Part shown: positions 1 through 64,000 of the stretch, one piece after another | Numbering within the stretch: the first letter of the stretch is position 1 | Layout of the letters: each line of letters starts with the position of its first letter | DNA from: Escherichia phage SUT_E520 | Reading direction: 5' to 3' (one strand) | Sequence record: OQ990040 | Length of the DNA stretch: 64,000 nt | The notes under the pieces: generated by a model | Database searches by the model: none | What the model was told of the DNA's origin: nothing | The model's input: the letters and a program-made list of their open reading frames with translations, nothing else | Position numbers and translations under genes: made by a program

Positions 1-53
1 ACATCCATCCCTTCAGGGGACATAAGATCTGGTACTAATACATCATTTGCCAT
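1..53 (-). CDS. hypothetical protein, N-terminal fragment (gene continues leftward out of window)
   Basis: ATG at 53-51 on minus strand with AGGAGG RBS (revcomp of 57-62); frame open to window edge; immediately downstream of the pb5-like gene stop. Confidence 0.3.
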   Translation of the reverse strand, partial: MANDVLVPDLMSPEGMD

Positions 54-63
54 ATTTCCTCCT

Positions 64-2163
64 TTAGGTAAGGCGTTGAATTATAAGTTTAATATTTGGT
101 AAGCATGCTTTCATGCCAATTATATTGCTCATAGAGGATTCTAACCAAATAGAGATATTATTATTTCCATCATTTCTCATATAATATGTTAGAGTATAGT
201 AACCCGTTTGACCTACTGATCCCGGCAACCCAGATACCCAGTACGGAGTTGGAGTATACCCAGCAGCCTGTAATTTACAAGCATTTACTACAGTACCTTT
301 AATAGTAAAAAATGGTACATATTCTCCTGCAGGTAGGGACAATATTTGGTGAAGTTTTTTATCGATAGTATTGCCACCCATTCTGAACCTACTATCTCCA
401 TATTCGGCGCCTTTAGATAGCATTTCCGTAGGATTAAAGCAGCCAATACCTCCTGCAGACAACCATGTGTCATCCAGGAACTCCATAGTACATACAATTG
501 CGCCATTTCTACTACTATTAAGATCTAGTCCCACGGTGCCAACATGCACGGAACCATTACCCTGAAATACTATGTTACCAGATAGTACAGTACTTCCGCT
601 ACCACCTAGAAGTCTTAAAGGTAAAAGATTCTCACTCCAAACATCTCCATAATTGCTGCCTATTTTTGGAGGATTACTAGAAACATACCAAGATGCTGAA
701 GGTAAAAAGTTATAAATACTAACTACATTAGTATTTAAACCACCAACGTTACCACCNNNNNNNNNNNNNNNNNNNNNNNNNNNNNNNNNNNNNNNNNNNN
801 NNNNNNNNNNNNNNNNNNNNNNNNNNNNNNNNNNNNNNNNNNNNNNNNNNNNNNNNGAAACATACCAAGATGCTGAAGGTAAAAAGTTATAAATACTAAC
901 TACATTAGTATTTAAACCACCAACGTTACCACCTTTAATACTTGGTGCGTTATTGCTTTCCGTAGTGGGCAGCCCAAATGTTGCTATGCCAGAAACTCCA
1001 GTAGAGGGGGCACCCATACTCAAGTTACACCCAACATCACGAAAATCAGCTCTGCTACCTACATTAAAGTTTTTCTCAACAAAGTTAATAAACTTCCATG
1101 ACGTATTATTAACATTAACCCCTTTAATAATAAACTCTCTTGGGCTAAGTTTAATATCATTGCCAGTAAATAGCCCACTATCAATACTGTATCCTGAGCC
1201 ATTGTATACTAGATTGGTAACATACCAAGTAATTTTAGATGGATAAATACCGAGGTGCTCACTATATATACCTATAGGCCCATTAGCAGCATCATTCGGA
1301 TCACCCATACTTTCCCAATAAGCATAGTTAGTGGGATCAGCACGTGCGAAACCTACAGAGTACTTAGGAGCCGAGGGATTGCTAGGGTTATCTATAAAGT
1401 TAAGAGCCCCAGAACTAGAAGCACCGTGCACAGCTCCAGCAGTGGTATAGTTAGGCCCTTCCATACCGTAAAGAACTCTATTGCAAGATCTACCACGAAC
1501 ATATATGGCGTTAAATCCAAAGTTTCTAGCTCCGGGATGCCTAACGTAGTCGCTAGGGATAGTTATGGATCCTGAGCTGGGCACAATATATCCTGAACCA
1601 TCCCAGGCAGACTTATAAAGAGCGGCACCACCTAAGTACATTGCACTAGATGCAAATCCTCTACGCCCACTAAAGGCGCCAAACATATGCTGACATCCAG
1701 TACCATCTCTAAGCTTCTGGGGAATAGTTCCACTAGTTCCACTGTTAAAATAACCTACATCAAGGGATAGATCAGCACTAGCTGTTATTTGTGTTTTTAA
1801 GCCACCCTGGGACATGACCTGTGGATTTATAATTCCGTACGCCTTAGCACCTACCCCCATAGACATACCGGATAACATATGTCTAGAGCCATCTGAGAAC
1901 TCAATCTCCGTCAGCACAACTCTATTAGGATCATTATTATGTAACTGGGTAATTCTGCTAGGCATATCAGACCAGTAGTAATCTCCAGCACCTTGATCTA
2001 GCCTTAACCCTGTGGAGTGAGTTTCTGTTATGATAACATGGGGCATATCTGAATGGAATATGGTCTGAGAGTCAGGATTAATATGTTGATTAGTATCTCC
2101 GCCACTACCCCTGCGCAGAGAGAGTATAGATTTATTATTTAGCTTGCCAGCGAAAAAACTCAT
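64..2163 (-). CDS. oad: receptor-binding tail protein, pb5-like (FhuA-binding RBP); frame spans a 100-N scaffold gap with duplicated flanks, true length about 640 aa
   Basis: 699-aa ORF; N-terminus MSFFAGKLNNKSILSLRRGSGG and overall Gly/Ser/Asn-rich composition match my recollection of T5 pb5; divergently adjacent to an Llp-like lipoprotein gene as in T5; 33 X plus a repeated 27-aa stretch are a scaffolding artefact. Confidence 0.55.
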   Translation of the reverse strand: MSFFAGKLNNKSILSLRRGSGGDTNQHINPDSQTIFHSDMPHVIITETHSTGLRLDQGAGDYYWSDMPSRITQLHNNDPNRVVLTEIEFSDGSRHMLSGMSMGVGAKAYGIINPQVMSQGGLKTQITASADLSLDVGYFNSGTSGTIPQKLRDGTGCQHMFGAFSGRRGFASSAMYLGGAALYKSAWDGSGYIVPSSGSITIPSDYVRHPGARNFGFNAIYVRGRSCNRVLYGMEGPNYTTAGAVHGASSSGALNFIDNPSNPSAPKYSVGFARADPTNYAYWESMGDPNDAANGPIGIYSEHLGIYPSKITWYVTNLVYNGSGYSIDSGLFTGNDIKLSPREFIIKGVNVNNTSWKFINFVEKNFNVGSRADFRDVGCNLSMGAPSTGVSGIATFGLPTTESNNAPSIKGGNVGGLNTNVVSIYNFLPSASWYVXXXXXXXXXXXXXXXXXXXXXXXXXXXXXXXXXXGGNVGGLNTNVVSIYNFLPSASWYVSSNPPKIGSNYGDVWSENLLPLRLLGGSGSTVLSGNIVFQGNGSVHVGTVGLDLNSSRNGAIVCTMEFLDDTWLSAGGIGCFNPTEMLSKGAEYGDSRFRMGGNTIDKKLHQILSLPAGEYVPFFTIKGTVVNACKLQAAGYTPTPYWVSGLPGSVGQTGYYTLTYYMRNDGNNNISIWLESSMSNIIGMKACLPNIKLIIQRLT
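757..856. other. scaffold gap (100 N) with about 77-bp duplicated flanks (680-756 equals 857-933)
   Basis: run of n; identical sequence gaaacataccaagatgctgaagg...accaccaacgttaccacc on both sides. Confidence 0.95.
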
Positions 2164-2182
2164 AAGTTCTCCAAAAATTTAA

Positions 2183-2211
2183 TTGCCTATATTGCTATAA
2201 TTCTGTATAAT
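2183..2211 (+). promoter_or_regulatory. sigma70-type promoter upstream of llp (-35 TTGCCT, 17-bp spacer, -10 TATAAT)
   Basis: TTGCCT at 2183-2188, TATAAT at 2206-2211; AGGAGA RBS before ATG at 2243. Confidence 0.45.
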
Positions 2212-2242
2212 AGTATTATAAATTAAACATAGGAGAATGTAA

Positions 2243-2476
2243 ATGAAAAAATTATTTTTAGCTATGGCAGTGGTACTTCTTTCGGCTTGCTCTACTTTTG
2301 GTCCTAAAGATATTAAATGTGAGGCCTACTATGTACAAGATCATGTGAAATATAAGGCTAATGTTTTTGATAGGAAAGGGGATATGTTTTTGGTGTCACC
2401 AATTATGGCCTATGGGTCTTTTTGGGCTCCCGTAAGCTACTTTACTGAGGGGAATACATGTGAGGGAGTTTTCTAA
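2243..2476 (+). CDS. llp: lytic-conversion lipoprotein Llp-like (FhuA-blocking superinfection exclusion)
   Basis: 77 aa; signal peptide MKKLFLAMAVVLLSAC with lipobox LSAC; small Cys-containing mature part; divergent from oad as in T5. Confidence 0.65.
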   Translation: MKKLFLAMAVVLLSACSTFGPKDIKCEAYYVQDHVKYKANVFDRKGDMFLVSPIMAYGSFWAPVSYFTEGNTCEGVF

Positions 2477-2767
2477 GTAAAAACGACCTTAGTAACTATC
2501 ACCACTTAAGATAATCCTAGCGCAGAATTAGTCCAGGATGCCACACAAGACACTAGGGAAGGTATAATAAGAATATTTATACTAATCACTGCAATTGCTA
2601 GGGTATTCCAAATACCATACTCATAGGAGCATGAAAGATATGTCAAATAAAAGAAAGAACAGACGTGGAGAAGTGTACGAAGCGTGGGTTAATATTTACG
2701 GATTTGGTTTTGTATTATTCTTAATCTTCGTAGGTTTTTGGTTAGCAGCTATGGCGGGGTGGCTATA

Positions 2768-2923
2768 ATGGAATGGGTAATTATTGGCATATTCGTCTTA
2801 TTGATACTTCTCTTTGCAGGCTTACGTGTAATAGATACCTCTGTAACCCAAACAGAGATTAAATTAATGCAGTTGAGCAATAGATTATCTAGAATTGAAA
2901 CTTTATTAGAGGAGCGTAAATAA
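2768..2923 (+). CDS. small single-pass membrane protein, tandem paralog 1
   Basis: ATG at 2768; N-terminal TM helix MEWVIIGIFVLLILLFAGL followed by charged coiled-coil tail ending RIETLLEERK. Confidence 0.4.
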   Translation: MEWVIIGIFVLLILLFAGLRVIDTSVTQTEIKLMQLSNRLSRIETLLEERK

Positions 2924-3030
2924 TGGAATGGGTAATTATTGCACTACTGGGGATTGTGATTATTGGGCAATGTATCTTAGATAATCACTTAGCTAGAATC
3001 GAAACCTTACTATCGGAGAAACATAAATGA
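2923..3030 (+). CDS. small single-pass membrane protein, tandem paralog 2 (35 aa)
   Basis: ATG overlaps upstream stop (TAATG); MEWVIIALLGIVIIG...ARIETLLSEKHK shares N- and C-terminal motifs with paralog 1. Confidence 0.35.
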   Translation: MEWVIIALLGIVIIGQCILDNHLARIETLLSEKHK

Positions 3031-3221
3031 TGGAAGTGGCAATTACACTAATGGTAATATTAGTCTGGGTAATCCTCATTGTCTCTCGTATCGTGTATCT
3101 CCGCCTAAAAACTCTAGAAGCCCAGGTAAAACAACAACAAGTTATTCTAGAAAAGCTAGTACTACTGCAACGTTGTGATAGCACCCGTATTCTGCAAATT
3201 GAGAGGGAATTAGATGTTTAG
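3027..3221 (+). CDS. small single-pass membrane protein, tandem paralog 3
   Basis: ATGA start/stop overlap with paralog 2; TM helix then coiled-coil. Confidence 0.4.
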   Translation: MMEVAITLMVILVWVILIVSRIVYLRLKTLEAQVKQQQVILEKLVLLQRCDSTRILQIERELDV

Positions 3222-3459
3222 TATTATAATTGCTTTTATTATCGGGATACTCGCGGGAGTTTTCGGGACGACTGCGGCAATCAATAAGCATCGGGAATAT
3301 ATTGCGGGAGTGACGCGGGAGATTGCGGAAAGGGAGCGGAAGTTTGACGAGAAACGTGCGGAGTTTGAGCGAGAGTGGTCGGATGGATCTCGGGCGTCGC
3401 GGAAGAGATTCCGGGAGTTCAGACCAGAACACAGGTTTGATGACCCTTCTATGCGCTAA
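3214..3459 (+). CDS. small single-pass membrane protein, tandem paralog 4 (Arg/Glu-rich tail)
   Basis: overlaps paralog 3 stop; TM helix MFSIIIAFIIGILAGVFG then highly charged tail. Confidence 0.4.
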   Translation: MFSIIIAFIIGILAGVFGTTAAINKHREYIAGVTREIAERERKFDEKRAEFEREWSDGSRASRKRFREFRPEHRFDDPSMR

Positions 3460-3610
3460 TTCGACTTTTGTCAAATTTCATAAGATTACACATGGAGGTG
3501 TGTCCAGTGGCTCCCCAGATGAGAATGAGTCTCATTACCGCCCGGTACTTAGCAAGCTAATAGTCACGGCATGTTATCATTACACACCGTGACTATTTCA
3601 ACTTTAATTA

Positions 3611-4345
3611 TTACGCAACTTTTAATTTCTCAATATATTGTTGCGGGCTGCAACTATATTCTGCGCGTTCTTCCTCGGTCATACTTTCCCAACATAATTT
3701 CAAACGATCAGCTAGGAACTGATAATCATTATCATCATCGAGAGATTCATCGATAAAGGTTTCACCTATCAATGCAACGCCGATTGATAGAATATCGTTA
3801 ATGGCTTGCGCGTCCAGCGTTTTAAATCCGTATGATGCCGCCGCTGATAGCACGCCTTTATGATCGTCAATCATTGTAAAGTCAGCGTTTGGATATAATT
3901 GTTTAAATAATTCAAAATAATACGATTTATAAATGGCGTCTTTGCTGTGGTATATCTCGCTAACTTTATCAGCTTCAAAATATTTGTGTAGTGTATCGCG
4001 GGAAAATACACGGATATTACTATCACCACGACCGCGCAACCCTTGTTTACGCAAATAATAATAGTCCGACTTGCTCATTAGTCGAGCGGTGCAAATAATG
4101 TTTAAAGTATTTGCATCATTCATACATTGGCGCATATATTCAACCAATGGCAATAAAGTATCTTGCATTATTAAATGATGTTTGCAGGCTTCATTTTTAT
4201 ACTTATTTAAATCTAAATTGCCCTCACTATCAAAGCAAGGCGCTACACGATGGAAAGAATTAATGATAGTGCCGTCTAAATCCCAAATCATGACGCGGGA
4301 AATATGCGGGAAATTACGGGAAATATTCATAATAGCTTTATTCAT
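3611..4345 (-). CDS. dmp: HAD-family 5'-deoxyribonucleotidase, Dmp-like (pre-early)
   Basis: 244 aa; N-terminal HAD motif I IWDLDGTII; size and position match T5 dmp. Confidence 0.55.
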   Translation of the reverse strand: MNKAIMNISRNFPHISRVMIWDLDGTIINSFHRVAPCFDSEGNLDLNKYKNEACKHHLIMQDTLLPLVEYMRQCMNDANTLNIICTARLMSKSDYYYLRKQGLRGRGDSNIRVFSRDTLHKYFEADKVSEIYHSKDAIYKSYYFELFKQLYPNADFTMIDDHKGVLSAAASYGFKTLDAQAINDILSIGVALIGETFIDESLDDDNDYQFLADRLKLCWESMTEEERAEYSCSPQQYIEKLKVA

Positions 4346-4369
4346 TTGTTACGTTCTCCATTAAAGGGA

Positions 4370-4469
4370 NNNNNNNNNNNNNNNNNNNNNNNNNNNNNNN
4401 NNNNNNNNNNNNNNNNNNNNNNNNNNNNNNNNNNNNNNNNNNNNNNNNNNNNNNNNNNNNNNNNNNNNN
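4370..4469. other. scaffold gap (100 N)
   Basis: run of n. Confidence 0.95.
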
Positions 4470-4646
4470 GCGCGCGAATACCACAAAATAAAGCAAATAG
4501 GCAAGTAATTTTTTCATTTATATTTGCTTTGCCCTACTTGACAAAATCTAAAAAGCTCGTGGTAACGATAAACGGCTTATCCCCTTATGATGGGATGGCT
4601 AAAAACTTTATTGCGTTCTGGAGCGTTTTAGGCGCATTCTAGCCTT

Positions 4647-5223
4647 GTTGATAACTTATCCCCAAAAGCAAAAATGAAATTTTCCTAGTTATCCACTTGA
4701 CTTTTATTTTCCAGTGGATAACTACTTATTTTATGAAATAAATTAATTGACTTTTATTTGTTAGTATGCATCGGAAAGATAGCAGACTAATAATTGCTAG
4801 AATGATAATCATGCTGGTGGATTGTAACGACCTGAATTATTAGCAGACTATTAATCACGGAAAAATCTCATTAGCCAACTAACTATTTCATGATATATAA
4901 TATACATATAAATTAATGAGAAATAATAACTATAAGAAATCATCTAGCTAAGTGAGAACCACTATCATTTAAGTTATACACAAAGTTATCCACAGCACTT
5001 TTTGACTTGACACGATAGGCGGCGNNNNNNNNNNNNNNNNNNNNNNNNNNNNNNNNNNNNNNNNNNNNNNNNNNNNNNNNNNNNNNNNNNNNNNNNNNNN
5101 NNNNNNNNNNNNNNNNNNNNNNNNTATACAGTAGGATAAGCTGTTGATAAGTCTGTTGATAACGCCTCAAAATGGCTAGGATTTTGTCAAGTCAAATCGT
5201 GCTGTTGATAAGTCTGTGGATAA
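4647..5223. promoter_or_regulatory. cluster of DnaA-box-like 9-mers (TTATCCACA and one-mismatch variants), both orientations
   Basis: perfect TTATCCACA at 4986-4994 and its reverse complement at 5215-5223; near-consensus boxes at 4647-4664, 4689-4697, 4713-4721, 5142-5150, 5154-5162, 5203-5211. Confidence 0.45.
5025..5124. other. scaffold gap (100 N)
   Basis: run of n. Confidence 0.95.
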
Positions 5224-5224
5224 C
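5139..5224. repeat. two copies of a 25-bp direct repeat gctgttgataagtctgt(t/g)gataac, each carrying two DnaA-box-like motifs
   Basis: copies at 5139-5163 and 5200-5224. Confidence 0.6.
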
Positions 5225-5240
5225 TTAAATAATAGTGTTT

Positions 5241-5404
5241 CTCACTTCCATTCTTAAATACGAATCAGTATCATTCGCATTTCACTATCTAACTAATAAT
5301 CATTCCACTTTTTAAATGAGAATCGTTTCACTTCCTGAATAATTCTCACTTCCATTCTTAAATGCGAATTATTATCATTCACATTCCGCTTTTTAAATGA
5401 GAAT
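5241..5404. repeat. two families of direct repeats in an AT-rich noncoding segment
   Basis: ctcacttccattcttaaat(a/g)cgaat at 5241-5265 and 5345-5369; ctttttaaatgagaat at 5308-5323 and 5389-5404. Confidence 0.5.
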
Positions 5405-5433
5405 GATTCTCATTATCATTCGTATTCAGGCAA

Positions 5434-5451
5434 GCAGGGCAATTGCCCTGC
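5434..5451. repeat. 18-bp perfect palindrome gcagggcaattgccctgc
   Basis: self-complementary sequence directly upstream of the iteron array. Confidence 0.6.
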
Positions 5452-5456
5452 GCTTT

Positions 5457-6056
5457 TGTGCAAATCCGACATTTGCCCCCATGGATTACGCGTGGGCGTG
5501 TATGTGCGAATCCGACAATTTTTGGTAGTGTGCAAATCCGACCCGAAAAATTTTTATAATGTGCGGATCCGACAATGAATTTTCCTAAAAACTCCAGCAA
5601 TCCGATGCTGCGCATCAATCCTGTGGAATTAACTAGAATATGTGCAAATCCGACATGGGTTTATTTGTGCGAATCCGACAAGATTTTTGTGACTTCGATT
5701 GGAGAGTGTGTGATTGTAAGAGTTTGGGGAGAAGTTGAGAGATCGAGAAAAATTTGAGGGAACTGCGAGAGGGGCGCATGTTTGGTGCGTAGCACCTGAT
5801 TTGCGGGGATTTTGGGGAAGAGTTGAGAAGATTTGGGTTAATTTGAGATTAGTGCAGATAAAGTAAAATCTTATTAGCTAAATGGGGCAAAATAGCTTGA
5901 CAAGTGAAAGTTTCTGTGGCTCTAAAAACTCAGGCAATCATGGGCCTTCGGCCCGAAATAATGCTGCCATTTTCAAGAGATTATATGTTCCTAAAAACTT
6001 AGGCAATTGTGCAAATCCGACCATAAATTTCTAGAAACACAATGTGCAAATCCGAC
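5457..6056. repeat. iteron array: 8 copies of 14-bp TGTGC(A/G)(A/G)ATCCGAC
   Basis: copies at 5457, 5502, 5529, 5559, 5641, 5666, 6008 and 6043, irregular spacing, same orientation. Confidence 0.7.
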
Positions 6057-6100
6057 AGTAATTTCTGGAAATGTGTTTTCAAAAAATGTCTCCTAGAAAT

Positions 6101-6173
6101 AACCGCCCTCCCCATAACCGCCCTGTATTAAACCGCCTAGTATATGTTCCTAGAAACTTAGGAGAACCGCCCT
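6101..6173. repeat. four copies of AACCGCC(C)T
   Basis: copies at 6101, 6116, 6131 and 6165. Confidence 0.5.
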
Positions 6174-6593
6174 AGAAAGAGTGAGTATTTCGTGAGAACT
6201 CTGGAGTTTCTAGGAAAGTGTTGTGCCATCCTAGCAGATGAGCGGCAACAGGTGTATCATCTTGAATGTAAATTATGTGGTCAAAAGTTTTACTTTTATT
6301 TTAAATATAAGATCCCCCAGGGTTCTCATATAGAGCTTTGCCCCCGCCAGAAGGTCTCGTGATGTTTCTAGCAATTTATATTAAATTACTTATTAACTTG
6401 TCCTGTCGCTCCGTATCCTCCGCTACAAGTTAGTAATTTTAAATTACTGAACCACCACACCTTCTGTGTGGCAACTCTAAATGGTTAATTCTATTAACTC
6501 ATAGAGTTATGATAACATACATTTAGCTATCTGTCAACGAGAGTTTGTATTTGAGTCTCGGTACAGGTATTGTGCACCGAGACATGCAGGATC

Positions 6594-7478
6594 TTACAGT
6601 AACTCTTGGTATGCTTTTTGGTACGCCTCAGTGTCAGTAGGTGTATCTTTTGCTAGTGCAATTAGTTCATCTGTTATCTGAATGTTCGTATTATAACGTG
6701 TGTGGAACTCGTTAGGAATTTCTAGGTATCTATTGATGAATGCTGCAGCAAGCGGTGTGACTAAACCAATCTCTAGAGATAGCTTAACTTGTTTTTCGTA
6801 GATTAAATATTGAGAATCAGATGGGGTTGGTGGGGTTACATCAATTTTCTCGGGTTCTTTTTCTGGAAGCAATGGATTATTATATAATGCTTCATCTGGA
6901 AGCACAGATTTACGCTCTTTAAATATATAAGTTTCTAGATCCGATGCTTTAGATCCTGAGTATACCGCAAAGATGCTAGCTTTACCCTGTGATGCCCTAA
7001 CTGGTAAATAACTAGTAGGATAGCTTCTTAATGCATCATGGAATGGACTTCCTGAGTACTTGTATGTATCTCCATAGAGATCATCAATATTCATTCGTTC
7101 ATCTTCAAAGATGTGAAATGACTTAAATGGTGGAATGGTGAAGTATTCCATCTGTAACCCATAAACTAAGAAACGATGTGCATATGCACTGATTTTTAAG
7201 ACTGTGAATGCTTTTTCACCTTCTTTATGGGCGTTGCCTTTTGAAGTAACTTGGTAACGTTTACAAAACATCTCTACTAGACGTTTCTCATTAATACTAA
7301 GGGTGGAGTACAGTCGTCCACTTAATCCTATAAGTGCATCGAACATAAATGCTAGTTTATCTTTTTCTTCCTGGGTTAGTTCAGGAAATGGAAGTACTTT
7401 AGCATCAGGAACACTATTATTTTTCTTAGGTTTTGTTTTACCAGCGTTTTGTCTTAGTTTATCTTTAAAGTTATACAT
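6594..7478 (-). CDS. hypothetical protein (294 aa), first gene of the minus-strand early string
   Basis: long ORF, co-directional with neighbours. Confidence 0.5.
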   Translation of the reverse strand: MYNFKDKLRQNAGKTKPKKNNSVPDAKVLPFPELTQEEKDKLAFMFDALIGLSGRLYSTLSINEKRLVEMFCKRYQVTSKGNAHKEGEKAFTVLKISAYAHRFLVYGLQMEYFTIPPFKSFHIFEDERMNIDDLYGDTYKYSGSPFHDALRSYPTSYLPVRASQGKASIFAVYSGSKASDLETYIFKERKSVLPDEALYNNPLLPEKEPEKIDVTPPTPSDSQYLIYEKQVKLSLEIGLVTPLAAAFINRYLEIPNEFHTRYNTNIQITDELIALAKDTPTDTEAYQKAYQELL

Positions 7479-7555
7479 TATTATCTCCCATTTTTAAGGT
7501 CTGGATGACCTTCTTTTTATTTTAGAGCCTCCGTAGAGGCTCATGTATTAGAGGA

Positions 7556-8170
7556 TTAGCTACCTCTCTTATCTTCATTAATAGCAGCTCCCAACGCCTC
7601 CATAATAGCATCCTCTAAACTTCCATGTTTACCAGGATTATTAAAATGAATAGTACAAACAGAACTCCTAGAAACTCCAGCATCCGCAGGTGCTACGCTT
7701 CGCATATCAGATTCAAAAGCTTCTTGAGTATGTTTTAGCTGTACAGATGGGCCGTAATCTTCCACAAACTTATATGACTGCGTACTACTTACCACACCCC
7801 CACAAGGAATATTGTGCATATCCGACATTAATCTTTTATCGGAGTTATTCAGCATTGCGATTGGTCCGGACGGCCATGAATCTCGAATAGTTACTGGAGC
7901 ACTAGGACGGTTCACCTCAGTCTTCACGAGTTTATAACCAGCGTCTATTAGTGCATTAATCAGGTTATCAGCCGGGATGCGAGCCGTGCCAAAAATCTTA
8001 CGAGCATCTTCGAGCTTACTCTCAAGATCTTTACAGGCTTTAAGGTCGGTGTGTGCAAATGTTAGCTTCATAGATTTGAATTGTACAGTAGCAGTTAAAT
8101 CTTTAAAGCTGTAATCCCATGTGTTCAGTTCATGGTCTGGTACTACTTGAATAGGCTGTTGTGTAAACAT
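7556..8170 (-). CDS. hypothetical protein (204 aa)
   Basis: ORF in minus-strand gene string. Confidence 0.5.
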   Translation of the reverse strand: MFTQQPIQVVPDHELNTWDYSFKDLTATVQFKSMKLTFAHTDLKACKDLESKLEDARKIFGTARIPADNLINALIDAGYKLVKTEVNRPSAPVTIRDSWPSGPIAMLNNSDKRLMSDMHNIPCGGVVSSTQSYKFVEDYGPSVQLKHTQEAFESDMRSVAPADAGVSRSSVCTIHFNNPGKHGSLEDAIMEALGAAINEDKRGS

Positions 8171-8355
8171 TATTTATTCTCCAGTTTGTCTAACAGTTTA
8201 TGGGCTGCTAGATTATATTGTTTAAGTTCACGGTTAAGGATTTGGTTCTCACACTTTAACTCTAGATTCTTGTTGTTAAGAATGTTGCAGATTAGTAGAA
8301 GTGCTAGTATTAGTAACAGAGAACCTACGAGCATTAAAAGAAAAAGAGTTTCCAT
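8170..8355 (-). CDS. small membrane protein (61 aa)
   Basis: hydrophobic N-terminus then coiled-coil; abuts neighbours. Confidence 0.35.
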   Translation of the reverse strand: METLFLLMLVGSLLLILALLLICNILNNKNLELKCENQILNRELKQYNLAAHKLLDKLENK

Positions 8356-8588
8356 TATTTGATTCCCATGTAACGTTTAAGATATACGATGAAGTCTTCT
8401 GCTGTATGCTCTACACTACCTTGAGCTACGAATAGCTTGAGAGCTTCACGTTGTAGTTTGAGCCCCGCTACCTCACCACGTAATTTTACTACATCTTCTG
8501 CTAATTCTCTGGCTCTACGCATAATAGCAAAAGATACAAGTACTACGATGAATAACATAACTACTAAAATAATTGCTATGATTTCCAT
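8355..8588 (-). CDS. small membrane protein (77 aa)
   Basis: N-terminal TM helix IIAIILVVMLFIVVLVSFAI. Confidence 0.35.
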   Translation of the reverse strand: MEIIAIILVVMLFIVVLVSFAIMRRARELAEDVVKLRGEVAGLKLQREALKLFVAQGSVEHTAEDFIVYLKRYMGIK

Positions 8589-8866
8589 ACTAACATCCAG
8601 CTTTTATCACACATTTGGGCATGATCTATCAATTCATTCATTGATGTATTGTTATCATAAATGCACTCTAGTATATACCTTCTGTCAAATTCGTCAACCA
8701 AATATTCTACGTTATTTATTACTACTTTATACAGATCTGGGACTAGAGAGCATGTATTTGGTATGGGGCGGCTGCTTAATTCTATTTCATTATAGCCCCA
8801 TGTTGTTTTAAATAGTTTGTTACTAAGTGCTGCTAATGGATTTGACCATATAATATAGCTACTCAC
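8576..8866 (-). CDS. hypothetical protein (96 aa)
   Basis: ORF in gene string. Confidence 0.4.
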   Translation of the reverse strand: MSSYIIWSNPLAALSNKLFKTTWGYNEIELSSRPIPNTCSLVPDLYKVVINNVEYLVDEFDRRYILECIYDNNTSMNELIDHAQMCDKSWMLVWKS

Positions 8867-9305
8867 TATTTATCTCCATTCTTAACTTTGAAAACTTATT
8901 ATACCAAACTATATGATTATCGTCAATTACAAATTTATGATAACATGCTGGTACGGTATAAGTTCCATAATCCGTGACACGCTGCACAACCTTGTGTGCG
9001 CACAGTCGACAACCATGCCCTTCTAAATGAGATCTAGCAGTTTGCCAGTAATAACCATCATGATCTGGACAATAGATCTCGACTTGCTGTTGCATTGTTT
9101 TATAATTTACATGCTCATATCCAAAGAAAGCTCCATGAACTGCAACAGCTTTCTTGATAAATATAATATTTAGTGCTTCTTGTTGAAAGTCGGGATGTAG
9201 CTGCTTAATCTTGGTTCTATTAATAGACCCATCCGATTTGATAAACCTATTTATTGGGAAGTTGTTAGCTTCCTCGATTAATAATTCATTTATTTTATCA
9301 CGCAT
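8859..9305 (-). CDS. hypothetical Cys/His-rich protein (148 aa), possible Zn-binding or HNH-like
   Basis: motifs CPDHDG, GHGCRLCAHK. Confidence 0.4.
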   Translation of the reverse strand: MRDKINELLIEEANNFPINRFIKSDGSINRTKIKQLHPDFQQEALNIIFIKKAVAVHGAFFGYEHVNYKTMQQQVEIYCPDHDGYYWQTARSHLEGHGCRLCAHKVVQRVTDYGTYTVPACYHKFVIDDNHIVWYNKFSKLRMEINSE

Positions 9306-9306
9306 G

Positions 9307-9525
9307 TTACTTATTAAATAACTTATTTAGTTTGCAGTATAAGTCTTTTGCTTGTTCTTCGGATAGCCAAATAATATTGGGGGATGTTCCTCCACCTTTT
9401 TGAGCTAATCGTACTGTTTTATTTTTGCTTATTTCACAGGTTACAGCAGATTGATCTTCCGTAGGGCTATATCTAGCCTTTAGGTAGTTATCTAATGTTT
9501 TCATACTAAGTTCCTTGAAACACAA
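9307..9525 (-). CDS. hypothetical protein (72 aa)
   Basis: ORF in gene string. Confidence 0.35.
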   Translation of the reverse strand: MCFKELSMKTLDNYLKARYSPTEDQSAVTCEISKNKTVRLAQKGGGTSPNIIWLSEEQAKDLYCKLNKLFNK

Positions 9526-9558
9526 AAGGTCAGAACAATTAAGTCCTGGCCTCTAGAA

Positions 9559-9930
9559 TTAGTGGAGTTGTTTACCACTTCTTAAAATAGTGGCCGTTTC
9601 CATAAGATTTAACGTTATATCACGCTTTTTGATTTGTTTGTCCAGTTCATCGGTACGTTTGCCAATGTAAGCGTTAATAGCCATATTCATAGCTGAGGCG
9701 AGATCTTCTTTGGTTATCTCTTCATTATCTAAAGCTAATTTAGCTAAAGAATCGAAAGTACTAGAAAGTCCTATAAGATCTGAGGTTTCACTGGCCAAAA
9801 TAGGGTTAATATTATCTATTGTTACTTCCAACATAGAGTTAACAATATCTTCTCCGTCTACTAGACCAGATTCAATATTACTCTCCCATTCCTTCATCTG
9901 CTCCAGCAATGGATTTTTCTTTTCTGTCAT
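9559..9930 (-). CDS. hypothetical acidic protein (start uncertain; internal Met chosen to limit overlap)
   Basis: ORF 9559-9996 overlaps upstream gene by 119 nt; internal Met at 9930 is more plausible. Confidence 0.35.
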   Translation of the reverse strand: MTEKKNPLLEQMKEWESNIESGLVDGEDIVNSMLEVTIDNINPILASETSDLIGLSSTFDSLAKLALDNEEITKEDLASAMNMAINAYIGKRTDELDKQIKKRDITLNLMETATILRSGKQLH

Positions 9931-10339
9931 GGTAGAGGTTTCCTGTGTCAGTTGGTAAGAAAGCCGATTGAGCTTTAGGTGGATGTTGTTTAGCAATCCA
10001 GTTAAGAATCAGTACACGACTAGGAACAATATCGGTATTATACCAGAAATCATGAACCCATTGACGAGCATCCTCAAACTTACCAAATTTATACGCTTTC
10101 TTGAACAATTCAAACCCAAAACAATCTGGTGTAAAATCTACTTCACGATATTGAATTACTTTAGAACCAGTTAAATCTTGGATAGCTGCATTAATTTCTG
10201 TATGGGAGAATTTTGTTTCGTGAAACTTATTAAAGAATCGGTAGTTGAAACGTCCGTTCGTTTCGACAAATAACTGGATAAAGAGATCGTTAAATTGGTT
10301 ATCAAACCAGTAATTCTGTAGTTGTTGTAGTGCTGTCAT
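9878..10339 (-). CDS. hypothetical protein (153 aa)
   Basis: ORF in gene string. Confidence 0.45.
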   Translation of the reverse strand: MTALQQLQNYWFDNQFNDLFIQLFVETNGRFNYRFFNKFHETKFSHTEINAAIQDLTGSKVIQYREVDFTPDCFGFELFKKAYKFGKFEDARQWVHDFWYNTDIVPSRVLILNWIAKQHPPKAQSAFLPTDTGNLYHDRKEKSIAGADEGMGE

Positions 10340-10536
10340 TTACGAACTCCGTTAATTGCCACGATGATGCCTTCGTACATAAAAGGAAGTAGTTTAGAAG
10401 TGTAGAAGATATTTTCCGTTATTCCTAGATGTCGAAAAAGTATATTAAATAATGCTGTTAGAAATACAATCTGAGGCAGTAATACAAAATACTCAGTTAC
10501 AATCTTTGGTGCCTGATAAACAAGACGTTTTATCAT
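10336..10536 (-). CDS. small membrane protein (66 aa)
   Basis: hydrophobic segment LLPQIVFLTALFNILF. Confidence 0.3.
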   Translation of the reverse strand: MIKRLVYQAPKIVTEYFVLLPQIVFLTALFNILFRHLGITENIFYTSKLLPFMYEGIIVAINGVRK

Positions 10537-10635
10537 TGTTTTTAAGTCTCCTTATTACTTTGGCCTGCTCCACAATAATAAAAACTGCGAGCACTAATAG
10601 TGCTAGTAGCCCCGCAGTAATTGGTACTAAATCAA

Positions 10636-10962
10636 TCATGGGAGACGCCATACGTAATTAGCTGTCTGTAGGATCTTAGGTGTGTCATCATGATACATTA
10701 CTACAGACTTTGGTGAATAACTATCAGCTAGTTCTTTACGAATCATTTCACACTCTTCACCAGTATCAATATTTTTAACTATCACTTTCATATTAAGTGG
10801 TGTTAATACAGAAAGTGGTTTCCAAGAGTCCTCAATCTCAATTCCTACCTTTTTCTCAATTATCATGAGAACTTCCAATGTATCATCTGGAATACTAATA
10901 TTATTATTCACAAACTGTAATATCTCATGTAAGGTATTTAATTCATTAAAATTAAGCTTCAT
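10636..10962 (-). CDS. hypothetical protein (108 aa)
   Basis: ORF in gene string. Confidence 0.4.
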   Translation of the reverse strand: MKLNFNELNTLHEILQFVNNNISIPDDTLEVLMIIEKKVGIEIEDSWKPLSVLTPLNMKVIVKNIDTGEECEMIRKELADSYSPKSVVMYHDDTPKILQTANYVWRLP

Positions 10963-11197
10963 CTTTAATAATATCCTCTACCATATCACAAGACTGTTGC
11001 AATTCATCAGCAATACGTTTAACATCGGTTTTTGTTACTTTACCGATTAGCATTACCAGTAACATAGAAAAGATAATAAAAGGTACTGGAATAACAAATA
11101 ATGCTACCTTAGCTACATTCTTTGGTGTCCATGTATGGTACTTAGTAACTAGTACACCAACCACAACTAAATAAAATGCGAGAATAAACATCATCAT
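10952..11197 (-). CDS. membrane protein (81 aa, two TM segments)
   Basis: MMMFILAFYLVVVGVLV and VIPVPFIIFSMLLVMLIG. Confidence 0.4.
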   Translation of the reverse strand: MMMFILAFYLVVVGVLVTKYHTWTPKNVAKVALFVIPVPFIIFSMLLVMLIGKVTKTDVKRIADELQQSCDMVEDIIKDEA

Positions 11198-11475
11198 TTT
11201 TTAATCTCCGTAATTATCTGTGCACGCATTACTTTATTAGGTAGTTTTGTATTCCCAGCTATTGCTTCAATATTGTTTAGTTTTTCTTTTAGAATATCTG
11301 AGCGTCTTTGCGTTAGCTCAATATCTTGTTCTTGTTCTATTAAGCGACAGTGGAGTCCACTATTAGTAATACGCATACTCTCCATATTTTTTCGTATGCT
11401 TACAATACCAATAACCCCACCAATCGCTGCTAGTGTCATAAGCACTAGCAGTCCAATAAGAATTTCTATAATCAT
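11194..11475 (-). CDS. membrane-anchored coiled-coil protein (93 aa)
   Basis: N-terminal TM MIIEILIGLLVLMTLAAIGGVIGIV. Confidence 0.4.
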   Translation of the reverse strand: MIIEILIGLLVLMTLAAIGGVIGIVSIRKNMESMRITNSGLHCRLIEQEQDIELTQRRSDILKEKLNNIEAIAGNTKLPNKVMRAQIITEIKK

Positions 11476-11897
11476 TTGTCCGTTACTCCATTACTACATT
11501 TAATGTAGGGGCTTACAGTTTCGTAGAATTTAATCTTGACTAAAGATCCGTTAACTGCTCTACAAAATCTCTTACCCTCTTCAATTTGAAGTTTGGCCTC
11601 AATTGAATCTTCCATTTTGTAGGCATCTACTACTTCAACCCCAGAATCTTTAGATAAGGCTTCATCTAGTTTTATTTGCCTGAGCACAAGGTCTACTTCT
11701 GCAAGCATTATTTTATGTTTTGATAGTAACTTATTGCTTTCTGCCCTAGCTTTAATTTCTGGACTGATATGTTCCTCTATTACAACTTCCTTCACTTCGT
11801 CACGTTGATTAAGTATATAGTCGGTAACACCAATCGATATTGCTAAAGAAAGCAGCGAGTTAACTGCTATAGTATAGAAAAATTGGCCATTAGTCAT
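11472..11897 (-). CDS. membrane-anchored protein (141 aa)
   Basis: N-terminal TM then soluble domain. Confidence 0.4.
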   Translation of the reverse strand: MTNGQFFYTIAVNSLLSLAISIGVTDYILNQRDEVKEVVIEEHISPEIKARAESNKLLSKHKIMLAEVDLVLRQIKLDEALSKDSGVEVVDAYKMEDSIEAKLQIEEGKRFCRAVNGSLVKIKFYETVSPYIKCSNGVTDK

Positions 11898-12166
11898 TAT
11901 TTCTTACCTTTCAGTTGCTTAACTTCACGCTCAAAAGATGCTGCACGACGTTCGGCAGTTGCCTGATGCTCTTTCGCAAAACGTGCTTCCTGTTTTGCGA
12001 GGTTGAACGCCATAGCATTCTTATTCAGAGAATCATACATCTTTTTCATTGCCGGAATAGACATCTTCATGAGCTGACCCTCAAAACCCTGCATGTCGAG
12101 GAGAATTGCCAGAACGTTAGCCATTTCATTTTTAGTCATGTTTTCCATTAGAATTTCCTCTCTCAT
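11897..12166 (-). CDS. hypothetical protein (89 aa)
   Basis: ORF directly downstream of a T5-type promoter at 12181-12209. Confidence 0.45.
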   Translation of the reverse strand: MREEILMENMTKNEMANVLAILLDMQGFEGQLMKMSIPAMKKMYDSLNKNAMAFNLAKQEARFAKEHQATAERRAASFEREVKQLKGKK

Positions 12167-12180
12167 TAATTTATGAACTT

Positions 12181-12209
12181 ATTATACAGAATTTTAAGGC
12201 TTAAAGCAA
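12181..12209 (-). promoter_or_regulatory. T5-type early sigma70 promoter (-35 TTGCTT, 17 bp, -10 TATAAT on minus strand)
   Basis: revcomp of 12204-12209 is TTGCTT; revcomp of 12181-12186 is TATAAT. Confidence 0.6.
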
Positions 12210-12226
12210 CTGAATTTTTTAATTAC

Positions 12227-12658
12227 TTACCAATCGTTAACAACGCCGGAGAACTCAGAAGCAAAAACCTTTTCAAATTTCTCTGCAATTTCAGGATGAT
12301 CTTTGCAGATCAGCTCAATACATGCTTCTGGAGTCATTCCTTCATCTTCAGGATCACCGTAGTATTTGTCCCAAAGATCATCAGGGATGATATGCTCCGC
12401 CAAATCTTGGAAAGAGATTAACTGATAACGTTCTGCTTCCTCAGCGATAAGAATTTCGCACAGATCTTTATCTATATCGCTACGATAATCCGCAATTAAT
12501 AGGGCATTGCAAGCATGGCATTCCCAGACCATCAAACGTTCAGAGATAGGATTAGACTTATCTTGAACGTAAGACTGGAACAAGGTTCGGAAAGTTGCCT
12601 TAACTTGTTCAAACTTATCTGCTGCTGCGAAAACTAGAGCTTTATCAACTTTGTTCAT
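12227..12658 (-). CDS. hypothetical acidic protein (143 aa)
   Basis: ORF downstream of promoter 12689-12717. Confidence 0.5.
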   Translation of the reverse strand: MNKVDKALVFAAADKFEQVKATFRTLFQSYVQDKSNPISERLMVWECHACNALLIADYRSDIDKDLCEILIAEEAERYQLISFQDLAEHIIPDDLWDKYYGDPEDEGMTPEACIELICKDHPEIAEKFEKVFASEFSGVVNDW

Positions 12659-12688
12659 TTTGATTCCTTCTCATCAATTTATAAAGTA

Positions 12689-12717
12689 ATTATACAGAAA
12701 CTTAGGCATTTTAGCAA
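12689..12717 (-). promoter_or_regulatory. T5-type early sigma70 promoter (-35 TTGCTA, 17 bp, -10 TATAAT on minus strand)
   Basis: revcomp of 12712-12717 is TTGCTA; revcomp of 12689-12694 is TATAAT. Confidence 0.6.
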
Positions 12718-12825
12718 ATAAAACTTTTAATTAAAATGCCTAATCCTGTACCAATAGCAATACAAATGATTATAAGTATTGCTATCGCTTGTATAATTCG
12801 TTTAATAATAGCCTCAGCTATATAC

Positions 12826-13416
12826 TCAGACATTTATATCACCACGCAATACAGCAGCTACGTCTTCCCCTATTTGTAATACCTCGCCGGTAGTACAATT
12901 AACTACTCTATCGTAACTAGTAAACTTACCAGACACAATATCTTCTAGTGGAATTGGAGTTTTACTCATTTCAAATGAGACATTGATATAACGTGGATCA
13001 CGTAGAGAAGTAGTATGTACGTGTCCGTGAATATTTAGTTTGCCACGAAGTTCATTAGGGTGCAAAGGGCAGTGAGATAGCCAAAACTTTTTGCCACCTC
13101 CAGTCTGTTTACCTAGAGCCTGAATATCGTCATAAACTTCCGCCAAGTCCCTAATGCTCAGTCCCTGACGTTCTGCATCATGATTACCCATAATCAGTTG
13201 ATTAGGAACATTGTGGATAACCGACTTTAATTTAGCTAGACCTTCACGACCTACTGCAATATCTCCTAGCAAAATAAGTTTTGTTCGTTTACCAATATGC
13301 TTGGACAAAGTATCTAGAATATACTCATCGTGCTCTTTCATGTTCTTAAACCACGGACGGAAACGTAACGCTCCAGGGTGGTCTAGGTGCAAGTCTGACC
13401 AGAATTTAACTTTCAT
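12826..13416 (-). CDS. calcineurin-like metallophosphoesterase
   Basis: motifs DLHLDH, GDIAVG, GNHD, GHVH. Confidence 0.6.
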   Translation of the reverse strand: MKVKFWSDLHLDHPGALRFRPWFKNMKEHDEYILDTLSKHIGKRTKLILLGDIAVGREGLAKLKSVIHNVPNQLIMGNHDAERQGLSIRDLAEVYDDIQALGKQTGGGKKFWLSHCPLHPNELRGKLNIHGHVHTTSLRDPRYINVSFEMSKTPIPLEDIVSGKFTSYDRVVNCTTGEVLQIGEDVAAVLRGDINV

Positions 13417-13705
13417 TACTCTTTTCCTTATTCTGTATTAAACTATCAACCCAAGAGGTTAACACTTTGGTTTTAAACTCCTCGGAAGTCTCTCCTTCCT
13501 TAAGGTCTACCTCATTAAGATAGGTAGTAAGCCTTGTTTCTACCTCTATTTCAGTAGGAGAATTAAAACAAAAATTGACTGCTATCCCAGAATATATTAC
13601 CCCCGTATCTCCTTTGACGAAAGTATTAACTAATGCCCTCCAACGAAGGGCATCAATACGCATTGCTCGTAATTCTTCTCGTACTTCTTTCATTCTATCA
13701 TTCAT
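13406..13705 (-). CDS. hypothetical protein (99 aa)
   Basis: ORF in gene string. Confidence 0.4.
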   Translation of the reverse strand: MNDRMKEVREELRAMRIDALRWRALVNTFVKGDTGVIYSGIAVNFCFNSPTEIEVETRLTTYLNEVDLKEGETSEEFKTKVLTSWVDSLIQNKEKSNES

Positions 13706-14580
13706 TAAAGAATCCTCTGTACACCACAGCTATCTTCCCGGAGTGTAGTAAATGTGGTGATTTTGCCCGTTTCATCATTAACTTGCGCAACCGTCAACTG
13801 CCCGTTGAAAACACCGCCAGTATCAAGGTAAACACGGTTTTTATAAAGAAGTGGGTAAGGTACTCCAGTATGCCCATGAAACACGAAATCTACCCCTTTA
13901 ACTTCTGGCACTTCTACCATATATTTTTCTTTAAATCCTGAATAACGCTGGAAATACGGGTGTTCCTCACCATTTTTGGACAAGTAGAAGCCTATTTCTT
14001 GGATTACATCTCGATCCCATAAATATGGTTCAATATGGTATCCAGGATGGTCATGTGGGTCTTCCTTAGCTGCTTCTACTTGTGCAATAAGATTATCCCA
14101 TACTGGGGTTTCTACTTCATTACCACATTCTTTGTACGTAAAAGGTACACCACCATGAACAACACCATACTTCTTACCACGATGCCTAACAGTTAGGAAT
14201 ACTGGCATTTTTTCAGCCATATCTTCGGCGATATTTTTAATGGTGTCTGCATCCAGCTCTTCCATAGCCCATATACCACCGTTATACATCCAATTAGCCC
14301 AATCTCCTGCAATCATAAATTGGTCGTGATTACCACGGACACTGATAAAATGTGGATTATACAGGAATTTGGCTAAAACTTGTAGGTTTTGTGTGCCTCG
14401 GTCAATTAAGTCACCAACACATACTAAGCAATCTTTCTTGCTATTATACCCAGCTAATTTCAACGCATCTTCCAGCAAATCATTGCATCCATGAATATCA
14501 CCAACGAAAAACAAGTTGGCATCATCTGGCACTACTAGAGTTTTATGTACATTAAATTCTTTTTTCATAATTATTCCCAA
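13705..14580 (-). CDS. Ser/Thr protein phosphatase (PPP family)
   Basis: motifs GDIHG, GDLIDRG, GNHD. Confidence 0.65.
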   Translation of the reverse strand: MGIIMKKEFNVHKTLVVPDDANLFFVGDIHGCNDLLEDALKLAGYNSKKDCLVCVGDLIDRGTQNLQVLAKFLYNPHFISVRGNHDQFMIAGDWANWMYNGGIWAMEELDADTIKNIAEDMAEKMPVFLTVRHRGKKYGVVHGGVPFTYKECGNEVETPVWDNLIAQVEAAKEDPHDHPGYHIEPYLWDRDVIQEIGFYLSKNGEEHPYFQRYSGFKEKYMVEVPEVKGVDFVFHGHTGVPYPLLYKNRVYLDTGGVFNGQLTVAQVNDETGKITTFTTLREDSCGVQRIL

Positions 14581-14816
14581 ATAACAGTTAAAATAGTTGT
14601 GCCATACTCATTAGATAGTTGGAGAGTATAACCCTCTTTATAGAGGGCTTTTATAGCTTCATAACTAATTTCATCACGATTAAACTGTACAAAAGAACCT
14701 CCAATCTCCACAGAAGAAACTATTCTCTTTTTAACATACTTATATGGTTTCTTTCTGCTCTTAAGAATTGCAGCTCTATTTATCCTAGCTAAACGTTTTG
14801 CTTGTTCCGCTAACAT
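14571..14816 (-). CDS. hypothetical protein (81 aa)
   Basis: ORF in gene string. Confidence 0.35.
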   Translation of the reverse strand: MLAEQAKRLARINRAAILKSRKKPYKYVKKRIVSSVEIGGSFVQFNRDEISYEAIKALYKEGYTLQLSNEYGTTILTVIWE

Positions 14817-14949
14817 TTAATTATCTCCAGTGGTTAGTATGCTTCTCAGCTTCCTCATCGTTAGGCTCAAAGACAACATGGCAGTCAACTGCTTCCCAAA
14901 AAGCCTCACGGATTAAAGAGTTTTTAGCTGAAATGTCTAATTCTCCCCA

Positions 14950-15198
14950 CTATTCTAAAGTCTCTAGGTCTGTATCAACTTCGGTATCACAGCCAACCAG
15001 CCCCAAAGAGACAACAATAGTAACGCGATCTTCACGCTGTTCGGGATAAACATCAGCATATTCCCAAGCAGCTTCTTCAACATAATATTGTTGTTCCTTT
15101 TCTGGAAGTGACTTATACTTTTCTTCTGTAATACCCATCTCAACGGCGCGAGTACCACAAACTACATTGTTATTAATAATTAGATATGCATAGTTCAT
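14950..15198 (-). CDS. hypothetical acidic protein (82 aa)
   Basis: ORF in gene string. Confidence 0.35.
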   Translation of the reverse strand: MNYAYLIINNNVVCGTRAVEMGITEEKYKSLPEKEQQYYVEEAAWEYADVYPEQREDRVTIVVSLGLVGCDTEVDTDLETLE

Positions 15199-15379
15199 CG
15201 TAATACTCCTATTTCTTGAGTGGCAAAGATGTCCATTAATATGGCTAAAATCCCTGCAAAGATAGGTGGCGTAAGCATATTAATGGCTCTCTTATCAATT
15301 TATATAAGTATTATACCAAAATTTTTAGCAAAAAGCAAGTAAAATAAAAGCCTGATCTGCTAAGATCAGGCTTTGTTTA

Positions 15380-15670
15380 TTAGTCCTCTGGATTATCATC
15401 CAGGAAATTTTTAATAGCTTCGTGCATAGTTTCTTTACGAAGCTGACGTCCAATCAAAATATGGTTAGCTTCTACTCGACCATTAGGTAAGCGATCTGCC
15501 AGAACTACTACAGGAACTTGGCGCACACCAAATTTCTGCATTAATTCTGTATTATCAGTCTCTTTATGGATTTCCAAATTATAGTCATTGACTACTTTAT
15601 CAAATACTGGCTCAAACATTTTGCAAGGATTGCAAGTGGAACCTTTTAATAGGTATACTAATTTACTCAT
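15380..15670 (-). CDS. thioredoxin/glutaredoxin-like protein
   Basis: 96 aa with CNPC active-site-like motif. Confidence 0.5.
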   Translation of the reverse strand: MSKLVYLLKGSTCNPCKMFEPVFDKVVNDYNLEIHKETDNTELMQKFGVRQVPVVVLADRLPNGRVEANHILIGRQLRKETMHEAIKNFLDDNPED

Positions 15671-16094
15671 AGTTATTAATGGCCTCTAAGAAGTTTTTCA
15701 TAGTTTTTACGGTTGCGGTGCTCAGATCAAGATTTACACCCAAACACTCGGTTAATGCTTCCTGATAAGGAGCTTTTAATCTGCCTTCCGGGACTTCTAC
15801 CTTCTTATATTCTTTATTTTTGACCTTTTTAATCATAGTCTCTAGTACAAGAAGCGGTAATTTAGCACCTTCAATATCAGTACCCAAAAGTTCAGTTAAA
15901 ATTTTATTAAGATCAAGACGAGTTAACTTTTTGCCCTTAGACATAGATGCACCTACCTTTGTATCAATAGATTTTTCCGCTTTCTTTTCGAGCTTTTTGT
16001 ACTCAGGAGAGTCATGATCACGGAGTGCAATGTTTAGCTCGTAATGTGGTATACGAAAATGTTCCGCCATTTGAGTATAGAAACGATCAGACAT
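15663..16094 (-). CDS. hypothetical protein (143 aa)
   Basis: ORF in gene string. Confidence 0.45.
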   Translation of the reverse strand: MSDRFYTQMAEHFRIPHYELNIALRDHDSPEYKKLEKKAEKSIDTKVGASMSKGKKLTRLDLNKILTELLGTDIEGAKLPLLVLETMIKKVKNKEYKKVEVPEGRLKAPYQEALTECLGVNLDLSTATVKTMKNFLEAINNYE

Positions 16095-16169
16095 AATATA
16101 TACCTCTCTTAACTAATTTATGTATATATTATATAATAACTAGGGCTAAAAGTCAACTACTTTTTTATC

Positions 16170-16586
16170 TTAATCTACTGCATGTATAAATTTTTTCCTA
16201 ACTAGATACATAGTTATTGGGTAAATTGAGTACATAAGTATCGGGGAGAAAAGGGTGAAATACGCTGTAACTCCCCCAGCTAACATCAAAGGTATTAATG
16301 CTAGAGTAAGGGCCATAAGAATCATACCGAATGAAACAGCCAAAGCTATGGATATAGGATTCTCTAGTTCCATCCATAACCAACAATATTTCGTATCTCT
16401 ATGGCAATTGCATTTACAAACGCCGAATGAACCCATAATTATATACTCTAGTCCGTGAATAACCTTTATTAATAAGCTATTTCGGGTAGTTAATGCAATG
16501 ATAGTAAAGACTATCATTAAAACGAATACTACTAGACTTATTTTCCAGATACCTAGCAGCATCATAGTGAATAGTTCTGCAAACAT
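16170..16586 (-). CDS. integral membrane protein (138 aa)
   Basis: several hydrophobic helices. Confidence 0.45.
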   Translation of the reverse strand: MFAELFTMMLLGIWKISLVVFVLMIVFTIIALTTRNSLLIKVIHGLEYIIMGSFGVCKCNCHRDTKYCWLWMELENPISIALAVSFGMILMALTLALIPLMLAGGVTAYFTLFSPILMYSIYPITMYLVRKKFIHAVD

Positions 16587-16627
16587 GGCTTTCTCCTATC
16601 TTCAAAAATTATTAAAGCCCCCTTTGC

Positions 16628-16652
16628 CTAAAAAGGCGGGAATATTCCCGCC
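16628..16652 (-). terminator. rho-independent terminator candidate after endolysin gene
   Basis: hairpin ggcggga-atat-tcccgcc followed by T5 on minus strand. Confidence 0.45.
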
Positions 16653-16663
16653 TCAGTTATTAA

Positions 16664-17077
16664 TTAAACTAGTTCGACATGACCGCCATCATAGGTACCA
16701 CGTTTTATTTCGTCGTGATAATCTCCCGAAGCATTCCAATCAGCACCAAAACGAAGTTTAATGCCTAGTTCTTTACCCGCTTGTTCAAAAGCCTTTTTAA
16801 CTGCCCAAAATGCTTCTAAATCATTCCAATCAATTTTGCCATTAATGTATGGAGCAAAATCAAGGGCATCCCCAGTAATATGCTTGCTTTTACTAGGATC
16901 TTTTAAAAATGAAGTACCATTAGCAATATTCTGGGCACTTTGTGCTACTGTACGAATACCCTGTACGATCGTGAAATCATATGGAGATAATTCTAAAGCT
17001 CTACGAGCTACTTTTTGTAGCTCTGGCTTAACGGTAGCTAATTGTTTTTCGCTATTTTTACCAAATTTAAAACTCAT
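16664..17077 (-). CDS. lys: endolysin, L-alanyl-D-glutamate peptidase (T5 Lys-like)
   Basis: 137 aa; sequence MSFKFGKNSEKQLATVKPELQKVARRALELSPYDFTIVQGIRT matches my recollection of T5 endolysin. Confidence 0.7.
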   Translation of the reverse strand: MSFKFGKNSEKQLATVKPELQKVARRALELSPYDFTIVQGIRTVAQSAQNIANGTSFLKDPSKSKHITGDALDFAPYINGKIDWNDLEAFWAVKKAFEQAGKELGIKLRFGADWNASGDYHDEIKRGTYDGGHVELV

Positions 17078-17730
17078 ATTGATCTACCTAAAGATCTCTG
17101 TTGTGGGGAACAGAGCTTTGTTAAATATTCCTTAAATTTCTCAGAATCGGCTGCATCTACAGGATTATCTTTCCAAGCAATACCAATATATCCAGCATAG
17201 ATATTGTTTAGATTGAAATATGGACAAGTGTATATGTAATTAAAAGTAACGTTCTTAAACGCAGGTATATTTAACCCCGTATATTTATTTACTCTTACAC
17301 TTAAATCCGATGCGTAGTTAAAGCCCTCTAAGTGACGTCTGTATAGCTCAGACGTTTTATTTACTGCTTTATCGGCCAAGTCAGCCCTATCTAATTGCGC
17401 ATTGCTTTCCCATGCAATAATGTTAGAATAATCATTAATGGCATCGGGTTTATACTTGACTACAAAAACAGCATCCGCACCCGTTTGAGAAAAGAGTACC
17501 ATGCTCTTTTCTCTAGCTACATTAGGAAAGTTATCTATCCTTTGAGTTTGAACATCCTGTAGAACCGCAGACGTGGAGAAAGTCTTTAAGAATGACATCA
17601 CCTCGCTAGTATTACTAACAAATAAGAAAATAATGATAGCAACTAAGATAGTTAGCAGACGTTTAAGAAGTGATGCTGGATCTTTCGCTTCTTGGAGCAG
17701 TACCGTTAATAATTGTAAGAACTTTTCCAA
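17074..17730 (-). CDS. holin-like membrane protein (T5 holin-like), overlaps endolysin start
   Basis: 218 aa; N-terminal TM LTILVAIIIFLFV; gene order holin then endolysin with 4-nt overlap. Confidence 0.5.
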   Translation of the reverse strand: MEKFLQLLTVLLQEAKDPASLLKRLLTILVAIIIFLFVSNTSEVMSFLKTFSTSAVLQDVQTQRIDNFPNVAREKSMVLFSQTGADAVFVVKYKPDAINDYSNIIAWESNAQLDRADLADKAVNKTSELYRRHLEGFNYASDLSVRVNKYTGLNIPAFKNVTFNYIYTCPYFNLNNIYAGYIGIAWKDNPVDAADSEKFKEYLTKLCSPQQRSLGRSI

Positions 17731-17840
17731 TTGTAACCTCCTCTAACCAGTACCATTATACTAATTTTGGAGGAAAATTACAATGTGTTTTTAAAGATTT
17801 TCTTTGGAGCACAAAATTTTGTCGTTGTCAAGAAGAATTT

Positions 17841-17877
17841 TAGATAAAAGAAAAGCCAGGGTTGTTAAACCCTGGCT
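17841..17877 (-). terminator. rho-independent terminator candidate
   Basis: hairpin agccagggtt-gtta-aaccctggct followed by T-rich tract on minus strand. Confidence 0.5.
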
Positions 17878-17886
17878 TAAAACTAC

Positions 17887-18486
17887 TTACTCTTCTTTAT
17901 GCTCCTCTGATTGAGGTAACTGGGCTTTATTATACTGCTCAGATCGATATTTTGCCAAGATTTCAATACGCTTATGGATTTCTTTGCTATCTAGATAGAT
18001 ATTTTTGTTGTCTTTTACCATCTCATCGATTTCGTCTATTGAGAAAAACGGATAGTAGACATCTAGCATCATATCTTCTACGAACTTGTTGTAAGATTCA
18101 TAGGCTTTCTTGATTTCTTGACCCTTCTCACAGAATCCTCCAGAGAACGTGTGTCCCATTAGCGTAGCATGTGGATGTACTACCCACCCATGACAGGATA
18201 GGAAAATTGTGCAGTAAGCAGAAGCACTAGGACCAACCAGATGTCCTATAACTGTTCCACGGCAATTAGCAATTAAGTTAGATAACTGTGCAGCAGTATC
18301 AACATAACCACCAGGGCCATTAATCATCAGATTAATTTCGTCGTCCTCATTTGCTTGCATAAGTACCATTGATAAATCACGGTATTCATCCGGCGGGCCT
18401 AATTCTTCATCAAAGAAAAAGGTATACTCATTAGATTGGCGAATGGAGTGAAACAGGTTAGTCTTTTCTTCTTTTTTATTAGTCAT
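17887..18486 (-). CDS. ClpP-like serine peptidase (divergent)
   Basis: 199 aa; GPSASAY and HPHATLMGH...GG segments resemble ClpP Ser and His regions. Confidence 0.45.
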   Translation of the reverse strand: MTNKKEEKTNLFHSIRQSNEYTFFFDEELGPPDEYRDLSMVLMQANEDDEINLMINGPGGYVDTAAQLSNLIANCRGTVIGHLVGPSASAYCTIFLSCHGWVVHPHATLMGHTFSGGFCEKGQEIKKAYESYNKFVEDMMLDVYYPFFSIDEIDEMVKDNKNIYLDSKEIHKRIEILAKYRSEQYNKAQLPQSEEHKEE

Positions 18487-18498
18487 AGTGATCCTTGA

Positions 18499-19251
18499 TT
18501 ATCCAACTAGTGGTTCTAGCTCTAAGTCACAGAAGTTATAAACTTCTAGTTTAAGGTTATTGATACCATCGAATTTATTAACTAATTCGTGAGTAATATA
18601 TTTTGCAGGAATACCACTTTCAGATGGATGATCTGATTTAATAGTGAACTTCTGCTCAGCGGGTACTACATTTACTATCAAAGAATCCATATCTAAATGG
18701 TTTGTTTCTCTGAGTAACTCTCCTTCATTGGGGAATCTAACATCTGTTATTACGGCGACATCTGGGTCGTCTTTAGCGATGGATTGCTCCAGAATTATGA
18801 GCCAAATGCGTTCATGCACCAGCTGCCTTCCTAGCTCTGTCCCTACGAGCTGTAACATTTTTCTCGGAGAAATAAATAAGCTATAAAGACCGTCTTCTTT
18901 ATTCTCTGATATAAGTTGTTGAGGATTAAGATATTTTTCCTCAAAAATAGGCCAAACGTACGAGAAGTCTTCAAACTTATCGATACCGTACTTAAACCAC
19001 ACATCCCTGGCTCGTTCCAACTGAGATTGTGTGACCGTAAACCATTGGTCAATCTCTTTTCCCCTGCGCTCTCCTAGAAACTCTGGAGTTACACCGAGGA
19101 TTACGGATGCAAGTTCATAAACGGGCTTAGCAAAACTATAACGACGAGATAAACACGTTGGATACGTGTCATTACACCAATCGATAATTAATTTTGCAAC
19201 GGTATCTTTTCCCGAACCAGCTTCACCATGTAAACCGACTAATACTGACAT
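18499..19251 (-). CDS. dnk: deoxynucleoside monophosphate kinase
   Basis: P-loop GLHGEAGSGKDT; size 250 aa. Confidence 0.6.
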   Translation of the reverse strand: MSVLVGLHGEAGSGKDTVAKLIIDWCNDTYPTCLSRRYSFAKPVYELASVILGVTPEFLGERRGKEIDQWFTVTQSQLERARDVWFKYGIDKFEDFSYVWPIFEEKYLNPQQLISENKEDGLYSLFISPRKMLQLVGTELGRQLVHERIWLIILEQSIAKDDPDVAVITDVRFPNEGELLRETNHLDMDSLIVNVVPAEQKFTIKSDHPSESGIPAKYITHELVNKFDGINNLKLEVYNFCDLELEPLVG

Positions 19252-19604
19252 TAATCTTTCCTATTGTTAATTGGTGGATAGTAAACTAAGCAACGTTTTT
19301 CTTGTAAATCTTGACGATAGAAGCAGACCATACCAGTCAGTCGTGAAATGTAAGAGTAAACTGCTTCCTCACATTTTGCTTTTGCATTCCAATCTTTGTA
19401 TGGTATAACAACTACTACGCCATCTTCTCCATTTGTAGCTAATTTCTTTTCAAACTTAAAGTCAAAGCTACAAGGTTGAAGTCCTTTAGGCCAGTCTACA
19501 TGAGCTTGCTTTAACTCATGAGATGGCTCTGGTTTTATTTCTTCTGCACAGCCTGTGATTGTGATTGTGGCTGCGAGCAGTACTCCAAGTTTCCAGTTAA
19601 ACAC
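19251..19604 (-). CDS. outer-membrane lipoprotein, o-spanin candidate
   Basis: signal peptide with lipobox ITGC; overlaps 3' end of upstream i-spanin-like gene by 70 nt. Confidence 0.45.
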   Translation of the reverse strand: MFNWKLGVLLAATITITGCAEEIKPEPSHELKQAHVDWPKGLQPCSFDFKFEKKLATNGEDGVVVVIPYKDWNAKAKCEEAVYSYISRLTGMVCFYRQDLQEKRCLVYYPPINNRKD

Positions 19605-19984
19605 GCTAATCTTTCCTCGAACTCTTTATTCTGCTTTTTAGCAATCAATGTTACCAATCCAGGTTTTGCAGCGATAACATCTTGACGACTAAGAGCTTTA
19701 TCTAGCTGCTTAATCTTTTTGTCTAGATCTGCTTGAGAAATATTATTCATCGTGAAATACTGATTCATTCTAGTCTCACGAAGTTCACTTTCAGCTTTCA
19801 CCTTATTAAGGGAAGTCTCTAGAGAAGAGATCTTTTTAGTAGCTACTGCAAGATCTCCCGCTAAAGTCTCCACTTTATCTACTAAGTGATAAGCACCGAA
19901 TCCGATGCCTATCGCTAGACCTGCTCCCAGGATATACCACTTACCGTGCCATATTCCTGAAAGAAGTTTTTGTATCAAATCCAT
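19535..19984 (-). CDS. inner-membrane coiled-coil protein, i-spanin candidate
   Basis: N-terminal TM WYILGAGLAIGIGFGAYHLV then coiled-coil. Confidence 0.45.
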   Translation of the reverse strand: MDLIQKLLSGIWHGKWYILGAGLAIGIGFGAYHLVDKVETLAGDLAVATKKISSLETSLNKVKAESELRETRMNQYFTMNNISQADLDKKIKQLDKALSRQDVIAAKPGLVTLIAKKQNKEFEERLACLTGNLEYCSQPQSQSQAVQKK

Positions 19985-20639
19985 GCGCTGCTAACCTGTC
20001 TTTATCTGATACTTTAATCATATCAGGCTCACCAGTTCCTAGTACTCCAAAGATATACTGTTCGAGAACTTGGTGTAAACGGTATAAGTTACTTTCAATT
20101 TCCTGCCACGGAATACCTGATTGATGGAAACGAATGTTAGTCTGAATCACGAAGTTACGAACATCATCGTTATCGTTCTTTTTAATACCTTTCACATATG
20201 CAATCGGTACACGCAGTTCGGATAAGATACGTTCTGCTTTAGGTTTTGCTTCCGCGAGCAAATCACGCATTGTTTCACGAACATCTCCGCGACTCTTATC
20301 CATTAAATAAGAGCGAGCATGCAATCCCATCTCTTCCATTTTATCGAACATAGTGTCGAGGTTGAACGTTTTGAAGCTAAATGCTGGATGCCAGCAGTAC
20401 AGCTCGTGTAACCAGTAAACTTCACCTGCAACAAATAGTGGGTTTACAAAATATTCGAAATCACCACGGAAAGATAGCGAACCATCACGAAATACCTGGC
20501 GAGTATGCACAATGTTCTTTTCTGCATCATCGGTTACTTTGACCAGCAACTCTTCAGTTTTACGTTCCCAAACACGATCTGGGTCGAACAAACTGTTCTG
20601 CAAGTCATACACATCGGCGAACTTAGAAATAATCCTCAT
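19941..20639 (-). CDS. hypothetical protein (232 aa)
   Basis: ORF in gene string. Confidence 0.45.
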   Translation of the reverse strand: MRIISKFADVYDLQNSLFDPDRVWERKTEELLVKVTDDAEKNIVHTRQVFRDGSLSFRGDFEYFVNPLFVAGEVYWLHELYCWHPAFSFKTFNLDTMFDKMEEMGLHARSYLMDKSRGDVRETMRDLLAEAKPKAERILSELRVPIAYVKGIKKNDNDDVRNFVIQTNIRFHQSGIPWQEIESNLYRLHQVLEQYIFGVLGTGEPDMIKVSDKDRLAAHGFDTKTSFRNMAR

Positions 20640-20793
20640 ATTTAATCCTCTTGCCTCAATCTATAAACATATTATACAAAAGTTTGGGCATCTAAGTAAC
20701 TAAAATTTTATTATAAAAATAGCCCAGTCGCAAAAGTGCAGGCTGGGCTTTGTCATTATTTGCTTTTGCTAGTAAGTTGATTTAGTATCAATC

Positions 20794-21174
20794 TTATGTA
20801 ATATTAGTTTCTCTAGCTTTGCGTAGTACCCCTGCGTTTCTCCACAATTTGATGTCGGCAACTGTTTCTTTATATGGAGCAATGGTAGAACCAATTGGGC
20901 CAGCAACTAATAGTCCAAAGAACCCTACAATACGCATGTAGAACAAGCATTCTTTGGCTGTCATATTATTTACTGCTTTTTTCTGCTTTTCATCTTTAAA
21001 CTTCTGTTCTTGATCATCAATACGTAGATACTTAACAAACCATTCAGCAGAATGTTCATCCAAATGTCTAATAATAGCTATCGCATATCCAGCACCGATT
21101 AAAAACCAAGTTGTAACAAGAATTAGTAATATAGTCATATTATCTCCAGTTATGGCTAGCAGCCACCTCACCAC
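20794..21174 (-). CDS. membrane protein (126 aa)
   Basis: hydrophobic helices. Confidence 0.4.
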   Translation of the reverse strand: MVRWLLAITGDNMTILLILVTTWFLIGAGYAIAIIRHLDEHSAEWFVKYLRIDDQEQKFKDEKQKKAVNNMTAKECLFYMRIVGFFGLLVAGPIGSTIAPYKETVADIKLWRNAGVLRKARETNIT

Positions 21175-21248
21175 TTACCGCACTAAGGGGCACGACTCCC
21201 TTATCCGTAACAGTTGCAGGTGACGCAACTCGGTCCTACGCGAGTTCT

Positions 21249-21533
21249 TTAGGTATTCTGCATTTCAGCTTTAAATTTTTTCATATTACGAGTCTTTCTA
21301 TAAAAGAAAAACACAGATGTTGGGCCTAGAAGAATATCCACAATAAATATCATAGATCTAGCACATCTGAGTAATGTTTTATCATCAAGAGGAGGCAGAT
21401 CTAACGGTCGAGTTTTATGTATAACGTATAATATTACATCTTTATTCTTAGAAATATACAGATCATCAACCAAGCTGTAAATAGCTACTATAGATCCAAT
21501 GACGAACCAAAGGGCAAATGGAGAGATAATCAT
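21249..21533 (-). CDS. membrane protein (94 aa)
   Basis: hydrophobic helices. Confidence 0.35.
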   Translation of the reverse strand: MIISPFALWFVIGSIVAIYSLVDDLYISKNKDVILYVIHKTRPLDLPPLDDKTLLRCARSMIFIVDILLGPTSVFFFYRKTRNMKKFKAEMQNT

Positions 21534-21826
21534 TTCAGATCCTTTTCATTAATTAGAATATTAGTAAACAGTGGAGTAACTCCTAGACTCATAGTAGGTC
21601 CAAACGTATTCATGGCTACCCACAATTGCATAGTAATCATCCCATCTTTAATCTCTGGATCTTTATATTCTTCGATACGTTTTTTAGCAAAGGCAACTAC
21701 ATCTGGAGTACTACCGTTCTTTACAACATGATCATGCCAAAACTGAGCGTTTTCACTCCGTAGGAATGTTAAAACATCCTTAGTTGCTGGAATCTGCACT
21801 ATGCTATTGATGTTTAGTCTTTTCAC
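21530..21826 (-). CDS. hypothetical protein (98 aa)
   Basis: ORF in gene string. Confidence 0.4.
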   Translation of the reverse strand: MKRLNINSIVQIPATKDVLTFLRSENAQFWHDHVVKNGSTPDVVAFAKKRIEEYKDPEIKDGMITMQLWVAMNTFGPTMSLGVTPLFTNILINEKDLK

Positions 21827-22223
21827 GTTCTTCTCTCCGACGTTTAGATTCTTTCATCATATGAGCTGCTACAACTTCGTGGTAGTAGTCATTAATGTTA
21901 TCTTCTGGCAAGAAATGCTTAATAGTCTCTAGCTGACAAATAACTCGATGAAGATGGTTATTTGGTAGACACAATTTTATGCCTGCAACAAATCCAGAGA
22001 AGCCTGGAACACTGAACATGGGTTGGGCTTCTACTCTACCTTCAGGGTTGATATTAAGCTCAATTGAGATACCCATTTTCATACTATAAAGCTGGCAATA
22101 TTCTCCATTACCAGACCTTGACCAAACAGTGAAATCCTCATCAATTTGATCTTGGATTTCTGTAATTGCAAATTTAATTCTAGGGTCTAAATTATTCATC
22201 TTCACCTTCAAAGTCGCAATCAT
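21804..22223 (-). CDS. hypothetical protein (139 aa)
   Basis: ORF in gene string. Confidence 0.4.
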   Translation of the reverse strand: MIATLKVKMNNLDPRIKFAITEIQDQIDEDFTVWSRSGNGEYCQLYSMKMGISIELNINPEGRVEAQPMFSVPGFSGFVAGIKLCLPNNHLHRVICQLETIKHFLPEDNINDYYHEVVAAHMMKESKRRREEREKTKHQ

Positions 22224-22557
22224 AACGACAAGTAAAAGAACTGGAGCTATTAGTACGTTGGGTGGTTATTTCACCGCGTTTGCTAATAGTAATGGCTGGA
22301 GTAGAGAAGTTTTTATTAGTATAGATTTCTACTTTACCATTACGTTCCTTAACATCACGAACTTTACCATACTCGGTAATAATGCCGTTCTGTTGGACTT
22401 TAACATTACCATTTTTCATAGAAACTTTGGTAGACGCCAGAGAACCGAAACTAACTGCGGAGATCATCAGTGCAATAATAAACTTATTCATCTTCATCCT
22501 CCCCACTACAATCACGACATACATCATAATCATTGAAAGAACGTTCGTGAGCTTCAC
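22192..22557 (-). CDS. secreted small protein (signal peptide; true start probably internal Met)
   Basis: MKMNKFIIALMISAVSFGSLAS signal-like segment. Confidence 0.35.
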   Translation of the reverse strand: MKLTNVLSMIMMYVVIVVGRMKMNKFIIALMISAVSFGSLASTKVSMKNGNVKVQQNGIITEYGKVRDVKERNGKVEIYTNKNFSTPAITISKRGEITTQRTNSSSSFTCRYDCDFEGEDE

Positions 22558-22765
22558 ACCACCAAGAACAAGAATCGCAGAGGAACATTTCGGTTTTCTC
22601 CAGTGCTTGACCTAAAAGATCATCAGCTTCCTCAGCAGTAATCTTCAATCCGCACACATCTGCCACACGTTCTTTAATTAAACGACCTGCTTCGTGGTAA
22701 GACATACAGGTTCCAGCAACATCATGCTCAAGAACATGAACAGCACAGTCTAGACGAGTTTTCAT
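22484..22765 (-). CDS. Cys-rich acidic protein (93 aa), possible Zn-binding
   Basis: CDSCSWWC, CRDC motifs. Confidence 0.4.
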   Translation of the reverse strand: MKTRLDCAVHVLEHDVAGTCMSYHEAGRLIKERVADVCGLKITAEEADDLLGQALEKTEMFLCDSCSWWCEAHERSFNDYDVCRDCSGEDEDE

Positions 22766-22795
22766 TTCAAACCTCTCTCATCAATTTATAAACAT

Positions 22796-22824
22796 ATTAT
22801 AGCAAGAAAAGAGAGGTTTAGCAA
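22796..22824 (-). promoter_or_regulatory. T5-type early sigma70 promoter (minus strand)
   Basis: revcomp of 22819-22824 is TTGCTA; revcomp of 22796-22801 is TATAAT; 17-bp spacer. Confidence 0.55.
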
Positions 22825-22841
22825 ATGAATTATTTCAGAAT

Positions 22842-23189
22842 TTAGTCATAGCACCACCATAACCCACGCTTACGCATGTCATGATCGCGATTATAGTCGT
22901 AATTTTCTGGATCTTTCATCACGCGGTGAAGTTCTTGACGATTCCCTTGACGAACCATTTTATTAGAGTGCCACTTAACATTCTTACTAATGGAATTCCA
23001 GTTATAACCATCCTTTTTCTCATTACGAATGGTTGCTTCCTTCATTTCTTTTTTGATGTCGTCCCAGGATTTGGCATAAATAACACGAATCCAGTAGCCA
23101 TTTTCTTTGAAGAAAGAATATTCTTGAGAGAAGTGTTCTTTAGACTTCCACCACTGATCACCAGATTGTTTACGATAAGTACGGCTCAT
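22842..23189 (-). CDS. hypothetical basic protein (115 aa)
   Basis: ORF in gene string. Confidence 0.4.
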   Translation of the reverse strand: MSRTYRKQSGDQWWKSKEHFSQEYSFFKENGYWIRVIYAKSWDDIKKEMKEATIRNEKKDGYNWNSISKNVKWHSNKMVRQGNRQELHRVMKDPENYDYNRDHDMRKRGLWWCYD

Positions 23190-23310
23190 ATTACCTCCAT
23201 TAAGTCTTTTAAATTAACCTAATGTGGATGAATTTTATTATACATATATTATGTACCTTTATACAGAAAAACCCCAGACTACTTATTCAATAGCTGGGGT
23301 TTGTTATTAA

Positions 23311-23625
23311 TTACAGATCGGGGCGTTCATCTTCGGAATAGCCTGAGCTGATTCCTTCTCCGAATCCTACAAAGCCATCAAATTCATCATTTGAGATGCC
23401 CATAATCATTGCTTCCATTTTCCTAATCTCCGAAATTTTCATGCCTGCTTTACTATTCTTATAATATTTGCGAGGGTTCCCGCACATCCAACAAGAACAG
23501 ATGCAAGGAGTAGTAGTGATAATACCTAACCGCTTAGGGCTTTCTTCATGTGGAAAGACTGTCCAATACTTCTTGCGGTTGTTCTTCACACGTTGCCGGT
23601 GATGGCGTCTTAATGCTCGATCCAC
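23311..23625 (-). CDS. Cys-rich protein (104 aa)
   Basis: TPCICSCWMCGNPRKYY motif. Confidence 0.4.
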   Translation of the reverse strand: MDRALRRHHRQRVKNNRKKYWTVFPHEESPKRLGIITTTPCICSCWMCGNPRKYYKNSKAGMKISEIRKMEAMIMGISNDEFDGFVGFGEGISSGYSEDERPDL

Positions 23626-23706
23626 ACATTTCTCCTAAAACTTGGGAGATAAACGGAGTTTGCTCGACTACCTCACGTAGTTCGGAGAAATCGTACCCAA
23701 ACCCCA

Positions 23707-24075
23707 TTACATCGCCTGAGTAAATGTACGACTAATAACGTCGTTCTGTTGTTCACGAGTCAGTGCGTTAAATCGAACAGCGTAGCCAGAGACACGGATG
23801 GTCAACTGAGGATATTTTTCAGGATGTTTCTGCGCATCCAAAAGCTGATCACAGCTTAACACATTGACATTTAGGTGCTGACCACCTTCGATTTGAGGGG
23901 CGACTTCCACTTTGACTTCACGGAAGGCTTCGGGATCGAATTGTGGTGTGATACCTTCTAGATCTTCAACTAGAACTTTCTGTTTAAGTTCACCGTTGTC
24001 GGAGTATAGCTGAATAATCTGATTTTCATGAACAAGGTTAATTACGCCAGATTTAAGATTTTGATATGCTTTCAT
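23707..24075 (-). CDS. grcA: autonomous glycyl radical cofactor GrcA/YfiD-like
   Basis: C-terminal [35 protein letters not shown] closely matches the E. coli GrcA glycyl-radical region (RVSGYAV). Confidence 0.7.
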
Positions 24076-24117
24076 TAGATCTCCCCGATGTTAGAATTTG
24101 GCTCAGCTATTTATTCT

Positions 24118-24312
24118 TTATACTTTTCCATAGTATACGGAAACTGTCTTACCAGTTTGGTTCATGACATATGCTACTTCATCTTCTTTTAAAAAGATGG
24201 CTTGGTCTACTCCAACTATAGCCAATCTTTTATTTCTAGGATTAAAGCTTACACTTTTGCCTGTATGAATCTGTTCCCCATTCTTGGCTGACATTATTTT
24301 AATTGTTAACAT
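24118..24312 (-). CDS. hypothetical protein (64 aa)
   Basis: ORF in gene string. Confidence 0.3.
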   Translation of the reverse strand: MLTIKIMSAKNGEQIHTGKSVSFNPRNKRLAIVGVDQAIFLKEDEVAYVMNQTGKTVSVYYGKV

Positions 24313-24349
24313 AGCTGCTCCTAAAGTTAGCTATCTCTAGCTCTTTTAA

Positions 24350-24425
24350 TGGTAGTTAGTAGTGGATTTGAACCACTGTAGTCGCTCCGTATGAAGGAGG
24401 TGCATAACCACTCTGCCAACTAACT
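24350..24425 (-). tRNA. tRNA with CAU anticodon (Met, fMet or Ile2)
   Basis: 7-bp acceptor AGTTAGT/ACTAACT, T-arm AGTGG-TTCAAAT-CCACT, anticodon loop TTCATAC, encoded CCA. Confidence 0.65.
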
Positions 24426-24592
24426 AGTTAATTCTTTATAGGTTAGATCTAGAAGATCTTTCTTACTGATAAGTCCTTCTCTATATTGGTCAATAAACAT
24501 ATCTATTCTAGAGTTCTCTGAGACTTCTATATCAGAAAGTTCAGCAAATATTTTTGCAAGTTTATCAATATCTTCCATACATAACCTTAATT

Positions 24593-24669
24593 TGGTACTC
24601 CGGGAGGGATTTAAACCCCCGATCTCTCGGTTATCAGCCGAGTGCTTTAGATCGCTAAGCTACCGAAGC
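24593..24669 (-). tRNA. tRNA-Ile (anticodon GAU)
   Basis: acceptor GCTTCGG/CCGGAGT with G-U pairs, anticodon arm CTCGG-CTGATAA-CCGAG, T-loop TTTAAAT, CCA. Confidence 0.7.
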
Positions 24670-24670
24670 A

Positions 24671-24898
24671 TTAACATTTTGCAGCAGAACGTTTGCCATT
24701 TCTAGGTGCACCTGGAAGTCGTGCACGTTCTGCCATTCTTCGCTTAATCTTTGAGATATTTTCTAGTGTTTGTTCTTCAGGCTTAATACCTGAAACACTA
24801 CACCACTGATTACCATCCCATGCGGTAATGATCATAACACCATTACTCATGATCTTTTCTGTAAAAGTAATCCTCATTATAGCAACTCGTCTAAGCAA
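24671..24898 (-). CDS. hypothetical protein (75 aa)
   Basis: ORF between tRNA genes. Confidence 0.3.
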   Translation of the reverse strand: MLRRVAIMRITFTEKIMSNGVMIITAWDGNQWCSVSGIKPEEQTLENISKIKRRMAERARLPGAPRNGKRSAAKC

Positions 24899-25170
24899 GA
24901 GGTATATTTAAGTTTACCATCTTTATCTACTTTGATTTCGACTTCCGCTCGTGGTACTTGACGAACTACACCATGAATCATCTTATAGCGAATGCCTTTA
25001 GCTGGTTCATGCTCTTTTGGAAATACTTGCTTAACCGTTACTACCTTAAAACCCTCACGCGGTGTTAACACTACTACTTGATCACCTTCTTTGATCTTCC
25101 AAGAGCCAGGAAATTCATAGGTATAGCGTTGACCACCAGTTTGGAACACAACAGAAAGATAACGTTTCAT
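24877..25170 (-). CDS. hypothetical protein (97 aa)
   Basis: ORF; T5-type promoter motif immediately upstream at about 25180-25215. Confidence 0.4.
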   Translation of the reverse strand: MKRYLSVVFQTGGQRYTYEFPGSWKIKEGDQVVVLTPREGFKVVTVKQVFPKEHEPAKGIRYKMIHGVVRQVPRAEVEIKVDKDGKLKYTSCLDELL

Positions 25171-25237
25171 TTGGCTTCCCTCTCATTAATTTATATAAAT
25201 ATTATAACAATAAATAAGAGAGAAAGCAAATGAATTT

Positions 25238-25405
25238 TTAATAAAGTTTAGTCACTTCATAAACTATACTACGAGATTCTTTATTACGTTCTATTAAATT
25301 AGAATATGCTTTTTCAGCTTCATTTTTAGTATTAAAGTCTATAACGTGGGAGGTATTCGCTCTATTTGATTGACTATACCAGATAACTACTAATAATTTA
25401 AACAT
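25238..25405 (-). CDS. hypothetical small protein (start trimmed to avoid tRNA overlap)
   Basis: ORF 25238-25432 overlaps the tRNA at 25420; internal Met used. Confidence 0.25.
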   Translation of the reverse strand: MFKLLVVIWYSQSNRANTSHVIDFNTKNEAEKAYSNLIERNKESRSIVYEVTKLY

Positions 25406-25419
25406 AATAGTCCTTAAGT

Positions 25420-25506
25420 TGGTGCTGGGCACAGGATTCGAACCTGTAACGGGATTACTCCTCCTGATTACAAATCAGGTGCATTCAACCATTCTGCCAA
25501 CCCAGC
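25420..25506 (-). tRNA. tRNA, anticodon UGU (Thr-type) with long variable arm, 87 nt; isotype uncertain
   Basis: acceptor GCTGGGT/GCCCAGC, anticodon arm CCTGA-TTTGTAA-TCAGG, T-arm ACAGG-TTCGAAT-CCTGT, CCA. Confidence 0.5.
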
Positions 25507-25671
25507 AGAACCCGTTATTTCAACGGGATTTCTTTTTCAATAACAGGAGACTTATCAGTCATAACCGCCATTGCCATTTGTTGTAGAAATTCAAAGGTGA
25601 AGGCTACACGTTCTTCACCAATCTCTACTTCTACACGTTTCTTTTGTTTATCGATCTTGACTTTTAGGTTA

Positions 25672-25923
25672 TCAGCCATTAGAGAGTACAGTACTGGTAG
25701 TTGGCAATACTACAGATGAAGCAACAGTGTTTAAATGCTTTCTCCAGTCTAGGTTAAATTGTTTTCGAAACTCTTCATAAGGTTCTTCTGGATAAAAGCT
25801 AAAACCTCCTTTCTCATCATTCAGGATAACAGAGCCGTCAGTTTGTTCGTATGCTCGGTATGTTTCTCCAATAACAATAACTCGTTTTTCGGTACTTTTA
25901 TTACGAAACTCAAAAACGTGCAT
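25672..25923 (-). CDS. hypothetical protein (83 aa)
   Basis: ORF between tRNA genes. Confidence 0.35.
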   Translation of the reverse strand: MHVFEFRNKSTEKRVIVIGETYRAYEQTDGSVILNDEKGGFSFYPEEPYEEFRKQFNLDWRKHLNTVASSVVLPTTSTVLSNG

Positions 25924-25939
25924 AATGTTTCCTTAAAGT

Positions 25940-26015
25940 TGGAGCGGCTAGAGGGAATCGAACCCTACTCAGCGAGGCTTGGAAGGCCTGCGGCACAACC
26001 CGTGTGCTTAACCGC
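25940..26015 (-). tRNA. tRNA-Gly (anticodon UCC)
   Basis: anticodon loop CTTCCAA; 3' end TAGCCGC-T-CCA resembles E. coli tRNA-Gly(UCC). Confidence 0.65.
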
Positions 26016-26023
26016 TTATTGTT

Positions 26024-26099
26024 TGGCTGGAGAAGGAGGAATCGAACCTACCATTAACGGAGTCAAAGGCCGTTGTGCTAACCGTTACACTACTCTCCA
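26024..26099 (-). tRNA. tRNA-Gln (anticodon UUG)
   Basis: U1-A72, G73, 3' end CCAGCCA as in E. coli tRNA-Gln; anticodon loop CTTTGAC. Confidence 0.7.
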
Positions 26100-26105
26100 A
26101 TTATT

Positions 26106-26181
26106 TGGCTGGGATGCCACGGATCGAACGTGGAACCTTCGGAGTCAGAGGCCGACGATCTGCCAATTGATCTACATCCCA
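26106..26181 (-). tRNA. tRNA-Gln (anticodon CUG)
   Basis: acceptor TGGGATG/CATCCCA, G73, T-arm CCACG-TTCGATC-CGTGG, anticodon loop CTCTGAC. Confidence 0.7.
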
Positions 26182-26193
26182 ATAATTTTTATT

Positions 26194-26388
26194 CTACGGA
26201 AAAATTGTTGTTGGCTCAGATTCTTCCAAACGTTTGCCTTCATGATCAACACGAATAACGCCGCATCCTTCGCAAATCACAACTGCACCATAACCTTCTT
26301 TGACCTCAGCTTCTGTAATCAAACCAGAAAGATCACCAGTATCTTTACCCCACATATCAATGGAGCATTGTTTGCAGAAATCAGCCAT
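26194..26388 (-). CDS. small Zn-ribbon protein (64 aa)
   Basis: CKQC ... CEGC motif pairs. Confidence 0.35.
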   Translation of the reverse strand: MADFCKQCSIDMWGKDTGDLSGLITEAEVKEGYGAVVICEGCGVIRVDHEGKRLEESEPTTIFP

Positions 26389-26413
26389 ATTTTATTTCCT
26401 ATTTAAGTTAATT

Positions 26414-26490
26414 TGGGGTGGCTAGTGGAATTCGAATCCACATAGGCCTGATTCACAATCAGGATCATTAACCAATTATGATATAGCCAC
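26414..26490 (-). tRNA. tRNA-His (anticodon GUG)
   Basis: perfect acceptor GTGGCTA/TAGCCAC, D-arm TCAT/ATGA, anticodon arm CCTGA-TTGTGAA-TCAGG, CCA. Confidence 0.8.
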
Positions 26491-26856
26491 AATTGAAAAC
26501 TCGCAGGGTTAGCGAAACCTTCCTCAATTAGCATGTTCTAGAATACTAATCAAGTTATCTCCTATTGCACGCAGCTCAAGACGAGTACGAATTTTCAATT
26601 GTGGCGGCTCTCAGAAACTCTTCTACTCTAGTCTTAGCAGCTTACTCCCGAACGCATGTCGGGGAAGTCTTACTAAGCGCATCAAATAGCACCGTTACAC
26701 TTTGAGCCATTGGTGTATCAAGAAGCAGAAGGACTTGAACCTTCACGAGATAGACCATTTATCTCAGCCGCTTTATGAGGTATGTTGCAGGGAGTGGATG
26801 TTCCCTATAAACCTTTTAGGCAGCCCCGTCTACCGATTCCGGCATACTTCAGGATT

Positions 26857-26951
26857 TGGAGGTAGGTAAGGGGATCGAACCCTTACACCGTATCACTACG
26901 ATCAACCGATTTCAAGTCGGAGTCCAGCGCCAGCCATTGGATTGACCTACC
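26857..26951 (-). tRNA. tRNA-Ser (anticodon UGA), type II, 95 nt
   Basis: acceptor GGTAGGT/ACCTACC, T-arm AAGGG-TTCGATC-CCCTT, anticodon loop CTTGAAA, long variable arm. Confidence 0.65.
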
Positions 26952-26963
26952 ATATAAATTGTT

Positions 26964-27054
26964 TGGCGGAAGAGGAGAGATTTGAACTCTCAAGCCGTTT
27001 TACCAGTCAGCCACTTTCCAAGCGGTTTTCGTCGCCAATTCGATTTGCTCTTCC
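26964..27054 (-). tRNA. tRNA-Ser (anticodon GGA), type II, 91 nt; D-region atypical
   Basis: perfect acceptor GGAAGAG/CTCTTCC, G73, T-arm GAGAG-TTCAAAT-CTCTC, anticodon loop TTGGAAA. Confidence 0.55.
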
Positions 27055-27166
27055 AATAATAAGATGATGCCTCTATCACACCAGGCAGTTACGCCTCGCT
27101 GGGATTCGAACCCATTAAAACAGCTCAACCGAGATAGTAGGTTTAATTTACTCTGACCATCAAATT

Positions 27167-27243
27167 TGGTGCGTGACAAGGGATTCGAACCCTCAAAACC
27201 CGACTTCTAAGGACGGTATGTATGCCAATTCCATCAATCACGC
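27167..27243 (-). tRNA. tRNA with UAG anticodon (Leu-type) but short variable arm; A73
   Basis: acceptor GCGTGAT/GTCACGC, T-arm GAGGG-TTCGAAT-CCCTT, anticodon loop CTTAGAA with one stem mismatch. Confidence 0.5.
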
Positions 27244-27248
27244 ATGTT

Positions 27249-34643: not shown

Positions 34644-35591
34644 TTACTTGTTACGCATATCCATGATCATTTGACCATCGTAGCCAGTACCTACCACAGT
34701 CTGAGGTACACCACCTTGATACTTCTGAGCACGGATCATTTCAACTTCCAGTTGTTTCCAACGAATCATTTCAGGAGTAATGGTACGTTGCAATGCGGCG
34801 TTAGCTTCAGCTTCTTTCTTAGCTGCGTACAGTTTAGCATCTGCGTCACGTTCATTAGCAATAGCTTGGTTGTTACGAGCTTCACGATCTGCTTCTGCTT
34901 GTTTAACTTTTTGCTGTGCTTCCTGTTCAACGCGAGCAAGTTCAGCTTTCGCAGCATTAACTTGCTCTTCACGAACTTTGGTATTCTGTACCTGTTCCAT
35001 GATTACTGGCGGCAAGGTAATATCCTGAAGGAATACCTGCTTAACTGTGTAACCATATGGGCGCGCATACTCTTCAACTTCCTGTTGAATTGCAGTTTGC
35101 AATTGAGCCTGAATTTTAGCATCAAATAAATCTTGTGCTTTAGGTACAGACTTACCAAACTCACGAATAGTAGACAGTAATTTTTCAGTTACATACTTGT
35201 CTAGTGCCTGATCCTGAGTACCTGCGTTAATACGGTTAATCGGTGCTTTAGAACCATCAAACTGCAACATAACAGTCAGGTCAACAGTGGATTTAAACTT
35301 ATCCTGGCTAGGAACCTGAAGTTTATCTAATTTTACAGCAATATCTTTTGTACTAAAAGTATCGAAAGATGCAAACGGGTTTACAAGATGGAAGCCCGGC
35401 AATACTGGATTAGGGTCTACTTTACCCAGGAATGTTTGGGTTTTAACCGTACCATCAGAAACAATAGTATATGAATTAAAAGCTAGGATTAAACCTGCTA
35501 AACCAACTACAGCACCAATACCCCAACGTTTAATAGTACGAATTACTTTCTGCTCAGAAGTCAGTTCTTTCATATTTTTAGTAGCAAACAT
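34644..35591 (-). CDS. SPFH/band-7 (HflK/C, stomatin, prohibitin-like) membrane protein
   Basis: N-terminal TM WGIGAVVGLAGLILAF, SPFH-like core, long Ala/Glu/Gln-rich coiled-coil. Confidence 0.55.
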   Translation of the reverse strand: MFATKNMKELTSEQKVIRTIKRWGIGAVVGLAGLILAFNSYTIVSDGTVKTQTFLGKVDPNPVLPGFHLVNPFASFDTFSTKDIAVKLDKLQVPSQDKFKSTVDLTVMLQFDGSKAPINRINAGTQDQALDKYVTEKLLSTIREFGKSVPKAQDLFDAKIQAQLQTAIQQEVEEYARPYGYTVKQVFLQDITLPPVIMEQVQNTKVREEQVNAAKAELARVEQEAQQKVKQAEADREARNNQAIANERDADAKLYAAKKEAEANAALQRTITPEMIRWKQLEVEMIRAQKYQGGVPQTVVGTGYDGQMIMDMRNK

Positions 35592-35625
35592 ATATTTCCT
35601 TTGTTTTAGTTACAGTTAATAAAAT

Positions 35626-35700
35626 TGGCCGAGGTGACAGGATTCGAACCTGCATAAAGGAATTTAGAAGACTCCTGCCTCTCCCTTAGACTACACCCCG
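35626..35700 (-). tRNA. tRNA-Arg (anticodon UCU)
   Basis: acceptor CGGGGTG/CACCTCG, anticodon arm GGAGT-CTTCTAA-ATTCC, T-arm GCAGG-TTCGAAT-CCTGT, CCA. Confidence 0.7.
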
Positions 35701-36497
35701 TTTAAGTATTTTTAAGAACTCTCGTAAAAACTCTTAAAAATACAGACGATACCGGGAGAGTCATAAGTCTCACTCATTAAGTATTTCAAGACAAAATACA
35801 GTAACGTCTATTATTTTCCAGTTTAAGTCAGGGTGACTTAGTGGTTATGTCCTGCGGTATATTGAGGACTCGGTTAGGCTTGGGGTCATGACTTCCCACC
35901 TTTTGCTGCTACTCAACAGGAGTTATCGCGAATTACCTGTGCTATTGTGCACCATTAGTGACATCTCTCATGTCAGCATTTCCCACTTTGTGGATAGCTT
36001 GAAAAACTACTCCGATATGGAGAAAGAACTTCACTATCCTAGAATACCTTCTAAAGTTCTTCTTTAGCCTGGACATAGTTAAATCGTAATAAAACTATTC
36101 AGCAGACTGGTTGGTTAGTCTGGAACCAACTACCGCGTGGTTTAGGCAGTGCGCAACTAACCTCGGAAGCTTTTATGTTAAAAGCATCAGTTATCCAGTT
36201 CTTACCGACCGTAGGATTCGAACCTACATCTTCCACCAGTTACGGCTTGATAATACCAATTATACTAGGACGGCAGTGTTACTACATAAGTGATTTCCAC
36301 ACCCCACTATTTATAAATCAGAGAAGAGTTTAGGGGAGAGGTTTCAGACGCCTCATTTTACACGTTCTAGCCACTAACCGGGATTGCCGCCCCCTGTGTA
36401 CTAGTTTTACAACTAACCCACCGACTCTATTCAATGCGCTCCGGTTGGGATTCTGCACTCAGCGTAATCGGCTCGCTGTTCCCTAATTTATGAATAT

Positions 36498-36526
36498 ATT
36501 ATACAGAATTTATAAGCATTTAGCAA
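36498..36526 (-). promoter_or_regulatory. T5-type early sigma70 promoter reading into the noncoding leader and tRNA-Arg
   Basis: revcomp of 36521-36526 is TTGCTA; revcomp of 36498-36503 is TATAAT; 17-bp spacer. Confidence 0.6.
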
Positions 36527-36534
36527 ATGAATTT

Positions 36535-36969
36535 TTAGAAAAATTCACTAGCAATCAAAGCAGTTGTTTTACCGTCATAACGTCCGGGAAATTCTGCCTT
36601 AATAGTTTTCATTAATAGAGCTTTGGTAATACCTGGGTTTAATTTAACCAGTTCTGCAAAATACTCACGAATCTGAACCTCAGTCAGTTGACTTGGCTGA
36701 TACTCTTGCAGCATGGAATAAAGCAGTTGCTCATAGTCTACATCAGTAGGAACTTCCATACCAACTTTAATAGCGCGTTGTTTTGCATTTTCTAGAGCCT
36801 TAATCTGAGCTTTCAGATAGGCTACGAACTCGGTTCGAGTAACAATGTCTTTATCAATACGTTGCAGATCACCAATCATGGTCTGAAGATTAAGTGCCCG
36901 TTCCTTATCACCGTGAGTACGTGCTAGACTAAGTAGTCCACGAAGGGTCATTAGAATATTTTCACCCAT
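36535..36969 (-). CDS. hypothetical protein (144 aa)
   Basis: ORF in gene string. Confidence 0.45.
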   Translation of the reverse strand: MGENILMTLRGLLSLARTHGDKERALNLQTMIGDLQRIDKDIVTRTEFVAYLKAQIKALENAKQRAIKVGMEVPTDVDYEQLLYSMLQEYQPSQLTEVQIREYFAELVKLNPGITKALLMKTIKAEFPGRYDGKTTALIASEFF

Positions 36970-37170
36970 TATTTCATCCCCAATGCTTGGTTAAAAGATT
37001 GTTCTGTCATAACTGCTGAGACTTTGGCGAAATCAAACTTTTTAGGGTTCGTAGTTATTTCAGCAACGTTAGAAGTTTTAACAGTTTTCGTAGTACGAAT
37101 ACCGCGAGTGTTAACACCAATAATTACAACTGATTTCATATTTCGCTTCCTCTCATTAATTTATGAAAGT

Positions 37171-37199
37171 ATTATACAGAAATTTAAGTAGCTAAGCAA
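37171..37199 (-). promoter_or_regulatory. T5-type early sigma70 promoter (minus strand)
   Basis: revcomp of 37194-37199 is TTGCTT; revcomp of 37171-37176 is TATAAT. Confidence 0.55.
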
Positions 37200-37207
37200 G
37201 TAAATTT

Positions 37208-37675
37208 TTAAGTTTTAGTGACAACAGGTTTATAGAATGTATGTCCCTTAATCTTAGTTGTTTTCTTAAACTTCTTTGTCCAGTAAGGTTTATCTTTACC
37301 ACTATGGAAGTATAGTGCTCCATATGTAGGATCTTGTGGTAAATCAACGTAGTATATCACTCTAGCTAAATTCTTAGCGGTTTGCCAAGCCTCATCAGTT
37401 TTATCAACTTTTGGTCTCTTAGATACCCAAGAGAACTGGTTAGACTGATATACTACTTTACAGTAGGAATCTGGGAATTTACCGGAGTTTACACGGTTTT
37501 TAGTAACATGTGCAATCGCCGTCATTCCCTTTATGCCCTCACCACGACTTTCGAAATAGATATTTTTAGCAATGCAATCTATTTCTTTTGCATCGTGCGA
37601 TGCCTGACTACTAAAGCTGAAGGTAAGGGCAGCTACTAAAAGCAAAGCTGCCTTCATTCTTTTTACTCCTGCCAA
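37208..37675 (-). CDS. secreted SleB/CwlJ-like cell-wall hydrolase
   Basis: signal peptide MKAALLLVAALTFSFSSQA; YFESRGEGIKGMTAIAHVTKNRV...FP...QSNQFSW matches the Hydrolase_2 (SleB) pattern. Confidence 0.55.
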   Translation of the reverse strand: MAGVKRMKAALLLVAALTFSFSSQASHDAKEIDCIAKNIYFESRGEGIKGMTAIAHVTKNRVNSGKFPDSYCKVVYQSNQFSWVSKRPKVDKTDEAWQTAKNLARVIYYVDLPQDPTYGALYFHSGKDKPYWTKKFKKTTKIKGHTFYKPVVTKT

Positions 37676-37980
37676 TCATATTCAACACGATTGGGATTTT
37701 CTTTATACCCTAAGTCAAGCAAATCATTACGCATATTTTGCTTAGCTACTGGGTTCGAGGTTACTAGTACCACTTTCTTTGGTCTCTGCCCAAATTCTAA
37801 GAGTAAACGAAGAATTTGATAACCTTCCATACCATCTACAGCCAAGTCATTATCCATATAAACGAAATGGCCGGTGGTATCAGTTTTATTCAGAAACTCT
37901 ACAGCGGCTTCTGGGGTTCGAATGATAATGTCCATTCCGTGAAGATTACGCACATCATCAATCAAAATATGAAAAGTCAT
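37663..37980 (-). CDS. stand-alone receiver (REC, CheY-like) domain protein candidate
   Basis: ILIDDV, VYMDNDLAVDGMEGYQILRLL and KKVVLVTSN align with REC acidic pocket, phospho-Asp and Thr/Lys regions; overlaps downstream hydrolase gene by 13 nt. Confidence 0.4.
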   Translation of the reverse strand: MTFHILIDDVRNLHGMDIIIRTPEAAVEFLNKTDTTGHFVYMDNDLAVDGMEGYQILRLLLEFGQRPKKVVLVTSNPVAKQNMRNDLLDLGYKENPNRVEYDWQE

Positions 37981-38430
37981 AATAGCCTCGTTTCATCAAT
38001 TTAAAAATATATTATACAGATAACTTAGTAACTTAGTAAATTAGCAAATACATTTTTAAATTGTGAAACTAGTAAACCGATAAACAGCCTAGAGGCGCCA
38101 CAGGCCATATCTTATGAGCCATGTACCTTTGATCTAGGGTTTGAATCATCAACGAATACTTTGCATCTTTTAGCTTTAGAAGTTTAGAAGTTTGAGTTCT
38201 TTAAACTTTTCAGCTTTCATACTTAAATGTTGATCTTTGAAGTTGTGTCGGTAATATCAACGACGCTTTGTTCTTACGTGTCAGCTTAAAAGGCTGGTGT
38301 AATAAACATAATCTCCAATAGATTATACTTTATAGTATGGTCAGCGGTCTTATTTAACCCCGTATTTCAACCGCTGCTGCGAGGTAAGATGCTTGGGCTT
38401 TCGTCTACCGATTTACTAGCTTTTAAATTA

Positions 38431-39069
38431 TTACTCTACTTCAATGAAGGTAGAGGCGTTAGACTCGGACAGAACAAAGTCAACATTTGTTGCAAAGTCC
38501 TGGTATTCCTCGTCATGCTGCTTAATCAACTTCTCCAGTTCCAGCGGATCAATCAAGAATGGAGTATTCTTGAGTTCCAGCAGGTTGAGTTGCATTTTAA
38601 CTTCATCTTCGGAAGTTTTCTTATCACGGGTAGCCATGCTATCCTGCAAACGCTCATATTTAGCATCAAACTGTGCTTTCTGCGTATTAAACTTAACCGT
38701 AGCGGCATGGAACTGCTTACGCATGTTAGCCAGCAGTTGAGCTTTAAGCTCCATAGAACGCTTAGCTTCAATTGCTTCCGCAACAGTCATTTTACGAGAA
38801 CCGATCTCAACGATTGTTTCTGCATTGCTCTTAATCAGAGCAGATTTAATACGATCACGCTGAGACATCATATCCAGCAGAGACTGGAAATCAGTCTTAA
38901 TACGAGTAGACAGATCAGCTACTTCGATTGCAGCGCCAACTACAACCTGGTTTTTATCCTTACCTTCACCAACAGCGATCAGAAGCTGCTGTTCAGTAGC
39001 TTTACGGATTTTAGCTTCCAGAGATTTGATAGTTGCTAGAGCGCGAGTTTTAGAAATACGAGTAGTCAT
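38431..39069 (-). CDS. hypothetical coiled-coil protein (212 aa)
   Basis: AGGAAA RBS before ATG at 39069. Confidence 0.45.
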   Translation of the reverse strand: MTTRISKTRALATIKSLEAKIRKATEQQLLIAVGEGKDKNQVVVGAAIEVADLSTRIKTDFQSLLDMMSQRDRIKSALIKSNAETIVEIGSRKMTVAEAIEAKRSMELKAQLLANMRKQFHAATVKFNTQKAQFDAKYERLQDSMATRDKKTSEDEVKMQLNLLELKNTPFLIDPLELEKLIKQHDEEYQDFATNVDFVLSESNASTFIEVE

Positions 39070-39122
39070 TATTTGTTTCCTTATATGAGGTTTGAGATTT
39101 GAATTTGTTTAAAGTTGGTCTA

Positions 39123-39305
39123 TTACAGACCAATTGCCAGCAGAGTGCGCAGAACAGTATCGTTACTGTTATCAATTTTAGGATTAGCACGATTTAGCAG
39201 ATCAAAGATTTTCTGGACACCTGATTGACGTTCAGCCATACGACGGATACCCAGATTACGAGTAGCTTTCTTACCATTTTTACGAACATTTTTAGATACT
39301 GGCAT
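39123..39305 (-). CDS. small basic protein (60 aa)
   Basis: ORF directly downstream of promoter 39346-39374. Confidence 0.4.
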   Translation of the reverse strand: MPVSKNVRKNGKKATRNLGIRRMAERQSGVQKIFDLLNRANPKIDNSNDTVLRTLLAIGL

Positions 39306-39345
39306 ATTTGTTTTCCTTTTATTGTTTTCTCAAATTTATGAATAT

Positions 39346-39374
39346 ATTATACAGAATTTTGGAGCCGGAAGCAA
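39346..39374 (-). promoter_or_regulatory. T5-type early sigma70 promoter (minus strand)
   Basis: revcomp of 39369-39374 is TTGCTT; revcomp of 39346-39351 is TATAAT. Confidence 0.55.
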
Positions 39375-39375
39375 A

Positions 39376-40077
39376 TCAAATTTTCATTTTTTCGATCATA
39401 GCTGCAACACAATAGCTTTCAACTAAGGCATCAAATGCAGGATCATGCTTAACCGGATAGATCCCATAACGAATGGTGTCCATCTTCTCCATTTTAGCTT
39501 TTGCCCAGCTAATACCTTCAGCCTCTAGATCTTTGTAACTATAATCAGCTTGCATCCAGAGATTACGAAGAGATCGAACATTGCCCAAATTCCAGAATTT
39601 CCACGGAACTACCTCTTCATTGGTTCCAGCATGGAATGTGTTTGCAGAGTAGATAGTCATATCAAACTCTGGGCCATTACCATAATACAAAGCATTTTCG
39701 CCTAGAGCCAACTCCATAATATTTTGAGCCATAGAGAAGGCAGCATAGTTTGAGCCAAATTTATTAGTGCAATGATGTTTACCATTTTGGAAGGCAATCA
39801 GTTTTGGATTACGTTCCTTCATAGCTTCCATAATGTGAATAGCAGACGGGCTATTTTTAGCTTGATCCATCCAGAATGCTAGAGTAGATGCTGTAACTTT
39901 AGCACCAGAATTAAGCTGATCTTGTACATCCAAAGTAACAAATACTAGATCAGGGTCTTTATCAATTCCATGCATAGCCACAAAAGCGAAAGAAGGCATT
40001 GCGATATGAGTAGTACCACAATCTCCTGGAGTTCCCAGAGATTCAATATCTAGCATACCAAATGGTTTTACTTTCAT
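39376..40077 (-). CDS. DEDDh 3'-5' exonuclease (DnaQ/RNase T-like)
   Basis: Exo I motif MLDIESLG and Exo III motif HDPAFDALVES. Confidence 0.55.
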   Translation of the reverse strand: MKVKPFGMLDIESLGTPGDCGTTHIAMPSFAFVAMHGIDKDPDLVFVTLDVQDQLNSGAKVTASTLAFWMDQAKNSPSAIHIMEAMKERNPKLIAFQNGKHHCTNKFGSNYAAFSMAQNIMELALGENALYYGNGPEFDMTIYSANTFHAGTNEEVVPWKFWNLGNVRSLRNLWMQADYSYKDLEAEGISWAKAKMEKMDTIRYGIYPVKHDPAFDALVESYCVAAMIEKMKI

Positions 40078-40105
40078 AAGTTATCCTTTATTGTGTAGAA
40101 AACTA

Positions 40106-40342
40106 TTAAAGAGCTGTCTCTTTAATAGACTCCCACTTCTTGGGGTCTTTAAAACCAGGGAGCATATCCTCACTGACATCCCAGTTCTCTTCCATAGAGA
40201 AGTCGGGCCATTCATCCCAACTACCTTCCAACTCTTCATAACAGGTATCCATTACCTCATGACTAGAAAGTCGTGTATAATCCCTAGCTGACTTATGGGT
40301 GGTAGCACGGTTAAAATCATTCTTTGCCACAAAATTACGCAT
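40106..40342 (-). CDS. hypothetical acidic protein (78 aa)
   Basis: ORF in gene string. Confidence 0.35.
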   Translation of the reverse strand: MRNFVAKNDFNRATTHKSARDYTRLSSHEVMDTCYEELEGSWDEWPDFSMEENWDVSEDMLPGFKDPKKWESIKETAL

Positions 40343-40383
40343 AGTTTCTCCAAATAAGAGGGGCTTTCGCCCCCTGATTTAAA

Positions 40384-40599
40384 TCACTTGCCCAGCAGTT
40401 TAAGGATATTTTCCATAATAGTTTGGGCAGATTTTTCACTCTTGTTGGTTTCAGCCAACTTTAAAGCGAGTTCTTCCTGCTGTTTCTGAATATCAGCTGC
40501 GATTTTTTGATCAGCCTCAATACGAGCTTGAAGCTCATCAGTGATAGTGGTAAAGGAAGCAACGATTTCAGTAACAGAACGTGGTTTCTTAGAGAACAT
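40384..40599 (-). CDS. hypothetical coiled-coil protein (71 aa)
   Basis: ORF in gene string. Confidence 0.35.
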   Translation of the reverse strand: MFSKKPRSVTEIVASFTTITDELQARIEADQKIAADIQKQQEELALKLAETNKSEKSAQTIMENILKLLGK

Positions 40600-40663
40600 A
40601 AAAAATATCCTTGATTAGTTAGAGAATTAGTGGATTGTAGGGGCTTCTGCCCCTATTTATCTA

Positions 40664-41179
40664 TTACTTCGCTTTACGCTTGCGAGCTGGTTTAGCAGAT
40701 TTACGAGCAGAATCACCAGTGAACTTAATGCCTACACCGTAACACAGAGCGCGAACATTATCTTTACTATACTCTACGCCAAAGATATTTGGCTTAACAG
40801 AACCAAACTGTCCACGAGTATCGCGCAATACATCTGCTGTTGGTTTACGCTTCTGGTTAACTGCCTTCTCGTAGTCTTTCATAGACATACCATTACGAGA
40901 GAACAATTCAGCCCCAGCGTTGAAACTCAAAGATACTGGGACAGATTTGTGGCCGTAATTTTCTACATACATAACCATTTTGTAGGATTTACGGGTGGCA
41001 TTTTTAGCTTTAGGCTTCTTACGAATCGGAGCCGGATTATTCAATGCTTGCGCAGCCTGAGCATCGGTAGGATGCTTACGCAGGTGACGTTCCAGACGAG
41101 CTTTGCGATTAGCCTCGGTCTGCGGGAAAGTTTTAACTGCCGGGGCTGCTTGAGTTTTTGCGTTTTTCTGCTTAGCCAT
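40664..41179 (-). CDS. basic Lys/Ala-rich protein, probable nucleic-acid binding
   Basis: 171 aa rich in K, R, A; ORF downstream of promoter 41218-41246. Confidence 0.45.
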   Translation of the reverse strand: MAKQKNAKTQAAPAVKTFPQTEANRKARLERHLRKHPTDAQAAQALNNPAPIRKKPKAKNATRKSYKMVMYVENYGHKSVPVSLSFNAGAELFSRNGMSMKDYEKAVNQKRKPTADVLRDTRGQFGSVKPNIFGVEYSKDNVRALCYGVGIKFTGDSARKSAKPARKRKAK

Positions 41180-41217
41180 TATTTGTTTTCCTTTTTGTTT
41201 ATCAATTTATGAAGTAT

Positions 41218-41246
41218 ATTATACGAGAATTTGAAGCGTTTAGCAA
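41218..41246 (-). promoter_or_regulatory. T5-type early sigma70 promoter (minus strand)
   Basis: revcomp of 41241-41246 is TTGCTA; revcomp of 41218-41223 is TATAAT. Confidence 0.55.
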
Positions 41247-41254
41247 ATGAATTT

Positions 41255-41704
41255 TTAATTTATTAACTGTAAGCTTCTTTTAATTTCAGACCTTACTTGC
41301 ATCAAAAGGACTCCTAAAGTATTATCCCCGATGCCTCGGCAAACACCCCAATATGTATCTCCCCAGGTATTTCCTTCGATCAAAGTTGCATTTTCTGTTG
41401 CTAACAGTTTATCTCTTAAATCAGGAATTGCAAACTTTAATCGTAAAAGCTCTAGCATTACATCATCTTTTACTTTATCCCAGTCAGAGCGTAGGGTTAA
41501 TTTACGTCCTCTACGTTTAGCAACTCCTGCATTTAGGGAGCGGAGTACATGAGCTACATCATCTTTTTGGTCGGATTTCATAGCCTGAAAAGCATGTTCT
41601 ACAGTATCAGCATGCCATATCTCATTTAGATATTCGAAAGTAATTGGTGATAAATAAAAGTTAGATAAGAAACTATAAGTACCTTTAAATTCAGTAATCT
41701 TCAT
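41255..41704 (-). CDS. NADAR/YbiA-like protein (DUF1768)
   Basis: FLSNFY, VEHAFQAMK and WGDTYWG...GDNTLGVLLMQVR match E. coli YbiA motifs FSNFA, SEHYFQAQK, WGDG...GKNRLGYLLMELR. Confidence 0.6.
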   Translation of the reverse strand: MKITEFKGTYSFLSNFYLSPITFEYLNEIWHADTVEHAFQAMKSDQKDDVAHVLRSLNAGVAKRRGRKLTLRSDWDKVKDDVMLELLRLKFAIPDLRDKLLATENATLIEGNTWGDTYWGVCRGIGDNTLGVLLMQVRSEIKRSLQLIN

Positions 41705-41985
41705 TTTTTACGCCCCGCATCTTTAGCCTCCTCGGCTGTATAGATATACTGATAAGCCCCTTTGGAGTAGGCTGGAGCAGTACACATTTTCTTACGCTCA
41801 ATCTCTTCTTGAGCTTTTCTTTCGCGTTCCGCTAATTCTTCGTCCAAATAAACTAAACGTTGTTCTGGAGGAGGTGGAAGACGTGTTTCTGGCTCGCCAA
41901 TATTAGCCTTTCTTATTTGACGAGGTGATTGTGCACGTTTTCTCAATGGTTTAAATCCTAATGAATTTGAGTTATAGATCCGCAT
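41701..41985 (-). CDS. hypothetical protein (94 aa)
   Basis: ORF in gene string. Confidence 0.4.
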   Translation of the reverse strand: MRIYNSNSLGFKPLRKRAQSPRQIRKANIGEPETRLPPPPEQRLVYLDEELAERERKAQEEIERKKMCTAPAYSKGAYQYIYTAEEAKDAGRKK

Positions 41986-42062
41986 AAAGCCCTCCTCACT
42001 TTCAATACGAATATTATACTAAATTATAGGGCTTTAAGCAAGAGAATTTTTTAATTTATTTA

Positions 42063-42551
42063 TCACATCTCAGCCATTTCAGCTTCAGTAATAACTGTAT
42101 TACATAAGGCGTCTACAGCCTCATTACCACTAATACCAGAATGTCCTTTAACCTTAATAAAGGTAGGGTTAGTATTATGAAAGTTGATATACTGCTGTGT
42201 TAATTTAAATGCTTCCTGCCAAAGTTCTAGATTAAGAGGAACTTCACCATCTGCTTTCTTCCAGCCTTTCCTTTGCCAAGAAAACATCCAACTTTCCATG
42301 CCATTTTTGCAATAAGCAGAGTCAGTATAGATAGCAATTGGTCTATTATCTTTTTTAACAGACCAACGTAGGGCTTCTACGATAGCTGTGAGTTCCATCT
42401 CATTATTTGTAGTTTTAGGATTATAACCAGATTTAGAACCTAAACGATCGTCGTTATCATCATAGACAATAAAACCCCAAGCACCTGGACCTGGATTAGA
42501 CTTACAAGCACCATCTGTGTAAATGTGGAAAACCGACATTATACCTCCCAA
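42063..42551 (-). CDS. rnh: ribonuclease H (RNase HI-like)
   Basis: IYTDGAC, YTDSAY and HSGISGNEAVDAL motifs. Confidence 0.65.
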   Translation of the reverse strand: MGGIMSVFHIYTDGACKSNPGPGAWGFIVYDDNDDRLGSKSGYNPKTTNNEMELTAIVEALRWSVKKDNRPIAIYTDSAYCKNGMESWMFSWQRKGWKKADGEVPLNLELWQEAFKLTQQYINFHNTNPTFIKVKGHSGISGNEAVDALCNTVITEAEMAEM

Positions 42552-42820
42552 CTAATTTTAAGACCCATGTCTACAAAGGCGGCTTCTCGGTAGTATTGAG
42601 AGAGATGATACCCCTTATCCGATAAGGTTTTTAGTACCGATTTAGCGGCTCCTGGCATTTCTCTAGGATTATATAGCCACCTAGCGTAAGGATTATCTCG
42701 AATAATTACTTCTGTATTTCCAGACTTAGCAGCTTCTACAATCTTTTCTTCTATAAACTTTAGAAAAGCGGGTACTTCTGTTAATCCTGCAAGTTCTTGG
42801 GCTTCTTTGGCTGAAATCAT
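42539..42820 (-). CDS. hypothetical protein (93 aa)
   Basis: ORF in gene string. Confidence 0.4.
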   Translation of the reverse strand: MISAKEAQELAGLTEVPAFLKFIEEKIVEAAKSGNTEVIIRDNPYARWLYNPREMPGAAKSVLKTLSDKGYHLSQYYREAAFVDMGLKISWEV

Positions 42821-43020
42821 GGCTTTTCACCTTCTGCTACACTTCTGGTTTTTGGTGGGATGGGAGGGTTAGGTTTTATAGCCGCTAATTCCCTATCTAA
42901 GAATTCCTCTATTGCTCTATCTACAAAGTAGTCATAGGGTAAATGATAATGTTCTGATAGAGTAAGAAGTTTGTGCTCTTGGCTTTCTGTTAAATAAACT
43001 TTCTTTCTAAAGAGTCCCAT
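42817..43020 (-). CDS. hypothetical protein (67 aa)
   Basis: ORF in gene string. Confidence 0.35.
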   Translation of the reverse strand: MGLFRKKVYLTESQEHKLLTLSEHYHLPYDYFVDRAIEEFLDRELAAIKPNPPIPPKTRSVAEGEKP

Positions 43021-43114
43021 ATGTGTATCTCCAATCTATAAAATATATTATATTTAAATTTCACTAAATAAGCAAATGAAATTTAAATATAATAGCCCCG
43101 AAGGGCTATTTAAA

Positions 43115-43969
43115 TTACACAGTGAATGGATATGCAATAGCAGGATGGTGTTCGTAACCACGAACAGTAAAATCATCCTTATTTACCCAGGTCAATACAT
43201 CCTCCAGAGTTCGGATATTTGGATTGATTTCTAGAGTAGGAGGTGCAAAGGGTTCACGATCAAATTGCTTATGCTCCATCAAAACATTATACTGATCCTC
43301 ATAGATATGAAGATTGATAATCTTCTGGCGTGCAATCCCTGGTTTAAGGCCTGTAATCTGTGCCATTAATGCTAGAAGCGTATAGCACTGAACCATGTTA
43401 AATACTTGGCCTAACAGGAAGTCATTAGATCTCTGGAAAGAGTTCAGATATAATGTATCTCCCAAAATAGAGAACTGATGAGTATGCATACATGGACGTA
43501 AGCAACCCTTTGAGAACTCCCCCGGATTCCAGAAGGTTAGAATTTCCCCACGATCATCAATGCCCTTTTTCAGATTATGATAAATCTTGGCTAGTTGGTC
43601 AAACATAAGACCATCGGAATTAGTCCACTGACGTCCTTGAACACCATAGACTCGTCCCATATCATCCTCACCTTTACGGTATGGATTGTCTAGCCAAGCT
43701 AAGTTTTCATTTGCATTAGCATTCCATGTGTTAACACCAATAGCGCGGAATTGTGCTGCTGAATCATACCCACGTAGATACCCAATCATTTCCATTATTG
43801 CTTGTTTTGCAAACGCCTTACGAGTAGTAATAAGTGGGAATTCACCTGCACCTACGTTAAAAGTAAAATCTGCATCAATAATGGTGAGGCAACGAACCCC
43901 TGTTCTGGGATTCGTTACCCACTGACCTTCTGATAGAATACGTTTTCCAACTTCTATATACTGATCCAT
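43115..43969 (-). CDS. thyA: thymidylate synthase
   Basis: 284 aa; ThyA-like including active-site region [10 protein letters not shown]. Confidence 0.7.
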
Positions 43970-44502
43970 TAATAAGTAACCAATTCCTGTACAAATCGCA
44001 GGCTGTTATCACTGTTTGCGCCAGTTGCGTAAACTAAACGAGTAGATTCATAGTTGTAATCTAGAATCGTATTATCCAGATATACATCTGCCTCTAGTTT
44101 TTGATTACTAAAGATTGTGGATACAAAAGCACTTTCAATATGACCATATTGATACATTTCTAGAAGAAGGTTAGCACCACCTAGAACTACTGTCTGCTGA
44201 TCTTTCAGAAATGTAGGTAAAGCATCCCCAATCTTAGAAATTGGGGTGTAAATATCATGTGTAATATCATCTGGCAGTGGACGATCAGCACGAATAAATA
44301 GGTCAGAAGCTCCAATCATACGTTCTCTAACGGCGTATGGAAGAGCTAAATAAGTACCCGCACCAATGATGATGTTATCTGGATTCAACACGTCCAGTTG
44401 AGAATAGAAAGCATCTAGTTCTTCTTTGAAGGAACCCCATGGAAGTTTACCGCGGAGGCCGAACTCCCCATTCGGCCCAACTGCATACATTGCTGTAATC
44501 AT
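43969..44502 (-). CDS. frd: dihydrofolate reductase
   Basis: N-terminal [15 protein letters not shown]...LPW; contiguous with thyA and nrd genes. Confidence 0.6.
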
Positions 44503-45644
44503 AAGAAATCTCCAAATTCATTACCCAGATCTTTCAGAGTATCAGTAGAGGTCTCAGTTACCTGACCTACACGGTAGGCTGCACCAATCTGGATTTCTTG
44601 TGGAGCAGGCTGTAGAGAAGTAGTATCCAACCAGTTCATAATCCACGGAATAGGGTTTTTGGTGATTACTGGTAAATGACTAGGCCATTCTACACCGATG
44701 TGCATAAATGCATTACGTCCCACAAAATACAGATATTCTTCTAGAAGTTCTGCATTCAAGCCAATCAGACTACGACCTTTGAAAATGAAATGACCCCATT
44801 CAATTTCAGTTTTCAGAGTTTTCAGGAGCTGTGCTGGTGCTTTAGCCACTGCTTCATCTACCAGATCTTTGTCAAATTGCTGAAACATAATCTGGATGAT
44901 TGCTTTGGACATCTGAGTGTGCAGAGCTTCATCTTTAGCGATTAATTGCAGATTTTTAGCAATACCTTGCAGAATATCGTTCTCTGCTAATGCAAAGGTA
45001 CATGCAAAGGATGCGTAAAACTGCATTGCTTCCAGACCATAGATCGCAAAGTAAGCGTCTAATAGTTTAGCCTGAGTTTCACGTTTAACTTCAGGGAACT
45101 CAGTTTCTGGATATGTATTGTCGCCACGATGATCGCGTACTGCGATGAAATACTGACCTAACTGGTACAGTTCATCGAATAGTTCAACAGAATCAGCGAT
45201 GCGCGCGAATGCTTCTTGGTTTTTGGTTACAGAATCAATAAATTCTGCTGGATCAGTCAGCACATTACGAATAATATTGCTATAAGCACGACTATGCAGG
45301 TCTTCAAAATAGCTCCACTGTTTGAGCATACCTTCCAATTCTGGACGACTTACAAGCGGCATAATAGCTGCTTCAGGGGCACGACTAATAAAGGAATCAG
45401 TTTGAGTTTGCCATGCTAAGTTCAGGAGTGTAATTTCCTGAATTTCTCGTGGGAGATTAGGCCATTGTTTCTTATCTGCTTCCAGACTGATTTCAGTTTC
45501 AGTCCAAAATTGAGAGCGCTGCAGAAGTGCCAGACGTTCTAGTTCTGGATGTGCTACACGTACATAATCTGCGATACCGAGAGAATCTCCCAGGAAAAGG
45601 TCGGCGTTAGTATGATCCCAATTCAGGTTTAGTAAAGTAGTCAT
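44499..45644 (-). CDS. nrdB: ribonucleotide reductase class Ia beta subunit
   Basis: 381 aa; ferritin-like di-iron fold; adjacent to nrdA. Confidence 0.7.
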   Translation of the reverse strand: MTTLLNLNWDHTNADLFLGDSLGIADYVRVAHPELERLALLQRSQFWTETEISLEADKKQWPNLPREIQEITLLNLAWQTQTDSFISRAPEAAIMPLVSRPELEGMLKQWSYFEDLHSRAYSNIIRNVLTDPAEFIDSVTKNQEAFARIADSVELFDELYQLGQYFIAVRDHRGDNTYPETEFPEVKRETQAKLLDAYFAIYGLEAMQFYASFACTFALAENDILQGIAKNLQLIAKDEALHTQMSKAIIQIMFQQFDKDLVDEAVAKAPAQLLKTLKTEIEWGHFIFKGRSLIGLNAELLEEYLYFVGRNAFMHIGVEWPSHLPVITKNPIPWIMNWLDTTSLQPAPQEIQIGAAYRVGQVTETSTDTLKDLGNEFGDFL

Positions 45645-45710
45645 TGATTTTCCTCTTTCTCACTATTTCAGGAATATTATAGCAAATCTGGTAGCGATTA
45701 GCAAGTAAAA

Positions 45711-46193
45711 TTATAAACTATCAAGCTCCAATAGTTTAGCATCGCGCCATTCTATAGCATCCTCTAATTCTTTGAATGTTTTAGTATGTTTTACACCTTT
45801 TCTAGCAATCTGGACTTGGTAAGATCCGCTTGCTTTTTGGTGTATATTCTTAATACCTAACTTATTGTCTTTGTGCGCTCCGACATTCTTTCCATTGTTA
45901 AATCTATCAGATGCTAATAAATTAATTGCTCTATTATCATGACGTATTCTGTTGTCATGGTCTACTTCTTTTGGAATGTATCCATGAGTGATATAGAATG
46001 CTAGGATATGTGCATAGTATTTTTTACCCCTTACTTGCATTACTATATACCCTGAGCATTTTTCTAGAGAACCTGCTTCTTTGCCAGCAAACTTAGTATT
46101 AAAGGATTTATCTTCTCTAGGTTTGTGGGTAAAGATTCCAGTTTCTGGATTATAGTCAAATAACCCAGCTATTTCTTTATATTTTTCTTCCAT
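45711..46193 (-). mobile_element. HNH homing endonuclease gene between nrdB and nrdA
   Basis: HNH motif VDHDNRIRHDNRAINL; AP2-like C-terminal segment; intergenic position between two core genes. Confidence 0.55.
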
Positions 46194-46248
46194 AATCTAA
46201 AATTACAGCTATGATAGGCCTAATAAAGGGGCTTTCGCCCCTTATTTA

Positions 46249-48582
46249 TTATAATTGACAACCACCGGATGCACATCCAGCAGCAGCTTCTTCACCTGCA
46301 CCTCCACCATTTGCAGTATTGAAGTTTGCATAGTAGAAAGTTTTCCACCCATACTTAACAGCAGTCATGAAATCACGAACTACTACTGGGCCAGGAATGA
46401 TTTCATTCTCAAACTTGGTGTAGTCATAGTACATATTCGTACTGATAGACTGACTGAAGAATTTCTGCATAGTTGCTACCCACTTGATCCACTCGATACG
46501 ATCTACATCATAAGCCAGTTTATAGCTCATTAACGTTTCCCAATCGGTTGCACCTGGAGCAATTGCAATTACTTTATTTACTGCACTACCCTTGATAGAT
46601 ACAATCTTACGAGGTGGTTCGATAGAGTTAGTAACACCTAACAGAACAGAAGAACTTTCTCCCGGCATCTGAGCAGTCAGAACAGAGTTACGCATACCAT
46701 ATTTCAGAATATCTGCACGCAGAGACTCCCAATCCATTTCTAGACCTACGGATACCAGTTCATCAACAGTTTTCTTGTACGTGTCGATTACCAGAATTCC
46801 TTTAGATGGTTTAGTACGATCAAACCACTCACATGCACCCTGTTCTTTAGCTAGGCGTACAGAGGCTTTATGCAGGAAGTAAGACAGTTTTTCAGCCTCA
46901 CGGTGAATCCAGTTACGAGCTTCAATACCTTCATAAGCCAGACCTTCTGCTGCCATTGCACCTGCTGCGTTCATCAGGCCAATACCAACATTACGACGTT
47001 TCTTAGCCGTATATTCCATAGTTGGGAACGGATAATCCTGAATTTCAATAATTGTATCAACGAATTTCAGAAGGATGTAGCAAGTTTTTTCCCACTCAGC
47101 CAGAGATTCCATGCGTCCAAGTACAACACCGCCTAAGTTACACAGAGATACTTCACCAATATCCTCCGGCTTCATTTGATCAAGTTGTTCTTTTGTTTTA
47201 TACAGTTCCGTGATATGATGGAACGGGCGTGTAGGCTGAGTAATTTCAACACAAAGGTTTGTCATACGGATCGGATCAAGGAAGTTACCGTGACGATTAG
47301 ATTCCCCGATGTGATGAGCATACATACGTCCTGTTTCCATTCGGATACGTAGCCAAGTATCTAGGATTTCTTTTGCAGAGACTTTAGGAGCTGCTGGAAC
47401 TGTTTTTCCTTCGTGGTCGATCTTTGTAAGAGATGCCACACGTTTCTCCGCTGCCACGTAGATTTCTTCAAATTTAGCCTCGTCATCACTATAAAACGCT
47501 TCATGAACTTCTGGAGCATAGAAGTATGACATTAGCGTAATATCTTCGTTTTTAAGATAACGTTTTAACAAAAGATTGTTAAAGCTCAGAGAATAGTCCA
47601 TCTTATCGATTTTATTCTCATCTGTAGCACGTTGTTGCTTAACCTGCATCAATTGAATGATTTCAGGGTCGAAGTACGTATAAGACACTGTGGCAGAACC
47701 ACCACGAGTTTGCTGAGTATTGGCCTTTACTGAGCGGTCAATGTGTCGATAATATGGCAGTTTTCCGGAATGCGGGAATGCCCCATTTCGCACCGGATCA
47801 GCAATTGATCGGCTTTCAAGATGATACCCGATTCCCGCTCTGGCTGCGACCATTTTGAAGACGATGTGCTCGGCGGTGTCGATTGAATCCAACGTGTCAG
47901 TGGAATCCACGAGGCAGCAACTAGCAAATCCACGGTCACTAGAGCGCAGACCAACCAGTGGCGGCGTAGGAATGTTGATTTTGTGGAGTGACATTGCGTT
48001 GTAGAGGTCGATTGCATCTAGAATTGTCCAGTTAGGTTGAGATAACATCGCCATTGCCATACCCATGTAGGCAAACTGCGGAGTTTCATAGATTTCACCA
48101 GTGGCTATGTTACGACGGGAATACTTATCAAAGAACTGTTTCAGCCCACCACTAGTAAAAAGACGGTCACGATCATGGTCGATAACCTGATTCAGAGCTT
48201 CAAATTGCTCATCGGTAATCCATGCACTCATGTCTTCCCATGCACCTACGCTAACCATATGGTCATGGAAGAAGCGCAGAGAAGGTGGTTCGAAGGAATC
48301 ATAGAGGCGTTTACGCATTTGCGCAAGACGTAATTCCTTTGCTGGCACATCATATGCTGGATTATCTTTGATAAGACTTTCAGCAGCTTTAATTAATGCA
48401 TCCATCAGAGTGTCGGAATCTACAACCCCTTTAGGCAGAGTTTTTTGAGCAGCCATAGTAATGGCTGACCAACTTACATCAACTGTTTTGCAACCATACT
48501 CCGCCCAACCATTGAGTTTTTCAGGAGCAAAGTCTTCTACAGTACCGTCACGTTTAATTACTTTTTCAATGCGATGGCTCAT
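46249..48582 (-). CDS. nrdA: ribonucleotide reductase class Ia alpha subunit (start at internal ATG 48582)
   Basis: ATP-cone-like N-terminus MSHRIEKVIKRDGTVEDF after AAGGAAAG RBS; typical NrdA length and C-terminal Cys-containing tail. Confidence 0.75.
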   Translation of the reverse strand: MSHRIEKVIKRDGTVEDFAPEKLNGWAEYGCKTVDVSWSAITMAAQKTLPKGVVDSDTLMDALIKAAESLIKDNPAYDVPAKELRLAQMRKRLYDSFEPPSLRFFHDHMVSVGAWEDMSAWITDEQFEALNQVIDHDRDRLFTSGGLKQFFDKYSRRNIATGEIYETPQFAYMGMAMAMLSQPNWTILDAIDLYNAMSLHKINIPTPPLVGLRSSDRGFASCCLVDSTDTLDSIDTAEHIVFKMVAARAGIGYHLESRSIADPVRNGAFPHSGKLPYYRHIDRSVKANTQQTRGGSATVSYTYFDPEIIQLMQVKQQRATDENKIDKMDYSLSFNNLLLKRYLKNEDITLMSYFYAPEVHEAFYSDDEAKFEEIYVAAEKRVASLTKIDHEGKTVPAAPKVSAKEILDTWLRIRMETGRMYAHHIGESNRHGNFLDPIRMTNLCVEITQPTRPFHHITELYKTKEQLDQMKPEDIGEVSLCNLGGVVLGRMESLAEWEKTCYILLKFVDTIIEIQDYPFPTMEYTAKKRRNVGIGLMNAAGAMAAEGLAYEGIEARNWIHREAEKLSYFLHKASVRLAKEQGACEWFDRTKPSKGILVIDTYKKTVDELVSVGLEMDWESLRADILKYGMRNSVLTAQMPGESSSVLLGVTNSIEPPRKIVSIKGSAVNKVIAIAPGATDWETLMSYKLAYDVDRIEWIKWVATMQKFFSQSISTNMYYDYTKFENEIIPGPVVVRDFMTAVKYGWKTFYYANFNTANGGGAGEEAAAGCASGGCQL

Positions 48583-48724
48583 TTGGCTTTCCTTTTTATA
48601 GTTATCAGGATTTAAGGAATATTCTACTTTATTATCGGTCATTAGGCAAATAAAATTTTCTGATAGAAAAGGCCCGAGTATTTTCATACCCAGGCCCTGT
48701 ATATTACCAGTCTAGCTTTTTAGC

Positions 48725-48946
48725 TTATTCAATTACTTTAGCTCTAGCTACTTCTTTTAATAGAATATCTATGGAGGTGCTCAGCTCGTTATAATTGAAT
48801 GGTTTATTTGGATTTGAGGTTACAATTTTCCACGCTAGGGTTGTCTTAGGACTTTCTTCCCCTTCCTTACGTGTAATCATATTAGCAGCACTCAGTGAAG
48901 TACGATGTATTTTAGTTTTACGGCTCAGATGAACGACGTTTCCCAT
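48725..48946 (-). CDS. hypothetical small protein (internal start chosen)
   Basis: ORF downstream of phoH; longer ORF would overlap phoH. Confidence 0.3.
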   Translation of the reverse strand: MGNVVHLSRKTKIHRTSLSAANMITRKEGEESPKTTLAWKIVTSNPNKPFNYNELSTSIDILLKEVARAKVIE

Positions 48947-48947
48947 A

Positions 48948-49709
48948 TTACACCTTCCCCATGTCTTTAAAAATATCATAGAATGCTTTAGACTCAACAG
49001 AACGAACGTTATCAATCAATTCGATCATTGAGAATGGGGCATTTTCGTATTTTTCATAGACTTCCATAAGGAGTGCTAGACCTGAGTCACCTTTAATGTC
49101 TTTCTGAGCTATATCTCCGCAGATAATTAAACGGCAGTCTTGTCCTACACGAGTTAGGAGACAAATCATTGCCTCAACGGAAATATTCTGAGCTTCATCG
49201 ACAATTACATAGGAGTTGTTGAAAGTTCTGCCACGAGCATGTTCGACAGCCAAAAATTTAATTTTCTGACGTTCGACATATCCTTTATACGCATGATCGC
49301 CGATGGCCCATTTCATACCATCAGCTATTGGCTCCAACCAAGGCTCTAGCTTTTCCGCTAGATCACCAGGAAGCATACCAAGAGACTTACCTAGAGGTTC
49401 ATTAGGACGTACGAGAATCACTTGCTCAATATCTGAGTGAATGTCTGCGAGTTCCTGAGCTGCAAGAACGGACGGAATAAAGGTTTTACCAGTACCTGGC
49501 TCACCGATACCCACAGTCACTGTGTTGTTCTTGATCATATTGATATATGATTTTTGCTCGCGGTTTTTACCTACTAGGGATTTAGCAACTGGGTTAGCGT
49601 AATCATTAGAAAAATCAGCCTGAATTACGTTATTCTCATATTTGTTGCCACGCTTTCTTGAACCATTACGGTTCTCTCTTTTTTGACGTGCTTTTCCCAT
49701 AAATAACAC
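48948..49709 (-). CDS. phoH: PhoH-like ATPase
   Basis: Walker A GEPGTGKTF, Walker B VIVDEAQN. Confidence 0.7.
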   Translation of the reverse strand: MLFMGKARQKRENRNGSRKRGNKYENNVIQADFSNDYANPVAKSLVGKNREQKSYINMIKNNTVTVGIGEPGTGKTFIPSVLAAQELADIHSDIEQVILVRPNEPLGKSLGMLPGDLAEKLEPWLEPIADGMKWAIGDHAYKGYVERQKIKFLAVEHARGRTFNNSYVIVDEAQNISVEAMICLLTRVGQDCRLIICGDIAQKDIKGDSGLALLMEVYEKYENAPFSMIELIDNVRSVESKAFYDIFKDMGKV

Positions 49710-49994
49710 TCCTATAGTGTACTTCGCTAACAGAGGATCAACAAAAAGATCTTGTTTATCAACTTACAAATATATTATACCAATATATACAGTAAAAAGC
49801 AACTACAATTTTAAATAAGCCTATGATATTGCATTTAAATAAAAAATTTGCTTGCTTTTAACGTGAGATGTGTGATACTAGATAATCATTTTATATCGCG
49901 TGCACGAGTGTGTGATTATACAATTTTTAATAGAGATTGGCAAATAAAATTTTTTGACTCAGATCATGTTACAGAACTTTATAGTAAAATATTG

Positions 49995-50023
49995 TTGACA
50001 TCCGCCCTCGAATGAGTTATAAT
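49995..50023 (+). promoter_or_regulatory. strong sigma70 promoter upstream of nrdD (-35 TTGACA, 17 bp, -10 TATAAT)
   Basis: TTGACA at 49995-50000; TATAAT at 50018-50023; GAGAAGGAGAG RBS before ATG 50053. Confidence 0.65.
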
Positions 50024-50052
50024 AGTAGTCTTAGTTAGAGAAGGAGAGTATA

Positions 50053-51927
50053 ATGAATCGCAATGAAGAACTAAAGTATAAAGAAATGCAGGCGTTAATT
50101 AGAAACTGCAAAGAGATTATCGAAGGGTCAGCAGATGAAGAGCTGCTGTTTAATAATGCTAATAAACCCTCAGAACGTTTCCCTACACAAAGGGATATGC
50201 TTGCAGGTGAATTGAGTAAGTATCTGATTCTAGAAGAAATGCCAATTCAGATTCGAAATGCTCATATGATTGGGGATATTCATTTCCATGATGCTGATTA
50301 TGCTGCATTAGGCATGACTAACTGTTGTCTGGTAGCTTTGGAAGATATGTTGAAGAATGGTATGAAGGTTGGTAATGCTGAAATTAGCACTCCAAACTCT
50401 ATCACTACTGCGGCGGCTATTACTGCTCAGATTATCACTCAGGTTAGCTCCCATCAGTATGGTGGTACTTCTGTAGACCGCCTTGATGAAGTATTAGCCC
50501 CTTATGTTCGTAAATCATATGACAAAAATCATGCGTTTGCAAAACGTTGGACTAAGGATGAAGCCAAAGCATCCGTAATGGCTACGGAGATGACTGAAAA
50601 GGAAGTCTATGACGCTTGTCAGGGTTTAGAATATGAAATCAATACCATGTTCAACTCTAACGGTCAGAGTCCATTTATTACCTTTGGTTTTGGTCTAGGA
50701 ACTTCTTGGGAAGCACGTCTAGTACAGAAAGCAATACTGAAAGTACGCATGGATGGTTTAGGTATCAATAAACGTACAGCTATCTTCCCGAAACTGGTAT
50801 TTGTACTTCGTGATGGTGTTAACATGAAACCAGGAGATGTTAATTATGACATCAAGAAGTTAGCTATGAAATGTACTGCTGAACGTATGTATCCAGATTA
50901 TATCAGCTATGACAAAGTTGTAGAAGTTACTGGAGACTATAAAGTTTCTATGGGCTGTCGTTCATTCCTAGCTGCTACAGAAGATGGTGAAACTGCCGGT
51001 CGTAATAACTTAGGTGTTGTTTCTGTAAACTTGCCTAGAATTGCTATCGAAGCTGAAGGAAATATTGACCTATTTTTTGATTTGCTTGAACTGCGTGTGG
51101 ATACAGCGTTAAAAGCATTGGAGTGGAGAGTTGATCGCTTAAAATACATCCAAGCTAAAGCTGCACCCATCCTCTATATGTCAGGAGCCTTTGGGTTACG
51201 CTTGGAGCCTGATGAATATGTATTCGATCATTTCTATAATCGTGCTTCTGTATCTCTAGGGTATATTGGCTGCCATGAAATGCTACAGTTCATGTTTGGC
51301 AAAGATATAGACACAATGTCCGAGACCTGCATCAAGTTTGTTCAGCGTGTATTGCAGTACATGCGGGATAGAGTCGATCAGAAGAAGGAAGAAACTAAGT
51401 TAGGTTATAGCCTGTATGCTACACCATCAGAATCCCTATGTGATCGCTTTTGTCGTCTAGACCGTGAATATTTCCCGGAACATGAAGATATTCTGTCCAA
51501 AGGATACTACACTAACTCTCACCACCTTGATGTGGAACGTAAAGTTGCTCCTAACGTGAAATTTGATTATGAATCTAACTTTACTCCGATTGCTTCTGGT
51601 GGGTGTATTTCCTACGTAGAATTACCGGATATGAAACGATTCCCAGATGCACTGGAATGGGTTATTAATTATGCTGCTAGTAAGGTTCATTACTTCGGTA
51701 TTAATACTCCAGTGGATTCTTGCGGTAAATGTGGATTCTTAGGTGAAACAATAGCATCCGAAGATGGATTTAAGTGCCCTATCTGTGGTAATCATGACCC
51801 CGAAACTCTTGAAGTAACTCGTCGAGTTTGTGGGTATCTTGGAAATCCGGGTGCTCGTCCATTTAACCCCGGCAAACAGCACGAGGTGATGGGCAGAGTG
51901 AAACATCAGGATATTCGAGCTAAATAA
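50053..51927 (+). CDS. nrdD: anaerobic ribonucleoside-triphosphate reductase (class III)
   Basis: 624 aa; C-terminal Cys cluster CGKCGF...CPICG and glycyl-radical motif RVCGYLG. Confidence 0.75.
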   Translation: MNRNEELKYKEMQALIRNCKEIIEGSADEELLFNNANKPSERFPTQRDMLAGELSKYLILEEMPIQIRNAHMIGDIHFHDADYAALGMTNCCLVALEDMLKNGMKVGNAEISTPNSITTAAAITAQIITQVSSHQYGGTSVDRLDEVLAPYVRKSYDKNHAFAKRWTKDEAKASVMATEMTEKEVYDACQGLEYEINTMFNSNGQSPFITFGFGLGTSWEARLVQKAILKVRMDGLGINKRTAIFPKLVFVLRDGVNMKPGDVNYDIKKLAMKCTAERMYPDYISYDKVVEVTGDYKVSMGCRSFLAATEDGETAGRNNLGVVSVNLPRIAIEAEGNIDLFFDLLELRVDTALKALEWRVDRLKYIQAKAAPILYMSGAFGLRLEPDEYVFDHFYNRASVSLGYIGCHEMLQFMFGKDIDTMSETCIKFVQRVLQYMRDRVDQKKEETKLGYSLYATPSESLCDRFCRLDREYFPEHEDILSKGYYTNSHHLDVERKVAPNVKFDYESNFTPIASGGCISYVELPDMKRFPDALEWVINYAASKVHYFGINTPVDSCGKCGFLGETIASEDGFKCPICGNHDPETLEVTRRVCGYLGNPGARPFNPGKQHEVMGRVKHQDIRAK

Positions 51928-51934
51928 GCTAATC

Positions 51935-51970
51935 AGCCGGGTTGCTAGTCGACCTGGCTTTTATTTTATT
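51935..51970 (+). terminator. rho-independent terminator candidate after nrdD
   Basis: hairpin agccgggt...acctggct followed by TTTTATTTTATTT. Confidence 0.45.
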
Positions 51971-51998
51971 TGCTTTCAGCCAAAAATTTATATATAAT
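51970..51998 (+). promoter_or_regulatory. T5 PN25-like early promoter (-35 TTGCTT, 17 bp, -10 TATAAT)
   Basis: TTTATTTGCTTTCAG and TATAATAGATTTATAAATTTGAGAGGAG closely resemble the classical T5 PN25 promoter/RBS. Confidence 0.65.
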
Positions 51999-52026
51999 AG
52001 ATTTATAAATTTGAGAGGAGAAAGGT

Positions 52027-52407
52027 ATGGAATTAAAGCCCTATATAGTTGAGTCTACATGTGGTGGTTTCCATCTTGGCGTAGACGATCTTAGAGAAGC
52101 TATTTTTGCATCTACTGGAGATTATTCCCATCTAGAGGGTATTGGATATTCATCAATTATTGGTGATTGGGTAGAAACAAATCTAGATGTATCACCATAT
52201 AACTCAGATTGCTTGTTTGACGAGGATGAGGATGAAATAAAGTATGATATTGAATTTGTTTATAATAGAGTATTAAAAGTATACCAACGTAATCCCGAGG
52301 GATACGAAGATATTACTAAAGGTATTAAACAGTATCTTAAAGATGTATACTATAATTTTTCTGATGAAGACCTAGAAACAGTTGCAGTGGAGTTTAATAA
52401 TGGCTAA
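52027..52407 (+). CDS. hypothetical acidic protein (126 aa)
   Basis: first ORF after PN25-like promoter. Confidence 0.5.
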   Translation: MELKPYIVESTCGGFHLGVDDLREAIFASTGDYSHLEGIGYSSIIGDWVETNLDVSPYNSDCLFDEDEDEIKYDIEFVYNRVLKVYQRNPEGYEDITKGIKQYLKDVYYNFSDEDLETVAVEFNNG

Positions 52408-52606
52408 GAATGTAAAACATCTTAAATATCGCTTAATTTACAATGGACGTATGGAAACAGAAGACCTGGCCCAATTAGCTATTAATTCTAACGAGGTTAC
52501 AGTGCGTGCGCTGGCAATTGAAAAGTTGCGTGCCTCTTATGAAAATCGTGTTATGGAACTAGAGGAGAAACTTTATGGCATTCTCGAAGCCGATGCTACC
52601 AGATAA
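52400..52606 (+). CDS. hypothetical protein (68 aa)
   Basis: ATG overlapping upstream stop. Confidence 0.4.
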   Translation: MAKNVKHLKYRLIYNGRMETEDLAQLAINSNEVTVRALAIEKLRASYENRVMELEEKLYGILEADATR

Positions 52607-52796
52607 GGGTTTAAACGCCGCTTTGGAAAACGCATTAATGCAGCACTGGGAAACTGGCTATAAGGATGGTGTTGAATCCTGCGCTACTATGCTAGAAGTT
52701 ATTGCTAATACCTTAATGGAGAAAGGCAATAAAGAATTAGCTGAGCTATTAGACAGTATTGGGCAAAACTTCAGAGAACAGGTGAAAAATGCGTAG
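52575..52796 (+). CDS. hypothetical protein (73 aa)
   Basis: ORF in operon. Confidence 0.4.
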   Translation: MAFSKPMLPDKGLNAALENALMQHWETGYKDGVESCATMLEVIANTLMEKGNKELAELLDSIGQNFREQVKNA

Positions 52797-53604
52797 ATTA
52801 ATTGTTATTAGCGGTGCAGGTTTGAGTGTTGAAAGTGGTGTACGAGCTTTTCGTACTGATACTGCTAGTGGTAAAGCATTGTGGGATGATTATGATCTAG
52901 AAGAAGTATGTAATATTCATGCCTTTCGTGGTAATTTTTATCATAAAACCCATATGTTTTACAACAAGCGTCGTGAAGAGCTAAAAACTGTTGAACCCAA
53001 TCTTGCGCATTTGCGTATCGGTGAATGGTATAAACAATATCCAGGTCAAGTAGTAAACTTGACTACCAACGTTGATGACCTTATTGAGCGTTCTGGCGTT
53101 CCACATAATGACATTCTACACATTCATGGATATTTAAAAGAGGTTGTTGTAGCTGATAGCTACAATAGTAGCAATAAACGGATTATTGATGTAGGATACA
53201 ATTCTATTGATCCAGATGATTATAAATGGGTTAAACCTAATGTAATCTTCTTTGGAGAGCATGCTCCAGCATATGCGGAGATGTACAATGTTTTTGATGG
53301 TATTACCAGTCAAGATATGATCATTGTGGTTGGTTGCTCTAACCAAGTAATTAACTTCTACTGGGAATTATTTCCTGTTCTTAATTTGACTGCTGCCAAG
53401 CTAATGGTTGTTAACTACTATGATAGTGCCCTAGCGGCGGAACCGAGCTATCAAGGTATGACTCGTAGTGAGATGTACCAGCTGGAAGAACGCGGTATCC
53501 CTTACTGGGGTAAAGGTGCGGTAGATGCTTTCAGTGATCCTGATTTTATTGCTCGTGTAGAAGCTCATTTAGGGGGTAGACCTTATGTGTCAGGAAATAA
53601 GTAA
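52789..53604 (+). CDS. Sir2-family (sirtuin-like) NAD-dependent protein
   Basis: ISGAGLSVESGVRAFR, TTNVDDL, HIHG, KPNVIFFGE and IVVGCS match sirtuin NAD-binding and catalytic motifs; no Zn-Cys4 module seen. Confidence 0.6.
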   Translation: MRRLIVISGAGLSVESGVRAFRTDTASGKALWDDYDLEEVCNIHAFRGNFYHKTHMFYNKRREELKTVEPNLAHLRIGEWYKQYPGQVVNLTTNVDDLIERSGVPHNDILHIHGYLKEVVVADSYNSSNKRIIDVGYNSIDPDDYKWVKPNVIFFGEHAPAYAEMYNVFDGITSQDMIIVVGCSNQVINFYWELFPVLNLTAAKLMVVNYYDSALAAEPSYQGMTRSEMYQLEERGIPYWGKGAVDAFSDPDFIARVEAHLGGRPYVSGNK

Positions 53605-54097
53605 TACTCCAATTATTTTTCTAGACATTGATGGGGTGCTCAATTCGAGCATCTCCCACTATCATGCACCTGATGATGAAAAGATTTTCTTTGGAAGTGA
53701 TTGGGTTTTCAAACCGCTTCTCAAGGCTTTTCAGGACTTTATTCGTCCTTCTCCAATAATGATTGTTGGAGTATCATCTTGGTTCTCTGTCAGAAATGAG
53801 ATGGAGAACGTTCAGATTATGACCGGATTAGGCCTTATCGATCGTTTTCTTGGTACAACGGATTTTACTGGTGGTGGATTATCTAGGGGTAATTCTGTTC
53901 TTCGCTTCGTTGAAAAGCATAAGCTCAAACATTGGTGTGTGCTTGATGATGCGGGTGCTATGATGTATCAGTATCCAACGGTTATAGTCAACGGTAGGAC
54001 TGGTATAAATCTTCAAGATTTAAAAGCTGTTAGCTATATGCTAGAATTTAGCCCAGATCTTGAAATGTGTAAATCCTTACAACAATTTAAGGTGTAA
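53585..54097 (+). CDS. HAD-like hydrolase/phosphatase
   Basis: motif I IIFLDIDGVLNS; later VLDDAG-like motif; overlaps Sir2 stop. Confidence 0.5.
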   Translation: MCQEISNTPIIFLDIDGVLNSSISHYHAPDDEKIFFGSDWVFKPLLKAFQDFIRPSPIMIVGVSSWFSVRNEMENVQIMTGLGLIDRFLGTTDFTGGGLSRGNSVLRFVEKHKLKHWCVLDDAGAMMYQYPTVIVNGRTGINLQDLKAVSYMLEFSPDLEMCKSLQQFKV

Positions 54098-54099
54098 AT

Positions 54100-54528
54100 A
54101 TGTTCAATAATGTATTCTCTAAAGAAGCTAACCCAATTTTGGTTAACTTTTGGCGTACTCTTCCAGCTAGCCTGTATAATGAGGCTATTAACTCTTTGAA
54201 AATATGGTGTGAGAATAACGAAATCTACTTTGCTTTTAAAGATGATATTGATGAAGCCCCCTGTATTGGTTTAATTGTTCAGGTAGAGGAGGGTCTTGAA
54301 GAGATTGTCGGCTGGAAAGAGTTAGATGAAATGGGCTTAGTTTTTGCGTTAAACTATAAGCTGTTTATGCCTGCTAAGCATCGCCTCGTTGTTAACTATA
54401 AAACTAGTGAATCTCCTGGTTTTCAAGTTAATGAACGTTACGGTTGGTCTTACTCACCAGAAGAAGTGAATGATGGTATCCAAAAACTTCGCCGTTTCGG
54501 GTATATGATCCCAGGTTTAACTGCTTAA
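54100..54528 (+). CDS. hypothetical protein, tandem paralog A (142 aa)
   Basis: shares D(E/D)xPCIG, W.EL..MGL..ALN..LF.P and IPGL/VPGL with paralog B. Confidence 0.5.
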   Translation: MFNNVFSKEANPILVNFWRTLPASLYNEAINSLKIWCENNEIYFAFKDDIDEAPCIGLIVQVEEGLEEIVGWKELDEMGLVFALNYKLFMPAKHRLVVNYKTSESPGFQVNERYGWSYSPEEVNDGIQKLRRFGYMIPGLTA

Positions 54529-54537
54529 GGAGGCAGA

Positions 54538-54927
54538 ATGGAACAAGTATATTGGCGTCAGATTGACCCTAGTTTGGTGAAACGTGCGGAGAAGCTGCTA
54601 CAACGTTGGTTGGGGGTAAGACAAGCCTCCTTCACTTTTCCTGAGCAGCAAATAGATGATCCATGCATTGGCGTTTTCCTGTCTGGATACGCCAGGGAAT
54701 GGGAACTGGATTGGAATGAGTTGTCTGCTATGGGTTTAATTGTTGCCCTAAATTTCTCTTTGTTCCATCCACGTGGTTTTGCCATATGTCGTGTGCCGGA
54801 TGATGGTTGTTCGCCCCATCTTTTACAGGTGGAAAATGATATTTGGGAGTACACTCCAGATATTCTCAAAGAAGCTAAAGAACAATTAAACCGTGTTGGG
54901 ATATATGTTCCGGGATTAAATGACTAA
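54538..54927 (+). CDS. hypothetical protein, tandem paralog B (129 aa)
   Basis: AAGGAGG RBS; paralogous to 54100-54528. Confidence 0.5.
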   Translation: MEQVYWRQIDPSLVKRAEKLLQRWLGVRQASFTFPEQQIDDPCIGVFLSGYAREWELDWNELSAMGLIVALNFSLFHPRGFAICRVPDDGCSPHLLQVENDIWEYTPDILKEAKEQLNRVGIYVPGLND

Positions 54928-55549
54928 TGATTTTTATTAGCTGAACTCTGATTACCGAGTCATTTTGGCTCGGTTTTATCCGTACTCAAGACCAATGATA
55001 GCACCATCCGGAAAATTTTACTTGCAGGATGCTCAAAATCTTGATATAATATTTATATTGAATTGAGAGATATTAGTAAAAATTGATTTTGCTAATTTTT
55101 CTTGTTTACAATCCGCGATACGGAACAGTTAGGCTGCCCAATTAAGGGTTGTTTTAACTGTTACGTGTTAGTTTTTAAACAAATAGTTAATAGAATACTT
55201 AGCGATCTGCGTCCCGTAGGAACCCTGGTAAGGCCTCGAAGCAACCTAGATAGAGGTGGTTGTGAAGTGAGACGGGAGGAGTGAAAAACTCCGAGACGTG
55301 ATTCTGTAAGTTATATTGCATCTAGTATGAGCTAGTACATGAAGCATTAGGTGAGCAAATCTGGCTTAGCGGCCATCCTCAAGGATTTGTGCGGTATAGC
55401 AAAGCAGCAGCGCAGCGTGAAAGTGGAAGTTGCCACCCCACTTCAGTATTTGCGATTAATTTGTTGAGAAATTGACAGTAACAGTTGTTCTATTCTTTCT
55501 GAATAGTCCTAAAGAAAACTTATTTCATTTCCAACACAGGAGTATTGTT

Positions 55550-58339
55550 GTGTTCTCAATCCTACAAGGTCATGCAGGATTTCATCGCGATTTAGCCACA
55601 GGCAATTGGCGAGAAGTTAAAGCAGAAGACTATCTTTTTGCTAAAAGATTTTCCTCAAAGCATCCTGAAGGTAAACCAGCTTCAATGCCCTTCAAGTTTG
55701 ATGTAATTGATGAAGTTGATCCTCAAACCCTAGTAGAAATGCTTCCTCTTATGAGACGTTTAACGTCTGACCCTCATATCGTTGCGGTACGAGGTCGATG
55801 TCTTACACCTAAAAATAATGTGCGACGTAAGAAGGGCAACTTTAATGTATCTAACCCAAGTCATATAATTGCAATGGACGTGGATGGTATTGTAGATACA
55901 GGTGGTTGCAACAAGTTTGATCTTGTTGGCATGGCTCGACATATTATTAGAATGTTAAATAGTATTAGTGAGGATATGTTTCCTCTTGATGCAGGGTTTA
56001 TCGCTCATGCATCGTCTTCGGCTGGGCTAAAACCAGGTATCCGAATGCACTTAATACTAGAATCTAATGTTAAAGTAACTCAGGGTCAAATCAAATTCTT
56101 ATTTACATCTATCAACGAAAGTAGTAGACAAAAGTATGGCTTTGATATTGCCGACTTAGCTTATTACTCTTCCGTACAGCTCCACTATTTTGCAGATCCG
56201 TTATTTACCGATGGTATAGTAGATCCGTTTAAAGCGGAGGGTGCTTCACGTCTGGTATTTGTTAAGGGTTCTAAAGTAAATTTACCCAATAATCTGGTTG
56301 ACTATGAAACAACTAGAGGTGAGTTTAAGGAGGAGTTTTACTCTTTACTCGATCAAATTAAAGGTAAAAAAGCTGCCTCTGATAAAGTAGAGGAAACTAT
56401 CAGCGAACTAGAAGAAGCTGAGGATGGAGTGTATCTACGTATCATACCTAAACTCTATCACAGAGCCTTAGAGGATGGTGTTGATTTTGCATGGCTAGAA
56501 AAAGAAATCCGTCCAGCCTTATCAGAATATATTGCAACTAAAGATAACAGTCGCAATATTCAAGATTACTTTAATAACGGTCGTAAACAGGCTCTGAAAG
56601 CATTTGTTAATAATTCTAAACGTGATATACCTGATGTTTTAAAGGGTATTCCACTTAAAAAGCTAGAAACTAATTCTCTAGAAACTGATAACTTCTTGAA
56701 ATTAAATACTGTACCACCAGAAGGTTATATGACTTTTGTAAAAGCAAGTCTAGGTACAGGTAAAACTACAGCGGTTGTGCGTTGGTTAGATTCAGGAGTT
56801 ATTAAAGGTAATTTCTTAGCAATTACCAATACTAGAGCACTGGTATCTTCAAATGCCAAGAAATTTAGTGCAGGACAATATGATAAGTCTGTAGATATGC
56901 TTAATTTTAAGCGGGGTGCTATTGACCGTATGTCCACAACTATTCACTCTTTGCATAAATTCAAGAGTTTTATTGGTCAAATTGATGCAATCTTTATCGA
57001 TGAATGTGATGCAGTAATGAATGACCTATTATTCGCCCCGGTTGTTAAACAACGTCGCGAGTGTATTCAGGTTCTTCGGGATATTCTTGCAACTGCAAAA
57101 ATCATTATATTATCTGATGGGGATATTAGTGCAGAAACAATTGAAGCATATGGTTCTTTGATTGAGTTTGATAAACCAGTAGCATTTTATAACCATCACC
57201 GTAAAATGCTATCAAAAGCTCATGCTTATGAGTTCCCGGATGAATCCAGTATTTGGGTTGCACTTCAGACTTCTCTAGAGATGGGTGAGAAATCTATCCT
57301 AGTATCTGACTGTGGGCCGGATGAACTGAATGAGAAGGGTATGGCATTGCGTCGTAATACGGGTGCGTTAGTTAAGGAAATCCACTCAAATTCTACATCC
57401 GATGTAGATATTCGACGTATTCTGGATTACACAACTAATGAGCTAATTGATCAACAAATTGATTGCTTATTATGTAGTCCATCCGTAACAAGTGGTGTTG
57501 ACTTCAACTATTTTGATAACGTATTCGTTATTACTAGAACCAGCAACCAAGCGCCAAACATGCGTTTCCAAGCAATCAGGCGCGACCGTGGCGCTCAGAA
57601 CATTTATTATTTTATTGATAAATCTACGAGTGGATTCTCCGCAGGTTCTGAGCAATATAACATTGACGAAGGTTGGCTGGAGTTAGCACAACAATTATAC
57701 GCACGTCGTAGAGAGCTGGAATCTAGGAATTATACTAGTACTTTACGTTATTACTTGCTTGATCAGGGTGCAACTATTGATATTTTCAGTGAAAGCTGGG
57801 GAACTATCGAAGGTGCTGGGAAGGAATATACGGAAGAGCGAATCAAAGCTATTTTATATTCAACTCCTGATTATTGTGCTCCACGTCATGCTGATGCGTA
57901 TGAAGCTAAACTACTTCTTGTTCGCTACTATCATCTTGAGTCTATTAAAGATGTAACAGTTGAGCATGTTGAACAATATATCAAGGATAAACCTAATGAT
58001 CGAGCGGCATTCTTCCATAAAATGCACGAGATGTTCTGGGAAGATATTAAGAAGTGTTCAAATGTCACTATCAAACCATTCATAGAAGCTCTGAAAGGTA
58101 AGAAGAAAGATTTCTTCCTTAAAACAGGTCAGAGTGCTAACCCAAAATATGCCAGAATGTATCTTGGTATGATGGGTATTGGTAAGGATATGAACACTGA
58201 AAATATTGTAGACTGGTACAGAACCTATTGTAAAATCGAGTGTATGCCAATCCCCTATAAGTTTATGACTGATGAGGAGAAACATATGCATGATGAAGCA
58301 ATGGCAGAGCTAGGTGCTAGAAATGACAGTGAAGAATAA
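55550..58339 (+). CDS. large replication protein: N-terminal primase-polymerase-like region plus P-loop helicase (origin-binding/helicase-like)
   Basis: GTG start at 55550 after AGGAG; HIIAMDVDG acidic motif; Walker A SLGTGKTT; Walker B IFIDECD. Confidence 0.55.
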   Translation: MFSILQGHAGFHRDLATGNWREVKAEDYLFAKRFSSKHPEGKPASMPFKFDVIDEVDPQTLVEMLPLMRRLTSDPHIVAVRGRCLTPKNNVRRKKGNFNVSNPSHIIAMDVDGIVDTGGCNKFDLVGMARHIIRMLNSISEDMFPLDAGFIAHASSSAGLKPGIRMHLILESNVKVTQGQIKFLFTSINESSRQKYGFDIADLAYYSSVQLHYFADPLFTDGIVDPFKAEGASRLVFVKGSKVNLPNNLVDYETTRGEFKEEFYSLLDQIKGKKAASDKVEETISELEEAEDGVYLRIIPKLYHRALEDGVDFAWLEKEIRPALSEYIATKDNSRNIQDYFNNGRKQALKAFVNNSKRDIPDVLKGIPLKKLETNSLETDNFLKLNTVPPEGYMTFVKASLGTGKTTAVVRWLDSGVIKGNFLAITNTRALVSSNAKKFSAGQYDKSVDMLNFKRGAIDRMSTTIHSLHKFKSFIGQIDAIFIDECDAVMNDLLFAPVVKQRRECIQVLRDILATAKIIILSDGDISAETIEAYGSLIEFDKPVAFYNHHRKMLSKAHAYEFPDESSIWVALQTSLEMGEKSILVSDCGPDELNEKGMALRRNTGALVKEIHSNSTSDVDIRRILDYTTNELIDQQIDCLLCSPSVTSGVDFNYFDNVFVITRTSNQAPNMRFQAIRRDRGAQNIYYFIDKSTSGFSAGSEQYNIDEGWLELAQQLYARRRELESRNYTSTLRYYLLDQGATIDIFSESWGTIEGAGKEYTEERIKAILYSTPDYCAPRHADAYEAKLLLVRYYHLESIKDVTVEHVEQYIKDKPNDRAAFFHKMHEMFWEDIKKCSNVTIKPFIEALKGKKKDFFLKTGQSANPKYARMYLGMMGIGKDMNTENIVDWYRTYCKIECMPIPYKFMTDEEKHMHDEAMAELGARNDSEE

Positions 58340-58556
58340 AAAATGGGAAACAAGGAAGTTTCCAGTAAAAGAACGTAAAGTTCCTGTTTACGACACTTCG
58401 GAAAAGCTATGTAGGGTGGTACCGCATAGATTAGCTGGCATCCCTAACATATCCGAGTGGTTACTTAAACAACGGAAAACAAACGTGTCTCTTCGTATCG
58501 GCTTTGAATTAGATAAAGTCTATGCTGAACTTGCTTCTTTACTCAAGGAATCGTAA
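58323..58556 (+). CDS. hypothetical basic protein (77 aa)
   Basis: ORF overlapping 3' end of upstream gene. Confidence 0.35.
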   Translation: MTVKNKKWETRKFPVKERKVPVYDTSEKLCRVVPHRLAGIPNISEWLLKQRKTNVSLRIGFELDKVYAELASLLKES

Positions 58557-58564
58557 AAATTTAT

Positions 58565-58593
58565 TTGCATAGTGCAAAAAATTTCTGTATAAT
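58565..58593 (+). promoter_or_regulatory. T5 PN25-like early promoter (-35 TTGCAT, 17 bp, -10 TATAAT)
   Basis: TTCTGTATAATAGATTCATAAATTTGAGAGAGGAGTTTAAATATG is near-identical to my recollection of the T5 PN25 promoter/RBS region. Confidence 0.7.
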
Positions 58594-58624
58594 AGATTCA
58601 TAAATTTGAGAGAGGAGTTTAAAT

Positions 58625-59329
58625 ATGGCTGGTTCTCGTAGAAAGAAACATATCCATGAAATCCCGGATGAAGTCTTTAAAAAGGTTATAGAGCATCTGG
58701 AGAACGGTGGTACCAAGAAAGCAGCATGTGAAATGCTCGGCGTATCATCCAATCCAACTATGGAAAGGATGATTGAAGAATGGCAAGACCGCCAGATTCA
58801 AGTGGCTGAAATGAAGAAAAAGAAACGTGGCACACTCATTGAAGGCATTGAGTTAGCTAACGTTATTGAACAGTATTTGTCTGGTGATTCTTTTGAAGAA
58901 ATTGCCGATCGTAATTACCGCTCTGTAGCAATGGTTAAATCTGTTCTGGAACGATATGGTGCTCTGCTTCGTTTGAATGATATTGTAGATCCATTGAATC
59001 CTCCAATTATTCCTGATGATGCTGTAGCAGAAGAATTTGCAGTTGGTGAGCTTGTTTGGGTTCCTGGATACCAGTGTATCGGTGAAATCAAAAAAGCAAT
59101 GGATAACCCTGTTGGTTGTTACCGTGTATGGCTTCTATCAGAAGGCAAACAACAGAACGTTCATTATATGAATTACGAGCTGGCTTCTGTTAAACATCTG
59201 GAAAAGTTAGGGGTAGACGTAAAATCTCTAGGATATAAGTGGACTCGTGAAGAAATTATTACGTTGATTAACGAAGCTGTTAAGGCTGCCCTGAAACTTG
59301 ATAAAGAAAAAGGAAAACGCCGTGAGTAA
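58625..59329 (+). CDS. helix-turn-helix DNA-binding protein (234 aa)
   Basis: N-terminal HTH-like GGTKKAACEMLGVS; first gene after PN25-like promoter. Confidence 0.5.
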   Translation: MAGSRRKKHIHEIPDEVFKKVIEHLENGGTKKAACEMLGVSSNPTMERMIEEWQDRQIQVAEMKKKKRGTLIEGIELANVIEQYLSGDSFEEIADRNYRSVAMVKSVLERYGALLRLNDIVDPLNPPIIPDDAVAEEFAVGELVWVPGYQCIGEIKKAMDNPVGCYRVWLLSEGKQQNVHYMNYELASVKHLEKLGVDVKSLGYKWTREEIITLINEAVKAALKLDKEKGKRRE

Positions 59330-59573
59330 GCTAACAGATTTGCTTAAAGATGGGGAAGTAAAAACTCTATATCGTAGAAGCTGGGATAATGACAATAATG
59401 GCTTAGTGTTACTAACTTTAGACGCTGACTCAGATGTAGTTACCCAACATACCTGGGTAGCTGGTAATTATCCCTATAGTGAGGTTGTTACGTTAACAGT
59501 ATGCGAAGCTATTGCTGACGATTGGGAGATTGCCAGCATTGATGATATGCTTGCTGTTGGCCTGGTGGAGTAA
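59322..59573 (+). CDS. hypothetical acidic protein (GTG start)
   Basis: GTG at 59322 with AAAGGAAAA RBS; overlaps upstream stop. Confidence 0.35.
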   Translation: MSKLTDLLKDGEVKTLYRRSWDNDNNGLVLLTLDADSDVVTQHTWVAGNYPYSEVVTLTVCEAIADDWEIASIDDMLAVGLVE

Positions 59574-59676
59574 CTACAGAAAAATTTCAGTTGCTTAATC
59601 CTATAATTCTTGATATAATATTCTCATAGTTTGAAAGAACTATTCTGTTTAATTCTTAATTAAGGAAATATAAAAT

Positions 59677-60087
59677 ATGACTACTCCAACTCAGTGGACT
59701 GATGAACTGTTCGAAAAAATGTCTTCCGAATACGTTGCTCGTATGGAGCAATTCCCAGAGGATGAACGTCCGGGTGTTAGCATGGAAATTGTTAGCGAAA
59801 TTGCTCAGGAAAATGGTGTAACTCCGAACGGTTTTCGTATGAAGTTGACCAAAGCAGGTGTATATATCAAGAAAGCTGCTGGCTCTGCTTCTAAATCTAG
59901 TGCATCTACTGGAGAAAAAGCTTCTGGTGGTTCTCGCACTTCCAAAGCCCAAGCTCATGCCGATCTTCGTTCAGCATTCTCTGATGCTGGCCTAGCACCA
60001 GATTTTCTGGATGATGCAATTATCGACAAACTGACCGGTAAAGCGGCTGCTCATCTGGCAGAAGCAATCCGAGCTATCACTAAGTAA
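59677..60087 (+). CDS. hypothetical protein with host-optimal codon usage (136 aa)
   Basis: AAGGAAA RBS; strong bias to ctg/cgt/ggt/gct codons. Confidence 0.5.
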   Translation: MTTPTQWTDELFEKMSSEYVARMEQFPEDERPGVSMEIVSEIAQENGVTPNGFRMKLTKAGVYIKKAAGSASKSSASTGEKASGGSRTSKAQAHADLRSAFSDAGLAPDFLDDAIIDKLTGKAAAHLAEAIRAITK

Positions 60088-60123
60088 TTTTTAGATAAAT
60101 CCACCAACAAAAGGAACACAGTT

Positions 60124-60420
60124 ATGACCAAAGCTGAAATTATCGCACAATGTGAAAAATTTGGTGAGTTTTATCTTCATTACGAGAAACTTCGTCAGAA
60201 AGGAACCACGTACCTTCAGGGTACGATGGAATTTGATCCAGCCCAAGATAAATATCTGGCTGAGCGTATTAAACGTGAACGTATTCGTAAAGCGAAAGAT
60301 GATGAGATCCTTGTCTTCTCTCGTACTAATGATAGCTTCCGTTTTATTCCTGTCGAGAAAGTCCGTCGTGTGACTAGCCTCCAATCAGAGTTAGATCGTG
60401 CTTCTCCAGTAGGCCGATAA
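60124..60420 (+). CDS. hypothetical basic protein (98 aa)
   Basis: ORF followed by terminator hairpin at 60431-60451. Confidence 0.45.
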   Translation: MTKAEIIAQCEKFGEFYLHYEKLRQKGTTYLQGTMEFDPAQDKYLAERIKRERIRKAKDDEILVFSRTNDSFRFIPVEKVRRVTSLQSELDRASPVGR

Positions 60421-60430
60421 GAAACCAATT

Positions 60431-60451
60431 AGCCCCTATATGGGGCTTTTT
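60431..60451 (+). terminator. rho-independent terminator
   Basis: hairpin agcccc-tatat-ggggct followed by TTTTT. Confidence 0.6.
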
Positions 60452-60470
60452 GTGTATTTGGGATATGTAA

Positions 60471-60779
60471 ATGAGCGAACAGGTAAATCAAAACTATGAA
60501 GGACACGTTGATGACCAGTCCATCATACTTTGGGAGAAGGAGGGGGAACAAGTAAGATTAACAGTATCTGAATTTCGTGGGAATCTATACATGGGTATTC
60601 GTTACTGGCTTCTTGATATTAATGATGAATGGTTTCCAACGAAATCTGGCTTCTCTTTTCCTTACACCCTAGAAACAACATCACAGCTTTTCTATGCGTT
60701 TACACAGATTCTTAGCGAATCTGAGGTTTTACATGAAGTACAGAAACGAGCTGAAGAACTCAAAGCCAAGAATGCCTAG
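60471..60779 (+). CDS. PC4/YdbC-like ssDNA-binding protein candidate
   Basis: LTVSEFRGNLYMGIRYWLLDINDEWFPTKSGFSFP resembles bacterial PC4-like domain pattern. Confidence 0.4.
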   Translation: MSEQVNQNYEGHVDDQSIILWEKEGEQVRLTVSEFRGNLYMGIRYWLLDINDEWFPTKSGFSFPYTLETTSQLFYAFTQILSESEVLHEVQKRAEELKAKNA

Positions 60780-60796
60780 TTCTTGGCTTTTTCTTT
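60765..60796 (+). terminator. rho-independent terminator
   Basis: hairpin gccaagaa-tgcctag-ttcttggc followed by TTTTTCTTT. Confidence 0.6.
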
Positions 60797-60806
60797 ATAA
60801 ATGTAT

Positions 60807-60835
60807 TTGCTTTCAACTCAGTTTTGTTATATAAT
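60807..60835 (+). promoter_or_regulatory. T5-type early promoter (-35 TTGCTT, 17 bp, -10 TATAAT)
   Basis: TTGCTT at 60807-60812; TATAAT at 60830-60835. Confidence 0.6.
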
Positions 60836-60865
60836 ATTTATATAAATTAATGAGAGGGTTGCAAA

Positions 60866-61138
60866 GTGAAAAAGATAAGTATAAGTACACTTAAACCTTT
60901 CCCGTACATCGGACAGCCTCTTATACTTATGTGGGAGGGGAAGATTAATGGAGAAAAGTATACTAAAACTAGAAGTGGGTATAAGCTGATTTCACTTCAT
61001 TACGAAAAAGAAGTATTAGTAGCTGAAATATACTCTCCGTTGTCAGATAGGCTAGTAAAAACTACATATTTGCATCTTTGCAAAAATTATACATGGCACG
61101 GATCCACTAGACAACCCACATACTATGAGGCAGAATAA
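60866..61138 (+). CDS. hypothetical protein (GTG start, 90 aa)
   Basis: GTG with GAGGG RBS. Confidence 0.4.
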   Translation: MKKISISTLKPFPYIGQPLILMWEGKINGEKYTKTRSGYKLISLHYEKEVLVAEIYSPLSDRLVKTTYLHLCKNYTWHGSTRQPTYYEAE

Positions 61139-62110
61139 ATGACCAATGTAAAAGACTTTATTAAACGTTGCCAAGAAGCATATTATCAAGGTATGTCTTT
61201 AATCTCTGATGAAGAGTATGATTGCCTGGTAAAACGCTTTCCGTTAGAAGAAGAGATCGGACCTAAGGGCGATATTCCACATCTGTATCGTATGTATTCT
61301 TTACAGAAAGTTTATTATAATCGTGGAGATAAACCTCCGTTTAACCCGTTAGGTCAAGTAGAAACTGATAAGTTAGATGGTTGTGCAATTTCTCTGTTAT
61401 ATATTAATGGCGAATTTGTTCAAGCACTAACTCGTGGTAATGGTATTCTAGGGAATGATGTCACAAGCAACGTAAGATTGCTGAATATCCCTAAAAAGAT
61501 TTCCCAAAAAGTACCTACTCAAATCACTGGTGAAGTTCTAATTACAAAAGAAGTAGAAAATAAACGTAACTTTGCCTCTGGTGCTATTAACCTCAAAGAT
61601 AGTGATGATTTTGTACAACGTATCGGAGAAGGTGGTTTAATCTTCGTTGCATATGGTATCCAGTGTTCTGCTGAATCTGTAGGTATTACAGAAGCATATT
61701 TAAAAGATATGCTTTGGCTGGAGAATGAGAACTTCTTAACAGTTGTTAATGTGCGTTCCTTCTTTAAATGGATTCCGACGGATGGTAAAGTTGTTCGTAT
61801 TAATGACAACAACAAATTCTTCCGTGAAGGCTGGACTAATAAATTCCCTCGTGGAGCATTCGCTATTAAAGAGGATGAAGAAGGCGAGGTTACAACTCTT
61901 ACTAAAGTTGAATGGCAGGTAGGGGCTTCTGGTAAAGTAACTCCAGTTGGTTATTTCGAACCGGTAATTATTGATGATGCTACAATTGTTAAAGCGACTC
62001 TTAATAACGTTGATTATATTAACTCTCTTGATCTAGAGATCGGTTGCCAGATTCGAGTGATTCGTGCTGGTGGTGTAATCCCGTGCATAGTAGAGCGAGT
62101 ATACGAGTAA
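61139..62110 (+). CDS. NAD-dependent DNA ligase, N-terminal part (adenylation and OB domains)
   Basis: KxDG adenylation motif in ETDKLDGCAISLLY; N-terminal Ia-like region. Confidence 0.65.
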   Translation: MTNVKDFIKRCQEAYYQGMSLISDEEYDCLVKRFPLEEEIGPKGDIPHLYRMYSLQKVYYNRGDKPPFNPLGQVETDKLDGCAISLLYINGEFVQALTRGNGILGNDVTSNVRLLNIPKKISQKVPTQITGEVLITKEVENKRNFASGAINLKDSDDFVQRIGEGGLIFVAYGIQCSAESVGITEAYLKDMLWLENENFLTVVNVRSFFKWIPTDGKVVRINDNNKFFREGWTNKFPRGAFAIKEDEEGEVTTLTKVEWQVGASGKVTPVGYFEPVIIDDATIVKATLNNVDYINSLDLEIGCQIRVIRAGGVIPCIVERVYE

Positions 62111-62253
62111 TACATAACCCTTTGCTACCCATCTACCATATCGGAATTATAAAGTGGTTATTGACATTTTCGCCGCTTAGGTATATACTAGTATCATTCA
62201 GTTGAGGGATAGAAAGTTATGGCGAGGGTAAGCAAAGTTAGTTAAAATTGTAG

Positions 62254-62282
62254 TTGCTAAATGCTTAAATACTTGCTATAAT
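62254..62282 (+). promoter_or_regulatory. T5-type promoter inside the ligase intergenic spacer (-35 TTGCTA, 17 bp, -10 TATAAT)
   Basis: TTGCTA at 62254-62259; TATAAT at 62277-62282. Confidence 0.5.
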
Positions 62283-62309
62283 ATTTATATAAATTGATAA
62301 GGAAGAAAT

Positions 62310-63083
62310 TTGATGAAAATCGAAATTCCAACACAATGTCCCTCTTGTGGTTCTAAGCTAGATCTTGTCAACGGACAATTATTTTGTCGGAATAAGTCCA
62401 ACTGTCCAGCGCAATCAAGTAAGTTAATTGAGAACTTCTGTACAAAAATGAAGTTAAAGGGTTTTGGTCCAAAAACTATTGAGAAGCTGGAGCTGACGAA
62501 GATTTCAGAACTATTTTACCTAACCGAAGAAGATTTGGTTAGAGCCGTGGGTAGCAAGGTTGCCGCTAAGTTAATTAGCGAATTAAATACTAAAGTTCGC
62601 GGAGACATTGACTTTGGTTCAGTTCTCGGTTCTTTAGGAATCCCTCTAATTGGAGAGGTTGCAGCAAAGAAATTATCCCAAAATTGCACTAGCTTCCACG
62701 ATGTGAAGGCTGACGGCAAGGCTGGAGAAAATTATAAAGCCTGGCTAAATTCCCCACAAGGCAAGGATGTTATCGAATTACCGTGGAAATTCTCAACTGG
62801 TGCTAAAGCTAAAACCGTCGTTACTGATGATTTAGTTGCCCAGCCAAATGGAATCGCGGTATGTATTACCGGATCTTTGCAAGACTTTGCAAATCGAACG
62901 GATGCAACAAACTATTTAGAAGGTCTAGGATATACGGTTAAGAAATCTGTTACCAAAGACGTCAAATACCTAATCTGTGAGGATGAATCGAAGCGTTCTT
63001 CCTCATCTTATAAGAAAGCCGAAACGAATGGGATAGAAATCCTGTCGATTAAAGAACTATTGGAGAAAAATAATAATGTCTAA
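62310..63083 (+). CDS. NAD-dependent DNA ligase, C-terminal part (Zn finger, HhH, BRCT)
   Basis: CPSCGSKLDLVNGQLFCRNKSNCPAQ Zn-finger, HhH-like GIPLIGEVAAKKL, BRCT-like IAVCITGSL. Confidence 0.6.
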   Translation: MMKIEIPTQCPSCGSKLDLVNGQLFCRNKSNCPAQSSKLIENFCTKMKLKGFGPKTIEKLELTKISELFYLTEEDLVRAVGSKVAAKLISELNTKVRGDIDFGSVLGSLGIPLIGEVAAKKLSQNCTSFHDVKADGKAGENYKAWLNSPQGKDVIELPWKFSTGAKAKTVVTDDLVAQPNGIAVCITGSLQDFANRTDATNYLEGLGYTVKKSVTKDVKYLICEDESKRSSSSYKKAETNGIEILSIKELLEKNNNV

Positions 63084-63843
63084 ACTGAACTGGAACGTAG
63101 AAGGTGTAACCGAGTCTCTGAAAGCAAAAGCCACTGCTCTGGGTGTTTCTGTAATCTCTCAAGAACAAGTAGCCGCTATCGCCGCTGAACTGGCTGCTGA
63201 AACTGGCAAAGATGTTACCGCTCGCTCTGTTGGCTCTAAACTGCGTAAAGAAGGTTTTGAAGTACAGAAAGCTAACGAAGTACAGAAATCCCCGTGGACT
63301 CCTGAGCAGGAAGCTGAACTGGTTGATTTCCTGAACGCTCATGCTGGTCAGTATACCTATGCTGAAATCGCTGCTGCTGTAGCTGGTGGTCAGTTCGGTG
63401 CTAAGCAGGTACAGGGTAAGATTCTGAGCCTGGAAATGACCGCTTCTGTTAAACCAACTGAAAAAGCTGCTGCTGTTCGTTCCTTTACTCCGGATGAAGA
63501 AACTGATTTTGTTAATCAGGTTGTTGCTGGTGCTACTATTGAAGCTATCGCTGCTCACTTCGGTCGCAATATTAAGCAGATCCGTGGTAAAGCTCTGAGT
63601 CTGCTTCGTGAAGGTCGTATCGCTGCTATGCCGGTACAGGAAACCTCAAGTGCTAAAACTCGTGAAGATCTGTTAGAAGGTCTGGATCTGGTTAACATGA
63701 CTGTTGCTGAGATCGCTGAGAAAACTGGTAAATCTGAGCGCGGTGTTAAATCTATGCTGTCTCGTCGTGGTCTGGTTGCTAAGGACTATGATGGTGCCGC
63801 TAAGCGTGCTAAACTGGATGCAAAAGCTGCGGCTGCTGAATAA
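63076..63843 (+). CDS. protein with four tandem HTH-like repeats, host-optimal codon usage
   Basis: four repeats of an xxEIAxxxGxxxxxVxxKxxxL-type motif; strong ctg/gct/cgt codon bias. Confidence 0.5.
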   Translation: MSKLNWNVEGVTESLKAKATALGVSVISQEQVAAIAAELAAETGKDVTARSVGSKLRKEGFEVQKANEVQKSPWTPEQEAELVDFLNAHAGQYTYAEIAAAVAGGQFGAKQVQGKILSLEMTASVKPTEKAAAVRSFTPDEETDFVNQVVAGATIEAIAAHFGRNIKQIRGKALSLLREGRIAAMPVQETSSAKTREDLLEGLDLVNMTVAEIAEKTGKSERGVKSMLSRRGLVAKDYDGAAKRAKLDAKAAAAE

Positions 63844-63860
63844 TCTGGTAAATTAAACCT

Positions 63861-63892
63861 AAGGGGAGGGGGCTATGCTCCTTCCCCTTTTT
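63861..63892 (+). terminator. rho-independent terminator
   Basis: hairpin aaggggagg...ccttcccctt followed by TTTTT. Confidence 0.55.

Positions 63893-64000: not shown

Follow-up and report, generated by a model that had tools for sequence, protein, structure and literature searches.

DarTG1 systems act against phages through DarT1, which ADP-ribosylates guanine in single-stranded DNA (ssDNA) and blocks phage replication (PMC11543638). The residues that contact ADP-ribose (ADPr) have been described for the NADAR protein of Phytophthora nicotianae (PnNADAR) and comprise E43, K50, K75, R79, W89, R93, E125, D130 and W133, the equivalents of E43, K50 and E125 being needed for the hydrolysis of guanine-ADPr (G-ADPr) (Schuller 2023, PMC11543638). 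A Glu at the position of E125 is regarded as the signature of the YbiA family (de Souza and Aravind, as presented by Schuller 2023, PMC11543638), and a basic N-terminal extension has been proposed for ssDNA binding in DarG1 (PMC11543638). E. coli YbiA removes G-ADPr in vitro, yet it does not rescue cells from DarT1 (PMC11125620).

NADAR proteins directed against DarT1 are also encoded by phages. The NADAR of the BASEL phages Bas32 and Bas33 was named AdfN-Bas32, for anti-DarT factor NADAR (Johannesman et al., Nat Commun 2025, PMC11825919). The tests of this protein relied on ectopic expression from a plasmid, which neutralised DarT1 toxicity in uninfected E. coli and brought RB69, T5 and Bas25 back to full titre on DarTG1 hosts (PMC11825919). 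Phage T5 itself is strongly restricted by DarTG1, and against DarTG2, which modifies thymidine, AdfN-Bas32 gave T5 no help (PMC11825919). The T4 protein AdfN-T4 (gp30.3) is likewise a phage orphan NADAR acting against DarTG1, but, unlike the Bas32 type, it neutralises DarT1 only in the course of a T-even infection (PMC11825919). The available text of the 2025 paper describes neither a deletion of the NADAR gene in Bas32 or Bas33 nor an in vitro assay of the AdfN-Bas32 protein, and holds no statement on the DarTG1 resistance of the two phages themselves. A literature search found no later papers on AdfN-Bas32.

The window compared here with these systems is a stretch of 64,000 nucleotides from Escherichia phage SUT_E520 (sequence record OQ990040), the genome of a Tequintavirus (T5-like). 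A single minus-strand ORF fills positions 41255..41704 exactly, from ATG to the TAA stop, and its product of 149 aa is a single-domain protein in which NADAR is the sole domain present. The first-pass annotation, made from the letters of the DNA, had noticed motifs close to YbiA/NADAR and had proposed a profile search for the domain. That search yielded a match to Pfam NADAR PF08719 (DUF1768) with E=7.2e-22 and 78.8 bits, above the gathering cutoff of 35.1, the alignment covering positions 9-163 of the 163 in the profile. The motif reading was further borne out by PHROG 1017 (E=1e-44), by E. coli YbiA in the PDB sequence set (E=3e-15, with the Phytophthora nicotianae NADAR at E=7e-7) and by 40% identity to K-12 YbiA (BLASTP, E=6e-21). 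The model NF053876 (DS32_2 NADAR anti-phage protein) reached 44.8 bits, under its curated cutoff of 240, and the sole PADLOC match in the region was a weak PDC-M42C match (E=5e-7) to the NADAR itself. GenBank records carry varying labels for this gene, among them GTP cyclohydrolase II, swarming motility protein (YbiA), N-glycosidase, DUF1768 protein, riboflavin biosynthesis protein and hypothetical protein, while the NADAR domain is the only one found; the 'GTP cyclohydrolase II' labels are annotation carry-over.

In the 5-kb stretch around the gene, the window is 100% identical to phages SUT_E1520 and SUT_E420 and nearly so to T5_ev212, and many other Tequintavirus records show 96-99% identity over the same stretch. 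By tblastn, the window protein is 99.3% identical to that of phage HildyBeyeler. The identity of the AdfN-Bas32 protein was established through the GenBank locus tags bas32_ and bas33_, which show that HildyBeyeler is BASEL phage Bas33 (locus tag bas33_0070) and that IrisVonRoten is Bas32 (bas32_0066). The window protein and the Bas32 NADAR are identical at 148 of 149 residues, the exception being T9 in the window and A9 in Bas32; the comparison with the Bas33 NADAR gives the same count (148/149), with E104 in the window and K104 in Bas33. Each of the two published alleles thus differs from that of the window by one substitution, and in the alignment of 36 homologues described below both positions, 9 and 104, vary across the family. 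The GenBank NADARs of Bas32 (L005:1504-1950) and Bas33 (L002:4001-4447) differ from one another at two residues, A9/T9 and E104/K104, though the paper calls them identical; the window allele, which has T9 and E104, falls between the two. Like the window protein, AdfN-Bas32 has 149 aa, comes from a Tequintavirus and has its gene downstream of rnh, flanked by the homologues of T5.090 and T5.089. Orthology and the shared gene slot, together with its being a phage-encoded orphan next to no cognate ART toxin, place the window protein in the AdfN Bas32 type. By sequence, then, the window gene is one more allele of an anti-defence gene that the literature already describes, so that the finding is correct but already known, and we infer that the allele would behave like AdfN-Bas32.

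Structure prediction and residue conservation agree with this assignment. The 36 homologues, at 48-60% identity, were aligned, and the same alignment fed an AlphaFold2 model of the window protein (mean pLDDT 97.5, pTM 0.91), which showed a predicted YbiA-like fold with an alpha-helical core flanked by two small beta-sheets. HMM alignments placed the equivalents of the nine PnNADAR residues at E36, K43, K63, R67, W75, K79, E110, D116 and W119; all nine ADPr-contacting or catalytic residues are conserved, with PnNADAR R93 replaced by K79, and E36, K43, E110, D116 and W119 are invariant in the 36 homologues. The codons of the first seven span 41375..41599 on the minus strand, as located by the HMM alignments and by reading the sequence, from which the positions of E36 (41597-41599), K43 (41576-41578) and E110 (41375-41377) were taken directly. 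The codons of D116 (41357-41359, minus strand) and W119 (41348-41350, minus strand) lie just 3′ of this span. Profile match, fold and catalytic and ADPr-binding residues together assign the protein to the NADAR superfamily. Its third catalytic residue, E110, is the Glu of the YbiA-family signature, not the Asp of DarG1 or the His of T4-type phage NADARs, and the protein is a bare core without the basic N-terminal extension.

Of the characterised NADARs, E. coli K-12 YbiA (PDB 2B3W), a riboflavin-intermediate N-glycosidase, resembles the window protein in having the same catalytic residues and a core-only architecture. The window protein differs from it in carrying W114 where YbiA has Glu, in a longer beta-hairpin at 21-32 and in lacking an 11-residue N-terminal tail, and whereas the window gene is phage-borne, that of YbiA is chromosomal and located in a LexA-controlled operon. 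Since YbiA has the same residues and gives no rescue, conserved residues alone are not enough to predict activity in cells, and the prediction that the window protein acts on DarT1 products is based on near-identity to AdfN-Bas32 and not on motifs. PnNADAR (PDB 8BAU, ADP-ribose complex) is 28-32% identical to the window protein; it is extended at the N-terminus and has an insertion in the fold, two features that the window protein lacks. DarG1 (BC4488-type, e.g. Geobacter lovleyi 8BAT, E. coli C7) carries out the same reaction, reversing the guanine ADP-ribosylation made by DarT1, and like AdfN-Bas32 it neutralises DarT1 in uninfected cells (PMC11825919). A DarG1-like architecture was nevertheless rejected on fold and residues; the window protein has neither the catalytic Asp nor the basic N-terminal extension, and no darT1 lies next to its gene. 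The T4 type differs in having His at the third catalytic position where the window protein has Glu, and the equivalents of E36 and K43 share their numbers in AdfN-T4 by coincidence. Kinship with T4 AdfN was rejected because BLASTP gave E=1.3, that is, no detectable similarity, and the 467 tblastn hits of the window protein included no T4-like record.

Taken with the published phenotype, these data make it very probable that the window gene specifies an ADP-ribosylglycohydrolase of the AdfN-Bas32 type, a minimal NADAR consisting of the core alone, which would reverse the guanine modification made by host DarT1. In the proposed mechanism, the protein would be an 'orphan antitoxin', its gene probably being the downstream member of a pair transcribed together in the T5-type early region. 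DarT1, the toxin of the host DarTG1 toxin-antitoxin system, would move ADP-ribose from NAD+ to the N2 of guanine in single-stranded phage DNA, blocking replication. The NADAR would then bind the ADP-ribose, with K43, K63, R67, W75 and K79 on the pyrophosphate and E36 and E110 on the distal ribose, roles that we infer for the individual residues of the window protein. Hydrolysis of the N-glycosidic bond between ribose and guanine would restore unmodified DNA, and replication could proceed. Phage T5, which is restricted by DarTG1 and is without the gene, supports this reading. The first-pass annotation had proposed a counter-defence enzyme, with reference to guanine bases modified by DarT-type toxins; 148/149 identity to AdfN-Bas32 supports this, narrowed to DarTG1, which acts on guanine, as AdfN-Bas32 gives no protection against DarTG2, which acts on thymine.

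The gene neighbourhood is that of the T5-type early region. The order on the minus strand is nrdA, nrdB, frd, thy, two small ORFs, rnh, a 94-aa ORF, the NADAR gene and a DUF7022 gene, followed by small ORFs and then an exonuclease, which agrees with the early-region placement given in the first-pass annotation. The location of the NADAR gene among genes for early replication and nucleotide metabolism (rnh, thy, frd, nrdAB) fits an action during DNA replication, and its position in the early region suggests that it is expressed early. The 94-aa ORF upstream of it (41701..41985, minus strand) is a homologue of T5.090 (phrog_4593, function unknown), with 91% identity and a different sequence in its last ~12 residues. 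Its TGA stop overlaps the NADAR ATG (ATGA), which argues that the two genes are probably co-transcribed and translationally coupled. Because no terminator-like site was found between them, they probably share a transcript from a T5.090-type promoter. A likely candidate for the promoter of this two-gene unit is the module TTGCTT-17-TATAAT at 42011..42054 (minus strand), upstream of the 94-aa ORF, which aligns with the annotated T5.090 promoter; it scored below the threshold of the consensus scan (3/6 in the -35 hexamer), so the call is based on homology only. A second promoter-like site, TTGCTA-17-TATAAT at 41218..41246 (minus strand), just 3′ of the NADAR stop, was identified by the consensus scan, the T5 annotation and alignment. 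This site, homologous to T5 promoter P-H207, drives the next gene (DUF7022, 40664..41179). The flanking ORFs (RNase H, DUF7022, exonuclease and unknowns) gave no ART, DarT or defence match by Pfam, PHROGs or PADLOC. A phage-internal toxin-antitoxin pair was rejected on these grounds and, with no ART or DarT gene adjacent, the NADAR is an orphan.

By blastn against T5 (NC_005859), window positions 40639-41256 correspond to 5434-6051 of the T5 locus and 41747-42542 to 6098-6892, with 490 bp in the window (41257..41746) where T5, which has no NADAR gene, has 46 bp between T5.090 and T5.089. This 490-bp segment contains the NADAR ORF and a replacement for the 3′ end of the T5.090 homologue: the C-terminus of the 94-aa ORF differs from that of T5.090 because the inserted segment starts inside its 3′ end. 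On the other side, the segment stops immediately upstream of the conserved P-H207-type promoter, which marks the downstream edge of the insertion. Similar AT-rich promoter modules (AAATTAAAAATTC..TTGCT..TATAAT) flank the two-gene unit at 41216-41264 and 42011-42054 and match annotated T5 early promoters; such repeated modules could be recombination substrates for cassette exchange. Nearly full-length copies of the NADAR gene occur in 95 phage records and the neighbouring DUF7022 gene in 432-520, which indicates that roughly one in five related phages carries the NADAR. A gene that is dispensable, patchy and absent from T5 fits an accessory anti-defence gene. Where it is present, the gene is under purifying selection: the codons that differ are synonymous in 10 of 11 cases against Bas32 and in 17 of 18 against Bas33, far above chance.

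Regarding the origin of the gene, stand-alone proteins 135-170 aa long and 50-60% identical to the window NADAR make up a large family in metagenomes. The closest cellular relatives in reference genomes are at most 53% identical (Bryobacterales, Clostridia, Planctomycetota), with Streptomyces at 43% and archaea at 41-45%. On sequence similarity, these relatives appear to fit, in broad terms, the published idea that the gene was captured from a non-YbiA cellular NADAR lineage. Within Markadamsvirinae, the Epseptimavirus UTK0009 (Salmonella phage vB_SenS_UTK0009, L006:2489-2938) has a NADAR 60% identical to that of the window, which directly follows rnh and precedes the T5.090 homologue, and so occupies another slot of the same region. 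The different insertion point suggests independent acquisition or rearrangement. T5-type NADARs with 98-99% protein identity and about 96% identity at the DNA level also occur in OR847649.1 (Listeria phage LM 4-11-1, 2093 bp) and NC_110934.1 (Klebsiella phage KPP2018); of the two, the short Listeria record looks like a mislabelled or contaminant fragment.

The breadth of substrates accepted by the enzyme is a separate question. Because a Glu-type, core-only NADAR stands nearer to the YbiA and 'NADAR' families than to DarG1 or T4 AdfN, the window protein might conceivably be a broad-spectrum eraser of nucleic-acid ADP-ribosylation that also removes cytidine- and RNA-linked adducts, a proposal we regard as doubtful rather than probable. 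If it were true, T5-like phages would be protected against ART-based defences beyond DarTG1. A stronger version, in which the main target would be another adduct or a soluble ADPr signal (cytidine-ADPr, guanosine-ADPr in RNA or the product of other ART defences) and DarT1-modified DNA one substrate of several, appears improbable. [quoted passage not shown] However, the known phage defences of enterobacteria include no C-ADPr-forming ART, and the DarTG1 phenotype is strong and agrees with the sensitivity of T5, which is without the gene.

The enzyme could also be viewed as a metabolite N-glycosidase of the YbiA type, acting on reactive riboflavin-pathway intermediates or else in nucleotide salvage or damage control, with the anti-DarT1 activity as a side reaction. 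E. coli YbiA is the best match among solved structures by both sequence and fold, E110 is the YbiA-family Glu and not the Asp of DarG1, nucleotide-metabolism genes lie nearby, and TIGR02464 (riboflavin biosynthesis intermediates N-glycosidase) was matched with E=3e-18. This match reached only 66.6 bits, under the curated cutoff of 73.7, and neither the neighbourhood nor the annotation of near-identical phages showed riboflavin genes (RibA/RibD), nor was a fusion found. With NADAR as the only domain, the link to riboflavin and GTP cyclohydrolase was rejected, and the nucleotide-salvage or N-glycosidase activity suggested in the first-pass annotation found no support here. The dispensable and patchy nature of the gene, which ~95 of 430-520 related records have and T5 lacks, argues in the same direction. 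Further, the near-identical AdfN-Bas32 has a strong and specific anti-DarTG1 phenotype, and the published tree sets the AdfN-Bas32 type apart from the housekeeping YbiA group (PMC11825919). A metabolic main function is thus very unlikely. Finally, a role as antidote or partner of a phage NAD+-using enzyme such as the T5-type Sir2-like proteins ~11 kb away, reversing self-inflicted ADP-ribosylation, would accord with the Sir2-family proteins encoded in the same early region of T5-like phages (T5.102, T5.105; EC148 annotation) but was rejected as having hardly any likelihood because T5 has Sir2-like genes and no NADAR gene, these genes belong to a separate transcription unit on the other strand, no ART or Sir2 gene is adjacent to the NADAR, and AdfN-Bas32 acts on a host toxin in uninfected cells (PMC11825919). 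The Sir2-family genes of the window, at about 52.8-55.2 kb on the plus strand, are homologous to T5.102-T5.105 and probably unrelated to the NADAR.

The AdfN-Bas32-type reading has practical consequences. The reading made from sequence picked out a real anti-defence gene, confirmed here, and the labels GTP cyclohydrolase II, swarming motility and hypothetical protein should become 'anti-DarT1 NADAR (AdfN)'. Whether a T5-like phage can grow on hosts that carry DarTG1 can probably be predicted from whether it has this 450-bp gene, and the prediction covers therapeutic candidates against E. coli and Salmonella. Concerning the mechanism, nothing new is added to the 2025 publication. Comparison with E. 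coli YbiA, which is inactive in vivo and 40% identical, could pinpoint the basis of the efficacy of a minimal NADAR on cellular DNA.

Other differences from T5 were observed around the gene, and the early operon with the NADAR gene is a hotspot for the gain and loss of accessory genes. Three small ORFs of 71, 93 and 67 aa (40384..40599, 42539..42820 and 42817..43020, all on the minus strand; phrog_2380, phrog_5321 and phrog_17630, function unknown) are absent from T5 at these positions, and the 71-aa ORF carries the wrong label 'tail length tape-measure protein' in several records. The thymidylate synthase (43115..43969, minus strand, 284 aa) shares only 30.6% identity with T5 Thy, whereas the DNA that flanks it is 91-93% identical to T5, showing a non-orthologous thy allele in the same slot. 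The thy gene of UTK0009 has 855 bp, as in the window, and those of T5 and Bas33 have 840 bp. Farther away, a cluster of 21 tRNA genes with small ORFs between them, typical of T5-like phages, occupies 24350..35700 on the minus strand; its coordinates come from an ARAGORN run on the window and not from the T5_ev212 annotation, because the first 36 kb of that genome are not base-for-base collinear with the window.

What the first reader, a model, noticed from the sequence alone, without database searches (positions are those of the whole stretch)
52789..54927. Sir2-like protein, HAD phosphatase and tandem paralog pair in one early operon
The Sir2-like ORF has intact NAD-binding and catalytic motifs (GAGxSxESG, TTNVDDL, HG, FFGE) but apparently lacks the Zn-Cys4 module, resembling bacterial Sir2 effector domains more than canonical deacetylases. 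It is translationally coupled to a HAD-type phosphatase and followed by two tandem paralogous genes. All sit downstream of a PN25-like promoter and nrdD. A phage Sir2 could be an NAD-consuming or ADP-ribosylating enzyme acting on host targets, or could interfere with NAD-based defences; the HAD enzyme might process the nucleotide product.
Basis: partly seen in the sequence, partly recalled or inferred. Interest (0 to 1): 0.55.

Follow-up and report, generated by a model that had tools for sequence, protein, structure and literature searches.

The report
T5 sirtuin–HAD phosphatase accessory operon
This is the known, dispensable early operon of T5-like phages (T5.100–T5.107), which pairs a zinc-less CobB-like sirtuin with an RNA-repair-type HAD phosphatase and two DUF7415 proteins; the pairing was described and assigned to RNA repair by computation in 2022, and its real activity has never been tested.

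Summary
The window is a Tequintavirus, 100% identical to phages SUT_E1520 and SUT_E420. Positions 52789-54927 encode a 271-aa SIR2 protein (Pfam 4e-24), a 170-aa HAD_SAK_2 phosphatase (9e-20) and two paralogous DUF7415 proteins (31% identity, E 6e-19). They lie in a seven-gene unit between an N25-like promoter and a terminator.

The sirtuin keeps every catalytic and NAD-binding motif and lacks the zinc cysteines in all 121 clade members checked. It does not resemble defence Sir2 effectors. By sequence and predicted fold its nearest relatives are E. coli CobB, Sir2Af and SIRT5, it keeps the class III Tyr-x-x-Arg motif, and no PADLOC model matches it.

The genes are T5.102 and T5.105-T5.107. Iyer et al. 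2022 already described the sirtuin + "Swiss-army-knife" HAD neighbourhood in Tequintavirus SP15 and predicted KptA-like removal of RNA 2'-phosphate. I reproduced the context: orthologues in rV5-like phages sit with Rnl1, cREC, a kinase and a phosphoesterase.

New here:
- The DUF7415 pair and a T5.100-like protein are further linked partners.
- DT57C has naturally lost Sir2 and HAD.
- CRISPRi-ART scored T5.100-T5.106 "Not Fit" (the T5.107 row is cut off in the retrieved text).

The mechanism is unproven. T5-likes carry no RNA ligase and all module proteins are acidic. Already known; modest interest.

The parts
51935..51959 (+). Intrinsic terminator after nrdD. It separates nrdD from the operon.
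   Evidence: 10-bp stem, 6 GC pairs, then a T-run. T5 and Lindwurm annotate a terminator at the same place.
51968..52005 (+). N25-like sigma-70 early promoter (TTGCTT, 17 nt, TATAAT) that drives the seven-gene unit.
   Evidence: Sequence read. The alignment shows it is the orthologue of T5's annotated unnamed promoter before T5.100, and its core is nearly identical to the true P-N25.
52027..52407 (+). orf126, the T5.100 homologue (phrog_11748). A very acidic protein (pI 4.1) of unknown function that is also linked to Sir2 and HAD in Erwinia phage KEY and Pantoea phage AAS21.
   Evidence: (BLASTP 2e-12 to KEY orf118). It has no Pfam match and is not related to cREC.
52382..52606 (+). Small ORF, the T5.101 homologue (phrog_5236); function unknown. 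The annotated start in phage Lindwurm corresponds to about 52400.
52575..52796 (+). Small ORF of 73 aa (phrog_5827); function unknown. It is absent from T5 itself, and its stop overlaps the Sir2 start (ATGCGTAG).
52789..53604 (+). Zinc-less class-III-like sirtuin (T5.102 homologue). Key residues: GAGLSVESG aa 9-17, F21-R22, Y58-x-x-R61, N94, D96, H113 (catalytic), FFGE 154-157.
   Evidence: - Family matches: Pfam SIR2 4e-24; phrog_2162 5e-119.
- Closest solved structure: CobB 1s5p at 4e-17 by sequence, and Foldseek E 2e-17, TM 0.84.
- Invariant residues.
53585..54097 (+). HAD-superfamily phosphatase of the HAD_SAK_2 ('Swiss Army Knife RNA repair') family (T5.105 homologue). Motif residues: D14-x-D16, S64/S65, TGGG..R101, D121-D122.
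   Evidence: Pfam PF18143 9e-20. The motif residues are invariant in alignment A5. There is no sequence relative in PDB.
54100..54528 (+). DUF7415 protein a (T5.106 homologue), built from two DUF7415 repeats.
   Evidence: Pfam 1e-36 with two matched stretches; phrog_2502.
54538..54927 (+). DUF7415 protein b (T5.107 homologue), a paralog of the preceding gene. It is an internally duplicated small alpha/beta fold with no solved relative.
   Evidence: - Paralogy: BLASTP 31% identity, E 6e-19.
- AF2 model pLDDT 96.3.
- BFVD returns only DUF7415 proteins.
54954..54979 (+). Terminator hairpin (ACCGAGUCA-UUU-UGGCUCGGU followed by UUUU) that ends the operon.
   Evidence: RNA fold -14.8 kcal/mol, z -2.4. 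Identical to the terminator annotated after T5.107.

Best explanation
The locus is the conserved early accessory operon T5.100-T5.107 of T5-like phages, transcribed by host RNA polymerase from an N25-like promoter.

Shown:
- It encodes an NAD+-binding sirtuin with a complete catalytic set and the class III Tyr-x-x-Arg anion-binding motif, but no zinc site.
- It encodes a catalytically intact, minimal-cap HAD phosphatase of the family found in multi-domain RNA-repair proteins.
- It encodes two internally duplicated DUF7415 proteins.

Inferred, following Iyer et al. 2022 and the gene neighbourhoods reproduced here: the sirtuin and the HAD enzyme heal RNA ends damaged by host metal-independent ribonucleases such as anticodon nucleases.
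- The sirtuin would use NAD+ to take off a 2'-phosphate, as Tpt1/KptA does. The phosphate oxygen attacks C1'' of NAD+ and releases nicotinamide. The ribose 2''-OH, activated by His113, then attacks the phosphorus and yields 2'-OH RNA plus ADP-ribose 1'',2''-cyclic phosphate.
- These steps parallel the two steps of sirtuin deacylation.
- Tyr58 and Arg61, which bind the carboxylate of succinyl-lysine in SIRT5 and CobB, would hold the phosphate.
- The HAD enzyme would remove terminal 3'/2' phosphates or dephosphorylate the ADP-ribose phosphate by-product.
- Sealing would have to be done by a host ligase, because T5-likes encode none.

The module is dispensable on laboratory hosts, so it would be a conditional counter-defence function. 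The role of the DUF7415 pair is unknown; it is linked to the module but can persist without it.
For: Identity of the parts:
- Family and structure assignments.
- Catalytic residues are invariant in 121 clade members.

Context of the sirtuin:
- Orthologous sirtuins (57-64% identical) in rV5-like, Mydovirus-like and phi92-like phages sit inside Metallophos - Rnl1 (T4-type tRNA ligase) - cREC - AAA_33 kinase clusters.
- The HAD-Sir2 link survives a rearranged gene order in Erwinia phage KEY and Pantoea phage AAS21, where the order is HAD - T5.100-like - Sir2.

Context of the partners:
- In the T4-like Aeromonas phage PX29, HAD_SAK_2 lies 2 kb from rnlA, and a stand-alone DUF7415 gene starts at the rnlA stop codon.
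- Sugarlandvirus keeps Sir2 followed by the DUF7415 pair.
- Klebsiella (pro)phage proteins fuse a MazG-like domain to DUF7415. MazG is listed among sirtuin neighbours in PMC9503650.

Literature:
- PMC9503650 section 3.7.3 describes exactly this sirtuin + SAK-HAD neighbourhood in Escherichia phage SP15 and proposes the KptA analogy. SP15 is a Tequintavirus.

Accessory status:
- CRISPRi-ART scored T5.100-T5.106 'Not Fit'; the T5.107 row is cut off in the retrieved text (PMC11879866 supplement).
- DT57C carries a deletion that fuses remnants of Sir2 and HAD.
Against: - No biochemical or genetic test of any phage sirtuin was found.
- T5-like coliphages lack the rest of a repair pathway. There is no Rnl1 or cREC homologue in the window, and Rnl1 hits in the phage database fall almost entirely outside E. 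coli/Salmonella T5-likes.
- The same Rnl1-kinase-DNA ligase cluster exists without a sirtuin in Aeromonas phage phiA019.
- The KVP40 sirtuin has no recognisable RNA-repair neighbours.
- Every protein of the module is acidic: Sir2 pI 5.5, clade median 5.2, HAD 5.5, DUF7415 4.7-4.8. That is unusual for enzymes that grip RNA.
- The acyl-lysine pocket residues of CobB are conservatively retained, so ordinary deacylase activity is not excluded.
- Gene neighbourhood in densely packed phage early regions is weak evidence.
Confidence: 0.38

Rival explanations
1. The sirtuin is an ordinary CobB/SIRT5-like protein lysine deacylase, probably preferring acidic acyl groups such as succinyl or malonyl. It would strip acyl marks from host or phage proteins early in infection. 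One candidate target class is the adenylate-forming enzymes: CobB reactivates acetyl-CoA synthetase, and by analogy the phage enzyme could reactivate the ligases encoded next to it in rV5-like phages. Under this reading the HAD phosphatase and the DUF7415 proteins are unrelated neighbours.
For: - The closest relatives by sequence and fold are all bona fide deacylases.
- The catalytic His, Asn and Asp, the FGE loop and the Tyr-x-x-Arg motif are invariant.
- The acyl-pocket positions named in the CobB engineering structures (A76, Y92, I131, V187; descriptions) align to C41, Y58, V95 and V152, which are conservative changes. This mapping uses CobB numbering recalled from memory.
- An acidic enzyme suits basic protein substrates.
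- In rV5-like phages the gene is flanked by an RNA ligase and a DNA ligase, both of which use an active-site lysine.
- PMC5107563 argued for deacetylase function of the zinc-less Vibrio phage homologues.
Against: - The host already supplies CobB.
- NCBIfam scores are far below the CobB equivalog cut-offs: 89-99 bits against cut-offs of 243-320.
- The substrate-groove motif GTSxxVYP of CobB is replaced by the invariant GCSNQVINF, so the conserved proline is lost.
- The zinc site, which canonical sirtuins need for stability, is gone in the whole clade.
- This reading does not explain the repeated linkage to the HAD phosphatase in two different gene orders.
Confidence: 0.3
2. The sirtuin is an NADase or an ADP-ribosyltransferase that modifies host targets, or an anti-defence enzyme that destroys NAD-derived immune signals. 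The HAD enzyme would clean up the nucleotide product.
For: - Sirtuins can ADP-ribosylate (general knowledge; reviewed in PMC9503650).
- The enzyme has an intact NAD+ site.
- The module is non-essential, as many anti-defence genes are.
- T5-like phages carry NAD+ supply and consumption functions: the NARP3 pathway in Bas30 (PMC13464706) and an NAD-dependent DNA ligase.
Against: - There is no similarity to defence or NADase-type Sir2 proteins.
- No macro-domain partner is present, unlike SirTM systems.
- T5 depends on NAD+ for its own ligase, so bulk NAD+ depletion would harm the phage.
- The invariant catalytic His and the Tyr-x-x-Arg motif argue for a defined nucleophilic substrate rather than water.
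Confidence: 0.15
3. The sirtuin and the HAD enzyme form a small-molecule nucleotide pathway. In analogy to the reported CobB substitution for CobT followed by the CobC phosphatase, the sirtuin would transfer a (phospho)ribosyl group from NAD+ or NaMN to a base, and the HAD enzyme would dephosphorylate the product. That would fit a nucleotide-metabolism gene block (nrdD, nrdAB, phoH, with DUF7415 next to nrdD/nrdG elsewhere).
For: - The operon sits directly after nrdD and near nrdA, nrdB and phoH.
- In Klebsiella T4-like phages a DUF7415 gene lies between nrdD and nrdG.
- DUF7415 is fused to a MazG-like NTP pyrophosphatase.
- PMC9503650 recalls the CobB/CobT link.
Against: - The CobT-like activity of CobB has only genetic support (own knowledge).
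- HAD_SAK_2 is a minimal-cap HAD of the kind that usually acts on macromolecular ends.
- No base-modification phenotype is known for T5 DNA or RNA.
- There is a terminator and a separate promoter between nrdD and the operon.
Confidence: 0.07

Closest known systems
Phage sirtuin + 'Swiss-army-knife' HAD neighbourhood of Escherichia phage SP15 (Iyer, Burroughs, Anantharaman, Aravind 2022, Viruses 14:1977; PMC9503650 section 3.7.3)
   Same: It is the same gene pair in the same genus: SP15 is a Tequintavirus, and its DUF7415 protein is 97% identical to the one here (H28). The sirtuin belongs to the same phage clade and the HAD to the same family. The predicted role is the same: KptA-like removal of RNA 2'-phosphate.
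   Different: Nothing substantive. The paper does not mention the DUF7415 pair, the T5.100-like partner, the natural deletion in DT57C or the fitness data. Those are added here.
E. coli CobB / human SIRT5 (class III sirtuin protein deacylases)
   Same: - Best sequence and fold match.
- Shared GAGxS, FR, FYNxRR (Tyr-x-x-Arg), PNxAH, (T/Q)N(V/I)D, HG and FGE motifs.
- Rossmann domain plus a small beta-sheet domain.
   Different: - No zinc cysteines.
- Only 22-26% identity.
- Scores below the NCBIfam CobB cut-offs.
- The VYP substrate-groove motif is replaced by VINF.
- The C-terminal region is longer.
- The protein is acidic.
- The gene context is phage RNA-repair and nucleotide genes.
Tpt1/KptA RNA 2'-phosphotransferase
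   Same: This is the proposed functional analogue. It is NAD+-dependent, works in two steps, and goes through a 1'',2''-cyclic ADP-ribose species. It acts after tRNA ligation or healing.
   Different: The fold is unrelated (ART superfamily versus Rossmann sirtuin) and there is no sequence similarity. Tpt1 enzymes are basic proteins (own knowledge), whereas this one is acidic. The activity of the phage enzyme is untested.
T4 Pnkp-Rnl1 tRNA repair pathway
   Same: The phosphatase domain of T4 Pnkp is also a DxDxT HAD enzyme (own knowledge). Orthologous sirtuins in rV5-like phages sit in operons with Rnl1, a P-loop kinase and a phosphoesterase.
   Different: The T5-like module has no kinase and no ligase. 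The HAD protein here is a stand-alone protein of a different HAD family.
Defence-associated Sir2 effectors (ThsA, DSR1/2, Sir2-HerA, SPARSA)
   Same: Only the Sir2 superfamily fold and NAD+ binding are shared.
   Different: There is no PADLOC match and none appears among the top 50 Foldseek hits. There are no sensor or partner domains. The gene is encoded by a virulent phage in an early operon.

Membership tests
Sirtuin / SIR2 superfamily (PF02146) | Profile match above the curated threshold, and a Rossmann fold with the GAGxS NAD-binding loop | tested here: met
   86 bits against a cut-off of 24. GAGLSVESG is invariant. The AF2 model superposes on CobB at TM 0.84.
Sirtuin / SIR2 superfamily (PF02146) | Catalytic His plus the Asn/Asp of the (T/Q)N(I/V)D motif | tested here: met
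   H113, N94 and D96 are present in 121 of 121 clade members and align to the CobB residues.
Sirtuin / SIR2 superfamily (PF02146) | Cys4 (or Cys3) zinc site in the small domain | tested here: not met
   All 121 sequences have 0-2 Cys between H113 and P150. The CobB cysteine positions are replaced. The three-stranded sheet is still predicted with pLDDT above 90.
Class III sirtuins (CobB/SIRT5 type) | Tyr-x-x-Arg motif that binds acidic acyl groups | tested here: met
   F57-Y58-N-K-R61-R62 is invariant and aligns to CobB FYNARR.
Class III sirtuins (CobB/SIRT5 type) | Orthology to CobB by the NCBIfam equivalog threshold | tested here: not met
   NF040867 scores 88.7 bits against a cut-off of 320; NF001753 scores 99 against 243.
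Class III sirtuins (CobB/SIRT5 type) | NAD+-dependent lysine deacylase activity | not testable with these tools
   This needs an enzyme assay. No published assay of a phage member was found.
Defence-associated Sir2 NADases | Match to defence-system Sir2 models, or closest structural similarity to them, together with sensor or partner domains | tested here: not met
   PADLOC gives no hit. The Foldseek top 50 are all canonical deacylases. The neighbours are a HAD protein and DUF proteins.
SirTM (macro-domain-linked ADP-ribosylating sirtuins) | Genomically coupled macro domain | tested here: not met
   No macro domain occurs in any of the seven operon proteins. PMC9503650 makes the same point.
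HAD superfamily, HAD_SAK_2 family (PF18143) | Profile match, plus motif I DxD, motif II S/T, motif III K/R and motif IV acidic pair | tested here: met
   71.9 bits against a cut-off of 27.5. D14, D16, S64, S65, R101 and D122 are invariant across T5-like, Erwinia, Aeromonas and Morganella phage homologues.
Phage sirtuin-centred RNA-repair systems (Iyer et al. 2022) | Sirtuin of the phage clade in a conserved neighbourhood with RNA end-processing enzymes | tested here: met
   HAD_SAK_2 is adjacent here and in KEY and AAS21. Orthologues sit with Rnl1, cREC, AAA_33 and Metallophos.
Phage sirtuin-centred RNA-repair systems (Iyer et al. 2022) | A complete heal-and-seal set (kinase and RNA ligase) in the same genome | tested here: not met
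   There is no Rnl1 or cREC homologue in the 64-kb window and only marginal P-loop hits. Rnl1 is essentially absent from E. coli/Salmonella T5-likes. RtcB-type ligases were not searched for.
Phage sirtuin-centred RNA-repair systems (Iyer et al. 2022) | RNA 2'-phosphotransferase activity of the sirtuin | not testable with these tools
   This is a prediction only and requires biochemistry.
DUF7415 (PF24187) | Profile match | tested here: met
   125 and 110 bits against a cut-off of 27, with two repeats in each protein.

The most novel reading that the evidence does not exclude
The zinc-less phage sirtuin clade is the first sirtuin whose physiological nucleophile is a nucleic-acid phosphate (an RNA 2'-PO4 or a terminal phosphate) rather than an acyl-lysine. 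It would be a convergent replacement of Tpt1/KptA that re-uses the class III Tyr/Arg anion pocket. It would work with the HAD phosphatase, and the DUF7415 and T5.100-like proteins would be previously unrecognised accessory factors of a ligase-less RNA-healing counter-defence that hands healed ends to a host ligase.
Probability: 0.3. Interest if true: 0.7.

Novelty: already known. Interest (0 to 1): 0.3.

Why it matters
If the published prediction is right, a sirtuin would catalyse RNA 2'-phosphate removal. That would be a new reaction class for a heavily studied enzyme family and a new phage answer to RNase-based immunity, and it sits in the tractable model phage T5.

The work here narrows what to test:
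- The enzyme is CobB/SIRT5-like, not defence-like.
- It keeps an anion-binding pocket.
- It is non-essential on laboratory hosts.
- A natural Sir2/HAD-null relative, DT57C, already exists.

As a genome-scan finding it adds nothing beyond existing annotation and a 2022 comparative-genomics paper, apart from linking DUF7415 and T5.100-like proteins to the module.

Tried and rejected
- **True P-N25.** A search for the exact P-N25 sequence gave 0 matches at up to 3 mismatches. Alignment then showed the promoter is an N25 paralogue, the unnamed T5 promoter before T5.100.
- **Second Sir2 gene.** Many pharokka-annotated records label the HAD gene as a second Sir2. BLASTP finds no similarity between the two proteins. 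The label comes from phrog_18062, which derives from Sir2/HAD deletion chimeras such as the DT57C 'defective Sir2'.
- **T5.100-like protein as a divergent cREC domain.** I tested this because it occupies the cREC position next to Sir2. It is rejected: hhalign probability 0.1%, no Pfam hit for any of 11 family members, and pairwise E only 0.025.
- **MazG or DUF7415 genes in the rV5-like sirtuin neighbourhood.** None was detected by Pfam in Raoultella phage Ro1.
- **Structured RNA in the operon and flanks.** Rfam found nothing at E <= 0.1.
- **KVP40 sirtuin context.** No RNA-repair domains were detected there.
- **HAD protein against PDB by sequence.** No hit even at E 10.
- **Literature on the individual genes.** Searches for DUF7415 and for the T5.102/105/106/107 gene names in main texts found nothing.


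Full report
**What is there**

The window is a T5-like phage. The 3.4-kb stretch around the finding is 100% identical to Escherichia phages SUT_E1520 and SUT_E420 and 93-97% identical to many Tequintavirus genomes.

ORF listing confirms four + strand genes at the stated coordinates:
- 52789-53604, 271 aa
- 53585-54097, 170 aa
- 54100-54528, 142 aa
- 54538-54927, 129 aa

Pfam assigns them to SIR2 (E 4e-24), HAD_SAK_2 'HAD domain in Swiss Army Knife RNA repair proteins' (9e-20), and DUF7415 twice (1e-36 and 9e-32, each protein holding two repeats). PHROGs agrees. The last two proteins are paralogs (31% identity, E 6e-19).

They form the distal part of a seven-gene unit:
- nrdD (50053-51927) ends in a strong terminator at 51935-51959.
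- A promoter TTGCTT-17-TATAAT follows at about 51968-52005.
- Then come orf126, two small ORFs, Sir2, HAD and the DUF7415 pair.
- A terminator hairpin at 54954-54974 closes the unit. It is identical to the one annotated after T5.107.

Gene junctions overlap or are separated by 2-9 nt, and each has a Shine-Dalgarno sequence.

The promoter is the orthologue of an unnamed annotated T5 promoter. Its core closely resembles P-N25, but P-N25 proper lies upstream of D2.

In T5 the genes are T5.100, T5.101, T5.102 (Sir2), T5.105 (HAD), and T5.106 and T5.107 (DUF7415). T5 carries two extra small ORFs between Sir2 and HAD, so the 20-nt Sir2/HAD overlap seen here is specific to this lineage.

**The sirtuin**

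The Cys cluster that binds zinc in CobB is replaced. No clade member has more than two cysteines in the corresponding segment. AlphaFold2 (mean pLDDT 90.8) still predicts the three-stranded small-domain sheet with confidence.

The protein does not resemble defence Sir2 effectors:
- phmmer against PDB ranks E. coli CobB first (4e-17), followed by Sir2Af1/2, SIRT5, Sir2Tm and SIRT3/2.
- Foldseek of the model gives the same order (CobB E 2e-17, TM 0.84), with no defence Sir2 in the top 50.
- NCBIfam hits are all CobB-type deacylase models, though far below their equivalog cut-offs.
- PADLOC has no match.

The class III Tyr-x-x-Arg motif (F57-Y58-N-K-R61-R62, aligned to CobB FYNARR) is invariant.

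One clear departure from canonical sirtuins is the substrate-groove motif. CobB's GTSGHVYP becomes the invariant GCSNQVINF, which loses the conserved proline.

The clade is phage-specific and widespread. 997 phage records carry a homologue, including T5-likes, Vequintavirinae, Mydovirus, phi92-like phages, KVP40-like vibriophages and the jumbo phage RaK2.

**The HAD protein**

All four HAD motifs are intact and conserved in homologues from Erwinia, Aeromonas and Morganella phages: LDIDGVLNS with D14/D16, S64/S65, TGGG..R101 and D121-D122. There is no sequence relative in PDB. The short segment between motifs I and II suggests a minimal cap, as in HAD enzymes that act on macromolecular ends. 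This last point is an inference.

**Context and what is already known**

Iyer, Burroughs, Anantharaman and Aravind (Viruses 2022; PMC9503650 section 3.7.3) describe a distinct clade of phage sirtuins in three neighbourhood types. [quoted passage not shown] They predict that the sirtuin removes RNA 2'-phosphates in the manner of KptA. SP15 is a Tequintavirus, and its DUF7415 protein is 97% identical to the one here. The central pairing of this finding and a mechanistic hypothesis for it are therefore already published. The Sir2-like gene of T5 has been annotated since the genome paper, as cited in PMC5107563, which also noted zinc-less phage Sir2/CobB proteins.

I reproduced the context independently:
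- Orthologous sirtuins (57-64% identical) in Raoultella phage Ro1, a 133-kb metagenomic phage and Erwinia phage pEa_SNUABM_55 lie in Metallophos - Rnl1 - cREC - AAA_33 kinase clusters next to a DNA ligase.
- In the T5-like Erwinia phage KEY and Pantoea phage AAS21 the order is HAD_SAK_2 - T5.100-like - Sir2. The HAD-Sir2 link therefore survives rearrangement.

**Additions beyond the literature**

1. orf126 (T5.100) is homologous to the gene between HAD and Sir2 in KEY and AAS21 (2e-12). That makes it a third linked component. It belongs to a tiny family (nine representatives), is very acidic (pI 4.1), has no Pfam match and is not related to cREC.
2. The DUF7415 pair is linked to the sirtuin without HAD in Sugarlandvirus, where the order is nrdD - orf69 - Sir2 - DUF7415 - DUF7415.
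3. The core of DUF7415 is a domain of about 70 aa that also occurs as a stand-alone protein.
   - In the T4-like Aeromonas phage PX29, a stand-alone copy starts at the stop codon of rnlA, and a HAD_SAK_2 gene lies 2 kb upstream.
   - In Klebsiella T4-likes it lies between nrdD and nrdG.
   - In Klebsiella (pro)phages it is fused to a MazG-like domain.
5. Dispensability.
   - The CRISPRi-ART screen of T5 scored T5.100-T5.106 'Not Fit'; the T5.107 row is cut off in the retrieved text (PMC11879866 supplement).
   - Phage DT57C carries a 90-aa 'defective Sir2' that fuses a Sir2 fragment to the HAD C-terminus while keeping the DUF7415 pair.
   - Such chimeras explain why phrog_18062 is labelled Sir2 and why many genomes annotate the HAD gene as a second Sir2. 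The two proteins are unrelated.

**Mechanism**

The best-supported reading is the published one: an NAD+-dependent RNA-end healing function used against RNase-type defences.

The chemistry is plausible. Tpt1 and sirtuins both start with an oxygen nucleophile attacking C1'' of NAD+, followed by attack of the ribose 2''-OH, and the Tyr/Arg pocket could hold a phosphate. This is inference.

I give it only about 0.38, for these reasons:
- T5-like coliphages have no RNA ligase, kinase or cREC.
- The Rnl1-kinase-ligase cluster exists without a sirtuin in Aeromonas phage phiA019.
- The KVP40 homologue shows no repair neighbours.
- All module proteins are acidic; the Sir2 clade has pI 4.6-6.05.
- The deacylase pocket is conservatively retained.

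The rivals are:
- an ordinary CobB-like deacylase (about 0.30);
- a small-molecule (phospho)ribosyl-transfer pathway (about 0.07).

**Verdict**

The feature is real but already annotated, and its key association has already been interpreted in the literature. No experiment on any phage sirtuin was found. Interest is modest. It rests on an attractive, cheap-to-test hypothesis in a model phage and on the small extension of the module to DUF7415 and T5.100-like proteins.

Noticed in passing
window 49915-50023: A divergent pair of near-consensus sigma-70 promoters sits between phoH-side genes and nrdD: TTGACA-17-TATAAT (12/12) on the + strand at 49995-50023, and TTGCCA-17-TATAAT (11/12) on the - strand at 49943-49915. 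This point coincides with the switch of GC skew from negative to positive near 50 kb.
   Followed up: partly
window 53585-54097; L012 (DT57C) 2980-3252: Many database genomes annotate the HAD gene as a second 'Sir2 (NAD-dependent deacetylase)'. The cause is phrog_18062, which matches the HAD C-terminus (6e-58) and a short Sir2 segment. It derives from deletion chimeras such as the 90-aa 'defective Sir2' of DT57C. This is an annotation error that propagates through pharokka and RefSeq.
   Followed up: yes
L006 (T5) 5244-5602, compared with window 53585-53604: The number of small ORFs between Sir2 and HAD varies from 0 to 2 among T5-like phages (T5.103 and T5.104, both phrog_5116). Likewise orf73 (52575-52796) is absent from T5. 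The operon is a mosaic of conserved enzymes and exchangeable small ORFs.
   Followed up: partly
window 54928-55550: About 620 nt of non-coding sequence lies between the operon terminator and the replication-origin-binding helicase gene. T5 annotates a promoter there. Rfam found no match. ORF listing offers a TTG start at 55472, but related genomes annotate a start near 55551.
   Followed up: partly
window 24350-35700 (- strand): A cluster of 21 tRNA genes, typical of T5-like phages. It is relevant background for any tRNA-repair or anticodon-nuclease evasion hypothesis.
   Followed up: no
window 12940-13404 (- strand): A weak tblastn match (E 2e-4, 22% identity) to the Metallophos phosphoesterase that accompanies Rnl1 and Sir2 in Raoultella phage Ro1. 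It may be a calcineurin-like phosphoesterase encoded elsewhere in the T5-like genome.
   Followed up: no
L007 (Klebsiella phage Roth20) 3980-4213; P0218/P0221: A stand-alone DUF7415 gene sits between nrdD and nrdG in many Klebsiella T4-like phages. 185-aa Klebsiella (pro)phage proteins fuse a MazG-like NTP-pyrophosphatase domain to DUF7415. This hints at a nucleotide-related role for this uncharacterised domain.
   Followed up: partly
L008 (Aeromonas phage PX29) 2661-5228: The gene order is td - HAD_SAK_2 - DUF4326 - denA - rnlA - DUF7415. This places two of the T5 module's families around the T4-type RNA ligase in a T4-like phage that lacks the sirtuin at this locus.
   Followed up: partly
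L002 and L005 (rV5-like phages), upstream of the Sir2 cluster: PRPP synthetase and NAPRTase genes, plus a NADAR-domain gene downstream, flank the Rnl1-Sir2 cluster. NAD+ synthesis genes and ADP-ribose-processing genes are therefore neighbours of the sirtuin in these phages.
   Followed up: no

What the first reader, a model, noticed from the sequence alone, without database searches (positions are those of the whole stretch)
63076..63843. Four-repeat HTH-like protein with strongly host-optimised codons
The 255-aa product consists of four related 50-60-aa repeats each resembling a short HTH unit, and the gene uses highly expressed E. coli-type codons, unlike most of the window. This suggests a very abundant early DNA-binding or transcription-modulating protein.
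Basis: partly seen in the sequence, partly recalled or inferred. Interest (0 to 1): 0.4.

Follow-up and report, generated by a model that had tools for sequence, protein, structure and literature searches.

The report
Phage T5 D5 DNA-binding protein gene

Summary
Window 63076-63843 (+) encodes T5 gene D5 (T5.118). It is 254/255 identical to the reference protein, which RefSeq annotates as a DNA-binding protein required for DNA replication and late transcription.

Both observations hold:
- **Repeats.** The protein has four related helix-turn-helix units, at residues 4-64, 72-123, 135-184 and 192-236. All six inter-unit profile comparisons beat column shuffles. The AlphaFold2 model has pLDDT 94.
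- **Codon bias.** The E. coli codon adaptation index (CAI) is 0.71, against a window median of 0.23. It exceeds even the T5 major head protein (0.63).

The interpretation (abundant early DNA-binding or transcription-modulating protein) matches published data. D5 is "very abundant" in T5 and BF23 lysates.

New detail found here:
- A fifth copy of the unit forms the N-terminus of the neighbouring, also codon-optimised, D3 protein.
- D5 lacks GcrA's sigma-binding zinc domain.

The most likely mechanism is multivalent coating of phage duplex DNA, comparable to phi29 p6. Verdict: the gene is already known and interest is low. The GcrA-like repeat architecture is a modest annotation gain.

The parts
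62161..62189 (+). Sigma-70 promoter P-K28b (TTGACA, 17 nt spacer, TATACT), the first of two tandem promoters driving ligB-D5
   Evidence: The promoter scan gives 11/12 matches. The sequence is identical to the T5 RefSeq region annotated 'promoter P-K 28b'.
62254..62282 (+). Sigma-70 promoter P-K28a (TTGCTA, 17 nt spacer, TATAAT, extended -10 TG)
   Evidence: The promoter scan gives 10/12 matches plus TG. It aligns to the T5 RefSeq 'promoter P-K 28a'.
62313..63083 (+). ligB, NAD-dependent DNA ligase subunit B. It is the upstream gene with no annotated or predicted promoter between it and D5, and its stop codon overlaps the D5 start by 8 nt. Its CAI is low.
   Evidence: Annotation is. The start codon was placed by alignment to T5. 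CAI is 0.235, against 0.695 for D5 in the T5 reference.
63062..63065 (+). GGAG Shine-Dalgarno element, 10 nt upstream of the D5 ATG
   Evidence: Read directly from the sequence.
63076..63843 (+). D5 coding sequence (255 aa plus stop), T5.118 orthologue
   Evidence: (PHROG_323 'transcriptional regulator, D5-like', E 1.4e-71).
63085..63267 (+). HTH unit 1 (aa 4-64; helices 11-22, 29-43, 49-58). Family-invariant W6, R50, K55, L56, R57.
63289..63444 (+). HTH unit 2 (aa 72-123; helices 76-88, 95-101, 109-118). Invariant Q113, G114, K115, L117.
63478..63627 (+). HTH unit 3 (aa 135-184; helices 139-150, 155-162, 166-178). Invariant E156, G171, K172. This is the unit most like the GcrA DNA-binding domain.
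   Evidence: (R3 vs GcrA probability 86%).
63649..63783 (+). HTH unit 4 (aa 192-236; helices 210-217, 221-231), the divergent unit. It carries the Pfam Sigma70_r4_2 match. Invariant G223, L228; nearly invariant R222, R230, R231, G232.
   Evidence: (PF08281, 28.8 bits, residues 204-230).
63793..63837 (+). C-terminal Ala/Lys-rich helix (aa 240-254), outside the repeats
   Evidence: AlphaFold2 secondary structure.
63861..63889 (+). 13-bp G+C-rich hairpin followed by a T run, an intrinsic-terminator-like site 18 nt after the D5 stop. It also encloses the Shine-Dalgarno element and the AUG (63875) of the downstream D6 helicase gene.
   Evidence: Terminator scan. The fold of 63840-63910 gives -25.6 kcal/mol. 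The D6 start is placed from the annotation offset.
59677..60087 (+). D3 gene (136 aa). Its N-terminal ~70 aa are a paralogous single copy of the D5 unit. It has the second-highest CAI in the window.

Best explanation
The ORF is bacteriophage T5 gene D5. It encodes a 255-aa early protein made of four tandem three-helix HTH units of the GcrA-DBD/Myb-like kind, plus a short C-terminal helix.

**Shown here**
- The identity of the gene.
- The four-unit architecture.
- The position behind the tandem promoters P-K28b and P-K28a.
- The terminator-like hairpin directly downstream.
- The strongest host-type codon bias among the T5 genes examined (the whole window plus 39 annotated reference genes).

**Taken from the literature or annotation**
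- It binds DNA.
- It is needed for DNA replication, late transcription and early shutoff.
- It is very abundant in lysates.
- It binds a retron msdDNA stem-loop and triggers retron-Kva2.

**Inferred**
- Each unit puts its third helix, which carries the family-invariant R/K/G residues, into a major groove. One monomer would then contact several successive grooves. This would give high-avidity, low-specificity and probably cooperative coating of duplex phage DNA.
- D5 is therefore needed in stoichiometric, capsid-like amounts (order 1e5 per cell), which explains the codon optimisation.
- The coated replicating DNA supports replication, occludes early promoters and permits the early-to-late switch. 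This is an architectural, 'histone-like' role comparable to phi29 p6.
For: **Identity**
- Megablast gives 100% identity to records annotated as D5.
- Synteny is D2-D3-ligA-ligB-D5-D6.
- The protein is 254/255 identical to T5 D5.
- PHROG_323 matches at E 1.4e-71.

**Architecture**
- Searches support four related units.
- The AlphaFold2 model has pLDDT 94.3.

**Fold**
- hhalign of the unit profile against the GcrA DBD gives probability 91%, with 0 of 60 shuffles reaching the score.
- In a panel of nine other sequences (eight HTH-class domains plus the D3 N-terminus), only the D3 N-terminus exceeded 13% (44.5%). The eight unrelated HTH classes gave at most 12.5%.

**DNA-contact logic**
- In the GcrA-DNA crystal structure, helices alpha2 and alpha3 bind the major groove through R33, N34, I37, G38, K39, H41 and R42 (PMC5887438).
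- In the hhalign and hand alignments, these positions coincide with D5's invariant or nearly invariant R50/K55/R57, G114/K115, R170/G171/K172 and R222/R230.

**Expression**
- Promoters and terminator.
- CAI is 0.71, against a window median of 0.23.
- In the T5 reference the ranking is D5 0.695 > major head protein 0.630 > D3 0.560 > D11 SSB 0.554, and all others are at or below 0.40. The overlapping upstream gene ligB is 0.235.
- The three next-highest genes (major head protein, D3, D11 SSB) encode a capsid or DNA-binding protein.

**Abundance**
- PMC10644984 and PMC8624392.

**Nucleic-acid binding and toxicity**
- PMC13405049 reports that D5 remodels retron-Kva2 in mass photometry, is predicted by AlphaFold3 to bind the msdDNA stem-loop, and is toxic when expressed alone.

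**Family**
- The family is confined to T5-like phages with genomes of about 105-128 kb, in 902 records.
Against: - No DNA-binding, site-size, cooperativity or copy-number measurement was made here. The primary 1979 papers are not in the held library, so 'cooperative, non-specific dsDNA binding' rests on my own recollection of them and on inference.
- pTM is only 0.57, so the relative arrangement of the four units, and hence how many grooves one monomer can reach, is not defined.
- The protein has zero net charge (34 K+R against 34 D+E), which is unusual for a non-specific DNA coat.
- The GcrA DBD is sequence- and methylation-selective, so the fold does not by itself argue for non-specific binding.
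- The mechanism of the T5 early-to-late switch is described as unknown, and another protein, gpT5.026, has been implicated (PMC7472727).
Confidence: 0.75

Rival explanations
1. D5 is a conventional, sequence-specific activator of T5 late promoters. It would work like GcrA: its HTH units read a cis element near late promoters and the protein contacts sigma-70/RNA polymerase. Only modest amounts would be needed.
For: - Many records annotate it as 'late gene transcription factor' or 'D5-like transcriptional regulator'.
- The unit is GcrA-DBD-like, and GcrA is a sigma-70-bound activator that reads specific DNA.
- D5 is required for late transcription according to the RefSeq note.
Against: - D5 has no counterpart of GcrA's C-terminal CCCH zinc-finger sigma-interacting domain. 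It contains no cysteine at all.
- Its codon adaptation exceeds that of the major capsid protein, and it forms a prominent band in lysates. That points to stoichiometric rather than catalytic amounts.
- It was not among the proteins found with RNA polymerase from T5-infected cells in PMC7472727.
- It also affects replication and early shutoff.
Confidence: 0.15
2. D5 is a sigma-factor-like protein or a sigma region-4 mimic that redirects or blocks host RNA polymerase (a sigma appropriator or anti-sigma).
For: Pfam Sigma70_r4_2 (PF08281) matches residues 204-230 at 28.8 bits, above the 25.7-bit cutoff. There are also weaker Sigma70_r4 and r3 matches. 13 of 36 unit sequences match PF08281.
Against: - The match covers only the HTH core (profile positions 23-49 of 54) of one unit.
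- There is no region 2 or 1.2.
- hhalign of the unit profile against E. coli sigma-70 region 4 gives probability 2.5%, against 86% for GcrA.
Confidence: 0.04
3. The host-like codon usage reflects recent capture of an E. coli gene rather than selection for high expression.
For: The gene's G+C content is 47%, against 39% for the window.
Against: - Megablast finds no match in 5,426 complete E. coli genomes.
- Homologues are confined to T5-like phages, including those of Vibrio, Proteus and Aeromonas.
- GC3 is only 32%. The higher G+C comes from the Ala/Gly-rich composition at codon positions 1-2.
- The bias is towards the T-ending codons typical of highly expressed E. coli genes, not average E. 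coli usage.
Confidence: 0.01
4. The 'repeats' are an artefact of Ala-rich, helix-forming low-complexity sequence, and the protein is a single non-repetitive domain.
For: The protein is 17% Ala. The DNA-level matches inside the gene are GCT-run matches only. The R2-R4 profile probability is only 7%.
Against: - Column shuffles preserve composition, yet they essentially never reach the observed scores.
- The AlphaFold2 model shows discrete three-helix units.
- Conserved positions recur in register in all four units: the W/F-T-x-E start, the 'IA' in helix 2 and the G-K / R-x-L motif in helix 3.
- The D3 C-terminal half, used as a negative control, scores within the shuffles.
Confidence: 0.01

Closest known systems
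Bacteriophage T5 D5 protein (T5.118, YP_006946.1; PHROG_323 'transcriptional regulator, D5-like')
   Same: The protein is 254/255 identical, has the same length and lies in the same gene order ligA-ligB-D5-D6. It is an orthologue, and effectively the same protein.
   Different: There is one substitution (S25 in the window, D25 in T5). The window is closer at the DNA level to Escherichia phages SUT_E1520 and SUT_E420 (100% identity).
[quoted passage not shown]
   Same: - Profile-profile probability is 91%.
- The two share the W-T-x-E start, the 'IA' in helix 2 and the G-K in helix 3, at positions that contact DNA in GcrA.
   Different: - GcrA has one DBD plus a linker and a CCCH zinc-finger sigma-70-interacting domain. 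D5 has four DBD-like units and no Cys.
- Pfam's GcrA model does not report D5.
- GcrA prefers m6A-methylated GANTC sites, and nothing is known of such selectivity in D5.
Phage phi29 protein p6 (viral histone-like dsDNA-binding protein)
   Same: It is a functional analogue. p6 is a dsDNA-binding phage protein that complexes the whole phage genome (described as analogous to cellular histones), is essential for replication and modulates the early-late transcription switch (PMC4974454). This parallels D5's annotated phenotypes and abundance.
   Different: There is no sequence or fold relationship. I recall p6 as a small protein of roughly 100 aa (not checked here). It acts in monomer-dimer and higher association states and nucleates at the genome ends. 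D5 is a 255-aa chain with four covalently linked HTH units.
Myb/SANT and homeodomain-like tandem HTH arrays (c-Myb R2R3, SNAPC4, Timeless DBD, Tc3/paired bipartite domains)
   Different: All Pfam Myb and homeodomain matches are below the curated cutoffs. The unit profile is much closer to GcrA than to Myb (86% against 12.5%). D5 also lacks the regularly spaced Trp triad of Myb repeats.

Membership tests
T5 D5 protein family (PHROG_323) | Full-length sequence homology to T5 D5 | tested here: met
   254/255 identity to YP_006946.1. PHROG_323 matches at E 1.4e-71 over residues 1-253.
T5 D5 protein family (PHROG_323) | Conserved position in the early replication block of a T5-like genome (after ligB, before the D6 helicase) | tested here: met
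   The annotated neighbourhoods of T5_ev212 and T5 RefSeq match the window's ORF order.
T5 D5 protein family (PHROG_323) | Binds double-stranded DNA; required for replication, late transcription and early shutoff | not testable with these tools
   Only the RefSeq note and the title of McCorquodale et al. 1979 (seen in a reference list) were available. The paper itself is not held.
T5 D5 protein family (PHROG_323) | High abundance in infected cells | tested here: met
   Indirectly, CAI is 0.71, the highest among the T5 genes examined. Directly from the literature, it is very abundant in T5 and BF23 lysates.
GcrA family (Pfam PF07750) | N-terminal GcrA-type three-helix DNA-binding domain | tested here: met
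   [not shown]
GcrA family (Pfam PF07750) | Match to the Pfam GcrA model at the gathering score | tested here: not met
   PF07750 is not listed for D5 at E <= 1, nor among the 25 (of 46) families shown for the 36 unit sequences.
GcrA family (Pfam PF07750) | C-terminal CCCH zinc-finger sigma-70-interacting domain | tested here: not met
   D5 contains no cysteine. The GcrA sigma-interacting domain needs C118, C133, C143 and H146 (PMC5887438).
GcrA family (Pfam PF07750) | Preference for m6A-methylated GANTC sites | not testable with these tools
   This needs binding assays.
Sigma-70 family | Region 4 HTH | tested here: inconclusive
   PF08281 matches at 28.8 bits, above the 25.7 cutoff, but only over 27 residues of unit 4. 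hhalign against E. coli sigma-70 region 4 gives probability 2.5% for the unit profile.
Sigma-70 family | Region 2 (core binding and -10 recognition) | tested here: not met
   There is no Sigma70_r2 match. The whole chain is accounted for by four HTH units and one helix.
Myb/SANT - homeodomain-like HTH | Three-helix bundle with helix 3 as the recognition helix | tested here: met
   [not shown]
Myb/SANT - homeodomain-like HTH | Match to Pfam Myb_DNA-binding or Homeodomain-like models at the gathering score | tested here: not met
   Myb_DNA-binding scores 17.6 bits against a 24.4 cutoff, and HTH_23 scores 22.0 against 24.6.

The most novel reading that the evidence does not exclude
T5 carries a small paralogous set of GcrA-type HTH modules in its most heavily expressed or earliest regulators. 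D5 has four, D3 has one, and according to the literature the A1 N-terminus has one.

On this reading D5 would be a phage 'histone' built from four such readers. It would distinguish the state of phage DNA (replicated, nicked or modified against unreplicated, much as the GcrA DBD discriminates methylated from unmethylated sites) and thereby gate late transcription. The same fold would be what different retrons sense: Ec67 through A1 and Kva2 through D5.
Probability: 0.15. Interest if true: 0.5.

Novelty: already known. Interest (0 to 1): 0.2.

Why it matters
The gene and its main properties (early, abundant, DNA-binding, needed for replication and late transcription) have been known since the 1970s, so the finding itself adds nothing new.

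Three details may be useful:
- **The repeat architecture.** D5 can now be described precisely as four GcrA-DBD-like HTH units. The neighbouring D3 protein carries a fifth copy. I found no paper in the held library that says so, including the 2026 retron-Kva2 preprint, which used an AlphaFold3 model of D5.
- **The late-switch and retron questions.** The architecture gives a concrete handle (per-unit helix-3 mutants) on the still-unexplained T5 early-to-late switch. It also bears on why retrons recognise D5 and A1.
- **Translational tuning.** D5 and ligB overlap and have no annotated or predicted promoter between them, yet their CAI values are 0.70 and 0.24. D5 almost avoids the codons read by the phage's own tRNAs. 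This is a clean natural example of tuning at the level of translation.

Tried and rejected
- **Sequence search of the PDB with the family profile.** No solved D5 structure exists. The best hit was a designed engrailed variant at E 6e-4 on unit 1. With the unit profile, GcrA was not retrieved by hmmsearch at E <= 10; the best hit was the 55-aa chain 2x48_A (molecule name CAG38821) at E 8e-5. The GcrA link therefore rests on structure and on profile-profile comparison only.
- **Pfam.** Only generic HTH-clan matches appeared. The single match above cutoff (Sigma70_r4_2) was judged to reflect generic HTH similarity.
- **PF26822.1.** It is precomputed for some D5 and D3 homologues but could not be identified, because it did not appear in the local Pfam scans.
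- **DNA-level repeats in the gene.** Only GCT-run matches were found.
- **Rfam on 62000-64000.** Nothing was found.
- **Host origin.** There is no megablast match in E. coli genomes.
- **The primary literature.** The 1979 D5 paper (PMC353123) and the Davison 2015 review (PMC4743489) are not held.
- **DRT4 trigger 'ORF55' of T5 (PMC12783706).** I checked it as a possible D5 link. The text does not identify it with D5, and I did not pursue it.
- **Long multi-HTH proteins in the representative search (P0238, P0254, P0255, P0245).** These are generic Myb/HTH_7/HTH_23 arrays, not D5 relatives.
- **The 169-aa antisense ORF 63049-63558.** I treated it as a shadow of the strongly biased sense frame. 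It is not annotated in the two records examined.
Full report
**What is at the coordinates.** Window 63076-63843 (+) is an ATG-to-TAA ORF of 255 codons. A GGAG lies 10 nt upstream of the ATG, and the ATG overlaps the stop codon of the preceding gene by 8 nt. Megablast against 50,697 phage records finds 512 records. The best are 100% identical (Escherichia phages SUT_E1520 and SUT_E420) and are annotated 'putative transcription factor D5'. T5_ev212 (99.9%) is annotated 'D5 protein/DNA-binding protein'.

The neighbourhood is the T5 early replication block: helicase, D2, D3, ligA, ligB, D5, DnaB-like helicase D6, primase, DNA polymerase. The protein is 254/255 identical to T5 RefSeq D5 (T5.118, YP_006946.1). 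PHROGs places it in phrog_323, 'transcriptional regulator, D5-like', at E 1.4e-71. The window is therefore a Tequintavirus genome and the finding is gene D5.

**Observation 1: four repeats.** I aligned 118 full-length homologues. I cut the alignment into four segments and compared the segment profiles with hhalign.
- R2-R3 gives probability 96% (E 6e-9).
- R1-R2 gives 60%, R3-R4 56%, R1-R3 44%, R1-R4 31% and R2-R4 7%.
- Ala-rich helices can give spurious matches, so I shuffled the columns of one partner 100 times per pair. The observed score was matched in 1 of 100 shuffles for R1-R2 and in 0 of 100 for the other five pairs, with z from 4.1 to 13.8.

An HMM of the unit finds exactly four copies, at residues 4-64, 72-123, 135-184 and 192-236. 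That HMM was built from the family, so it gives boundaries rather than proof.

AlphaFold2 with a 74-sequence alignment gives mean pLDDT 94.3. It shows three-helix units at 11-58, 76-118 and 139-178, then a fourth unit with two clear helices (210-231) and a C-terminal helix at 240-254. pTM is 0.57, so the units are confident but their mutual arrangement is not.

The family-invariant residues fall mainly in the third helix of each unit: R50, K55, L56, R57; Q113, G114, K115, L117; G171, K172; G223, L228. Among 184 relatives of at least 230 aa, 167 have four units and three have five. There is no DNA-level repeat in the gene, so the duplication is ancient.

**Observation 2: codon usage.** I used Sharp & Li's E. 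coli relative-adaptiveness values.
- D5 has CAI 0.706. It is the highest of 110 non-overlapping ORFs in the window, whose median is 0.235. The next is 0.545, for D3.
- Re-encoding the D5 protein 5,000 times with the window's own codon frequencies gives 0.312 +/- 0.025, maximum 0.425, so z is 15.6.
- CTG makes up 89% of Leu codons, against 15% elsewhere. GCT is 84% against 44%, and GGT is 89% against 48%. AGA, AGG, ATA, CTA and GGA are absent.
- In the T5 reference, D5 (0.695) outranks the major head protein pb8 (0.630), D3 (0.560) and the D11 SSB (0.554). Every other gene tested is at or below 0.40. The overlapping upstream gene ligB is 0.235.
- The bias is not a sign of host origin. There is no match in 5,426 complete E. 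coli genomes. GC3 is only 32%. Homologues occur only in T5-like phages, in 902 records that include Vibrio, Proteus and Aeromonas phages.

**Expression signals.** Two near-consensus sigma-70 promoters lie upstream of ligB, at 62161-62189 and 62254-62282. They are base-for-base the T5 promoters annotated P-K28b and P-K28a. No promoter is predicted or annotated between ligB and D5, so I infer that the two genes are cotranscribed.

Eighteen nucleotides after the D5 stop there is a 13-bp G+C-rich hairpin followed by a T run (63861-63889). The annotated start of the next gene, D6 (AUG 63875), and its purine-rich Shine-Dalgarno element lie inside this hairpin. The hairpin should therefore both attenuate transcription and mask D6 translation. 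That last point is inference.

**Published evidence on abundance and function.**
- In phiR2-01, the D5 homologue is among the proteins with the highest spectral counts in a virion preparation (PMC8624392).
- A July 2026 preprint identifies T5 D5 as the trigger of the type IX retron-Kva2. D5 is toxic alone, is predicted by AlphaFold3 to bind the msdDNA stem-loop through an HTH, and remodels the retron complex in mass photometry. Escaper phages carried mutations in D5, D3 and D2 (PMC13405049).
- The classic paper (McCorquodale et al. [quoted passage not shown] From memory, and not verified here, the purified 29-kDa protein was reported in 1979 to bind duplex DNA cooperatively.
- The switch from early to late T5 transcription is still described as mechanistically unknown (PMC7472727).

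**What the unit is.** Pfam gives only HTH-clan matches. Sigma70_r4_2 matches unit 4 at 28.8 bits, just above its cutoff. HTH_23, HTH_28 and EutK_C match unit 3, Myb matches unit 2, and HTH_33 and Tc3 match unit 1, all below their cutoffs. No D5 structure is in the PDB. Foldseek with the whole model finds nothing significant.

I then built a GcrA-DBD alignment.
- The D5 unit profile aligns to it with probability 91% (E 1e-6). Unit 3 alone gives 86%. None of 60 column shuffles reaches either score.
- Against single sequences, GcrA gives 86%. The eight other HTH classes tested (Cro, engrailed, c-Myb R2 and R3, sigma-70 region 4, gamma-delta resolvase, NarL, Tc3) give at most 12.5%.
- In the GcrA-DNA crystal structure, helices alpha2 and alpha3 sit in the major groove. 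R33, N34, I37, G38, H41 and R42 touch bases, and K39 among others touches phosphates (PMC5887438).
- In the alignments, these positions coincide with D5's invariant or nearly invariant R50/K55/R57, G114/K115, R170/G171/K172 and R222/R230.

D5 is nevertheless not a GcrA family member. Pfam PF07750 does not report it. It also lacks the CCCH zinc-finger sigma-interacting domain, because it has no cysteine.

**A related gene next door.** The unit HMMs also pick up D3 (59677-60087) within the window, at E 0.002-0.005. With a D3 family profile, the N-terminal 75 residues align to the D5 unit profile at probability 92.6%, to R1 at 90% and to R4 at 89%, with 0 of 40 shuffles reaching the score. The D3 C-terminal half, as a negative control, scores below 1% and within the shuffles.

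**Most likely mechanism.**
- *Shown:* D5 is a four-unit HTH protein. It lies behind two strong promoters, is followed by a terminator-like hairpin and is encoded with the strongest translational codon bias among the T5 genes examined.
- *From the literature:* it binds DNA, is very abundant, and is needed for replication, late transcription and early shutoff.
- *Inferred:* each unit docks helix 3 in a major groove. Four linked units would give high avidity with low specificity, so the protein coats duplex phage DNA in stoichiometric amounts. This makes it an architectural, histone-like protein, functionally comparable to phi29 p6, which complexes the whole phage genome and is needed for both replication and the early-late switch (PMC4974454).
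- The codon ranking fits a need for copy numbers of the order of the capsid protein, since D5 groups with the major head protein, D3 and the SSB.

Points against are the zero net charge, the undefined inter-unit geometry (pTM 0.57) and the sequence- and methylation-selectivity of the GcrA DBD itself. The rivals are scored low for the reasons given in their entries. They are a GcrA-like specific activator, a sigma region-4 mimic, a host-derived gene and spurious repeats.

**Verdict.** The object is a gene known for about fifty years, so novelty is 'already known' and interest is low. The added value is descriptive. It consists of the GcrA-like identity of the repeat, its fifth copy in D3, and the sharp translational tuning of D5 relative to the overlapping upstream gene ligB.

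Noticed in passing
[not shown]
   Followed up: yes
window 63861-63889 (+), with the D6 start at 63875: The terminator-like 13-bp hairpin after D5 encloses the Shine-Dalgarno element and the AUG of the downstream DnaB-like helicase gene D6. The fold of 63840-63910 gives -25.6 kcal/mol, z -2.9. It could both attenuate read-through and mask D6 translation.
   Followed up: partly
window 24350-35700 (-), compared with 63076-63843: There are 21 phage tRNA genes. Several read codons that are common in the rest of the window but nearly absent from D5: Leu-TAG/CTA, Leu-TAA/TTA, Arg-TCT/AGA, Thr-TGT/ACA, Gln-TTG/CAA, Pro-TGG/CCA and Ala-TGC/GCA. D5 therefore appears to be coded for translation by abundant host tRNAs, independently of the phage tRNA set.
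   Followed up: partly
window 62313-63083 vs 63076-63843: ligB and D5 overlap by 8 nt and have no predicted or annotated promoter between them, yet their CAI values are 0.235 and 0.695 in the T5 reference. This is a sharp within-operon contrast in codon adaptation.
   Followed up: partly
window 63049-63558 (-): A 169-aa antisense ORF lies inside D5. It is Ser/Phe-rich, is not annotated in the two records examined, and is most likely a shadow of the GCT/GGT-biased sense frame.
   Followed up: no
proteins P0121, P0194, P0206 (relatives): A few D5-family proteins of 284-309 aa carry five units instead of four, so the unit copy number varies within the family.
   Followed up: partly
homologue tables: Pfam accession PF26822.1 is precomputed on several D5 homologues and several D3 homologues. 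This independently hints at a shared domain. The accession did not appear in the local Pfam scans, so its name could not be read.
   Followed up: partly
window 61139-62110 and 62313-63083 (+): The NAD-dependent DNA ligase is split into two genes, ligA and ligB. The tandem promoters P-K28b and P-K28a sit in the 200-nt gap between them, as in T5 RefSeq.
   Followed up: no
literature, not in window coordinates: The T5 A1 N-terminal domain is reported to be GcrA-DBD-like and to determine sensitivity to retron Ec67. D5, with four GcrA-like units, triggers retron-Kva2. Two different retrons therefore respond to T5 proteins that share this fold.
   Followed up: no
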